Shown here: positions 1-64,000 of the stretch, piece by piece | How positions within the stretch are numbered: the first letter of the stretch is position 1 | How the letters are laid out: the number at the start of each line of letters is the position of its first letter | Translations under genes and position numbers: made by a program | Notes under the pieces: model-generated | What the model saw: the letters and a program-made list of their open reading frames with translations, nothing else | The model's database searches: none | Told to the model about the DNA's origin: nothing | Source: Trichoplax adhaerens | Lineage: Eukaryota > Animalia > Placozoa | Direction of reading: 5' to 3' | Length of the DNA stretch: 64,000 bases | NCBI RefSeq assembly: GCF_000150275.1 | Contig: NW_002060943.1 | Location: 2,570,462 to 2,634,461, forward strand

Positions 1-1870
1 TTCCCATTAACAACTCCATTTTAAATATAATCTATCTACCCATTACAACCATTATATATATATATATAAAGTAATCTTTTCAAGTAGTTCTATAGTATAT
101 TTTCAATTTTTACTTCCCATTAACAATTCTATTTGTATCAAATCTGTCCATTAAAAACTTTACATATGTCTATCATCTACACCTTCATAGGCAGCGGATG
201 ATTTGATCTTTTCAAGTAGTTAGACAATATACCCGTAATTTATACGAGAGAAATAGATTTTGTTTGCAAATATCTATTAAATGGTTATAAATGACAATTA
301 ATTTATTCCCTTTTTTGCCGGTAAGATGATCCTTTTAAATTTCAATACGTAGTAAACTACAGTTAGCAATCTATTTTTTATCAATGACAATTACTTTACT
401 CTCTTCTTTATCGGCAAGATGATCCCTTTAAAGTTTAAATACATAGTAAACTAGAGTAACTTATCTATTCAACACTGATTTCTAGATGATGAAGTAGTAG
501 CGATCAAATTCAAGGCAGAAATTCTTTTTCATTTTATTTTTATTATTGCTGTTGTTGTTGTTATTATTGCATCTGCTATCCACTCAATCATTCAATCCGA
601 TAAAGTGTTCCTAAACTATAAGAAATAGTAATCTATTGTTGCTTTGCTATTAAACTCTTTTCGCCAATCTCAGTCTAACAAAATTTACCAATATAATTGT
701 ATTAAATCAAGCGAGAAGAGTAATTGTCTTCTCTACCTTACATCAATAACATTCCACTTGCTACTACCGCTCATTATCACCTCTGCCGTCAAAATTGTAG
801 ACAAAATATTTACCTTGATTAGTAAACTCGATTACTAGAGATGAATTAGTCCGCCTAGGTGTAAAACACGATCCAACTAACTCGATATAGGAATACTCTC
901 TGACATTTTTCTTTCCTCCATTTATTATTAATAATATATTCGTGATGATTTCGCCATTGAACGTTATGAAAGTAAAGTTGGCTCTTCTAGTTAATAATCT
1001 GTAATTTTCTCAATATTTTTTCAAGGTATCGCATAGCAAATCGATTAAAGATTGGATACCCATCTTCAACCTTTTTGAATATTAAATTAAATCGTTTCTA
1101 TTTTAGTTCTTCTTATTTAAAGGCGAAGTGGTCAAGCAGCTACGAGCTAGATTCGAGTCTATTGAAATTAAAAGGCGTTTAGTGCTATTTTAGAAGATAA
1201 AAGTTAATGGAGTCTTGAATCTTCAAACAGTATTGCACGAAGCCATTATTGAATGAGTCAAGAACTTTTTTTCATACTCTTCTTCATTCCCTTGACGAAT
1301 ACTCTAGCCGGTAGTGGATCCATTAATCCTCTTTTTGATCTATATTCAAAAGACGCTACGTCAACGAAAAGTCGATTAAACTGCAAGGCATTTTTCATTA
1401 TTATTCTATCGCGGTGCATCAAGGATTAATTCTCCATTAGAACAGAGCCAAGTCATCGATATTGGTAAATTATTACATGGAAAGCAAATTGGTTGTATTG
1501 TTTTATGTCTGCCATTAACAATTTTCAATGGAACCTTTTCAGGATACCCTGATATTCATTCTTTTGTGATCTTTTCAAGGCCTATATAACAGTTTAGGTG
1601 GTAGTTAATGAGACTCAGCTTGAAATCTTAGTTCATTTTATTATTTCCATCATTGATTCTATATAGTTATTATTCAAATCAATAAAATATTGATTACTAA
1701 AAATATTGGCGAGGAAAAGATCACAGGTCAAATGGAGAATAATTTATATTAGCTCTATTTCTGATTCAAGGTTGAAAGTTTGATCGTATTGGCAAGCTAT
1801 TTAAAAACACTTCTTTGTAAGTAAAATATAATTTGAATGGAATAAGCTTACAGTCTTACTATTCTCTTTA

Positions 1871-2268
1871 TGAATAATTTAGCCTTGATCTCACCATCAC
1901 AAATCGAAATCGATTAAACTATCAATTGCTTCAGTAACGTTGAAGAGCCTTTATTTCTTTCTGACTAGGCAAGATTTTAATCGAGGAGCTAGCGGGTTCA
2001 AACTGTTAATTAATTATCATCTCAAGAAGCCGTCTAGATCACCATAATACATTCATTGAGCAAAAATAAATTAAATTAATCCAGCTTAAAGTTTTACCAA
2101 TTTCTGATGAATAATTTAGCCTTGATTGCTTCATAACGAATCGAAATCGATTAATCTTCAATTACTTCAGAAACGTCGAAGAGGCTTTGTTTCCTTCTCC
2201 TTGGCAAGATTTTAACTAAGGAGACTACGGATTAAACTGTTCATTAATCATCCTCTCAAGAAGCCGTC
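1871..2268. repeat. Diverged ~165-bp direct repeat, 2 copies (1871-2034, 2108-2268)
   Basis: Both copies run TGAATAATTTAGCCTTGAT...AATCGAAATCGATTAA...GGCAAGATTTTAA...CTCAAGAAGCCGTC. Confidence 0.8.
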
Positions 2269-2997
2269 CCCTATCATCATCCATTGATTAAGCATTAATT
2301 TTTTTCAATGACTCATAAACTACGATAGAAAAGTTTGCTAGTTTAATGTCCATTTACCAAGTGGATCTATAGCTCATTACTGGATTGATATTCTCTTAAT
2401 CTACCTTCCAAGCTATAAAGAGAAATCTGTGCAGTGCTATTGATGAAGTTCATCATCATCGCCGTTTACTAATAGACTTCAATTGACATCGCACTGATTG
2501 AAAATCAACAAAGAGTGGAAAATAAGAAGGAAATTTCAATCAATAAAGTGTAAAGAAAAAGGAATTGGTTTTTTCTCCTTTTTACCTGGTTTTGGACAAT
2601 ATTATTATATTTTATGTCGCCGACGGCCTTTGATTTAATATCATCATTGCTCCTCCACGATTACTACAGATTCAATTTCAAATTTATTGAATAGGTAGTT
2701 ATTCATCCACCAAGATTTGAGTACTATTCCAATCGAACAGAATAGCATTTTCAATCTGCAATATCGCTCTGATCTGATTTCCATCCAACGTTATTGACCG
2801 GCGTAGCCTTATCGTCCATCGAACTTCATTTTATTTCAAGAGGAAGGAAGAATTGGCTCATTTTGCGCTTCCATTACTAGGAAGGAAGGCCTGAACTATT
2901 CACCAGCTTTCGGCTAATCGGAGTGGTGAAAAAGTCTACGAGGGACATTAATAAAGAGATCTTGCAGTCATTTACCAGCTTGTGATAGTGGTAGCCA

Positions 2998-3480
2998 GTG
3001 AAGTCTAGGAATTTTAGCTCTATCCCTTTACATCGAGACGTGGATCCACATTTTCTATTCTTGTACTTTTAAAACTATCGAACCGGGAGTTTCATCGTAG
3101 GATCGAGATCTGTCTTCTATATTCATTTTGAATTTAAATTAGTTGACTGAAAGAGTTTTAGCTCCGTCTTGGTATCGAGGCGTGGATTGGATGTACTTGT
3201 GTTTGTTAAGTCTGTTGAAGTAGGAATTTAGTTCTATTTCTGGATACGTAGATCATTTTAGATTCTTGTGGTTTTAAACAAGTTAAAGAAAAGAATTTCA
3301 GCGGTAGCTTAACGTCGAGACTTGCATCTTGATGTACTCGTGATTTATAGCTTATTGAACGCAGGAATTTTTGCCTACATCTTTAAATCGAGACGTGGAT
3401 CTGCATCTTAGGTAGTAGTGATTTTTTACCCATTGATTAAGCAATAACTCTTGATTAAGGCTTTCATCGACTTTTATCTG
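2998..3480. repeat. Degenerate tandem repeat, roughly 60-70 bp unit
   Basis: Recurring GAATTTTAGCTC...ATCGAGACGTGGAT-like motif at about 3010, 3155, 3292 and 3366. Confidence 0.6.
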
Positions 3481-3749
3481 CTTATATCTAGTTAAATTAT
3501 TGGATTGAAATAAGAATTTCTCTACGATCTAGAAATCAAAAATTTTAATTTATCCACAAAGTATCGACGCAACGAGCGATCATCACCTTAGGAATCACAC
3601 CTAAGGATTAGTTTATCCATTTGGAAAACATTCAATTTTTCATTTCTATTTCTTTTCCTCATCGATCCGTTAAAAATCTTTTATGAAACTTCTGCCAACT
3701 TAAATAAATTAGCTTACAAATCGATTGCAAATCATTTCAACTATCGTTA

Positions 3750-4120
3750 CTGACTGGATCCTTGTGTGGAAAATTATATCCGTCAGCAGGCTATCAACAT
3801 AGACTGGATAAAGTGCCGAAAATTATTTAAATAGCGGGCTATCATTATCGACTGGATAAAGTAACGAAAATTGTTGCAAACAGCAGGCTATCATTATTGA
3901 CTGGATAAAAGCATCGAAAGTCATTTCTAAGAGCAGACTCTCTCGTTGTTGACAGGATAAAGGTATCGAAAATTATTTCTAACAGCGGACTCTCGTTATT
4001 AACAGGATAAAAGTATCGAAAATTATTTATATTCTACCGTTCTAGACGGGATAAAAGTTTCGAAAATCTTTTCTAATAGCTACCGTTATTAACGGGATAA
4101 TCGCATCGAAAATCATTTGG
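3750..4120. repeat. Degenerate ~50-bp tandem repeat, about 8 copies, upstream of the GPCR
   Basis: Recurring GACTGGATAAA..TCGAAAATTATTT...CAGGCTATC unit. Confidence 0.8.
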
Positions 4121-4232
4121 AATACTATTCTAACGTGATTGATTTGATAGAAGAATCGATTGGCTTTTGCTTGCAATTTCCTTCTTCATATCCTGGATTG
4201 CCCTATCCTTATTACGGTACATCGCTTTGGAA

Positions 4233-5267
4233 ATGACTCATCAACCTAATAATACCACAAGTATCCCTTGGATGCAATTTTATGTTAGCCATAGCAGTCT
4301 TGTTCTTCTTTCGGTGCTTTACATCATCACTTTTATTGTCGCTGTGATTGGTAACATTATATTAATGGGCTTGGCCTATCAAAATATGACTGGTGGCCTA
4401 AAGACAGTCACCAATATTTTTATATGCAATTTAGCATTTTGTGATGTTCTCATTGCATGTCTTGTTATTCCGTATCGTTTATCCACTTATTTATTCCATC
4501 GTTGGCCACTAGGCGCATTTCTTTGCTTTATACTTCCTGTATGTGAGAAAGTCTTATTTACTGTATCAATCTTCCAATTATTAGTCATCTCGGTTATACG
4601 CTATCGTGCCATTATTAAACCGTTAAGCCCTATATTAAAAATTAATCATAGTCTAGCCATCGTTCTATTGGTATGGTGCTTATCCTTGCTAGGCAATATT
4701 CCCTTATTTATTAAACTCCATACCGATATGTTTTATTCTAAGCAATTTGATTTTTATGGACAGCCTATTATATTAACACGAGAATGTCGACCAAAATGGA
4801 ACGACTCTGGTCTCTATCCTCGCTTTTACTATACTACACAAAATTTAATGCATGGCTTGCCCATCTTAGCTAGTGTTATCATTTATATTGCCATCTTTCG
4901 AGATGTCCAATATTTACGTAATCGCCATGGATCAACAGCAAATCATCCAGCTTTACGTAGTCATGATTTGCAAACATTGCGTATTTTAGTTGGAATCTTA
5001 GTCATGACCATCATCTGTTGGTTACCTTATACTGTCATTACTACAGTTTTAATGTTTACTAAACTAACTGGAATACAATTTATATTGCCGTTAGCATTAT
5101 GTAAATGGTTTGCCATCTTTAATACATCACACAACCCAATTATTTGTATAACATCATGCCAGTGTTATCGTTTACGCTTTCTTTACCTTATTGGCAGACG
5201 AGATAGCTATATCATCGATCAAATCAATATTATGAATCGTCGAAAATCAGCCACTTCCAGTATATGA
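4233..5267 (+). CDS. Intronless rhodopsin-like (class A) GPCR, peptide-receptor-like
   Basis: Seven hydrophobic segments. Motifs: TM1 GN, TM2 NLAFCD, ECL1 WPLG..LC, TM3 IRY (DRY position), TM6 CWLPY, TM7 NPIIC, and N-terminal glycosylation sequon NNTT. First ATG is at 4233; the ORF-track start at 4167 is a TTG. Confidence 0.92.
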   Translation: MTHQPNNTTSIPWMQFYVSHSSLVLLSVLYIITFIVAVIGNIILMGLAYQNMTGGLKTVTNIFICNLAFCDVLIACLVIPYRLSTYLFHRWPLGAFLCFILPVCEKVLFTVSIFQLLVISVIRYRAIIKPLSPILKINHSLAIVLLVWCLSLLGNIPLFIKLHTDMFYSKQFDFYGQPIILTRECRPKWNDSGLYPRFYYTTQNLMHGLPILASVIIYIAIFRDVQYLRNRHGSTANHPALRSHDLQTLRILVGILVMTIICWLPYTVITTVLMFTKLTGIQFILPLALCKWFAIFNTSHNPIICITSCQCYRLRFLYLIGRRDSYIIDQINIMNRRKSATSSI

Positions 5268-7019
5268 TACATATGGCAAATTTTTCTCAACTTTGAAAAT
5301 CCATACTGAACAAATTGAATGGCTTTCTGCTCCATCCTAATCACTGACATAAGATAAATTGATTTTCATCTTTCTTGAAGGGAAGGAGAATTAAGCGCAT
5401 TAATATGGATGAAAAGTCGTTCCACTTAGGAATAGGACAACTAAAATTCAACTAAAGTCTAGGTATCCAATGAAAAGGAAATGATCGATGTCTTTCCGCT
5501 ATCTAGAACATTAAATGTAGACATTGTAATTGCATAGCTAGTAATGATAAATCTTTATCACAGCAATTTTATTCACTTTCTTGATTAAAGTGAAAATTAC
5601 GCAAATTGAAGACAAAACTAGACATTTCTTAACACTCTTTAAATACATTATAATCACATCAGTAATAATAATGAATCTATTGCACAGTAATTTTATTTAA
5701 TTTGTTGATTGAGGTGGAAATGATGCAAAATGAAGACAAAATTAGATATTTCCTAATCTCCTTTCAATACTCAATTGCTCAGTAAGAGAACTACACGTAG
5801 AGTTGATTATTTCTGCTATTCTATATAGCCTATAAGGCTTTATAATGACAATATACAGTAGTCGATAAGTATTTCATGACTAAGTTGCAACACCACTTTT
5901 AATTTCAATTGACGACAAACTGGATGGCGTTGATCGCCGAGAAATGATTATCAATATCTACTTAATATTCAACAACTACAATGAGTCTAGCTTTTCAATC
6001 ACTTAAGTCATTATAATTCTTCTTCAATCAAAATAGTGACACACTTTAGCTTGGTAAATTAAATCAAAAGGCATTTACACTTAATTGATTAATAGATGGT
6101 AATTTTGAAATTCAACAGCATTATCCTATCATCGATTTTATTTTAATTTTTTTGTTCTGTCATCTATTCTGTTGAATAATCATCCTTATCCAAAATAGGT
6201 TAAGTTTTCTAACTACTTTATCAATGATTGCATTGCAAACAGCATCGGTAATACCCATCAATATGGATTAAGTAGTTCAATATGAGTTATCTATGATTAT
6301 TCAATTCTGAAATAAAGATTATATCGAGCTATACTCCCGTTATGACTAATCTGATATTGCTAAGCTAAATAGCTGCAATGAATGTTAGGCGATGCCATTT
6401 CCTGACTTTTGACCTAACTTTCCTACTTTTCTATTTTTGCGCTTCTTAATACTTTATTGTATTCTGTATAAACATTTAGCGATCGATCCGATTTTCTGTC
6501 GAGGATACGGCATTGAATTTGCAACTATTTCCATTTATAGCCTACTAGATATTGATACTGTAATCTTTCATTCATGATGAAATTAAAGAAATGATATAGA
6601 AATGACTTTATTTGAACATGAAAACTTTTCCTGCGGTTTATGCGAGTAGTGCCAGAAGATAATAATATGTAAGCAAGTAATTTTATTAAATGATTGTAAA
6701 TGCCAAATGCTGGATTACAATTTCATGGTTCTGTTTAGCACATGTATATACTGTATATGTATATCATTATTCCAATAAATCTAAAACCTATAATTTACGC
6801 TATACGAGTATATAACGATCAACATAATGCTTTACTATGGCAATTTGATGATGAGGATTCGATTATTTGTCCATAGTCTACTGCTTTACTATTTACTTGT
6901 ATATTAAGCCACTTTAAATAAAGATTTATTCTATCAACTACGTTAAGATCTCAGCACTTAATTAAATTATTGGAATTAGTTCATCTTACTATGATTTTAA
7001 TCAGGGTCTGATAACCTAT

Positions 7020-7420
7020 AAATGAAAAATTTTCTTCCATTATCTACCCTTGCAAGGCAGAAACGGTAAGAATCGTTATGATTTTAACTGAATAATGTTT
7101 GAAAATAAGTTACAACTGACAAGTTTTTCTTGCATTATCTACCTACTGTACTAAAAAAGAAATGGTAGGAATCATGATGGTACCGCATTAAATTAGACTG
7201 CACTTGGATATAAGTTTTAAATGATAAATTTTCTTATGTTATCTACTTATTTAAGAAAGAAATGACGGGAATCATGATTTGATAGGATTTTTTTTAGATA
7301 TAAGTTTTAAATGACGGGGTTTCTTGCCTATCCAAGGAGGAAATGGCAGAAATGATCATGATTCTCATCAGATTATGCTCGGATATATATTGTAAATGAC
7401 AAATTTTTCTACGTTGATCA
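7020..7420. repeat. Degenerate ~100-bp tandem repeat, about 4 copies
   Basis: Recurring AAATGA...TTTTCTT...TTATCTAC...AGAAATGG..GGAATCATGAT. Confidence 0.6.
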
Positions 7421-8980
7421 TTTATTCTTGGACTGTTACAATATCGAATATTGCTTCAATTTTTATGGCTTAGATATTACGACTCCATTCTTCTTAAGTG
7501 AAGGCTTATACTGCATGATTGCAAAGAAAAGTCTAAATATAACTGTAAATTTAGTAAAAAATATCTTCTAGAAACTTTGATTGTTTTCGAAATTTAAATC
7601 TTCATACTGCCATAAAATTGAGGCCAACATGAAGACCAAAATAAAGAAATGTTAGATCTTATCATTATTTGTCATGGCATTAAGAGACTCTAACGTGTAG
7701 AAATTGTCTTGATGGTAGAACAGTAAATATTTTATATTACTGTAATAGCCCAAGCTCGCTAATTTTGCTTTGTAAGCCAACTTCTACAATTACTAAACCG
7801 TAAGAAAGATTATCTTATATCACTAGCAACGAAAAACTTACAGTGCAGTATGTATGAATTTCCTTCGTACTACCAGAAATGGTAGTAGAGAACTTAACAA
7901 AGTCTAATACTTTTAAACTATTTCTACTGATCATAATTATCACTAAAAGTTGAATAAATGATGTTGCTATTGGCGTTGCGACTTTTGAATAAAAATCTAC
8001 CGGAAAATATTTAGAACAATGTTTTTGGTATATAATAAATTTGTTTCAAATTATTTCTTCGTTTTATTTCATATACAATCTATTTTCTCAATTGTAATAT
8101 CAGCTAAAGGGTGCCAAGTGGATTTATTTACTAAAAGCCATATTTATACTTTATTATGCAAAAGCTTATGTTTACCAATAGCACATAGAGACAAAATTGT
8201 GCAATTGCTACTGACGTGGAAACCTATTGTAAGAGATTTGATAGAAGAAACAATATGATATTGTAAGTCATATTTACGTTTAGCAGTAACAAACACAATT
8301 TTAAGCCCTTCTAAATTACACGATTAATTGCCACCTGATTGATAGATAGAATTAAACTAATCAGGTTCAAATTGATCAAGAAATAATTGATGATTAATAT
8401 CTGTAAAATACCATTTTGAATGATATCTAAATGCGATTCCGTCATAGAGGTAAGCATAGTCTTTAACTAGAATAATCAAATAATTTATAGCTATATAGAT
8501 TTTGCAGACTTTGCGGTGCCAAAAAGACAGCTATTATCGTGTATGTAATGAAAAGAAATCGGCTACACCTACGATTTAAATTTAAAGCTAAAAGCTCAAT
8601 GATGAATAGTATAAGAGACTGGATGTGAATAAAGTCAAATAATTTCTGATTTATGCGAATTATCTTTATCTTTCTTTTATTATGTTGCGAAGAATATCCA
8701 TCAGGAGACGTTTTATTTAGCTTCTAAGTACCCATAGTGATGTTTGCTATAATATTATTCCGAGGACAATAATATATCCTATTAATGCAAGCAAGTCATA
8801 ATTTATATCTCAATTTATATAGTAGCATAATATAAAGTGTTGTTTATTTGTAAAGATCTTTGTGTAGTGATTGTTTTAGATCTGATGATTATTGGAATAT
8901 GTTTATCAGAAAGAAAATTAGATATAAATTAAAATTAGGAAATAATTTGATGATTTTAGCTGATTTTAATATGTATCAAG

Positions 8981-9540
8981 TGGCCTAGATTATAGACCTT
9001 TGAGAAAATCTTCTCAAACCTACGTATAAGTATTAATCTGCAGTACAAATCACTTCAGTTCTTTATAATATTGAAATTTATATTATTCACTTAATTTAAA
9101 TATATTACAACTGGCCTAGATTATAGACTACGAGAAGATCTTTCACTTCTCGTGTATCATTATTAATCTGTAGTATAAAATACTTGAGTTCTTTATAATA
9201 CAGTATTCAAATTTATAATATTTATCTAATTTATATATATTACGACTGGCTTAGATCATAGACTACGAGAAGACCTTGCAATACCTAAGTATATTATTAG
9301 TCTGCAGTATATATCACTTCAGTTCTTTATAATCTTCAAATTTATAATATTCACCTAATTTAAATATAATACAACTAGCTTAGATTATAGACTACGAGAA
9401 GATCTTCCAATACCTGTACACAATCATTAATCTACAATATAAATTACTGCAGTTCCTTATAATATTCAAATTTATATGATCCACCTAATTTAAATATATG
9501 CCAACTGGCCTAGATAATTAACAGACGACGAGAAGATCCT
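8981..9540. repeat. ~130-bp tandem repeat, about 4.3 copies, upstream of UMPS
   Basis: TGGCCTAGATTATAGAC.ACGAGAAGATC recurs at about 8981, 9112, 9247, 9376 and 9505. Confidence 0.85.
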
Positions 9541-9856
9541 CTATTACGGGTGCATACAGTATACCTGGTAATCGTAATACAATGATATATCACGCGTAAA
9601 ATTGATAGTTATGAGTGATCAGATATTATTGATAATGGCCTACAAGAAGGTGGCCTTCTTCTTGCCCTCTAACCTTCTACTATATCCTTTCTACTTCGTG
9701 TTCAAATTATTCTTCACTTGGTTGGATAATATCCACCTTAAGCCCACATCATATGGTTGCTGTTCTTAGCGTAGATTTCGTTAGAGCGTGCGCAGTTTAT
9801 GTTCCTGCTAGGTCTATTTTACTAGTAGTACTGAACATCACAAGTCACAATCCGTT

Positions 9857-12800
9857 ATGGCTGCAACTCTATTAAGTTCATTGCGAAGTATTTTATTGCA
9901 ACTTTTCGATAGTGGAGCAATTAAATTTGCCGATCCTGGGCAAGAATTTACTTTAAAATCTGGAGCAAAGTCACCTGCATACTTTAATTTGCGAACGTTG
10001 AACAATAATGCGAAGTTAAGGGTAAGCTTGAGCTAGTCTATCATTCAGTTCGATCGATGCGTGCAGAAAAGCAACCTCCAAGGTGTTGCAATTAGTTCAA
10101 CAAGTTCGGTCATCGAGCGTATGCGATTTGATCATCAACTTTTCTTACGGATGTACAATAAGACTAAAATTGCTTCGTTTTGATCTCATCGTTCTGATTT
10201 ATAACTGTACTCCATAGGAAGAAGCAAGTGGACTAATGTGGCAAGCTTGCCAATTAGGTGACAACGCGACCTACGACTGTATCTGTGGTGTACCGCTTGG
10301 AGCAATTTGTTATGCCGATGTAAATAGCATGAGGATAAGAATGGATTAATCTGTACCCTTAGAGAAATCATTTCTATCTGTAAAAGAGCTATCTGATCGT
10401 TGTAGGCAATTGATACGTTTTAAAGGAAAAAATAAATTGATTGATTATAGGCAATTTCTCTTGCTCATGATCTACCATTGGTGCTGAAGAGACCATTTGC
10501 CAAACAACATGGTGTTTCCAAGGTAAGACTGTAACGTACGCCAGGCTTTGAACATCAGTTATAATTACAGGGGCTTGACTATTCTTTGCTCTATTCAATC
10601 TTGCCTCATATAATATGTCAAGTAAATTAGACATAAAGCTCATCATAATCGTTCGCTTTCTTAATATAGCCAGTCATTCCTAGATTGTACTTGATCTTGT
10701 TTTGTATAGTTTGTGCATTAGTTGTTAAAGTAGCCGTTTGGTCGATATTCGTAGAAGCAATCATTATTGCGAATGTGATCAACGCGGCTGATCTATCGAG
10801 TAACCTGTATATTTTATTCTGCTTGTCTATGGGTTTGAAATATACTACAACTACAATTCAATTTACTTGATACGCCTTTCAAGTATTGATTCTGTTCTAC
10901 TTTATGTCGAAATTATCATGCGATTGTGCCTATGCTAGGTCAAGGTTGATCGATGACCAAAATTTCTTAGTAATACTAAAACTAGATAGATAATGTCGCC
11001 AGGCAACATTCAGTTTGCGGCACGATAGAATATAGATATGAAATACAGAATATCTATTCACTGACGCCAATTTACGATATTCAATTTACTGCGGAATGAT
11101 CTTGTGCCTATTGACCTATTACTAATACTCCGCTACTTGGTACCTTCCAATCCTAGAAACTTGTTGATAGTGATTTACCAAAAGGAAGTAACTGTCTTGT
11201 TGTTGAAGATGTTGTCACTAGCGGGACAAGTGTAATAGAGACTGTGACGGTAAGTTAAAGTTAAGAAAAAGTAATTAAAGGCTTGATACTTGTGCATTGG
11301 AAAATGGGAGTGTTTGTTTCTGACGGCTATAATTGATATAAAGTAAAATTTGTATATTTAATATTGGCGTACTCCTAGGCTTTAAGAGATGCAGGATTTG
11401 TTGTAACTCATGCTGTTACATTTATTGATCGCGAGCAAGGTGGTAAGGAAAGACTTGGAACAGAATATAATGTCCATTTGTCAAGGTATTCGTTGCTAGT
11501 AATTTGGTAAAAAACGTTAAACAAACATACATACGCGTTTGCACAACATCTAGAATTGAGTTGTCTCATTCAGTGTCAAAAAGTCTAATCAAAGAATTGA
11601 TCAATTTATTCGATAACTAGTGTCTGTACAGGATCACAGGTGTTAGACATCCTTTACCAAAATAATAAAATTTCCACAGAATTAAAGGACTACGTTCAAC
11701 AGTACCTTTCTGCAAATAACATGATTGTTGCTAAAGAACCACCAGTGCAAGCTAAACAAGTAACAGCGAACTAAAAGTTTGAAGAAACCAGTGATAATAA
11801 GGAATTGAATAATGTTATCTTCAAAATTTACTTCTTCCTTTTAGCTTAACTTTCAAGAGAGAGCGCTTTTAACCGCAAATCCGGTCGCGAAGAAACTATT
11901 GAACATTATGACGCAAAAGTCGACTAATTTAATCTTTTCTGCTGATGTTGATAGTCTGGATACCTTACTCGATGTAAGGAATAAGCTTTTATTATTTTTT
12001 AGAATAAACTTGTTTTGTCTGCACTTTAAAAAATAAATTTTTGAAACACGGATAAATAACATCACCTCTTGATTTGTTTTAGTTGGCATCTATTGTTGGA
12101 CCCCATATTTGTGCTATCAAGACGCACATAAATACATTTGCAGTTGAAAATTTCAAACTTGACCTAATTTATAAATTGCGTAATGTAGCAGACGAGCAAA
12201 ATTTCTTGATACTGGAAGACAGGTAAGCAAACTTTATTTATCGAACAAAACCTGACATTATTTGAAGTATTTATCTAACATGGCCGAACTATCCCTTCTA
12301 TTATAGTAAATTTGCTGATATCGGTAATACAGTTTACAAGCAGTATGTAGATGGATATCACATATGTGAATGGGCAGATTTTGTAACTGCTCATGCCGTT
12401 TCTGGCCCTGGTGTTATTGAAGCTCTTGTGAAGGTACTTATTAAAAGTGCAATTATTAGTTTAATGTTGGATATTGTAGTATTTTCAATTAGGATACTTT
12501 TAAAATATTGACTGATGTGATTTGATTAATTACTTGATTGACATTATTAAACTTAGGGTAGTGGCAATCGAGATAGAGCATGCCTTTTAATTGCTCAAAT
12601 GAGTTCCGATGGAAACTTAGTTTCGGAAGCTTACACAAATGGTAGTTTTTACTGATGATATCTTACTTGAGTCATTCTGATTGAAGGCTATTAGATATTA
12701 GTACATGAAGTTAGAAATTCCAATATATTCATAATATAATTAATTAGGTGTTCTTAAGATTGCCGAAGACCACAGCGGTTTTGTAGCTGGATTTATTTGT

Positions 12801-13207
12801 AGACAGAAGCTATCTAGTAAACCTAATTTTATTCATATAACGCCAGGTAAATTTGCCACATCATGTAATATGCGCAAATTTGATTCTTATTTAAGCAGTG
12901 ATAACCGAGATATAATCAAAGTTTACAACGCATGATTTGCTTCAGGTGTTAAGCTTGCAGCTGGAATGGGAACTCTTGGTCAGCAGTATTTGACACCGGA
13001 TGAAGTACTGAAGGATGCACATATTCTGTTAAAACACTTACTTATGTAACTTTGGATATTCTTTATTTCTATTTCGAATAGGTCATTAAGAATAGGCAGA
13101 GTGATGTTGTTATTGTTGGTAGTGGAATATACCAAGCTGAAGATCCACTTGCCGCAACTATTGCTTACAAAGAGGCTGCCTTTGCTGCTTACAATGATCT
13201 ATTGTAG
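9857..13207 (+). CDS. UMPS: Bifunctional UMP synthase (OPRT + OMP decarboxylase), 13 coding exons
   Basis: Approximate exons: 9857-10021, 10218-10319, 10451-10522, 11157-11249, 11379-11485, 11621-11759, 11845-11973, 12083-12222, 12307-12433, 12557-12641, 12748-12846, 12946-13003, 13082-13207. All junctions GT-AG and in phase. Motifs: [21 protein letters not shown] (PRPP binding), [31 protein letters not shown]. Confidence 0.95.
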
Positions 13208-14251
13208 GAATAAATTAATTTCTGCTAGTTTCTCTACTCTAAACTTGTAACTTATTGTTCATATATCCCTTCGTTTATGTATGTACATGTATTTATGTTT
13301 GTCTTGATTACCATTTCCTTGTGTATTGGATTAGCACCTTTGTATAACTTGCATAATCTTAACTCTTTGTAACAGAGAAGGAAAATTTATAGAGTTAACT
13401 ATATTTAGCCTATAGCAAGACACTGTAACATATAGTGTTATTTAAAATCGTGTTCCTGAATCATTTTATAACAATATAATTTCAAATCGTTTTAACTAGA
13501 AGTCTATTGTTCATTAAGTAAAAGATGATTCAGTCACATTCCGAAACATCTATAAAATCATTATCTGAGCTCCCTTTCTTATCTTGACGCCAGAAACATG
13601 ATACGTTTATACATATTACATAATAAAGTATGTCACACTATCGCGTATTATATGTACATGACTACTTGGGTTTGTCGATAGATTAGCAAAACAACGGTCA
13701 AATTTAGGGCAACAAATTGATAGTGTGAACGTTTATTTTTAAGTAAACTACTCTGGCATATATTATTAATATTATAGAGGATCTGACTCCTGCTACTTAT
13801 ACCCAATTCATATGTTTAAAAACTATGCACTAATGTTTTATGTGCTCATTTTCATTTTCCGAATCGGATCAGTATGAGCATGCACGGAATCAGTTAAGGT
13901 AGATTTCTCCAGCTGATCTCTATGCCATATAGAAAGGAGAATTGGCTTTAATTTAAAAGCTATATTTTATAATAAATAAATAATGTGAGATTATATACTT
14001 TAAGCTCGAATAGAAGTCTGACTCAGTTGCCTCATTAAGCTACAGTTGTAATTGGGATTAATCAAGTTGAGTTATAACGTCCAGAGTGACTGATAAATGT
14101 CTTAGTACCCTTGCCAATAAGATAAAGTCTAGATATAAGATATAATCAAGACGTTGATTGTAATATGATGACGAGCAATGTATTGTTTGTATATTAATTA
14201 ATAATATTCATCGAGAGAAGCTGTTAAATAGAAAGAGGTTGGTATTGAATA

Positions 14252-14265
14252 GTTGCCATAGCAAC
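14252..14265. promoter_or_regulatory. RFX X-box (GTTGCCATAGCAAC)
   Basis: Full match to the palindromic GTTNCCATRGNAAC consensus, ending about 68 bp upstream of the ATG of a ciliary-family gene. Confidence 0.85.
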
Positions 14266-14332
14266 CCAAGCATAACCTCAACAACTGCCTCAAATCTCAT
14301 CAGCTAATTGTTAAAGTAGTGAGCAAATCAAG

Positions 14333-17300
14333 ATGTCGGCTAGCTTAAAATCACAAGAAGGTAAGAATACTGTAAGACATTGTTAAAATATTTTTAACTG
14401 GATACTAGAAGCAGCTTATCTATCATCATTGAAAATTTTGTTATTACAGAAATCAAATTTAAATCAGTGAGCTAATAACAGTTCTTTATTTTAGCGCCTA
14501 AAGGTCCGGATGTAGTTTTTGGAACAACTCAAAATCGTTCCCTTTTTACCGAGAAACCTCTAACGAATCGATTAGGAGGGGAAACAGCATTTCATCATGA
14601 TTCCCATCTTGGACCTGGTTGTTACGAGAATGATGAAGTAAATATAAATGGAAATACTAACGTTTCACTCAAAATTACTTTAAGCCTAGAAAGAGCCTAT
14701 GCTGAATTCTATTATTGACTTTTAAATCAATCAAGATTGACTAATAGCATTATGATTAAATTATGTTGGATTACTTGGTTAAGTAATTTTTTCCTGATTG
14801 AACAGTAAAAAACATGTATCCCATTACATCCTTAAACTTTATCTTACTAATGTACTGGTGATATAATTTGAAAAAGCCCTGAAAATTAGTAATTTCACGA
14901 TAGATAATGTTTCTAGTCTAAAAATTTAGTATTGCATTAATATATTAGAGGTTATTAACTATTTAATATATATATAATATGTAATGCAATGATGTTTTTT
15001 TAGGTTTTGGCTCTAGATTGTATTTCAATATATTGAATCATTAATATCATAAGTTGCTGATAACTAAGTCGTACATAGTTTAGATTGGCTGTAATGGTTC
15101 TTAATGCCAATTTATAATTATTATAGATGACACGATCATTGGCATTGCTAGCGAATCATGTAGAAAGTAATCGAGGTTATGGATTTTCTAGTCGGTCAGC
15201 GGCACGATTTCCTAAACCCCACATAGTAAGTTATAAATGATGCTAATTCCGGTTCTAAATTAGATTAATAATGTATGACAGCTATTTTTAAATATAAGAG
15301 TAGAATTCGAATCTTTTTGACTATTAATCCACTAACGTCTAATTTCCGACCGTAATATATATGAATTTACTGATGCGAAAATAAATTATAACTGTTTTTT
15401 TATTAGAATGATTTTCCTAGCCCAGCAGAATATCAGAGACCCAAATTAACGGTTGCAAAGCCGGCATATAAGCCATTTAATACTGCCATGAAGTTGCCGC
15501 AGATAAAGGTTTGTAGACAATTTATTACGATCGAAGACATCAAAACTTTTTAAATATATTTGCTAAAATAGATTACTTTGCTGAAGTCCCGTAGAACTGC
15601 CATACTAAGTTATTTATACGTTTGAAAAGAAGTTGTCAGTGCAGTCATACAATATAGTTCAATCAATTGAACAAAATCACAGAAATTTGACCAATATATA
15701 CATACTAAAATTATTCTATAGTTGTTTATAACTCTATATGAATGCTGAGAAAGTTTCACGCTATAACTATTACAGTACATTTAAGGGCTAATAAAATCAC
15801 AGGACGTAAAATTGTCATCCCTTGTGAAAGGAATGCAAAGCTTAAGTATATAGTACAGTATAAGGTAGTTAATTAAGTGAACAGAAATTTCGAATCGTAC
15901 AATGCGGCATCGGTTTCTTTATTTTGATGTATTAATATTTTTAAAACAGTATAGCATATTTGAGAAGAAGCTCTAAGTTATAACTATCTCGTATCTATTT
16001 TATGCTTTACATTACTATTCGATAGCAATATTTCAAAGATACTAAACAGTAGCGACCATCATGTGATCTGAAGCAACTATATAGTTAGAAACGAAAGCTA
16101 AATAATCACTTAGTATACTTAATCAAGATTATATTAGCTTTAAATTCTAATTTCGCTTCTATTTTATATTACTCTCAGCAAAGTTTCATGCTGAAACCAT
16201 TCTATTATATATGATCAGATTAACTTGAATACGATACAACATAGAAAGAAAATCTTAAATGCTAGCGTATGCTTTATAATGCAATCAAAAGGATAAAATC
16301 GTTGAATTATGTTAAATACTACAGTTAACTATATTTGTGCTACTATTTGGTCATTATGCAGTATTTATCAAGTTGTACACAGTACTGGTACTAATGCAAT
16401 TATAACACATAAAATTAGTAGTTTTCGTAGTCAGGGTAGATTTCCTCTTTATTTTATTTACTTTTAAGCTAAGGAATGATTATGCTGCTAACTTCTTTAA
16501 TTGATGGAAATAAGTATAGATTGTTTATTTATATTCACATACCGCATATGTTTACTGCGATACCTCTACTATAATCACTATAATTTATAATTAAAAGTGT
16601 AAATGTATTTCCAGTCAAGATGATGATTACAAATTTTTTAACTTGTTTAAGGGCTTTCGTTGAATTTTATAATATTTAATTTTGTTTCATCCCTAAAGTA
16701 TAACTGACTCTTGATCTTTCCCAGCACTATATAAATCGAGAATATTAGATAATTAATCTAGAAATAGATTCAAAATCAATAACTTAAACTGTATTATTAT
16801 AATAAGAATGATTTACTATTTCATCAATTGCATTGCAGTTACAGTTGAAATGATGAACTCAAACATGAATTTAGTTTGTTTTATTAAGCAAGTCAATGTT
16901 AGCTGACTTTGCATTTAGCCAGAGCTTACCCATAGTATCTAGTAGATAGAGCATACCCGTAGAATCTGGGTACTACGGGTACCCAGATTCAATTAGTGAA
17001 TAGTAATTCGTCATCCTATCAATACAGGATCCTCTGTTCTAATTTAATTGAAATAGAGTATACATGAATTGATTAAAAATTCTATTACTATTGGAAGAAT
17101 ATAACATCTCCTTTATTTCGTTAAAGCAGTATTATGTAAGACAATGGTCTAATTTAAATCAAATATATATTAAAATATATGGTCTAAAGTACAGTTTATG
17201 CAGTGTAAAATGTAGTATTTTATTTCTTTTTCTGTACAGTTTGTGGAGTAAAGCAAAATATATTTCACTTATATATTTGTAATATAATGGTTAATATTAG

Positions 17301-18966
17301 TGCATGTGCCTAACTAGTAATAGATAGATGATGATATTCATTTTCTGTGATTTCATAAGATCACAAAGTAAATATTTGGTAGTGAGAAAGGATTTATATT
17401 CTGGCGGTATACGTGTATTCTAAGCTAGGAGTATAATCTAGGATGTTGCAACGCTACTAATGGCTTGATTTATGATCAGTTTTATAGCTATTCAAAGCCC
17501 TTTAAATAATGATGCATTATGTGTAGTCATAATTTGCACGTAAATCAGTGTTCGGTGCCTCTAAAATGTACTTAGTTATAGATTTAAACTGACAGCATAG
17601 TAGAAAATTAATTTTTCTTTCTTAGATGCCAATAGTACTACAGATCGTATACCAAGCATTACTTAAGCTATTCATTTACTGAACCTTTATGCAGTAACAA
17701 TCAAAGATTATAGAGAGCCTATCAGTTAAGGGTATTTATTTATATTTATATGATTATGGAGTTATGCTTTAGTAATACGAGCTTCTCAAACAAACTAAAT
17801 ATTGCAGTAGACAAGATTATCTTTTTCTCTAATCTTCATATAGATAGTAAAGAAATAGAATCGTTACCACTGCCAGTTAAAATAAATATTAGTATTTATT
17901 CTGGCATGGTATTTTAATGGATATCAAAGATGTGCTTGTCTAGATTGTCGGATAAACATATGTTTCCCTCACATAATCTGTGTATAATAAATGTTAAGCA
18001 ATAATCAACAAGGCTTTTATCAATTTTAAATTGTTCGTCATTACATTATTAGAGATCTCGATAAATTAAAGTATTCATAGTTCATAACTTACTAGATCAT
18101 AGACTTAAAAATATACATTAAGCCACTTAAAACAATTTTCAACCATATATTGCTAAGATGTTAATACATTAGTTTCTAAGTAGATTTTATTTTAAAAAAG
18201 CTCGTGGATTGGTTTAATTCCTAGCCTAATATATCATTATTTAATGTTGTACTATTATTTAATGATTTCCATTAAGCGATATGAAAACTATAGTAATTGA
18301 CAATTTAAAATGTGTCGTCTCACTTTGGCGATGCTGAAGGTCTTGATAAAATATTAATAACGTATAAATTAATAGTTTTTAAGTGTATGTCCACTGTTAG
18401 CTCACTAGTTCAGAGCATTATTAATAAGTAATATTATTGATGATATAATCTACGTCATAAAAAGTTTATTAAATTATCGTTTTCTTTTTCATTGCACATT
18501 GATGTTAAATCTTTGCCATTGGATTGGATAGAAAACTTACGCGAATCCAGGGTATTAAAATAGCAACCTTGGAGCGAAATATATTATTGCAATACTCATT
18601 TTTCAGTTATAGTCTATATGAAAATATCGTATTATACCTAAATGATAGGCTAACTTATTTATAAATTTTACTTTGCAGTCCTGGAGCATATGAACATGAA
18701 ATTAATCGAAATCGACGTGTTACTGTCCCTGTAGCTTTCGGTAGGAAGCCACTGCGAAATAGTATTAAGATAAAATATCACCTTACTGAAGACGACACTG
18801 TAAGTCCTCTAGTTGGTTACTTTTCATCTTAACAGACATTTTATCTTATTTACGGTATGTTGTATCTATATTTAATTTCATTTATCTTACGTAATCATAG
18901 GTGATGACAGAAAGAGAACTAAAAAAGTTAAAATTTCGAGAAGCATATTTATCGCTATATTTTTAG
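14333..18966 (+). CDS. PIFO: Pitchfork / CIMAP3-like ciliary microtubule-associated protein (PGP/SHIPPO-type repeats), 7 exons
   Basis: Approximate exons: 14333-14360, 14495-14637, 15127-15225, 15407-15508, 18532-18551, 18679-18799, 18901-18966. Translation contains FGTTQNRSLF, LGPGCY, RGYGFSSRSAARF, PSPAEYQ, PFN, PGPGAY and C-terminal AYLSLYF*, following the Pitchfork motif order as I recall it. Confidence 0.82.
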
Positions 18967-21900
18967 CTAGTGCTGCGCCAGCTATTATAACTAAGTTGAC
19001 TAATTACCAATTAATTACATAAATAGTAATGATTAACTGAATATATAAGGGAAAAGAATAACACACTAATATATCTATTCAGATAGTAGAGAAAGGGGTG
19101 ATACCGTGTAATACATTACTATGGGCAAACGTATATAGCGGCTCGAAAATGATCCGAATTAAGTAGTACAATTGTACTGTAAAATAATTAAAATTAGATT
19201 TTTATATTCCGATTGCTCTGACTAGCTTGAATGAATCAAAAATTGGCTTGTTCCTGTACCATAGTTAATGACTAAAATATTCTTGTTCTTGTATGCATTA
19301 AATGTTATATTGTTAATTTACTTTTTCATAAATGATTGGAATTGCGCTTATGATTTGTAAAATATACGTATTTTAAAGTATATAATAAGATGTGAAATAA
19401 ACAGTATGGCAGCTTTGTAATTTTAGCGATTTAGATAATTTCTTAACTTTATCTAAAGGAAATATCGCCAAATTTTTGGCTCATATAGTAAACTAATTGA
19501 ATAGGTTAAAATTGTCTTGTTTCTGCAGTAAAATAGATTAGCTGGTGTTAATACTTAAATTTTAGATTTTGGGACAGCCGTAATTTAATTCCAATCGATC
19601 TTTTACTTTCTTGAGTAAAAATAACTGCAAATTATCTCTAGATATAGATCTAATAATACTGAAATAAGAAGTACTGTCAGTAGGATAATATTTGCTACTT
19701 ATAGTGGCTGTTGATTTCGTTGAAAAGGAAGAATATTTGCTATCTCACTTGTACATGTAAGACAGTGTAGCAGGGCAAATTTAAATCGGAATGGTCTATT
19801 AGCTCTTAATATTATTAGAACGAATATTACTTAATATTACAATTATAGGGCAAAAATAAATATACAACTTAAAATTATGCCCGAGTTTATGTTTCATATC
19901 TGAAACAAAAACGTATTGTAAATAATCATAAATTTATTAATTACCTGTCATTTCCGATAATTTTCCGAACGAAAGGTTATTTAGCTTTTTTATTTATACA
20001 CATCAAGGTAAAATAAAAGGCCAAACTTAATTATATATTAGCTAATTTCTTCGTATTTAGAAAAAGTTATATTTTAATTTCTTGCTCTAGAAATAGATTG
20101 TTATTAATTAGTTGTCTGAATGTACTATCACTTAGAAATTTTACCTGAGTGGCGAAGGAAAATATACAACTTTCCGATTGTTTTACAGATTGATCTCCAA
20201 GTCAGAAAGAAGAGTATTTGCATAGTATTGGCGTACTTTTGAAGCCTTCTAGTTTTAACTGACGATCATTTAATTCTTAACTTATGTAATTAAGTAATTG
20301 TACAATTAAATGTCGTTTCATGGTTTACGTTCAAGTAGCTTGTAGGCTTTCATCGATCGAGTGTGATTAATCATTGAAATCGAATCTTTACCACCGATTT
20401 AATGATTTAAAAACTACTTCGATGACGGGGTAAACACCTTTCCATGTGAAAATTTTATGTGAGAAGGTGCTAAGAAATGATAAAACACTCCAATCCATTG
20501 TGAACGGACATTTGTATACTGTTGATAGAGGAGATCTGTAATAATCAAGGTATTAAACAACATGGATAGTCTTATTTTTAGGTCTTACTTTTTAATTAAA
20601 ATAAGATACTGAATTTTATGAAATATTGTTCTCCATTGTGATTCCAATTAGTACATGTAAACTTTATCCATCAAATATTGATAGATTGTTGCATTCTTGT
20701 ATTAATATAATCTGATGATTAATTGCAATTGATAAGAATGTTTGCCTTCTTGAATAAACATACTACTGTGTGCTTAACTGGCACATTAATAATGCCAAAA
20801 TAGGCTATGAGCCAGATAAAATACCGATACACTAGTATTTTCATTTAATCTTTATTTTATTTTTGGTATTATAAAATTTCTGCATACATAGCAATGATTG
20901 GATAGTGCAGCAATTGTTTATAGCTTGCTTGCCCTGCTTGCACCATTGATTGCAATAGTTTTAATAAATAATACGACGTCACTAACTAATGGATAAGATG
21001 TAGGATGATGTTTCATGGTAATTTAATTTCAAACAAAGAAAGGATTAATTGTCGAGAAATAGTTGTTATTGCATTACTAATAATTTGATCATGTAGGTAT
21101 CAATATTTTAGGGTGTAAAAATTTTATAACCTAAAGGAGCAGAAATTTATATCATAAGATTCGCTTGCAACAATATTGCATACGCTATAATTACATGATT
21201 GATTTAAAGTGTAATTGTCCGTATTAATTCAATAAAAACTAAGACTATCAATTTACAGATATTCATAATAGGATCGGGAAAGAATTCACTAGCCTAATTC
21301 AATATTAGAATTATGGACACATCACTACGGAAAAAAATTGAAAGTTACTAAAAAATATAATATTAAGTCGGCGAATGAAGTAAAATTGCCAACATATACG
21401 TTACGTTCTACTTTTTGAACATTAGGCTTCAGTTTATGAATAAATCTTTCCTATCATAGACAAGTCTTCTTACTTAGAAAGTCAAGATTAACTATCAATT
21501 ATTTATATGATCGTCACATATTTCATATAGAATTTGAATCGAAGGCATTAATAACCCAAATAAGCCAGTAGAAGATGCGATATAGGATAATCATAACGAT
21601 AAGCAGGTACAGATAGGAATATTGAGAAAATAACAACATAATTAAAGAAATATCGTCAAAACAAATTGTGCATGAATAAGATTATTGATAACAGGATATT
21701 AAATGATGTGTCATGATTGTTCTTTTTAATGTATTTACTTGTACTGTAACAATCATAAATTGATGCACACATAAAATATACATAAACAATATACCAAGAG
21801 GAATAGCATGTAGTTCTAAATCAAGGATCCAAATTTCAACAAAATTTACAAGTTATTGTCGTAGACGATCTCCGTCTTATCGAAGAAATACAATACCGAA

Positions 21901-22049
21901 ATACTTAAAACACTATAAAAGTATGTATCCAATAATGGTACAATAGATCGTGCTTTAAAATATGCCATCGTGGACTATAAATTAAAGATTACTTTCAAGT
22001 AAAATTGAAATTACATTCTTTTTATACCTACTATCCCATCAAATTCTAC

Positions 22050-25000
22050 CTAAGGATACCAATCCTCTGAAGGCGCTCTATTTTGTGCTGAGTTCAAAGT
22101 ATTTGCTAATTGTTGTGATTGATTTTGGGCAGACTGCATTCGTTGCAAACGTTGCTGTAATGCCCAGTTATGCTGATGAGACATTGATTGACGCTGTTGT
22201 TGTTGTTGTTGTTGCTGTTGTTGTTGATTAAGCAGTTGCTGCTGTGGTGGCTGTGTAACATTAGATTGTTGCTGTTGATTCAGAAAATTTCTAACTTGTG
22301 ATTGCTGTTGTTGTTGCATTGTATTTCCTTGTCGTTGTTGATTTAAATGCTGGAAACGAGATAGTACATCTGGTTGTTGTTGTAAAATAGATTGTCAGCC
22401 ATTATTATAAAATTTGTTTAGAATAGGTTAAAGTCAATCTACTCTAGTCATAGGTAATATAGAAATAATCATATTGTAAAAAAGATCGAGTGCAAGTAAT
22501 TAAAGACTTACTAAGGAATTAGCTCCAAGTTCGAAGTTAGATGATCTCGTCATATTAACCATACTATTCTTAGTGCTTGTAATCGGACCCGATTGTGAGG
22601 TACTTAAACTTGACAACTGTTGTGCTCCTACAGGAGTCTTCATGGAATGACTTTGCAACAGCGATTGTTGCGGTTGTGGTTGTTGTTGTTGTTGGTTAAC
22701 GTACATTTGAGGCTGTCCTACAGAATGTGGAGGATAACCACCTGATTGCATCTATTGATAAAAATATAATTTTTATTAGTATACATTAATAGATAAGTAC
22801 AGATCATATTTTTCTAAATATACATGTTGAAATAACTACAAAAATACTAGTGCGATAGTAAAGTATGTTTTACATAACGGAATATTACGAGAACAATTAT
22901 CATCTGTTATGCTCATTGGTAATTCTCAAAATGCAATAATCGCTGATGTCATATCCATTAACTATAGTACGATCGGAAAAATATATCTGTTCAATAGTAT
23001 TATTAGCATGGTAGTATAATTAATTAATGGATGAAGAATATACCTGCTGTTTTTGTTTTTGGGTTTCTCTTGATTTTTTCATGACAACCTGTAAACAGTA
23101 TGATTATTATCACAAAATAATTATAACCAAAATTTTATCATTTCCTACATAATGATGTTTTATTACCTGAAATTTTTGAACAAAGTCCATCTATTCAAAG
23201 GGAAATATAGAATTGTCAAATTTACGAATCATAAAATAAATACATAACAAGGCTAGCTTTAGTAACCTGATCACGAGGAATATATCCTGTAAAGTTCTTT
23301 TTAGGATTATAAGTCAGGATTAACAGACGTAATTTTTCTTCTGGATTCAACGATATGCCTTGAAATGAGATAAAAGCCACCTAGAGGATATCAAGTTGTA
23401 TAGATTACAACAATAGTCACACTATAAATACCATACTAAAATTTTTTATACTTACAACTTTATTCTGCGTAAGAGTTTGAATTAAGTTTTTTGTATTGTT
23501 ATCGGTCATAGATATGTGAAATAAGATTTGAATTGATTTGCGCAAAAGAGGCATCATTTCCGCCTATAAATTGTAAAAATATCCATTATACTTTTATTCA
23601 CAACTTCAATTATCAGGCAATTTACCGTTGTAGGATGTAACTCAATTTTACATTGCTTACCAGAAGATTACCAGGAACGAAACGTAATATTAGTTGCCTA
23701 GGCCAATCTTCGCCACGTCTGCAAGTTAAGTGATATAATTTCTACTATTTAGAGGTTTACTTGACAAGGATATTACGGGTTGCAGTAATTCTTATATATT
23801 CACGTCGGCTAGAATAGTATTTATTAACTAAATTTCTTTTTTAATCTATTCTGTATTTACATATTTTCATTGGAATACGCATAACCATTAACACTAAGTG
23901 TTTCTCCCGATCTTCGATCAACCTATTTTAAGGAAAAGGTTATGTTGGTTCATAATTATTGATTGTAAAATTATATAGTAAAATATATATCTTTCATAAT
24001 ACATTATGGACTAATCAATGTCCTAAATAAACCTTATTATTGTGTCTTTCCCAAGATAATAGACCGGACCATATTAAATGCTATTATAAAAACATTAAAA
24101 TTGAAGTTATAATATGACATTTTAAACAAATATTCACAAGGGATTGATATATAAGATCAAAATAATTATTTCATATTACCCGTTGGACGTTAACATTCGG
24201 TTGCGGATGTCTAACATTTGGTGGTACAGTTGGATTAGTATTAGGAAATCGGTTAGTAATTTCGAGACTCGCTAAATAATGGATAAATATAGAATAATGC
24301 ATTACGCAACACATTAACCTAAGTACCATGTTAATCAATTTTTGTTATCTAATGTACTATATACCCTTTGTAGTAGACGGGTTAGTATGTGGGTATGATC
24401 TAGAAGTGTTGTCTTTTCTAATTTCTGGTATCGCTTCATTGCTGTTAGGCTTATCCCTATTTGCAACCTTGACTGGTGGGATATCACGAGGAGTTGGATT
24501 AAATGCAGTTTGCGGTGGTGTTACAAGTGAAACTGGTGCAACCATAGGAACTGCATTAGTTACAGATGGACGTACAGGGGGCATTATCGTTTCTGAAGCA
24601 GCTGTGACAACAACTGGAGTATTTTTTGGAGGTGAATTAATACTTGTACTCGGAGGGATAAAATTTCTGGTATTGGCGGTGGCATCATTAACAGTTCGAT
24701 GTTCCTTGGTACCATTAGTGACGACAGGTTGAGGTTTAGGTTCAACAGTGGTCTTTGGTTCAGAACGTTCTTTCGCTTTGATATATGAATGTCAAGTTGA
24801 TTATTATGTAGTAGTTTGTTAACGGAAAAATAGCGTTATGATATATGAATTTAGAATGAATAACAATTACTTGCTAGCTTGAAGCCTTTTAATAAGACTA
24901 AATGATGAGGACTTGTTGCATAATCCTGTGATGGCATAACGTGCAAATCCTCGATAATACTCTATTATTATTATTGAAACGTAGTTTATTAATAAATCAA

Positions 25001-28000
25001 TCAATAAATAATACCTATTATAACTAGAACTTAAAAATTATTATTTTCGATTTTAATGATACCTTATCGTAAAGTTTGCACAATGCAGAGATTCGTCTTG
25101 GCGATATTACAGATAAGTTGACTTTGCGCTAGAAGAGCAACCATATTGTTTATCGCATATAAGTAAAACAATTTTTTGATCAACGTAATAAAAATGTGAG
25201 ATTAATATACTTACAGATCCAATTAACTCAGCTATTCTTTCACAACTGTATCCGCAATATTGATAACAAGCCGAACTCGGAATACCACATGGCGAAGAAT
25301 TGCAGACCAAGATACAGAATTTATCACGAATAGCGCCACTAAAATAACATAGAAATAATACTGCAATTGGTATCTTGAATACAAAGGCATTCTAGCCTTC
25401 AAATGGCCACTGATATAGCATCTATATGCCTAATATGCTATATCCTTTATAGTGCTGATGTTATAGTGTAAAAAGTTGACTGCAATCAATTATATTATAA
25501 TAATGTGAAATATCAGAAAGTGAGTAGAGGAAACTTACTTTTCTTTATGATATTTAGCTTGCATATCGTCAAAACACTAAAAATCATTCATAGAAAGTTG
25601 ATAATTTCAATTTATGATAACCAATTGAGATTGTAACAAAAGAGATTGAAAATTTTTCCCGATATTTAGAACTATTAATATACTATAGATTAATTACTAT
25701 CCAAAGCAAAGTTTCTTTAGTTCGGTGTATATGAAGTAATAGTGTCATCGTTGTCGTTAGTAGAAAAGCATGAGCGAGATATGATGGCACAAGAAGAGAA
25801 TAATAAAGTACTCATCCTGATTAGCAAACTATTTGATCTAAAAGATATTAGCTATATATTATCAGGTTGATTATACAATATATTGTCAATTGACTGCATA
25901 GTAGTATTATGTTAATTTTCGAATAGATTAAATGTAGACCTAGTTTGCATTTATTAGTACGCAGTTTCTACTTTGGTTTAGTAGTACAGAATTAGATTTT
26001 ATCCTATTTTATTAACAATGCTTTAGATCACCTGTAAAGCAACACCCAATCCATCCTCAATCGCACTGTACTCTTCAACACCGCCACCATTAAATCTAAA
26101 TAACAACCCGAAAAATGAAAAGAATTAATTGAAAAACACTCAAGCATTCATAAGGACAATTAAAGTAACTCTTTCGAGTCATGCAATTTGTTTTTACTTT
26201 CATAACATTGAAAAGGTATTCATGTCAACAACAGGTGTAATAAGATTATAAAGAAATATTACTCCGTTATAACTTATGAATGAGTTCAAAAATATTACAT
26301 ATCACTGATTGAGATTGGCAGCTATTTCTGATCGTTAGTTACACTTATGATTTGAACATGATAATTTTAATCTTTCATAAATATTTCCCTCTATTTTTAA
26401 ATAGTTATTACGGTGAATTCAAAGCATTAAATGGAGTGAAAAGTGTATCGCACGTGTATCAGCGAGACACATTGAAGCATTATATGAAGGATTGTACATA
26501 ATCAAGGCTAAAACATTGGAAAGATATAACATCATGAACATCAAAAAATGAGATTTTGCAAGCACCTTAGAGAGTCAAGCCATTGCTTACAGACGTTCAG
26601 ATTATTGGTCGGTGGTTTCCAGCTTAAAATTGTGCTTTCCGGTGAATTATGCAGCGTTGAAAAAGCAATTAAACCATATTGTATAGGCGACTAAATGAGT
26701 ATGGAGATTCAAAATGTTGGTTGAAAAGGTATATACAAGAACATTGATAATTCTTTATTCAGTAAAACTTTGATCATACTTATTTCCTTTTTTGTTTATT
26801 ACCGCAATATTTTCACTCAATAAGAGTGATAGTGATTTATGCATAATGGTATAGCCTATTTATGGATGTTGATAGAGTAAACTACACCATTGATACTGCA
26901 CATATATATATACGATGATAGTTAAATTGAAACAAGAATAAAATATTTATGTACCAAAATTTAGAGAGTTTTCAGCTACAACTTAACGCAACCATGACAT
27001 CATTACTATGGTAGGTTACTATTTTAGCGATCAATGTAATATTGAAATCAACAAGGGCTGATGATTTCAAGGAAAAAGATGTTAAAGGAAGTCCATTGCA
27101 AGTTTTAAAGATTGAGTTAGATCATTCCATTTTTTACCTTACAATAAATTTTTAGGCTAATGATAGAAAGTAAATAACAAAATATCGAAAGCAACTGGAC
27201 AACTAACGGTGATTAAGGCCCAAGCAGGGACTTTAAAAGTTCCTAGCCCAATCGACATCGACATAACATGATTTATTTTAATGATTGGTTTGTGTTGTCA
27301 TGACAAATTTTCAAATGATTTATAATTTATTCATGCTATACGTAAAATAGACAAAACAAATTAAAGTCGTTCTTATTTCTACAAATTGCATTACTGTATA
27401 TGACGAGATTATCATCATAAGATCATTTTCATCGCTTCTCGTTCGCACTTTGATTACAAAACAGTTACAATCGCTGAAAGATATTCTTTACTCATTGTAA
27501 ACTTGTAAAAGTCTACGTCTACCAATCGATCATTTCATTAGAGTATATCACCGTGTTATTAATTACTATAAAATGATTGTTAGTAACATGATTACACATT
27601 TAGCTGATTAGTTTAAGAACCAACCTGCGCTTGTGTAGCTTCATTTTCACCATTTCTCTGGCTAATTTGGCTATCAAAATGAATAAAATATGGATTGAAT
27701 GTTTATCCCTTTTAATAGTTCAAATAGTAGCATACGAGTATATTTTACACGTCAAATGGTGCAAAAAACATAACTCGGTCAACTAGAACGGCAGTAATCC
27801 ATTATAATGAACTACGAGTAGAGATAGTTCATCGACGTTTCTCTAATTGCACCTAGCTCTGGCATACGTCAACATGATTTCGAACTAGTTTAGACAAAAT
27901 GAGTGTGTTACGATAATCCTATGTAGTATAACGTATGTTCAGAAATTGTTGGCAATTGATTTTACGAGAGTATTCGATAGTTACATGAAAGGATGGAGGA

Positions 28001-30825
28001 AATATAAGAAAAATGTCAGGTGATAGAATACCGTTCAGCATTGGCATGATAGCAATGAACAAAGTGGGGTGAAAAATGTTCGATAGCGTGGACGAGTTTG
28101 AAGGTATTATTAATAAAAAAAAAACTGCCCTAGCAAGAAAAGAAAGAGTAGACTAATAAGAAGAACATTTCAACTGAATGCGTTCTATTTTGTAACAGGA
28201 GAGAACTAGTGCAAAAAGTTTTCAATGCGGTTAGAGTATGTATGGACCGGCTTTAAATATGGCTAGCAGCTGTACATCTTTATGCCCAATTTGACCATTA
28301 AGAGCGATTTTATTCTTTTACTGTGCCATATCATGAAGATGGAAATGACACGGATCATTCTAGTGCAATCAGTAACGACTCGATGATGATGATCGTATTG
28401 GCTAAGAGTGGACACTTGGATGGGAATAGATCGGAATATCATTTTTGGTGGGGGTATCTTTCATTAAAGTTGGCAAACTTGCAATGTTCCAAGTCAGTGC
28501 AAGACAGTATTACCGATGTGCTTTTTTGTGCTATTCAGAATATATATACACACAACACTAGAATGCCGTCTAGGTAGGCATGTGTAAGGGAGACGAATGA
28601 GAAATTTTCACATTTAATCGATTGGACGTAGGCGAATTGATTCTTTAATTACCAGCATCATTATCATCTTTGCCAATTTTATTTTAAATAAGGCTGGGCT
28701 AAACCAGTCCATGGATGCGTCTTGAATCGCCATCATCAAATCCATATTGGAAGTCAGAGATGAATGTAAAATATCGATGTTCATCTATTGAACTGATTGG
28801 GGGTTATCCGTTTGGGGATTATTATTCAATATAAGGCTGGACTAGATACGGATATAGTGATAGCTTTGAAATCCAACTGGCTTTAGAGTGTTTGTGATTC
28901 AGCATCAGTTGAAAGACGGCTAACAATCCAATACTACAACACGATTTAAGCATTTTTCACATCATCATCAAGGTGTTTTCCATGGGTTGAAAAAAACAGG
29001 AAAGAAAAAGAAATACGTACAGATGCCTATGTAGAAATCTGGATGATGATATCGTCGTATCGTTGAATAACGATGATTGGTTATCGATCAGCTTATACAT
29101 GATATCTTGGCTGTTGCCCAAAAGGGGTATTTGGCCTGCCCCAAAATAGAAATGATTCATTTTGAGCGACAGGCATTGATCGTTTATAAGGATGTCCTTT
29201 TAACACGAGCAAATGGAAGATAATATGAATCATCACGCATTAGGCTTAACGTCCAATTCATTGCATATTCATCAAGGCAAATGGAACAGAGCGATAGAAA
29301 AGGTTTGAAAAGTATGGACAGTATTTGCTAGGTGATCGGCAAAAAGCAAATAACTCAGTGGAGAGACATTGACGCTGTTTTTTTAATTTTTTTCCGCCAT
29401 CTTGAATAGGGGGATACTTTGACATTAGTTAGTTACTGATTTCAAAGTTGGACGATGATCATTTTGCAGAGGGGGGCAGATGGACCATTTTTTTGCGCTT
29501 TATAAAAATGGAATGGCAATGATGTTTCGATTAATAAATTCATGAAGGCAGCGATATAACCCGACCATCGTTTCTCATGATACAGCTTAGAGATGGCTGT
29601 AGACCTTGCGAGCGCTTGCAAACTTTGTTATTGGAGTCCAATGATGGATTGCAATATCCATTGCATTGCATTGCATCGATGGAAGGGCATTTTCAATAGT
29701 ATTGATAGGGAAATCTTTGTCAACAGTCAAGTTATTGGAGTAGCCATTTGAAGACCAAGGTGAAATCATCATGCTCTGTTAGGGTATATCGCTTGTAATC
29801 AAGCAAACTACAGCAACAAAGTGATAACACCATTCAGTGGCTAATTTTCTATATTAACTGAACTGGTATTTCCTCATTCTTCTATTAGAATGATTGAAGA
29901 CGATTGAGAATCTACGGTAAATCATCATCTAATCTGTGTGGCACAATTCAAAAGAATTGTCGTTCGATATTGCATTTTATTTTCAAACTAGGGGATGGAA
30001 AGGGCATTTATCTTGTGGTCGATAGGATGCAATGGCGTCGGTCGGATTAACCATGAAGAAAGGAATGGCAGGGACTACTTTTGAGGGGGGGGGGAAAAGA
30101 GAAACGTTGAGGAAAAGACATCAACTTGCAATGGATAAAGGAGTTGGATGGGAGATGAAAGTAGTCTATGAGGAAGATGATGGTTGCAATGGCTAATACA
30201 GTTCAGAAATGGAATTCTAAAAAGCGAAACGATGGCCGATGAAGCATTGGCTGCAGCCATGGTTGGTGGTGATAGAAAGTCAGGGATCGATACGCAAACA
30301 GTAGGTTGAACTGGATACGATCGTATTATGGCTAGCATGGATGGATAACAATCGTTATCAACAAGACTGAGAGGGATATTTAGGAATGATCTCGGCGATT
30401 GCTTTATCGAGTAGAGTAGTCCATGTCGAAAGGATCGGCAAGCAAGGAAGAGAGTAATATTGAAAATGAGGTTTACTAACGATTCTATTGCGGCAAAGTA
30501 CAGTATAGAGTTTGCTACAAGGTATTGGGAAAATCAATCCATATTGAAGATGGTATTGATTGGATCGCGGCGAAGGTAAAGGGGGGGGGGGAAAAAAAAA
30601 AATCTTGTACACTACTGTACGAGGTTGGTAAAAGGACAATTCAAACAACATGTGCCATAGTCAAGGGTTATTTTGGTGGCTCAAGTATGCAAGCAATGTT
30701 GACTTGGATAAAAGATCAAGTCTGTCTACTTACTCCATTGCTGGTAGCAAATAGGATTCTTTCAATTGAGTGAAATGTTCGGCTAAATTAGCGGTCGCTT
30801 CGACAACAAATACAACATCCGCCAT
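22050..30825 (-). CDS. MED25: Mediator subunit 25 (VWA domain, Pro/Thr-rich linker, ACID/PTOV domain, Gln-rich tail)
   Basis: First coding exon 30825-30734 reads MADVVFVVEATANLAEHFTQLKESYLLPAM. Later exons give QYGLIAF...QWLDSLRFNGGGVEEYSAIEDGLGVALQ, CILVCNSSP, LSVISPRRISALCKLYDK, HHLVLLKG, the ACID-like WPRQLILRFVP and LLILTYNPKKNFTGYIPRDQ, and poly-Q last exons. Some internal boundaries are approximate. Confidence 0.9.
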
Positions 30826-31491
30826 TGCAAGTAGTAATGTGTTACCACTTGCAAGTCAATATGTGATGATGATCGTATCCAAGGCCAATAGAATGGTCTC
30901 CAACCTAGATGAAAGAAAAGAATGATGATGATGACTATTTCTCTGCTATCCATCGATCTTGACTCATTGTATTCTATCCATGGATGATGGATCATTTCAA
31001 TCCTTTCTCCACTTCTTTCCCGTGGTCATCTTACCCGATTGCTTCCAGCCTGCTGACGCTTGCGACGTGTTGCTTTCCACTAGTGGATAATGTCAGCCAA
31101 TAGCACAGTCGTTGTTGAAGAAGAAGGAGATAACCGATGAAAATCAGCACGATTGCAAAGTTGAAGATGGATTGCTGCTATTCCACTTTAGCTTGAGCAT
31201 CGACGACTTGCTGCTGATCAATGTTCCACTTACCTCCCAACCACGACTATACAGACTGAGGGGGGGGGGCTGCCGGGGCCTCGACACGTACGTCATCAAC
31301 GCAGTTGACGCTCAGTAATAGACAAACAGTGGTATGACGACAAGGAACGTTCGATCGCGGCCTAGTGATCACTCGCCTGGAGGATGACTTGATCAGGTAG
31401 TTCGTCCTGCAAGGGTTGGCGTTGCAGGCTTGAGGTCAGGTGTGCGTCGCTTTCAGCCGCCGACGGTCGATACTTTCCGCAGGATGTCGTG

Positions 31492-32340
31492 ACCTACAGT
31501 ACTGTACACTGTACAGTCTACAGTCTATGGTCTACAGTACTGTTCCAACTGGATGTTGTGTCATACAGTACAGTACTGTACTGTACTGTACAGTCTACAG
31601 TCTACACTCTACAGTATAGTACTGTTCGAACTGGATGTTGTGCCATACTGTACTGTGCACTGTGCAGTACAGTATAGCCTACTGTACAGTCTACAGTCTA
31701 CAGTCTACCCTTCAAACTGGATGTTATGCCATACTGTACTGTACTGTCTACAGTCTACAGTCTACACTCTACGGTACTGTTCGAGCTGGACTGGACTCAC
31801 TTGTGTCTGGATTAACCTGTTCGAGAAGGACTGTACAGTACAGTGTATTGTACAGTGGAGACAGTTGTGACTGGATTCACCTGTACTGTATCAACTCGTC
31901 AACACTCACTTTTGCCCATAGCCTTTGTCCAGCTCGCCATAAACTAGTCGGCAACCACAGACTGTACTGTACTGTATACTGTACAGTATAGTAGTCTCAA
32001 TAGGTAGTAAAATATACTGTATATAATTACAACATGCCGGAGACGACTGTACACTATAGTATTAGTACTGTCCTGTCTACAGTGTACAGTGTACAATACA
32101 GTGTACTGTACCATTTTTCGACAGTACATCGTACTGTAAGGTACAGTACCATACAGTACATTGTACAGTACTGTACAGGACGTCCATTGGACTTCACTAG
32201 ACTGTGCTATGTCTCGATCAATTATCAATTTCTATACTGTACAACTAAGAGAGTTGATCCATTACACTTTTGCCCCTATCGACACATACAGTACATACAC
32301 TGTAAAATGAAGCCCCTTGACCTGCTGTACTGTACCGCAC
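31492..32340. repeat. TACAG/CTGTA simple-sequence island between divergent MED25 and HEAT genes
   Basis: Dense GTACAGTACTGTAC and (CTACAGT)n, interrupted by a repeated AACTGGATGTTGTGCCATAC core. Confidence 0.9.
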
Positions 32341-33271
32341 AATGGACACGATTGTTATTGTCCTACAAGCCGGCGGCATCAGCTCGCTGCTCAAACACTC
32401 CATCGAGTGTAGCCTGAGCCAGTCAAGATAGCAAACGTTGCTGACTCAGCAACCAGCTTCTACTAGGTGGACGGTACTCTGCAACTTTGCATTGTCAGCA
32501 GGAAACTTGGAATGGCTCCTATTCAAGATTGATTTGATATTTTGGATAGCTTCTACTCGTAGACAGTTGGCATTGAGCTCTATTGCAGTTAGCATTACTT
32601 GGCTATCGAGAATACCTGAACTGTAGCATCGAACTGGATTCAATCGACAAGCAAATCTGTCAATTCAACACGCTGTACAACATTGCACAAGTCCATCATC
32701 AAACTTTGTTGGTAAGCAACCACTAGATTACAATAATCATCATACGTAACCAGCTCAATGGAGCCTTGCTTTCCCTAAAGCATGTTACCAGTTTACAATA
32801 GATTAAGATGCATTTCATCAGATCATTTCATATTTGTGTTGATGTACCCAGTGGATGATAGTATAAACAACAAATTGTCCAAGGCACAGTACTAGTCCAA
32901 CGAGATTGAATGCAATCGTTCGGACAATGGACTGCAACTTGTTATTCTACTGTCATCAATTTGGATGCCTACTGTCCATGATGTGTTCATTATGAATAAA
33001 TCATGCCTTGCCGAAATAGCCATCGTCAAGTCTTCATTACTGTACAATATTCTACTCGATGAAATGTTGTTGTTGACCACAGCATCAATAGTGTTTCATC
33101 GACGGCATACTACTATTAGACAGCACTGTACAGTACAGTATTGGTAGTCGGATAATATTCAATCGATGAGCTTAGTCCTTCTCATCGTAGAGAACGACGA
33201 TAACGATTCATAATTTCTTCATCATTTCATTATCTTCAAAGATAAATTCAAGTTGATCATTCTGAAATAAA

Positions 33272-36200
33272 ATGGATCCCAATCGTGATCAGTGGTGTAC
33301 CTTACTCAGTAGTCACAACAAGCTTGATCGTGATAAAGGATTAAGCCAATTGACCGATCAAATTAACCTTGGCCTCAATGACATCACCCATGTTGAAAAT
33401 AGCTTAATAACATTGATACAAGCGACAGACCGATGGGAATCATGTCAAGGTGGACTGCTAGCAAGTAAATTGCTACTTTTACATATACCGCAATGTAGTC
33501 AAGATTTCATTGGTCACCTTCAAGACTCTTGCACCCATTTACTTCAACATTCCGAAGCAAGAGTTCGATTTGCGGCAGGTACGATATAAAAATGATAATA
33601 TAGCATCAAAAATGAATTCCTTATTCACAGTCAATCCCTTCAATGGCTTACGCGGTTAATTATCCATGTGATGCCATTGAAATCGACTCGTACAGTTTGA
33701 AATGACACGCTTTATGAGATAACCATGGCATAGATAGACTTCCATGGACTTCAACAGGAGCACTATTGATGATGTAGAGACTATTCGAGATGACGTGAAC
33801 AATTTTCCATTTATAAATGACACCACTAAATTATTTCTTTTTGCATCATTTACAATAGGTGAGGTGGCAGGTGCACTTTGCAAACGTCTTGGCCATGTAG
33901 CTTATCAACACTTTCAACATGGAGTATTGCAATCCATTCGTGATAACATGGAACGTTCAATGGAACTTTTAGACGCCTTAGCCATGCAACAACTCAAGGA
34001 TAAAATGCTGCCAAAATCTCCTGATAAAGATACCAAAAATGAAGTACGTCTACCATTGCTTAACGGATGCGCACGATAAAAATACACTTTAAATTGTAAA
34101 TGACATAACATACTCTCTCTTTTTTATGTACGCATCTATTTGTGTAAACCAATATCCAGCCGCAATCAAAGGATGATAATCTTATCTCCAAAATATTACA
34201 CGATACCGCTGGTTGGCAATCATTAGAAACAGGCATGCAGTAAGTGTTACTAATTTTTATTCGTTATTTATTTGTGTTGTTAACAAAATCAAACGCCTTA
34301 AAGAATAGCAAAAAGGTCAAGTTATTTCTAACCAACACATGCATCGTTTCATTTTGATATGAACTTATCGGCATCGTTCATTTTCTTTAATTGTATACAT
34401 TTTGACGTTCTATAGATTACGCTCCCTGTAAATTATACATTGCTTAAGAATTTAATACTGACATCAGTAACATGGTTATTTTATCTGTGAATATCATGGA
34501 CCACAGGTTACAAATAATTTGCATAGACACAATAGAATAATCTTATTCTCCATGTATTCCTCATCAAGGTGTTTAGAATGCATGATTGATGGTTGTGGTA
34601 AGAAATTTCATCCGTACATAAATAATGAACTCTTGGAATTACTATTTGAAACAACAAAACATACTAACCGATGTGTAAGGGAAATTGGATTTCGAACACT
34701 CGGGGTACTCATCAAAAGTGAATTAGGATCAAACGGTACATGTCAATCTAATTGTGTATGAAATATCATCTTGCATATACAGTAATCGTAGTTGATCAAT
34801 TCTTCTAACTATCAACCTAACGGCAATGTAATAGAGAAAGGTACACTGCAACCCGGCTATAAAGAAACAAAATGTTGGGAAAAAGGTACGCAATTTGTCG
34901 ACGTTTTGGTCGCTGGACTATCCGATAATTGGAGCCAGGTATGACGTTATGACATATGTATATGAAGACAAAATTACATTCTACCTACCAAAGTAATTTT
35001 TTTATTTAGCAAGTTGTTTTTGATTTTTTATTAAAATCTATGCCTATTATTCTATCAATCAGGTACGATTGGCAGCTTCTATTGCCACTCGCCAAATGCT
35101 TACTATCCTTACGGATGTTGATGCTAGTAAACGTTATTTTCCCAGCATTCTACCACCAATGTGCTTGAATAGGTATCCGCAACAATAGTATAGTCGACTT
35201 ATCTAGAAAAATGAACAATTTAACTAAAGATTGCTCGAATATGGATATGAATCTGATCATTACCAACTTACGATGATAAATTGTACATGACGTGATTGCC
35301 AAAAATTATCACTATTTACCTTGTAGATACTATATCGCTGAAGGTGTACGAAATTATTCACAAGAAAATTGGCGATTAACTGTAGGACCTGATGGGCGAA
35401 ATTTGGTAGAATCGTACGTAGCGGACTTTGTAAGTATGCTATAACATTGATGCAACCCAATCAATTTCAACAACTATGAATTACAGTATATATATATACT
35501 AATAAGGTGATTATGAATGCATTTAATTATGGCTAGATTAATAAATAACAATTATAACAACCTCTTCTAGGTAAAGTTTTATGTGCAGCAAACCAATGCT
35601 GACAATCATGCTGTTCGTGAAGCTGCTTGTGTTTGTATAGCGGAACTTGGTCAAAAAGTAAGTCAAAACATTAGTCAACCCAGCTACAGGAAATAAATCA
35701 CTTTAGAAATTGGAAATTATGCTGTTTTATTTATGCCGTATATATTCGTACAGTATGTAAATATACTCCGTTCAGTTAAGTAAGTTACTATTCGAGATCA
35801 TAGTTAATATAAAGAATGTAGTATAACGATGAAACTGATTAATTTAATCTAGATTTCTCCCGAATGTCTACATCCATTCGTGCAACAATTGATTGCTACT
35901 CTCCTGGTATGTTTCAAAGATCAAAGTTGGCCAGTTAGAGATGGTAAGTTTTCGTTGATGACTCCAACAGCTATAGATGTATTGCATTTTTGAAACTTTT
36001 AAATATCGATTATTTTTGCTCATGTTAATGTTTACTGTTTTCAGCTGCATGTTTAGCTTGTGGAAATTTTATAAGCTGCTTTCCGGAACCTTGCCGGTTT
36101 ACCAACTCATCCTTTTTATGTAATAATTTGATTTCATTCCACAATCTTAACCAATTATCATTTTTTATTACCACTCTTCGTAGACCTTCCCTGAGTGAAC

Positions 36201-37481
36201 TTCATGATTTATTTGTTAAGAACTTATCGGACAGTATACAGTCCGTTCGGCAAGGCGCTGCTATATCTTTAGCCAAAGTAGCAGAAGTATACGGTTAGTT
36301 AATAGTCATAAATGCCTAAATTTTGTTATCCACAAGATGATCGTAGCTGCTAATTTTTCCTATAATTATAAAATTTATTTAGGAAACGATGAATACATTG
36401 TTATTGAGAAAACAATTATCCAAGGCTTAGCTAAAATGAAGGATCAACCAGCTGATGCCAAAAGGTAATAACTATTTGCACTAAGTACGGTTAGTATTGC
36501 AAATTTGTGATACCATTATATATATATTAATTATCAGATACTCGTCAATGGATCCTAGCCCTGCTGTATACAGTGTTGCAAAAAGAATACGTGATAATGA
36601 AGCAGATTTACATACTAATCGCATGGTTTGCTATTTTATATATAAAATGTATTATGGTGAGACATATCCTATTAGCGTTCTAATTTGAGATCTCAAATTC
36701 GTTAACATTACAGACATATTCATGTGGCTCTCTTGCTCCTAAGCTGGGAAAAGGTGATACTGAGAACGAAATGTCAAAATTTTACAAGCAACCTGAGCCT
36801 TGGGAACTAGCAGATGGGTTAGTACTCTTTAGCTTTAATATTCGTATTATTAGCCTTTGCTAGCATTTTAGTTTATAGCTATTTTTAAAAAAATATTTTT
36901 TTTGCATAGCTGTGTTCACCTTATAGCTGAATTAAGCAGAGTGTCTACCTTCCACACGAACATAAGCAAGTTGTTACCCGCGATTGCTGAAGCTGGTAGA
37001 TACAAACAGTATTCTCAGCACGTATTTTTCTACGAAACCATTTGTAAACAGGTAAGAAATTACGCTTAATAAATTTCCATGTACAAGCTATACCTAGCTA
37101 AAACAATTTCATACGCAGATATTACAATGACAGTTTTTATCGCTATAGCTACCTATCATTGCTGAAAAGTTAGGAAAGCGTGTTTTTAAGCCTTACTGGA
37201 TGAATTTCATGGACATTGTGTTTGAGAGCTTGGTAAACATAATATAGCCGTGTCTAAATGATATCAGTTAGGCATCATTTCTTGTAACTAATTTTAATAT
37301 ATCGCAAAATATGATTCTTTATTTACTGCAGTCTTCGGAATGCTCGTTGACGTCTCACGCCGCTCGTGAATGTTTACAATTTTTTAGCAAGAATTTTGGC
37401 CCTAAAATATTGCGCGGGCGTGTTGAGGAATTTAATCCAAATTACGTGTCCCTTCTTGATAGTGTTATACGTGTGGCATAA
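33272..37481 (+). CDS. Multi-exon HEAT/ARM-repeat protein, specific identity not recognised
   Basis: In-phase GT-AG exons encode HEAT-like units: SEARVRFAAGEVAGAL, LSDNWSQVRLAAS, ADNHAVREAACVCIAELG, FKDQSWPVRDAACLACG, LSDSIQSVRQGAA. Also HDTAGWQSLET and MCLNRYYIAEGVR. Ends GPKILRGRVEE...VA*. Confidence 0.85.
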
Positions 37482-38965
37482 ATTAATATGTTTTGTCAAC
37501 TTAATGTTTGTTAACAATAATTCTCAAAATTTTGCAGAATTTCCATTTAGTTTAGGCTAACAAGATCCCTTTATGTTACCTTACTTGTTCTGTTCTATTT
37601 CTTTTAAATAATTTTATTGTATAAGCTATTTTACCTTCTAGAAATAAAGAGCTTACGCTGTAGTATAAATTACTTCATTCACATAGTATTAGCGCTGAAA
37701 CAGTACGATAGTATCCTTATTGAACCCTTAGCTGCTTAAAGGTTGTCGTTATACTGGTATTGCAAATAACATTTCATAATTTCCTAAACATAGGGGATTA
37801 AATAGTAACTTCTTTTATCTGCAATTTTCTACACCAAAATAACCAGTACAAAAGATGTCTAGTATTGACTAGATAAATTATCAGATTGTCTGAATAAATG
37901 TTATGAAGAACTAATCCTGATCGGTGTCTCCTTGCATGGGAATGACAATGTTATGTGGAAATCATATGCAGTAATTAAGATATAGAAACAGATTGTACTG
38001 TACGAGTATTAAACAATTTCTTATTTTTTTCGTCATTGAACTAGCGCAGACGTGCAGGACAGCATGCTTGAATATTAGTATTTGATCAGTTGTAATTATA
38101 ACCCGTCAGATTAAGTGATGTACCAACGCATTATCTCCGAATAGAAACGCGCTATGTAGTATGATCCGACGTAAGTCTGCTTAACAGTATCCATACGAAA
38201 GTAAAATATTAATGCCTTGGATTGTGTATGATATATGGAATGGTGCAAATTGTACATGAGTTGCTGTAGAAAAATTACCGAAACTTATATATAATACATG
38301 CGGCATTTATCACGTCATGACGTTTTGTAAAAATGAATCCAAGTACACTATAGAACTTATAAAAGTGACTTTTTAATACAAGAATTAATTATTACTTAAT
38401 TTAATTTCATTGAATAAATTAAATAGTAAATTATAGCATATATTTATAGTGAACTCGTATACCACATAGAATGTATATGTACTTCGAATAAACGTAAGTA
38501 CAACATTATTATATTAACGGAGATATGGTATCGTAGTTCCTCTTATTAGCTTTTACAAATATTTAATTTACACGATACTACATTTTATAGATTTTCCATA
38601 ATATATCACGTAGTGGCACATAGAATTTATATACGTTAATATGTAAAATATATATTTATCACTGGTTCCATGCGGGAGGTACTCTTTCATCTCAAAGTAA
38701 TAGATCTTAATTAATGTACATTTTATATAGATATATGTATTCATTTTATATAAAGGTCAAAAATACTTCATAAGCAAGGTCTATAGAAAAATTAAGTCGT
38801 TTATGCATACTTCTAGACATACATTGTAAATCACCATCACATGTAGTTATGAAACTGGAAATCGGATTGTAATAAGTAAGAATATAGTACCGAATTATGT
38901 AAAGTCAACTTATTAAATATACTCCATGTTGTAGTTGCAATAAACAAGTGTGAGTTTTACGTACT

Positions 38966-41900
38966 TCACAAGATACAACAGTTGCCATCCTATAAATACG
39001 AAAAGACGCAGCAATATTAGCCTACCCTTTGTATTGTTGAATTATAGAAACATCAAGAATAGCAATTTCTAAAAGCAATTGATGGCATTAAAGTAGTGCT
39101 GTACAAAGAATATTTCTTAAAAATCTTACGCTTCGTTTTCCTGTAGATTGACTTTGTCCAGGGCGAGATTGAGATGACGCCTGCACTGTCGGATTTTCAG
39201 CTCGCATTTGACCCCGTGAAGATGTATTTGCTCCAGCTGGAGGCATTTCCGTCATGGGATTACTTTGTAAAGCGCTGCGTTTTGAGGTCGTTTCAGTATG
39301 ATGATATTCATCAAATTGAAGTCGCCATGCTAATGCCTCACTTTATCAATGGAAAAAAGTCAAGTCTTACTTTAATGTATACTTTTACCGGACAGTCATG
39401 CATGATGAACTTATTATCATTCATATGCTAACAATCAATAAATAGAACATACCTGCTTAACTCATCTCCTTGACACACTGTATCAGTAGTGGTAAAATCT
39501 TGCGTAGGAACATCCTCAGGTAATGCATTAGGCACAACGGTTGAATCATTATGTGGCACTGATTCACTTATTCCAGTAGTTTGTCCATCAAGTTCCTTCT
39601 GCTCTTGTAAAGCGATCATATGACTGTAAATGCAGATAATCGACAACGCATATTAGGATCATGGAAAAAATTGTTGCAGGCAGCATAACACGGTAATTGA
39701 TAATTTAGTGCAAAGAATTTTAAGATATTTTGGACTTACTCTAACTTCTCTTGTGATACTCGATCATTATTCGGATCATACTGGATAGATAAATTTGTTG
39801 ATCCATTATTTATATCTGACTCTATGAGCCGTTGTTCATCTACTGGTGCTGCCTGGTTTACATCAAAGTTTTCCGTTCGACCCTGAGAGCTAACAGTTTT
39901 AAATTCGTGATTGACAAGTGATGAATCTCCTTCTATATTGGATAGTGTTTCCCAAACAATTTCTTTTTCGGTGGAATAGCCAATATCAGTAACGAGAATG
40001 AATAATTCATCCTAAGGACGTAGCATATACGTAATAAAATAATGTCATTGTTGGATAAAGATAGTCAAATGAAGTTATTTGATAGGATATCGCAAAGATA
40101 TATCAGTTGTTTTCAGAATTTAGAATACGTGATAATTTTACCTTATGCTTATATAGAGTACTGTAATGATTATTTCGGAATAATACACACAACTGTTCAG
40201 GTTTTAATTCTTCGTATAACGTATAGAGACCATGATAAGTCAATTGAGAGGCAGTGCTGTTGAGGAATTGTTCCGCAATTAAACCTAAAATTTATTAAAG
40301 TAAAATAGCTTAGAGTGTAAAACTGAAGCAACTTGATGGACGCATTCAATTGTATCCGCCGATAATGTGGGTCAGCACCAATTCTAAATTTAGATACCTT
40401 CCGTTATTCGGCTACTATCATTGCTAGACTTTGAAGATATAATCATTTCGACTAGCTCGTTATAGCTACGATTTCCGATAATAGATTTTTCTTCCTGATT
40501 CTGTGGATCGACTAGCCATCCATGATAAAGGTTGATATCAAGTAAGTCAAAAACGATCAAATTGCACGTCCATTCAAACTGATTGATACTGCAGGATAAA
40601 AGTGCGACGTTAGTTATGTCAAGACTACATGTATTACCATGAAGATTTTATGCTAGTATTTAATATAATAAATTATAAAGTAGAACAATTACTTTAATAT
40701 ACTGTAGTATTTTTTGCTATCAACTATTTCTACGTCAAGCAATTTCTATTGAAACTATCACATGGTAATGGTATGAATTGGAAAATGAAGTTGTTGATGA
40801 TAAATGTAATCTATTTGCAAGGACTACTGAAACGTTTTGACTTTTATGTGTTAGTTTATTTCTCTTTTTGGATATCATGATTTATTACTTACAAGTATAT
40901 TAGGTGTAGTGTAGGTTTTTTATACCGTAGTATAATTTTAATGCAACAAAATACTACTAATTAATTATTCCATTCGATGGATTTGTATCAGTGTTAGTTT
41001 TATATTTCATCGGAGAACTATATTGTAGCTACAATCGTTTTCTAGTGTAGCTTATTTTAGGAGACTAGTAAGTTAACTCAGAATTTCTTCACTATTGCTA
41101 TCTCAGTGGCAATCAGTTGTTTTTTCATCGCATTAATTAGGACGGATACATAGGGCCGAAAAAGTACGATTGATATTTAGTTGATTATTGGAATATTTGT
41201 GTACTAATCGATACAGTTTTCCAAGTGCTGTATAATGTGATATACTATTTTGAAAGATAGCGGATAGACTAATCATACAATAAATTACAATAGTGTCGGC
41301 TTTAAGACAGGAAATTAGAATAGTAAATTGCTGACAATAAATTATCCTGATCATTTTTTGCGTTGCCTACTTGCTGGTCACTATTTCTGCTGTAAATATT
41401 TTGGGATTCGTAGACTTGATAACGCGTTCGATGCTGATAGAAATACGAAATGAACTAAAATCTATTTTACAAGATGACCTGTTAGCTAGTCGAAGAATTA
41501 GTTAGGCAACACTAGTACTTATATAGACTGAGATGGTCCATTACATCAATTTTATCGTAAAGAATAGCTCAATGAGATGAAGTGATCCTTTGCGACAGAA
41601 ATGGATTCTGAAAGTTTAAGAATCTATATCTCCGATATGATTATCGATTGAGATGAGTAGATATTTCTAATGGAGGCGAAATGATTAGGGTAAAATAAAT
41701 TGAATTATTACTACATTTGAAATATACCGATTTCAAAATATTGGTTTATAAACTTTCATGTAGCTTATTGAAAATTTCTCTGTCTTGAATGACTTACCCT
41801 CCAAATTTGACGTTAATATCGACACCAGTTTCTAATACACTAAGTGATGATATAGCATCGTTGACATTTTGATCGTAATCAAGGCTGTTTTCAAATGCCT

Positions 41901-44900
41901 ATAAAATAAAGCATTTGGATATAAATCATTCATTTTTGCATTATGAGATCAACAATCTTGAATTCGTATCTCGATTGAATGAGCTAATATGAGTTCATAA
42001 GCCAAAGATAACCGCATCCTAATTAGTTTGTGTCTGAATATTAATCGTTGTACTGTACTGATGTTATATTACATCGTCAAATCATGAAGTAGTGTTGTAA
42101 CATGATTATGAGTACAAAGATAGAAAGGATCGATTATCCTTTTCCATACCGTCGTATCCGCTATACAAGTATGTTAACTATCTAGTGTAGAATAACAGAT
42201 CATAATTAATATTAATTCTTGTGTTGATTGATATCATATCGAAAAAGAAACAGTATCGTAACATGATTACGACTAGAAAGCAAGGAAAGGATCGATTTTT
42301 CTTTTTCCATACTATCGTATCCACTGTACCAGTATATATAGTATTAACTATCCAGTCTAGAATAACAGATGATAATTGATTTGTGTCTGTGAATATTCAT
42401 TCTTGTGATGATTTATATTTCATGGAAAAATAAGTAATGTCGTAACATGATTACGACTACAAAGATGGAAAAGAACGATTCTTCTTTTTTCATACTATCG
42501 TATCCATTATACGAGTATATTAACTATGCAGTGTCTCGATAATAGATCATCATTGGTTTGTGTCTGAATATTCATTCTTGTGTTGACTGATATTACATTG
42601 AAAAATAAGCAGTGTCGTAATATGATTACGACTACAAAGATGGAAAAGCTGGTTTCTTCTTTTCCATACTATACCATACCATCGTATCTACTATACGAAT
42701 ATTAACTATCCAGTCTAGAGAATATTGTTTGCACGAATTGTTTCTGATAAACATTTTAACCTAGTTTTGGGTTAAAGCTCTTTGATACAATAATTTCGAT
42801 AATCCTAAGGAAATCAAGGGTTTAGCGATAGCACATGGCAAGTGAAACATTATATTTGATGCCATCATCCCTGCTACAGAATATGAATCTCAACATGATA
42901 TAGACTAACTTATTTATTTCAATATGCGAAACACCAATTGTGCCTAGTTGTAGCACTCTTGCACCATCATACTGTTGCATGACGATGAAGTTCAGTGTAA
43001 TATGATAGCCATATGATGGAAAGAATGGACATAACATTATTCTTGCATTCAACATTGATGAATTGCTGCTGTCTAGAGTCTATAGTTTTAATCTCTGTCC
43101 TAATCTGCAGTTGATTTACAGTCAGTCAGGTTTAACTCTTTTATGTCAAACATGATAGTTATTAGATTGGAGGAATCCATTTCAGACGATCACATCCGGT
43201 ATTCGTTATTACTGTCTGCAGTGCCTAACAACCTTTGTAGCAGCAATACACGGTTGATTTACAGTCAAGTCGAATTCCATCACCTCTAACATGATTGCTA
43301 TAAAATTCAAGGAATCGATTAGTCCTTACCCTTACATTATTTCATACTGTGATTATCCTTTTCAATACTATTCTATCCAATATCATAATCGGCTTGTAGC
43401 TGGAAGCTAATTCCGAGCTGAATTCGATATTGTCATTTTAGCTTACAATTCAATCAAACGGTGTTATGACACGACTACGACTGCAAGGATAGCAGGAATT
43501 GATTAAATATCCTTTTGACACCAGCCAAGATCCATTGTCTAGTATCTACAGTAGTTGCTAATCCTTGTACTATCATGCTGGTGATTGATGATTTAGCTAA
43601 ACGCTTTTACCTTATGTAGAACAATGGGTAGGAAGCCTAGAGATGGATAGAATCAATTATCCTTTTTCAGACTGCCACATTTTCGGCCTGTGGTTGATTG
43701 TTATTTCTCATCCGAATTGATATCATGTCGTTCATTAGCAACGCAATGGAACGATATGATCCTACTGTACTTAGCTCCTTCTACTAGTATATTGTAGATT
43801 GACGGTCCAATCCAACAATTTTATAACTTGAACTAATAGAAAGATTGAGGGAATCCATCTAGTCCTGTTCGATACTATAGTATCCAATATCTCAATTGGT
43901 TGGTATCTAGGTGTTAATCCTTACAAAGTACATCATCTTGCTGATTGACAGTCTAGTCAAGCTAATCAAACTACAGTACTGTAGAAGATGGGTGAGATCG
44001 AGTTGGTAAAAAGATGATTTTGAACGATTGATTGTACGCTCTATTCGGATATCATCGATCCATCAGCCCATGGTATTAGTTTGTACTGTATATTGTTGTC
44101 TTTCCCTTCCAAAAATAGTCAAAGTTGATTTTTTTTGTCTATTTCTATTGTAATGTAGTGTTGGATTCTATCTCCTGCTGTGGAATCTCCTTTCATATCA
44201 TGACGTTGGAAATAAATAATGGAGGAGGATTTTGTATATTATACAGTAGATGAAAGCAAGAGAGAAGAGCGAGCGGGAAAAAATGAAGAAATGACATGAT
44301 TTTTACCTTTGGTCGTAGTGTGAGTAATGTATTTACCAAATTTTCCATCAATTCTTCACTGGTAATATACTCTCGTCCAGCAGAGAAAGTAATTTTTCGC
44401 GTTAATAATAAAATATTGATAATAGCAATAAGAGGACAAGGTCCATTAATATTTTGTGTGACTATAGGTGTTGACGTCTCTTTCCATTGGATCCATTTAA
44501 TTAGATAGAAATTGGTAGCTACCATTGGATCCATGGGTGAAGGTTGATTTTCTTCATCGTTGGCTTGCAGAGTTTGATCGTTGGGATCGCTAGAACATGG
44601 CTGATTGTTTTCTTCATCCTTGTCTTGAAGAGTTTGATCGTTGGAATCGCTAGAACATGGCTGATTGTTTTCTTCATCCTTGTCTGGAAGAGTTTGATCG
44701 TTGGAATCGCTAGAACATGGCTGATTGTTTTCTTCATCCTTGTCTTGAAGAGTTTGATGGTTGGGATCGCTAGGACATGGCTGATTGTTTTCTTCATTGT
44801 TGGCTTGAAGAGTTTGATGGTTGGGATCGCTAGGACATGGCTGATTGTTTTCTTCATCGTTGGCTTGCAGAGTTTGATGGTTGGGATCGCTAGGACATGG

Positions 44901-45686
44901 CTGATTGTTTTCTTCATCGTTGGCTTGAAGAGTTTGATGGTTGGGATCGCTAGGACATGACTGATTGTTTTCTTCATCCTTGTCTTGAAGAGTTTGATGG
45001 TTGGGATCGCTAGGACATGGCTGATTGTTTTCTTCATCGTTGGCTTGAAGAGTTTGATGGTTGGGATCGCTAGGACATGGCTGATTGTTTTCTTCATCCT
45101 TGTCTTGAAGAGTTTGATGGTTGGGATCGCTAGGACATGGCTGATTGTTTTCTTCATCGTTGTCTTGAAGAGTTTGATGGTTGGGATCGCTTGGACATGG
45201 CTGATAGATTGTTTCTTCATTTTTAACTACAGTCATGGTAACATTTTCATCATCACGACATTGGGCTTGATGACTGATATCGCTAGGAGTGTATTCTTTT
45301 GCTTGAGTTGTCGTTGTGGAATCCATGGGTGTCTGATCCTGCTGTTGATGGGATAGATCAGGATAGGTGATGTTGAAAGCTTCATCGATGGCTTGATCCA
45401 TGGCCATATCGAGCATGATTGTATCGTCTCCATCTTCATCATCATCTTGTTGTCCACTGAGCTTGCTAATATCATGACTGACTTGATGGGTGTCTATAGA
45501 CGATTGGATAGCATCCTTCTCTTGGTTATCCAGTAAATTCGTCTGTTGTACGTCGACATGGGCTATTTGCCTCTCTTCATCTTGCTGCTGATCGTTCTCC
45601 AGTTGTTTTGGTCTGGCAGTTTGATCATCATTGGCGGTAGCATTTTGTAGTGGATCACGGCGATGACAGTGTGCACTCTCTTCCAT
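38966..45686 (-). CDS. MINDY1/2 (FAM63)-family deubiquitinase, about 8 coding exons
   Basis: TQNINGPCPLIAI (catalytic Cys), GVDINVKF, LYHGWLVDPQ, TASQLTYHGL, FRNNHYS (catalytic His), LVTDIGY and VWETL. MIU-like helices DHMIALQEQ and EALAWRLQFDE. Last exon 38989-38966 reads DGNCCIL* (CaaX). MINDY1 cannot be distinguished from MINDY2 by eye. Confidence 0.93.
42010..42720. repeat. Diverged ~160-185 bp tandem repeat, 4 copies, in the first coding-region intron of MINDY
   Basis: GTAACATGATTACGACTACAAAGAT.GAAA recurs at about 42097, 42258, 42442 and 42617. Confidence 0.8.
44547..45203 (-). repeat. Coding 60-bp minisatellite, 11 copies (QPCPSDPNHQTLQ[D/A][K/N]DEENN)
   Basis: Exact 60-bp period, visible as near-identical consecutive sequence lines, in frame within the MINDY first coding exon. 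Confidence 0.97.
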
Positions 45687-45939
45687 TCTGTTGGGCCTTG
45701 ATAATCACCAATAGGATGGATAGAAGATGATTTCCAATCAATTTGGTCAATTGGATTGCATTCTATCCCATCAAAGTTAATGGCTTAAGAGTGGGAGACA
45801 CCAATGGATTGATTGTCTCCTTTTCCACCTAGGCAAATAGGCTGCAAATGTCGTCAAGGGTAGCAAACATGGCTGACGATGTTATAGTAAAAGGCTTGGC
45901 TGACATCAAGGAAGTAGCGGTTGGGGAGGGGGGATTGCG

Positions 45940-47840
45940 GTTGTACAGTACACCCGTACTTGTGAATGGCGTACTGTACACTGTACACTGTACTGGGCAG
46001 ATTGGATCTGTCCATCCATCGTCTCTGACTGTGCGGAGCGTACAGTGTACAGGTTACAGTCAGGGACTTGGAGACGAATACAGTACTGTACACTGTAGAC
46101 TGCAGGAAGGGTCAATCCATCCTGGGGTTAGTCCCACTTCTCATCCAGTACTTGTGACTGTAGTGTGTAGACAGGATCCAAGTGGAGAAAGGAGCTGATA
46201 CACTTACCATACAGTCCATACTGTGGGATATAGTTGCCCAAAAACATAAAATCATCTTTTATTGGCTATAATAATACTTTCTTAAGTAATGAAATCGAAA
46301 ATTCGTTCTGTTGGCTATTTCAACGTATCAACTTACATTCCTTTCCGTCACCACCCACTACAGTACAATCTGTACAGTACGCTTACGATACAAGTCTCGC
46401 CCAATGCATAATGTGCGATTGTGCGTACTGTAGGGTACAGTACTGTACTGTACACTGCTACACTGTTGGTGTACCATCTACAGTGAGTACAGTAGACTTT
46501 ACTGTACAGTACAGTACTGTGTATCAATGATGTGACGAGCTCCACTCAACACGATACGACATGGTCATAGAGAGTCTCTACAGTACTATAGTCTTCAGTC
46601 TACAGTCTACAGTCGGAGAAAGTACACGTGTACAGTACAGTGTACTGTAGGCCAATTGCCAACAGTCTACAGTACAACGGACAGTGTACAATGTACAGTA
46701 ATGTGACGTGTACAGTACTGTACAGTACTCCACTTAACACGATACTGTATGACATGGTTAGCTAACTTAGCTTCATCGAGAAGGTCTCTAGTCTTCTTCA
46801 GTCTACAGTCAACAGTCTACAATGTACAATCTACAGTCTACAATCGACAGTCTACAGCGACGAAAGTCCGTCGGCCAATTGTCCAGTCCATCTTGCTAGC
46901 AAGTTGGACTGGAAACCAAGAAACTCTTCAGTCTACAGTCTTCAGTCTTCAGTCTACAGTCTACAGTCTACAGCCTACAGTCTACAGTCGGAGAAAGTCC
47001 GTCGGCCAATTGTCCAGTCCATCTTGCTAGCAAGTTGGACTGGAAACCAAGAAACTCTGCAGTCGACAGTCTTCAGTCTACAGTCTACAGTCTACAGTCT
47101 ACAGTCTACAGTGGGAGAAAGTCCGTCGGCCAATTGTCCAGTCCATCTTGCTAGCAAGATGGACTGGAAACCAAGAAACTCTGCAGTCGACAGTCTTCAG
47201 TCTTCAGTCTACAGTCTACAGTCTACAGTCTACAGTGGGAGAAAGTCCGTCGGCCAATTGTCCAGTCCATCTTGTTAGCAAGTTGGACTGGAAACCAAGA
47301 AACTCTTCAGTCGACAGTCTACAGTACAGTCTACAGTCTACAGTCTACAGTACAGTCGTCAGTCGTCTGTCTTCAGTCTACAGTCTACAGTCTACTGTAC
47401 TGTACAGTGTACAGTACAGTACTGTACAATCGACAATCGATAGTCTACAGTCTACAGTCTACAATCGACAGTCTACAGTCTACTGTACTGTACAGTACGT
47501 ACTGTACAATCGACAATCGACAGTCTACAGTCTACAGTACAGTCTACAATCGACAGTCTACAGTACAGTCGACAGGTGGAGAAAGTCCGTCGGCCAATTG
47601 TCCAGTCCATCTTGCTAGCAAGTTGGACTGGAAACCAAGTACTGTACACTGTACAGTACAGTACTGTACTGTACTGTACACTGTACAGTCGTCAGTCGTC
47701 TGTCTTCAGTCTACAGTCTACAGTCTACAGTCTACAGTCTACAATCGACAGTCTACAGTCGACAGGTGGAGAAAGTCCGTCGGCCAATTGGCCCCCATTC
47801 AGTCATTGCCCATCTTGCTAGCAAGTTGGACTGGAAACCA
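45940..47840. repeat. TACAG/CTACAGT island with a core-plus-spacer array between divergent MINDY and TBC1D9
   Basis: (CTACAGT)n and GTACAGTAC tracts, with a ~60-bp core at 46862, 46993, 47117, 47241, 47581 and 47771. Confidence 0.93.
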
Positions 47841-47973
47841 ACCTGCTGCTGTTGCTGTTGCTAGCTTGTCCATGTTTTCTTCTCCAATTTGCTTGTAGTG
47901 TATTGCACTTTGTGTGTTATCGTTGGCATTGCAGCTTTCTCCACCTCTTGCATCACGATCGGCCAGCGCCGCT

Positions 47974-50900
47974 ATGTGGATCAAACCAGATGAAGTGTTA
48001 TTAACCAATGCATTATGGTAGGTAGATGCCAAGATGGCATGTTGTTGTTGTTGCCTTTTCTGCCACCATCAGTGGTGACAATATTGATATTTGTCCCATC
48101 TGGTCTAGCATATTTTTTTGGGGGGGCCAAGGTCTCCATCCTAAAGTAAGTAGACATGTCATGATGGCCAATCGATCTCTTCTTCATTGCCTTGACGTCA
48201 CGACAACCATGATGATCCACCATGATGAAATCATCATTGTACAAGATTGTAGCTAGGATAGTCATGATTGCGCCCAGTCATTTCCTTCTTGCATTGATGG
48301 TCTTTCTTTCTCTCTCTCTCTTCCTCGCTAGGGTGAATGAACGTTCCAATCACTTTTTTACCTTACAACGCCGGCGTGGACATGGCTCAACTGGATTGGC
48401 ATCGCTCTTTATTGGAACCATCGATAATGTCCTTGATTCAAAGGTAAATCTTTTCCATCACTTTATACAACTCTTGTAGCCAGGCAGGATACAGTAGTCG
48501 TACATCAACATTGCTAGGCATCATCAACACAACAGCCACTTACATCGCAAAGTACATGGAAAATGCTCCATTTCCATCATCATCAACTTTAGTTACAACC
48601 CTAATTATGCATACTTTACAGCATACTTGCAATCAACGATCTCAACCCAAGGATGCAATCCTTCCTTCCTTAGTTTATCCTCGATCGGGCCGATGGCCTG
48701 ATGCAAGGTATCCATTGGAAAATTTATCAGTCTACTACAGTCAAATACATCAATCTTGCAAGCATCCATTCTCATCACAAATCATCTTGCCCATGTTGAC
48801 ATCCTTGGATGATATGCGGATATCATGGCTAACCCTATCGTCCAGTTGTCAATCGTGACTAGTCTACTACAGACTGCCTCATGAAAACATGCAGCAAACA
48901 AATTCATTTTCCACCTTTTTTCCACTTTCCAACCACGATGGCAGCCTAGTCAAGATGGGTACTTGTATCTGTTTATGGGTGGACAATTTAAGGCCCACAA
49001 TGTTGTTGTACTCTATCGGCCAACATCAATTGTAATCAATTTTAGTTTACATCTGCTATCCTCCCCATGACTCTTAGCATACAGTACAGTACAGCAAGAT
49101 CCGTTATCCATTTGCTTATCTTTTCATTAATCCTAATTGATTCTTTTCTCCTTCTGCCCAATGGATTAGCCGGCGCCTTACCGAATTTTATCTCAAACAA
49201 CCAACACGGAAATTAGCTATGGTAAGTCTATTTGGAGCTCAATTTTTTTTTCCAAGGGGGAGGAATACGCTTGAGTTCATCTCTCATCTACTTCCATCTT
49301 TTGTATCCCTCTATTTGCCTGTTTATTATTTAAAACATGTCCACTACTACCCAACGGTTATTCAACAACAACCTAAACCATGACTACTGTACTATAACAA
49401 GATTCCCGCTGCCTAGAAGGATAACAAGCTGAAGACAACCTTTCCACATAGACCATATTGATCCATGCTTCATGGATTACAACTCTTTTCTTTCTTTTTT
49501 TAATTTTAACCCATTCAAACTACCATAGCGTTGTATTAGATCCAAACCAAGTCTAAATTATAATCTTCTTGCAAATGTGCATGATCAATAAGTGGTGTAG
49601 AGCTAGAACTGCAATCAATGATTAATCAATCGTTCAACGATCGATTCATGAATGGGTGCTTGCAAAACAATCATCCTATGGGGAAAACAACGTCAATGAT
49701 TGTTGCCATTTTCTTCTGCCATAGCCAATTGGTGTTGTGAAAAATGGCTGATAGTACGATATGCTGTAGGATAGCTATCGATAAATTGTACATTGCCTGC
49801 CCAGGAAAGAGTGATTCTTTATCATCAATCGATCCTTGGTCTCCCATCGTGCCCTACCAAGTCTGTTTGTAGGCCAACAATCATCGCAGATGGCAAAGTT
49901 TGTCCATTGCTTACGATCGTTAATCACCTTCTTAAAGTCCTTACGTTACCAATAGTCTACAAGATAGACTGAGCAAGGATAGCACACTCAACAAAAATAC
50001 CTATGGCGATGGATGAGATCCAGTGTCATTTTACTCTTACAAAAGGATTCCAAAAATACGGTAGAAAATAGACTAGCAAAATGAGGACTAAGCAAGGGTA
50101 GCATGCTGAACAAATTCTCTACATGTTGTAATGACTACAAGTCCTCACTTTCCTTTTGATTACTCGCTTATTTTGCGTCCATTTTTTCTTTGGGAGGGGG
50201 AGCCAGTAATCCCTAGTATCAAAGAATGCACAACAGCAAGGATAACGTAGTAAATGGCGACTGGTTAGAATGACTACAAATCCTCATTTTACTTTGACAA
50301 CATGGAAAAAAATAGGATATGGTACGATGGCTACAACTTCTCGCTGTATTTTTAGAACATAGACGATAACATAGCAAGCGCATACTGCGATAAATGAAAT
50401 CGCTCTCTTTCCTTTCACCAAGGGGTGCACAAGATTGAGGAGAACGTGCCAAGTAAAATCTTGCACCCCTTGATTACCCACTGCCATTTACATTGAATTC
50501 AATGTAAAGCGTCAGCAATAATGTTCCTAAATAGATGGCTATCAACACTGGATTGTCAATCAGAAAATGATAGTTTACATCCCTAGCATGGATGAACTAT
50601 TCTAGCCAACATCCAACATGCATGTTGTCCATTTTCCCACGATAGCAAACTGTCAATAATATCCACTAATTACTCCATTGAATGCGGAGGAAATCAATAT
50701 CAAAGTGCAATAGATCCATATCGGCCATGGACAAGATCATATTATCCAAGCATGGTAGCAACCAATACTCCTGAGAAAGGACCATTGTGAGATCGCAATG
50801 GAAGTACTATGTCTTCTACTCGGCTACCTTACTATTGACATTGGCAAGTATTGCATTTCTGCTATAATCCATGAATAGCAGACAATCACTTGATTAAAAT

Positions 50901-53900
50901 TGTCTGCTTCCAAGTTCAAAAGGCTGGGCGAACATATTGTCCAGTGGACATAGCCTACTGTCCATACGCAAGACAACGACGACTTGCATTCATGTTGTTC
51001 TTCGCCATTTTCCTTTTTCATCGACTAGCCTGCTGGCATGCAACCTTGTTGTCATAAATTGCATGCACTCTTTTTTGCCGCTAGTCCTTGCTATCCACAT
51101 CATGTTTGGTCTCTAATCTTGACAACAATGGATACTCTCCTATCCTCAAAGCATCGGCTAGGAAACCTGATGTTATGGATATATTAGACGAATGTCTGCA
51201 TTGAGTATTGTTGTCATGGACATGATGGACTACTTTTCCCAATACTGTCTCCATCCTATTTGGTCCAAGATGTTGACAAAAATGGATCTTTCCCTATCCT
51301 CCAACGACTTACTGTAGATACATCGGCTTTGCTGTATCTAAAAAAGTAGATTCCCTATCAAGTAACCCTAGGCGATGTTGATATCAAACTAATGTCTACA
51401 TTTAGTAGTATTTTTGTCATGGATATGATGGACCACTTTTCCCAATACTGTCTCTATCCTATTTGGTCCAAGATGTGGACAAAAATGGATCTTTCCCTAT
51501 CCTCCAACAACTTACTGTAGATACATCGGCTTTGCTGTATCTAAAAAAGTAGATTCCCTATCAAGTAACCCTAGGCGATGTTGATATCAAACTAATGTCT
51601 ACATTTAGTAGTATTTTTGTCATGGATATGATGGACCACTTTTCCCAATACTGTCTCTATCCTATTTGGTCCAAGATGTGGACAAAAATGGATCTTTCCC
51701 TATCCTCCAACGACTTACTGTAGATACATCGGCTTTGCTGTATCTAAAAAAGTAGATTCCCTATCAAGTAACCCTAGGCGATGTTGATATCAAACTAATG
51801 TCTACATTTAGTAGTATTGTTATCATGGGCATGATGGACTACTTTTCCCAATACTGTTGTCGTTGCGATCCACATCATGTTTGGTCGAGGATCTTGATAA
51901 GAATGAATATTCTCCTATCCTCCAATATTTCCACTATGGAAAATTGCGAAATCAGCTTAAACAAATAACAAACATGGAGGATTCCTAAATCAACCTTGAC
52001 AGTAACTTTCAAGTGAAAATCAACACCCTGCTACAAGTCCAATCCATTTCCTTTTACTACTCTATATCCCATTGAAGACACTTTGGTCGAGGCCAAGGAT
52101 AAGTCTAAAACGAATGGATCGAATACAACCTACAGTAGTCTACATTAGCGCAAGGCAACCCATTTCCCTTGGATCAAAGTATGACTACCTTGAATCTACT
52201 CTCAATCAACAGTCTATCCAATATCTCAAAAGATAGAAACTTGATTATTCCCTTCTTTGATCTCATTTGTAATTCTTTTACTCTACTCTCTCTATTCATT
52301 ATTTTGCTTGTATTTATTTACTTAAAAGGCCACAATAGAATCGATTTCAATAATATCCATGAATAGTAGATACATAGGATATTGTTATCGTGGTATCCCT
52401 ATTTTGTCGGAGGAAAGAGGGACATTTTCGCTCTCAGTAAAGCACTGCATCCTATCTTCCAAGACGAGTAAGTTCTTGAAATGCCTTGAAAAGACGACAC
52501 CGCTTCCAAAGATCCCACAACTATTCCAGTATCGATCAGTAAAATCAACTCATTTCTTGACTAACATCATCACTTGCTGGAAAAAATCGATCCATTGAAG
52601 AGTACATCATTAATGGGACTGATTCTATCTATATACTGTAATTATCATCAGTCTCCATTCAGTTTAGCATCCAATTGATTGTATTCTCTATTTGCAATGG
52701 TATTGACTTTCATTCAATCTTAATTACCAGAATATCCAATAATTTGGTCAATAATATTGACTGTGCACCTGTCTACATGTACAAATCGACTATGATTGAT
52801 ATAGTGATCGACGATAGAATATAGAATGACATTGTTGCATGCAAGGTGAGGAATAATGCCAATAGATTAGTAGTATTTCTAATTGATGAAGAAAATCATC
52901 AACAACCATGATGGATTGATTCAAACAATACACGAGTGTTATTCAGAATAGGAGTGAAATCTTAGGATAGAGGAAGAAAAGTCCTCAAGAGCTACAAATG
53001 ATTGCTATGCGATGACGCCATTCTACTAAATGGATTAATGATGCACATAGACTATTCTAATTGTCGCCAAGTCGTTCATTGAATGCTATTACTAATAGAC
53101 AAGAGATCTGCGATGATACCATCTTATTCTACGACAAGGCCTAGCGATCTTTAGCGCTAACGATAAAATACTAAACTGTAATCGTCTACTAAGGAATTTT
53201 CTGAACTTCAACAAATTGTCCTCGGTCATTTTCAGCTCATGTCATCGATTTCCACTAGGAAGGGAAAAAATGATTATCGTTGCATCGAGAACCGCATAGT
53301 CATTCATTTGCTATCGATACAGTATATGGATACAAAAATTCCAGTAAAAGTGAAAAATATCTACTATACTGCATGTAAAATATCCTTTCAAACTAGAGCA
53401 ACAGTAGAAGAAAATAGTTGTTGACTCGATAGCCATTCAAATATCAATAATGAATTACTGTAATTCTATCAATTATTGACCTAAAGAATAGCAGCAAAGT
53501 ACAATCGATTATGATAGAAAGCTTTTATTTTCCAAATACTTTATTAATTAAATTAATGGAAAACACGTTGATCTTATTTTGGGGATGCTATTGTTGTCAT
53601 CCTGTAAGCCTATAAATTTGCAATCTCTTATCCGTTGTAATGTAATTTAGGCTATTACAGGTATGATGATGGCTCTTGTTCGCTTAATCAGACTAATTGT
53701 GTTCTACTTTGCTTGACTTAATAGTTATTGCTGCTGGATTAACTCGTGAAGAAATTATGGAGCATTGGCTGTGGCTGGAAGAAAATTTACTTCCAACTTT
53801 AGGTAATTACTGATTGGATTAAATATCAATCAGATGAAACAATTTTTATTCTGGACGCCATTCTCTTAAAAATTTCAATGTTTAATACATTTTAAAAATG

Positions 53901-56900
53901 TACCGCTATGTAGCGAACCATTGAATCTGTTACCCATAGGATGAGACGATTGGACGCATATGCTAGAAATCTTCTTAGCACCACAGTATTTCTTACGAGT
54001 AATAATAAAAATATGTCGGATCATAAAAGCGAGAAGGAATATCTTGATATTAAACTACTTTAACGCTACTGAACTTTTCATCCTTGATATCCTTATTGAA
54101 AGTTATAATAAGCTATTTCTTACTAGCCATCGTGCTAGTTTACTCTTCCTTTCCTTGCTGTTCTTATTTATTGGAGTCGCCATGATACTCGCTTACTACG
54201 CTCATTTTGGATAGTTTCCATCATTTGCAATATATCTTAATCATGATCTTGTGATCGGTCGATCTGATTGTATTCTTATCGTACAGAAACCTTCGATAAC
54301 GGCGATGATGCTAGAGAATTTACCTGCGCTAAAATAGAAAGTCTAATTGCGAATGAAGCTGATCCAACCGAATCTTCTGCTGAGGGTAAGTATATCTACC
54401 TAAAATCAATAACTGTGCTTACAATTTAACATGTTTACGCTACAGGATAAGAATCATTTTTTTCAGTTGTCAGTACAATACGATAATATTCATAATAAAT
54501 TTATACCTTTAAGAGTTCATTTAATTCAGATATTAGATATTATTTTTGCCGACAATCACTTCTCATTGATAGACTATTTATTTGTAAAACATCGATTATT
54601 AATGGCTGAAATACTATGTTAAATTCCTTTACTTCGGTATACGTGTATTTAGGCGATTACAGAATCGCTATTGTAAACTGACATCTCCATTTTAGTAATT
54701 AATGGCTAATTCTTTATCTGCTACAGATTCTGAAAGTGTAAAATTTAGAGCTGCTGTAATTAGATTTAGGAAATTGTTTGGTATGCCTGAAGGAGAAAAG
54801 CTCGTTAATTGTAAGTTAAATCATTTGAAAATTTTTACTTTACTATCTAGTAATTATAATTGGTAGATAATTTTTGATCAAGATGTTGGTCGATGTATTG
54901 ATTAAAGCATTGAGTACTTCGCGGTCGATATCATATCTACAAATAAAATGATAACTAATTCTTACCTCACTGTTATCATGCTAATGTATATACAATATTT
55001 CTTTCATTTCTTGTCTTATTCCATATCGTGATTGATTACGTATCGAAATCAGATTACTCATGTAGCTACTGGAAAGGAAAAGTTCCCCGCCAAGGGTGGC
55101 TTTATTTATCAATTAATCATCTTAGTTTTTATTCATTTCTAATGGGTAAAGAAGCTAGAGTTGTTATTAGATGGACCGATGTGGTGGTATGGAAAGCTTG
55201 CAGCTATTTTTTCAAATTGAAGTGAATATCACAATTAATTCCTATTAATTTGCAATTATTATTCTAGAAAATAACCAAGAACAACAATATGGTTCTACGC
55301 GATTCTGTAAAAGTAGTAACGAGAGACAAAGTGGTACGATCATTTAAATTAATTTAGCTAGTTAGGAATGGTGACCTACATAATAATGGATGTAGTAAAG
55401 CACCAGAGTGAATACTTGATTAGTTGAGTATTGTATAGAATGTAACCGATATCCTTATGTTTTGTTAGTGCTATTTTTCTTTTTTGCTGCATCCCAATGA
55501 AACGTTACGCTTAATGGAACAACTAGCTAATTTAGCTATGAAAAAGTAGGTATTCTGTGATTCGTTTATAGTATTGGATACTTTCATAGTAAAATTGTTA
55601 ATTCACAATTAGATTTATATCGCTAGACCGTATCAAGGTTAGATTGATAAACAATCTTCTTTTTATAGGCTTCTATCTACTGATGATAGTGAAGATAAAA
55701 CTCTAAAGTGAGCAATGTTAATATTTTGAATGCAGCTGTAATAAGATCAATTCATGATACAGTAGCTTAGAGCTGTTGATCGACTTAATTTTACTAATAC
55801 CATTGGATGACTTTTTTAATGGCAAAACAGTAGCTTGAACGCTTTGTCTTATGGCAGAAAGAAGGCATCAACATTAATGAGAGAATTGGATGTTCGTGCT
55901 AGATCTGAACACTATAGGTTAATAACTATGATTTAGATAGATAGAAGGTATAATACATTGCGATAGAAACATGACACGTGATAAACTTATGGCAATACCA
56001 TCTATTTCAGGCATACCTTTACTCTTCCATCAGATGAGATGTTAGATGGTGTTGCTGACTGTACAGCTTGGCTTCCTTATTTAAAAACGAATATTTGGGG
56101 AACACTACATTGTTCTTTAAACTATCTTTGCTATATTACCAAAGTAAGTTATTGCGTAGGATGTCAGTCATACGATAAATGCTTCTATTGATATATCTTA
56201 CATGAATCAATATTATGACCTATTATTTATTATAGCAAAATCCTGATTTTTGTAAAATTGTAATACCGATGAGAGAAATAACTGTGGTTGAGAAAGTAGA
56301 CGGCCAGTCGGTTGCTCCTAGTGCCTTACATATTACGACAAAGAGCAAGGTAAAAGTCAATTATTGTACCTGTATTATAACTGATAGCCATGTAATTTCT
56401 TGCTTAAATTAATTTTGCATGGTAGATGTCCTTTTTATTTGGAATGCTAAAAGATAGAAGCTTAATAACTGGGAGGATATCGGACTTTTTGGCCCGTATT
56501 CCATCCACAACCACGTCAGTAAACCCTTTTACAGTACTTTCTATGCGATCACTAAACTTACTAAAATTTGACGAACAAAATAGACATACTTAAAGCAGAT
56601 ATTTTTTGGTGTAAAATAGAATTCCTGGAGATCGTAAAACGATAGGTGATTTAGAAAATACCATCGCTAACATGCACTTAACAACGAGCGAAAAAGTCAA
56701 GGAAGATGGTCCGTTAGACGTGATGAGTGTGCGTTTCCGAAAAAATGATGACAATGTTAAGTTATCAAGGATTGACAGCGATGATAAGCTAGAAGAAGCT
56801 GATATTATCAACGATGATGATGGTAGCGATGATATCAAAACACCAATTACGTTCACACAACCAGAAGATAGTCCTAAAACTATGAGCAAAAATGCGGGAA

Positions 56901-59900
56901 CTTATGCCGACCCTTTAGCAAAAGTATTTACAACAGGTTACTCAGCCCCGCCCGTCAAGGAGTCTATGAAGGAACATGTTTGGATGCTTCACTTCGCAGA
57001 GTATGGCCGGTTAGTAAAATGGAGAACAGATAGTAATAGTTGAGCTGCTTTAGATATTTAAGATCCCTTTTTCTATCATTCGTACCATTACAGAGGAGTT
57101 TGCATGTACAGAACTTCTAAAACTAGAGAACTTATTACGAAGGGCATCCCAGATTCTTTACGATCAGAGATATGGTTACTGTTTTCCGGTGCAATCAATG
57201 AAGTAGGTTCTCAAGATTAAGGAACGTTTTTATATTTGTGTATATATATAGTATTAGATATTAACGTCAGTAATTTTCTATAACACAACAGCACGCCATT
57301 CATCCCAATTATTATAAGAAAATTGTCGATGAATGCGCTGGAAAGGCGACAATTGCCACTGAAGAGATAGAACGAGATTTACATAGGTAGTGCAGTTATC
57401 GACTATAGATTCGTATTTGCTATCAAGTGTATTGTGATCGATTAGCAATCAATTAAACCTATAAATCAAATATTCTCAAATAGAACATAATTATTTTTTC
57501 AAGTCTATAATTTACGCGTAAGGTATATCAACTAAAAGATGCACTTTTATTACTTATTTCTAAAGATCCCTTCCGGAACATCCAGCCTTTCAATCGGATG
57601 TCGGTATTGCTGCACTCCGACGCGTATTAACTGCTTATGCATGGAGAAATCCCACAATAGGTGTGTAGCTTATAATTATTCGCCCCAATAAAATATCATA
57701 TCAATCAGTGTATACCTTCTTTTTTCACCTAAACAAGGTTACTGCCAAGCCATGAACATTGTTGCTTCCGTTCTGCTGTTATATGCCAAAGAAGAAGAAT
57801 CATTCTGGCTTATGGTTGCTATCTGTGAACGCTTACTCCCTGATTACTATAATACACGTGTCGTTGGAGCTTTAGTTGACCAGGGTACGTATAACCTGTT
57901 TTGCCTACTGCAATAAATATTTATGTAACCGTCTTTGAATTCTGTACGAAATAGTTTTGACCACTTTCTCATCACTCCTTTAGCTGTATTTGAAGAGCTT
58001 ACTCGCGTGTATTTACCGGACATTTATGAACATTTAAAAAAACTAGGCATCTTAGATATGATTAGTTTATCTTGGTTTCTAACAATTTTTGTCAGGTTGG
58101 TTTATAAAGCGCTAAAAAGTAGTATGATAATTTTACACAAGCAGAGAGTTTACGATGAAATTGACATTAATTTTATTTGTATAGTGTCATGCCTTTTAGT
58201 AGTGCGGTAAGAATAATTGATTGCTTTTTTTACGATGGCGCTAAGGTTTGTAAAAAAAATATTTCATAAATTCTATTATATTTATGATGGTTAGCACAAT
58301 AGATTGTTTCTATATCTAATTATACATGTATTATTCTCAATATACATTAGGCTATCTTTCAAATTGCTTTAGCCGTTTTGGATGCTAATAAAATGGAGTT
58401 GATGTCAGTATTTGATGATGGAGAAGCAATGACAATATTGAGCCAGTATTTAGATAGTGTAACCAACCGCGATAGTATTATGACTGTAACTAAGAAACAT
58501 TCGGCCTCGGCCAAAGGATATTTAGAGCACCGCAAGGTAATTTTCCTCTTGATTGTAAATAATTAATTTGTTTCCATTTCAATTTTAACTTTGACTAAAT
58601 CTGTAACCTATCATCAATGTGTTAGACGGTAGAAGTATCAGATCTTATTCGAGATTCATACGAAAAATTTGGTAATATCTCTGATTTAAAAATAAATCGT
58701 TTACGTAATTCTCTTCGCTTAAAAGTTGTACAGGTAAAAATAAAATAAATAATCAATTTTGAGAAATGTAGGTTACAATTGATGTAATCATTGACACAAA
58801 TATATTCCTTTAGAAACTTGAAGATAACGCAAAGAAAAATGTTGTTCGAAGCGTTGCTGCTGATACTTTATTTGAAAACCACGAATTAGAAGACATGTAT
58901 GCTTTATTTAAGGTAATTTTTTATGTTTGATTTTGGCGCTATACTTTCATTCAAGCTTATAATTGAATGACTGGGTGAATAATTGTAGGAAGGACATTTA
59001 CAGAACGCTTACTGGGGTTCTGCTATCAGTAAAGACAAGAAAGAAACATCAAAAGGTCATACATACGAAAGGAATGAGCACACTATTGATAAAGAACAGT
59101 TTAAAGCGTTATATTTTTGTCTGTCACCATGGACTAATAATCTTCAAAATGGTACTGGTGATAGGGATGAAGTAGTCGCTAATCGAATTTTTAAGGTCTT
59201 GTCTCAATTACTAAGATACATGCAAGTGTAATTGATGTCAATCTATGTGACCTGATAACATTTTGCAATATCAATGTAGGTTTTAGACGACGACAAACGT
59301 GGTATGATTACATTCAGAGATTTTGCTTGGGGACTCGGTGTTATATGTCGTGGAACTACCAAAGAGAAATTATCTTTCCTATACAGGATGCATGTGCAAC
59401 CTGTATTATCTGAAGATGGAATTGAAATTAATAACACTTCTACAGAAAAAGTAACTCCAATAGAAGAATACGATGGAGACGATAGTGAAAACGAAAATTT
59501 TAAAGACGATAAAACAAGTACTGACAGTGGCGCTAATTTCAAACAATCAGCAGACTCATCTTCTCAATTATCTCAAAATTTATCTTATTTCTTGAAATAT
59601 AAGAAAAAGAGGCAATACGAACAAGAGCGAAAATTGCCTCTAATGAGTCAGGTACCTTGATTGCCTACGAACTAGTAACCGTACAATGTACCGTATATTA
59701 TGCGAATTATTTTTCAGTTCAATTAATCCTGTACTAAGATTTCGTTCTTTTTCGTGCATTGTACTTGGTAGGCTCAATTTATTCAGCTATGGAAAACCAT
59801 GTTTGGATTATTTCATGAAACGAGCAATGAACACAAACTCTGCCCAGCTGTTGCGAAATGTGGTGCACTTATTTTAGATGTTGGAAACAAAAAGAAATTT

Positions 59901-60191
59901 GGTTCAACGTTAGATTTATCTAGTAAAGTGGATACAGATGTTGAGATGGAATCTGAAACTGGTAATGATAGGAGAGACGAAAATGCTTCTGGATCGGCGA
60001 AGCGTGGTGGACATATTGATCCGCCCAGTGCTTGGAATGTAACATTCGATCAAATATACGCTACCATTTTAGATAATGAAGAGCTGCACGATTATTTTGA
60101 AGAAACATTTGAACTTGATCTGCTATCTGCAAAATCTCGCGCTGGGCAGTTAACTGAAGCTGCGGGTACAAACTCGTCTGCTGTTGTTTAA
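47974..60191 (+). CDS. TBC1D9: TBC1D8/TBC1D9-family Rab-GAP (two GRAM domains, TBC domain, EF-hand-like region)
   Basis: Starts [15 protein letters not shown], then [71 protein letters not shown] (Arg finger), GYCQAMN (Gln finger), LLPDYYN and [10 protein letters not shown]. Probably co-orthologous to vertebrate TBC1D8/8B/9/9B. Confidence 0.93.
51205..51857. repeat. Near-identical 203-bp tandem repeat, about 3.2 copies, in TBC1D9 intron 3
   Basis: AGTAACCCTAGGCGATG occurs at 51361, 51564 and 51767. Confidence 0.93.
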
Positions 60192-62070
60192 TAAATGAAG
60201 AAACGCATTATTGAAGAATATCTCATCGCCACTTAGCGTTCGCTAGGATTTTCGATGCGACTTATTTGTAAATTATAAATTATGTTTATGAAATTGTTTT
60301 ACCAGAGCTAGATAAGTATTTACCTTACTTCAGTGGGGCTTGCTGTATTCATCTAAATAAGTCTTTGCAAGAAGTGACGGTTTGTTACAGAACAAAATAA
60401 TATTTTTACTTGTACAAAAAGATATTTTTTCATTGCTAAATCTTTCATTTGCTTCAATTATCTTAAGGACTTGAGATTAATAGTTATGTGATTTTGCCCA
60501 TTTTATTTTAAAAAGAGAAAATCTGATCCTGTGTAATGCCTTTGAAGTTGCGCTTTATTTCATTGCAACACAGAATTTGATATTATAATACTTGAAAGAA
60601 AGCTGATCAATATTGCTGAAACATATTTAGAGAGCAGATTTAAAATACTAGGCTGTCATTTGCTATCACTCACAATTGGTTGAAGATGTTAGTATGGATG
60701 TATTTTGTCTATCATGGATTTGTTAGTATGATTAATGATGTTATCATCATGGAGTCATAGCTTGCTTTTTGGATATTCTCTTTTTAATGGAGACCATTTT
60801 GTCTTGTAAAAGAAATTATATGTCTTTTCATTTTATGACTATACAAGGAATGTGGTGCAAATAGAAGCAATACACGTATAATATATTGGGGCTGCATTTG
60901 CTTTCACTATTTGCATATATATATATATATATATCTACATACGAATATGTAATTTACAGTAATGGATTGATTAATGATTACATGCAGAAATGATATAGTA
61001 ACCATCATAACTTTTGCTTATAGTACATGTGACGACGTACGTATTGATATAGGACGGCTGTTTATTTATAAATAGCTTTGAAAAGGCTGTATCTGCTTTC
61101 ACTATAATGTTACCGTAGAAATGATCGAATTCATATTTTTTAGCTTTATGGTGTAATAATAGTTATTACGTTTCCTTAGTCAAACAGGATTATTTTCTTT
61201 TGCAATAATGTAACGAATCCATGTTGCTTGCTAATATGATAAATTCTAATGGAGGCTATAAGATACTCCACAATAAGGAATTGCTTTATTTAGAATTAAA
61301 ACTTTTTCAAATGATATTGCGATCGTTGATATAGATAATAACTATTGCCGCATATATTATTTGCACTAGCGAGAAAAAATGACAATAAAAATGATGTGAA
61401 ATAATTATTTATATTGTGATTTTATTGATAACATAATGAAAACCATCATGCAACTACTACGGTCGGATAGCAATGCAGGTCATGTTGATGCGTATGCGCC
61501 AGACAAGGTAGACTAGCAAATGGATAGTTGGTTGATTGATCGTACTGAACAAGAAGAAAGTAAGAAAATGAACATGGAAACTATCATTCTGTCCTATTCA
61601 TTTTCCAAAGAGATGATTCTCTATATCATAGCAAATTTACTACATTTAGCATGGGATGAATCTTTTTTTCGGATGTTATACTTGTAATTGTAATAACTCC
61701 CTTCAAGCTGCAGTAACGATAATAGTAATAAGAATTTTACTTGGCTTCCTTTGAAGGTAGTAATAATGTTTACATTTCTATGTTGATAACAAGGTCTATA
61801 CAGTAGTAAAGTACGAGGACATCGAGTACAACCAGTACATGCTCTATTCTGTATCATTTCAAATTATATATCATAGCGAGTATGTACAGTAAGAAAACTA
61901 GGATTCGATTAATTCATTCATTATCAATATATTCTGTAGCATAATGACTTGATGAGAGCTAGGCTACATGTTATATCACAAAAGCGACCATGTCTCATGT
62001 CATATAGAATACAGTAGAGTACAATGATTATCATCAGGACATTTAGAATATCATGATTGCAGTTAGTAAG

Positions 62071-63234
62071 CTAAATGGATGTATTTGACAATTTTTCGGT
62101 CAATTCATCAGCTGGTAACGAATCAACAAAGTTCATGTAATGCTGGTAAGGACGTTTAGCGACTAAATTGCAAAAATCTTGATCATTTTTAGTTATAAAA
62201 GAGCCCAATGAAGGCTGATATGGTCCTTCCCATAAGCGAAGATGTTTAAGATAGGCTATTCTATTGTATAAGCGTTTAGTGGAGTAGCCTAATGCAGATG
62301 GACAGTTATGAATTTGTTCCAGATCGATCTTGAGATGATCACGTAAGAGGGCAAATTTGATTTTCATCGACTTGACAGTATAACCAAGGCATGGAGGATT
62401 GATCCAAATAATTCGACGTGGGCTACCACCACCATAACCTACTTCAACTAGCCAATGTACTTTTTCCTCTAATTTATTGATATTGGTGACAAAGATGGAG
62501 GGATAACGTAGTAATAGGCTAACAATTTCACTACGATCGAAACCTAACCTTTCCAGCCAAACGATTTTAAAGCTGAAACCACTACTAGTCGCATAGAGAA
62601 GACGAGGTTGGCGTTTAATCAATGTCAATACTGTTGCAGGATTCATACCAATTTCAGCGATACAATTAATGCGTTCTTCAATAGTACCTTTACGTGAGAT
62701 TAAAAAGTAGGGATATTTACGAATAATTTGCTTGACAGCAGCATCATTCTTAAAGAAGTGATATAAATAATGGATCTTGGGAAGGATATTGCTTTTCACA
62801 TCATAAGCTAACAAGCGTGGAAATTTAACAGCTGTACTACGGACCCAATCCATATCCAGATATTCCTTACCCCAAAATTCAATTCTTTCAATTAATAGTT
62901 TTTTCTCCATGACTACAATAAATGGCCACATAGTAAATATTTTATTGAGCCCTGCGGTCTGGAAACCGAACGATTGTAAACATTGTATGCTATCACAAGT
63001 GTAGTCCAAACTCCATTCTCGACTACCGCTGGCGAGTAATTTCTTGGCCACCGATTTTTTCAGCTGTAATCCTGTCTTTTCTAGTACATTGTTGATGAAG
63101 ATATCATCACTAAATTCATTGCAGAGAATAACATTAATATTAAAGCAACGATATTGCATCGGTAATGTTAGCCTAGGTAAAGTCTTGATAGGCGTTGAAA
63201 ATTTGCTTGCAATCTTCCAAATTAGCGACGCCAT
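62071..63234 (-). CDS. Intronless mitochondrial transcription termination factor (mTERF)-family protein
   Basis: Repeated ~32-36 aa units (KFPRLLAY, KYPYFLIS, RQPRLLYA, RYPSIFVT, NPPCLGY, NCPSALGYS) after a basic, acid-free N-terminus resembling a mitochondrial presequence. First ATG at 63234. Confidence 0.85.
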   Translation of the reverse strand: MASLIWKIASKFSTPIKTLPRLTLPMQYRCFNINVILCNEFSDDIFINNVLEKTGLQLKKSVAKKLLASGSREWSLDYTCDSIQCLQSFGFQTAGLNKIFTMWPFIVVMEKKLLIERIEFWGKEYLDMDWVRSTAVKFPRLLAYDVKSNILPKIHYLYHFFKNDAAVKQIIRKYPYFLISRKGTIEERINCIAEIGMNPATVLTLIKRQPRLLYATSSGFSFKIVWLERLGFDRSEIVSLLLRYPSIFVTNINKLEEKVHWLVEVGYGGGSPRRIIWINPPCLGYTVKSMKIKFALLRDHLKIDLEQIHNCPSALGYSTKRLYNRIAYLKHLRLWEGPYQPSLGSFITKNDQDFCNLVAKRPYQHYMNFVDSLPADELTEKLSNTSI

Positions 63235-63287
63235 GTTGTCAAAGCTATTCCCAATCAACTGATTAGAGTCACGTAGAGAGCCGCCCT

Positions 63288-63935
63288 ATACTGTACCGTA
63301 CGGTACTCTACTGGACCGTATTGAACGGTACCGAACCTTACCGCGCCGTACTGAACCGCGCCGAACTGTACTGGTCCGCGCTGGTCCAGATCGAACTGTA
63401 CTGAACTAAACTAAACTAAACTAAACTGGACTTGTCTAGGTCATACAAACACAATACAGTATTAGACCTGACAGTAGTGCCAACCATATCAACACCATCC
63501 AGATCGAACCGCCCTGAACCGTACCGCACTGGACTGGTCCGCGCTGATCCATATCGCACTGAACTGCACTGAACTGCACTGCACTGAACTGCACTGCACT
63601 GTACTGAACTGCACTACACTGAACTGCACTACACTGAACTGCACTGAACTGAACTGAACTGAACTGAACTGCACTGAACTGCACTGAACTGCACTGAACT
63701 GAACTGAACTGATCTGCACTGATCTGCACTGCACTGAACTGAACTGCACTGAACTGCACTAAACTAAACTGAACTCAACTAAACTAAACTAAACTAAACT
63801 AAACTAAACTAAACTAAACTAGACTAAACTAAACTAGACTAAACTAAACTAGACTAAACTAAACTGAACTAAACTGAACTAAACTGAACTAAACTGAACT
63901 AAACTGAACTAAACTAAACTAAACTAAACTGAACT
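63288..63935. repeat. Pentamer satellite island (ACTGA/ACTGC/ACTAA/ACCGT) directly upstream of mTERF
   Basis: Runs of ACTGA, ACTGC and ACTAA, plus duplicated segments ACTGGTCCGCGCTG and CTTGTCTA.GTCATACAAACAC...GTATTAGACCTGACAGTA. Confidence 0.92.
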
Positions 63936-64000
63936 TGTCTATGTCATACAAACACCGTATTAGACCTGACAGTATACAAAGGTGCAGCGAGAGACAGTGA

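Follow-up and report, generated by a model that had tools for sequence, protein, structure and literature searches.

The window examined here, a stretch of 64,000 nucleotides from Trichoplax adhaerens (assembly GCF_000150275.1, contig NW_002060943.1, positions 2,570,462 to 2,634,461), raises the question of why the regions shared by two head-to-head gene pairs are filled with the same short words. A first-pass annotation had interpreted these two tracts, called islands below, as a CpG-island-like mark of bidirectional housekeeping promoters, built up by repeated amplification of a binding site for a sequence-specific factor. This overall interpretation was partly supported by the present analysis. 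We favor, with a probability of roughly 55%, the reading that both islands represent exceptionally large local cases of the promoter-proximal ACAGT/ACTGT arrays already known from T. adhaerens, which would act as orientation-independent upstream elements and grow by slippage.

Word content and architecture of the islands

Island 1 (31492..32340, no strand assigned) consists of ACAGT/ACTGT pentamer arrays, with 28 and 31 words, respectively, mixed with 10 CTACAGT heptamers. Its left 300 bp are made of three copies, about 80% alike, of a higher-order unit of 85-100 bp. Island 2 (45940..47840, likewise without strand) contains pentamer arrays in both orientations (76 ACAGT and 29 ACTGT words), CTACAGT heptamers, and higher-order repeats. 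A GTAC-GTAC distance of 5 bp was counted 114 times, and most other spacings 5-9 times. Island 2 includes a 124-bp repeat at 46802..47358 on the plus strand, present in 4.5 copies with 90% identity. Its unit comprises a (TCTACAG)n run and a spacer of ~62 bp, in which a CCAAT box and a 30-nt palindrome are found. The spacer was located in six copies, starting at 46866, 46997, 47121, 47245, 47585, and 47775. The possibility that the spacer is a dispersed element was ruled out by a genome search, in which its core was found only at these six sites, always on the same strand. Local amplification, as proposed in the first-pass annotation, is therefore evident from the 124-bp and ~85-bp higher-order units.

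Counting confirmed that both dense tracts are real. TACAG/CTGTA was found 52 times in island 1 and 94 times in island 2, compared with a mean of 2.6 (maximum 7) and 5.8 (maximum 11), respectively, in equal-sized windows elsewhere. The palindromes GTACAGTACTGTAC/GTACTGTACAGTAC occur twice in island 1, six times in island 2, and not once in the remaining 61 kb of the window. As had been noted, the islands share words and not alignable sequence: they could be aligned only via word runs of at most 39 nt, and no significant alignment was obtained once the words were masked. CTACAGT is present in 39 copies in island 2 (4 of them on the opposite strand) and 9 in the rest of the window, and 8 of the 32 (CTACAGT)3 sites of the whole genome fall inside island 2. 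The heptamer arrays and the 124-bp repeat are thus local amplifications, and heptamer arrays do not belong to a generally used vocabulary.

Dense tracts had also been described as absent elsewhere in the window. This is correct for exact TACAG/CTGTA words, but a third array with 5-bp periodicity lies at approximately 63280..63935 (no strand), just upstream of the mTERF gene (62074-63285, minus strand). It is built of ACTGA/ACTGC/ACTAA units and not of TACAG/CTGTA, with GTACCGTACGGTAC at 63293, and thus represents a variant of this array type. The stated absence from other promoters and gene ends was upheld for the region upstream of the GPCR gene, a promoter of the cell-type style, and for the two convergent gene ends, where TACAG/CTGTA occurs at background counts. 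Other tandem repeats of the window, located in introns and other non-promoter DNA, were observed at 8963-9515, 42208-42719, and 51204-51857.

Two further parts of the earlier interpretation were not supported. The islands have a G+C content of 42% (island 1) and 45% (island 2) versus 34% in their surroundings, but they are not CpG-rich: the CpG observed/expected ratio is 0.40 in island 1 and 0.59 in island 2, compared with 0.86 in the rest of the window, whereas a CpG island should reach about 0.6 or more and exceed its surroundings. The suggested link to the ACTACA motif of ZNF143/THAP11 was not sustained either, since ACTACA occurs 0 and 1 times in the two islands. ACTACA/TGTAGT, both words taken together, gave 0 matches in island 1, 2 in island 2, and 53 in the rest of the window.

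Flanking genes and promoter position

In the case of island 1, spliced RNA contigs back both genes of a head-to-head pair, MED25 on the minus strand and a HEAT-like gene on the plus strand. The 5′ end of MED25 (30734..31252, minus strand) comprises an untranslated first exon from 31033 to ~31252, an intron at 30903-31032 with GT..AG on the minus strand, and a second exon at 30734-30902, which contains the ATG (30825) and the first part of the Med25_VWA domain. The 5′ end of the HEAT-like gene (32478..34941, plus strand), with all introns of the GT..AG type, begins with an untranslated exon from ~32478 to 32710. It is followed by exon 33241-33576, which contains the ATG, and by exons 33857-34043, 34160-34239, 34569-34734, and 34834-34941. 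The match to the HEAT domain at 36029-36295 is weak (E 0.0018, below cut-off). The RNA contig 5′ ends, at ~31252 for MED25 and ~32478 for the HEAT-like gene, lie 140-240 bp outside the array, one per side, and as ends of assembled contigs they cannot fix the true start sites.

Island 2 is located between a MINDY deubiquitinase gene (minus strand, ATG 45686) and a TBC1D9-like gene (plus strand, ATG ~47974), also head-to-head. The first coding exon of MINDY (44193..45686, minus strand) encodes 497 aa, has its ATG ~250 bp from the island, and contains an in-frame repeat of 60 bp x 11; later exons lie at 40393-40647 and 39739-40011. The TBC1D9-like gene has its first coding exon at 47974..48018 on the plus strand, with the ATG ~130 bp from the right edge of the island, and its N-terminus probably matches that of the human TBC1D9 protein. 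Pfam matches to GRAM (54959-55222) and RabGAP-TBC (57929-58207) were obtained for downstream exons on the same strand. The earlier placement of both islands between head-to-head genes, MED25/HEAT-like and MINDY/TBC1D9-like, was thus confirmed. The genes flanking both islands are of the broadly expressed type and diverge.

Outside the window, the association was examined in 200 kb of adjoining DNA. Three more islands were found there, next to the starts or N-terminal exons of three genes: INTS2, a glycogen synthase gene, and an rRNA-processing gene. The ATG of INTS2 is 55 bp from its array, the N-terminal exon of glycogen synthase is 1.2 kb away, and the rRNA-processing gene lies ~1.5 kb downstream of its array. 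Together with the position between diverging 5′ ends in the window, this bears out the promoter association that the first-pass annotation had claimed. Across 250 kb, 90 of the 103 GTAC-W-GTAC dimers are concentrated in 5.3% of the sequence. The proposed restriction to bidirectional promoters is unsupported; as judged from ORF reading only, two neighboring islands resemble single-gene promoters. Exons were searched singly against Pfam, and most of these single-exon scans gave no match. The genes to the right of the INTS2 island are putative, as are those around three further islands, near -157.6 kb, near -94 kb (on its right side), and near -25 kb. The coding strand could not be separated by a self-trained codon-usage model, a model trained on verified exons, or A/T and G/C skew.

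Orthologous promoters in related species had been named as a check, and the arrays proved to be missing from two of them in one relative. The upstream regions of the orthologous INTS2 and SCYL-like genes (67% and 88% protein identity) contain 2 and 6 words versus 16 and 17 in T. adhaerens, and no arrays. Therefore, the individual arrays are not conserved at these two promoters.

The position between diverging transcription units would also suit a structural element. Mixed-orientation arrays may form hairpins or cruciforms under negative supercoiling between the diverging genes, or may exclude nucleosomes by their sequence alone, without a dedicated protein. In single-strand folding, the segments 31492-31790 (z -3.4) and 47360-47700 (z -8.5) score far lower than shuffled sequences. 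Self-complementarity, however, arises automatically once both orientations mix, and the arrays are short, most runs having 2-3 perfect units. We consider this explanation improbable.

Array grammar and origin of the unit

The genome-wide counts were made in the T. adhaerens assembly of 105.6 Mb in 1414 contigs, and a match to TRIADDRAFT_18339 at 99% identity agrees with this species. They gave 7632 sites for (GTACN)3GTAC, 6117 for (TACWG)4, and 1454 for (ACAGT)4, and 0 for the reversed-pattern controls. The single-letter spacer between the GTAC cores is A or T in ~94% of cases, as estimated from 50 listed sites, versus 66% A+T in the genome. Pairs of neighboring spacers were counted as AA 4851, TT 5064, AT 3495, and TA 3225, which means that 59.6% of neighboring spacers have the same letter, compared with 50% for random order. 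The last two classes correspond to the two palindromic junctions, which are about equally common. The near-random order of A and T together with the equal junction counts gives no sign that one palindrome is selected over the other. As the main rule, a general ACTG-N family was tried and rejected, as nearly all of the 1711 (ACTGN)3ACTG sites are ACTGT. The array is best described as palindromic GTAC repeated each 5 bp, with a near-random A/T spacer, and it reads alike on both strands.

A spacer of G or C is rare: (GTACS)3GTAC occurs at only 33 genome sites, and 28 of these 33 arrays are homogeneous. Some G/C-spacer units (GTACC/GTACG, readable as ACGG) adjoin A/T-spacer arrays, namely at the INTS2 promoter (L003:9880-9900) and at 63293. 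This neighborhood is in line with the idea that the islands are copies or relics of Mutator transposon ends carrying the placozoan loop-anchor motif (Kim et al. 2025, PMC12221973). According to that study, the loop-forming housekeeping promoters are tied to motif-carrying Mutator ends, and the motif is present at the promoters of about one third of the genes of the same species, mostly housekeeping. We compared it as an ACGG repeat, the form given in PMC12817080, since the text of PMC12221973 does not write out its letters. In PMC12817080 the transposon-derived loop-anchor motif is stated as an ACGG repeat, with ACAGT listed separately, and islands 1 and 2 contain only 1 and 9 ACGG/CCGT words, without any ACGG tandem run. 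All 8 CCGT of island 2 derive from the local spacer, which is unique to that locus, and the 33 G/C-spacer sites stand against 7632 with any spacer. Descent from Mutator ends is, in our opinion, highly unlikely. A binding-site array tied to genome folding, as suggested in the first-pass annotation, repeats a proposal of PMC2871265 and fits the ACAGT motif of PMC12817080.

The free middle letter of the unit recalls another kind of transposon trace. TACAGTA and TACTGTA are the canonical footprints of Sleeping Beauty (PMC6943129), and the repeat unit with its flanking TA is identical to this footprint, TAC(A/T)GTA, including the variable middle position. The 5-bp units (C-A/T-G-T-A) might be Tc1/mariner excision footprints at TA, left each time an element jumped into open promoter DNA and out again, and later multiplied by slippage. 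Such scars predict a 5-bp unit with a random middle A/T, to be compared with the 59.6% same-letter neighbors observed, and homogeneity prevails in the rare arrays with a G/C spacer, in agreement with slippage as the only process. Outside the islands, 182 lone TACWGTA heptamers were counted, whereas ~44 (dinucleotide) or ~90 (third-order) were expected and matched control palindromes gave 54-67. At the array run ends, 34 of 82 stop at TA (20% expected for random phase), while 41 of 82 extend at least 2 bases past TA (~11% expected for pure scars), both in a small sample.

Several further observations are difficult to reconcile with scars. A donor element with CAG...CTG ends was not found in the genome, which holds one Tc1/IS630-like transposase ORF (DDE_3) without detectable inverted ends; the mariner search gave no match, but it was weak and matched no control genome either, so absence is not shown. 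Only 11 degenerate fragments were found in the earlier survey (PMC2871265). Such events would have had to become fixed tens of thousands of times, and neither the 7-bp unit nor the G/C spacers correspond to footprints. We know of no other genome with such footprint piles. Taken together, an origin from excision scars seems quite unlikely. There is an equally slim chance that a nearly extinct cut-and-paste element wrote the sequence now marking Trichoplax housekeeping promoters, which may later have been recruited as a binding platform.

Another possible origin is passive. The arrays may be ordinary unstable micro- and minisatellites, which lengthen through slippage and unequal exchange where promoter DNA is free of nucleosomes and are tolerated there as inert sequence. 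The locus-specific higher-order repeats, including the spacer of island 2 found at one locus only, agree with this, and so do the rarity of heptamer arrays in the genome, the two array-free orthologous promoters of the relative, the lack of bias between the palindromic junctions, and the many small unplaced contigs that consist of ACAGT/ACTGT-type arrays. However, the other tandem repeats of the window lie in non-promoter DNA, yet the ACAGT-type unit is confined to promoters. GTAC is retained, and the A/T content of the spacer is far above the expectation from base composition. Pure slippage should yield same-orientation runs, as in the G/C-spacer arrays, whereas 40% of neighboring units flip here. 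In addition, published work points to the motif, through its enrichment at certain gene classes (PMC2871265) and through a model trained on Micro-C data (PMC12817080). We regard the purely passive explanation as rather doubtful.

Proposed role and comparison with known systems

The position of the arrays and the published correlations suggest a function. The arrays would serve constitutive promoters as upstream elements that work in either orientation, providing a putative multivalent platform for a candidate factor that reads GTAC/ACAGT. Such a platform could hold the region open or insulated. Growth and turnover of the arrays would proceed by slippage and unequal exchange; the 7-bp derivative CTACAGT and the locus-specific higher-order units arose through tandem duplication. 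Should a factor indeed be recruited by the arrays, constitutive promoters would be marked and promoter hubs organized by a simple code of repeats, in an early-branching animal without CTCF-type loops.

The phenomenon and the idea of a binding platform or a role in 3D organization are already published, and the islands are no new kind of element. Among the microsatellites of Trichoplax, (ACAGT)n was described as the dominant one; 54% of its copies lie at most 1 kb upstream of genes, it is enriched at genes for translation and protein modification, and it was proposed as a binding site (Wang, Zhang, Meyer, and Bao 2010, PMC2871265). Tandem ACAGT/ACTGT units, genome-wide over-representation, and a position up to ~1 kb upstream of a gene start, the features of that description, were all found here, in the same genome. 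That study counted perfect same-orientation repeats only, whereas the islands follow the 5-bp GTAC rule and contain the additional 7-bp derivative and locus-specific higher-order repeats. Our additions include this spacing, with its free A/T spacer and the same reading on both strands, and two clean bidirectional examples with RNA support, seen in the contig ends on both sides of island 1.

The Chimaera network, trained on T. adhaerens Micro-C data, recovers a repeating ACAGT motif (2026, PMC12817080). The word is the same, and it is a determinant of the predicted contact maps; however, this result is a model attribution, without a locus-level description or a link to gene orientation. The motif of the Mutator ends (PMC12221973) is also a promoter motif in the same species, but it is reported as a transposon ACGG repeat, while the islands are not ACGG repeats and no transposon ends were seen in them. 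The Tc1/Sleeping Beauty footprint (PMC6943129) matches the unit and its flanking TA letter for letter, but the islands differ in that there is no donor with matching ends, arrays occur at promoters only, and many runs end without a TA boundary.

Vertebrate CpG islands are likewise a compositional mark at housekeeping, often bidirectional, promoters, and the Trichoplax islands resemble them in being richer in G+C than their surroundings. They differ in being depleted of CpG and in being tandem arrays of one word. GAGA factor binds arrays of GA repeats at Drosophila promoters, where recruitment through many copies keeps the promoters open. These repeats are also short tandem words upstream of start sites. 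By analogy, the Trichoplax arrays may work alike, although with a different word and a factor that is only putative.

Word density and genes around the islands

In the window (G+C content of 34%), the words TACAG/CTGTA occur at a background of about 1.5 per 500 bp, with two exceptions. Island 1 (31492-32340) contains 52 words versus a mean of 2.6 and a maximum of 7 in same-length windows elsewhere, and island 2 (45940-47840) contains 94 versus a mean of 5.8 and a maximum of 11. The 14-nt palindromes described in the first-pass annotation were found twice in island 1, six times in island 2, and not once in the remaining 61 kb. The heptamer CTACAGT is present in 10 and 39 copies, respectively, and in 9 copies in the remainder of the window. 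Alignment of the two islands gave matches confined to word runs, and with the words masked no significant alignment between them was found. The upstream region of the receptor gene and both convergent gene ends showed words at background level. The first-pass annotation had claimed dense tracts at these two islands, sharing words but not alignable sequence and absent from the GPCR promoter and the convergent gene ends; this description is correct and the observation is real. Its likening of the islands to CpG islands fails, as they are CpG-poor, and so does the link to ACTACA, the ZNF143/THAP11 word, which is absent from island 1 and occurs at most twice in island 2.

The gene map of the window was obtained by single-exon searches, with the exons unjoined. 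It comprises a rhodopsin-type receptor (4143-5264, + strand), the OMP decarboxylase exon of UMPS (12266-12508, +), MED25 (ATG at 30825, the start of Med25_VWA, -), a HEAT-like gene (from about 32.5 kb, +), MINDY (45686 down to 39739, -), a TBC1D9-like gene (N-terminus from about 47974, GRAM at 54959-55222, TBC at 57929-58207, +), and mTERF (62074-63285, -). PIFO was not located in this exon-by-exon search. The N-terminal exon at about 47974, taken to be TBC1D9-like from its resemblance to the human protein, begins 130 bp from island 2. The early exons of this gene enclose a 203-bp tandem repeat (3.2 copies, 97% identity, 51204-51857) that has no relation to the ACAGT words. To the left of island 2, the first exon of MINDY shows 99% identity to TRIADDRAFT_18339 of Trichoplax adhaerens; this annotated protein of 308 aa spans just the last 15% of the first-exon open frame. 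The 497-aa exon carries an in-frame 60-bp unit repeated 11 times with 95% identity (44548-45205).

Transcripts were followed with contigs from four RNA or probable-RNA runs placed on 29000-34999. For the HEAT-like gene the contigs show splicing at GT..AG introns and an exon 1 that extends back to about 32478. On the opposite strand, the untranslated exon 1 of MED25 spans 31033 to about 31252, and the intron after it is GT..AG. Contigs of the locus from these runs leave the unique sequence at 31253-31491 and 32341-32477 uncovered, and the array of island 1 itself is cross-matched by many RNA contigs of other loci. Thus, the ends from which the two transcripts diverge lie 140-240 bp beyond the array; these contig ends are approximate and do not fix the true start sites. 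The spliced contigs bear out the head-to-head arrangement of MED25 and the HEAT-like gene, with the island between them, that had been proposed from the sequence.

Array anatomy and the question of transposon scars

The T. adhaerens assembly (105.6 Mb in 1414 contigs, with the window on a 13.26-Mb scaffold) was searched for array patterns. Many of its unplaced contigs of about 1 kb (e.g., C100, C200, and C279) are made largely of arrays, which suggests that the arrays broke the assembly and that the following counts are lower bounds: 7632 sites of (GTACN)3GTAC, 6117 of (TACWG)4, 1454 of (ACAGT)4 in both orientations, 33 of (GTACS)3GTAC (28 of them homogeneous), and 32 of (CTACAGT)3, eight of which lie in island 2. 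Reversed-pattern controls gave 0 to 3 sites. The spacer pairs of GTAC-W-GTAC-W-GTAC were AA in 4851 cases, TT in 5064, AT in 3495, and TA in 3225, so a neighbouring spacer is the same letter in only 59.6%; the two palindromic junctions (AT and TA) are equally common. An estimate from the 50 sites listed puts A or T spacers at about 94%, versus a genome A+T content of 66%. In 264 kb (the window and L001-L020, sequence pieces beyond it), successive GTACs are 5 bp apart 114 times and 7 bp apart 35 times, and no other distance occurs more than 9 times. GTAC at a 5-bp period with a free A/T spacer is the best description of the element, and both strands consequently read alike. Island 1 has a unit of about 85 bp in three copies. 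Island 2 has a 124-bp higher-order repeat, whose 62-bp spacer, holding a CCAAT box and a 30-nt palindrome, is found at no other genome site. Since the two orientations are mixed, single strands of the arrays fold far better than shuffles (z of -3.4 and -8.5).

A third 5-bp-periodic array, of about 650 bp (63280-63935), lies directly upstream of mTERF. Its units are ACTGA, ACTGC, and ACTAA, not ACAGT, with GTACCGTACGGTAC at its edge (63293); in the genome as a whole such variants form a small minority. The array is apparently a sibling of the promoter arrays that uses different units.

With its TA added, the array unit is identical to the canonical Sleeping Beauty excision footprint, TACAGTA or TACTGTA (PMC6943129). 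An origin of the arrays as Tc1-type excision footprints would predict the free A/T spacer, and single TACWGTA heptamers outside the islands are 2-4 times over expectation. In L001-L020 and the window, 182 such singles were counted versus about 44 expected from dinucleotides; they are dispersed, about one per 1.3 kb, with only mild clustering. This origin is nevertheless of low probability. Half of the array run ends continue beyond the TA, and the genome contains one Tc1-like transposase ORF, for which no inverted ends were detected. The ORF, the sole DDE_3 match in the genome, is intact (358 aa, helix-turn-helix and DDE_3, Tc1/IS630 type; positions 895-1971 of sequence piece L021) and could represent a solitary transposase or a domesticated one. 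A mariner search of the genome gave no match, as did the same search in every control genome.

Islands beyond the window and in a relative

Outside the window, the analysis covered 200 kb on its left side, which contain about six more islands, each smaller than the two described here. Around islands, 5.3% of the 264 kb holds 90 of the 103 GTAC-W-GTAC dimers. Four of the left-side islands were tied to a gene start, three of them via Pfam hits. The first begins 55 bp from the INTS2 ATG, on its upstream side; the second precedes the N-terminal exon of glycogen synthase by 1.2 kb; and the third precedes, by about 1.5 kb, a small gene's exon that matches the rRNA_processing domain at its C-terminal end. 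The fourth is 240-430 bp upstream of a gene that gave no Pfam hit and is presumably SCYL-like, judging from its translation. Two neighbouring islands resemble single-gene promoters by ORF reading alone. The INTS2 island encloses a tRNA-Asp (GTC) gene (457-529 of sequence piece L004) followed by a T-run. The tRNA gene is located mid-island between INTS2 and the next gene, with ACAGT-type arrays on either side.

Orthologous promoters were compared using exon-sized proteins and short-read contigs of a relative from Logan runs. At the protein level, the first exons of INTS2 and the SCYL-like gene are 67% and 88% identical, respectively, to those of T. adhaerens. Upstream of the INTS2 ATG, the relative has 2 words in 430 bp versus 16 in T. 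adhaerens, and upstream of the SCYL-like gene 6 words in 878 bp versus 17, with one short TACAGTACAGTAC present in the relative. The arrays at these two promoters therefore appear not to be conserved; the evidence is moderate, because short-read contigs can break at repeats.

Comparison with known Trichoplax repeats

The suspicion in the first-pass annotation that the islands may be partly described already proved justified. Wang et al. (2010, PMC2871265) reported that Trichoplax microsatellites are mostly pentanucleotides, 78% of these being ACAGT, and that 54% of the copies lie no more than 1 kb upstream of a gene and 85% no more than 5 kb; among the nearby genes, those for translation and protein modification are over-represented. 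The Chimaera network, trained on T. adhaerens Micro-C, recovers the repeating motifs ACGG and ACAGT; its authors identify ACGG as the motif that Kim et al. 2025 had found in a transposon, and they do not comment on ACAGT (PMC12817080). Kim et al. assigned about one third of genes to promoter hubs and reported a motif within Mutator ends (PMC12221973). The proposed link of the islands to this loop-anchor motif fails on indirect evidence, as the motif is given as ACGG in PMC12817080 and is not spelled out in the text of PMC12221973. In the INTS2 promoter, a short same-orientation (GTACC)3 run (9880-9900 of sequence piece L003), which on the opposite strand reads as an ACGG repeat, directly adjoins A/T-spacer arrays, so both published motifs can share one island.

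As a kind of element, the arrays are already known. Wang et al. suggested a possible role of the ACAGT repeat as a binding site for a transcription factor (PMC2871265). Of the readings considered, a putative multivalent binding platform is the likeliest function of the arrays. Islands 1 and 2 are clean bidirectional-promoter examples of an element that was described in print in 2010 and recovered again in 2026.
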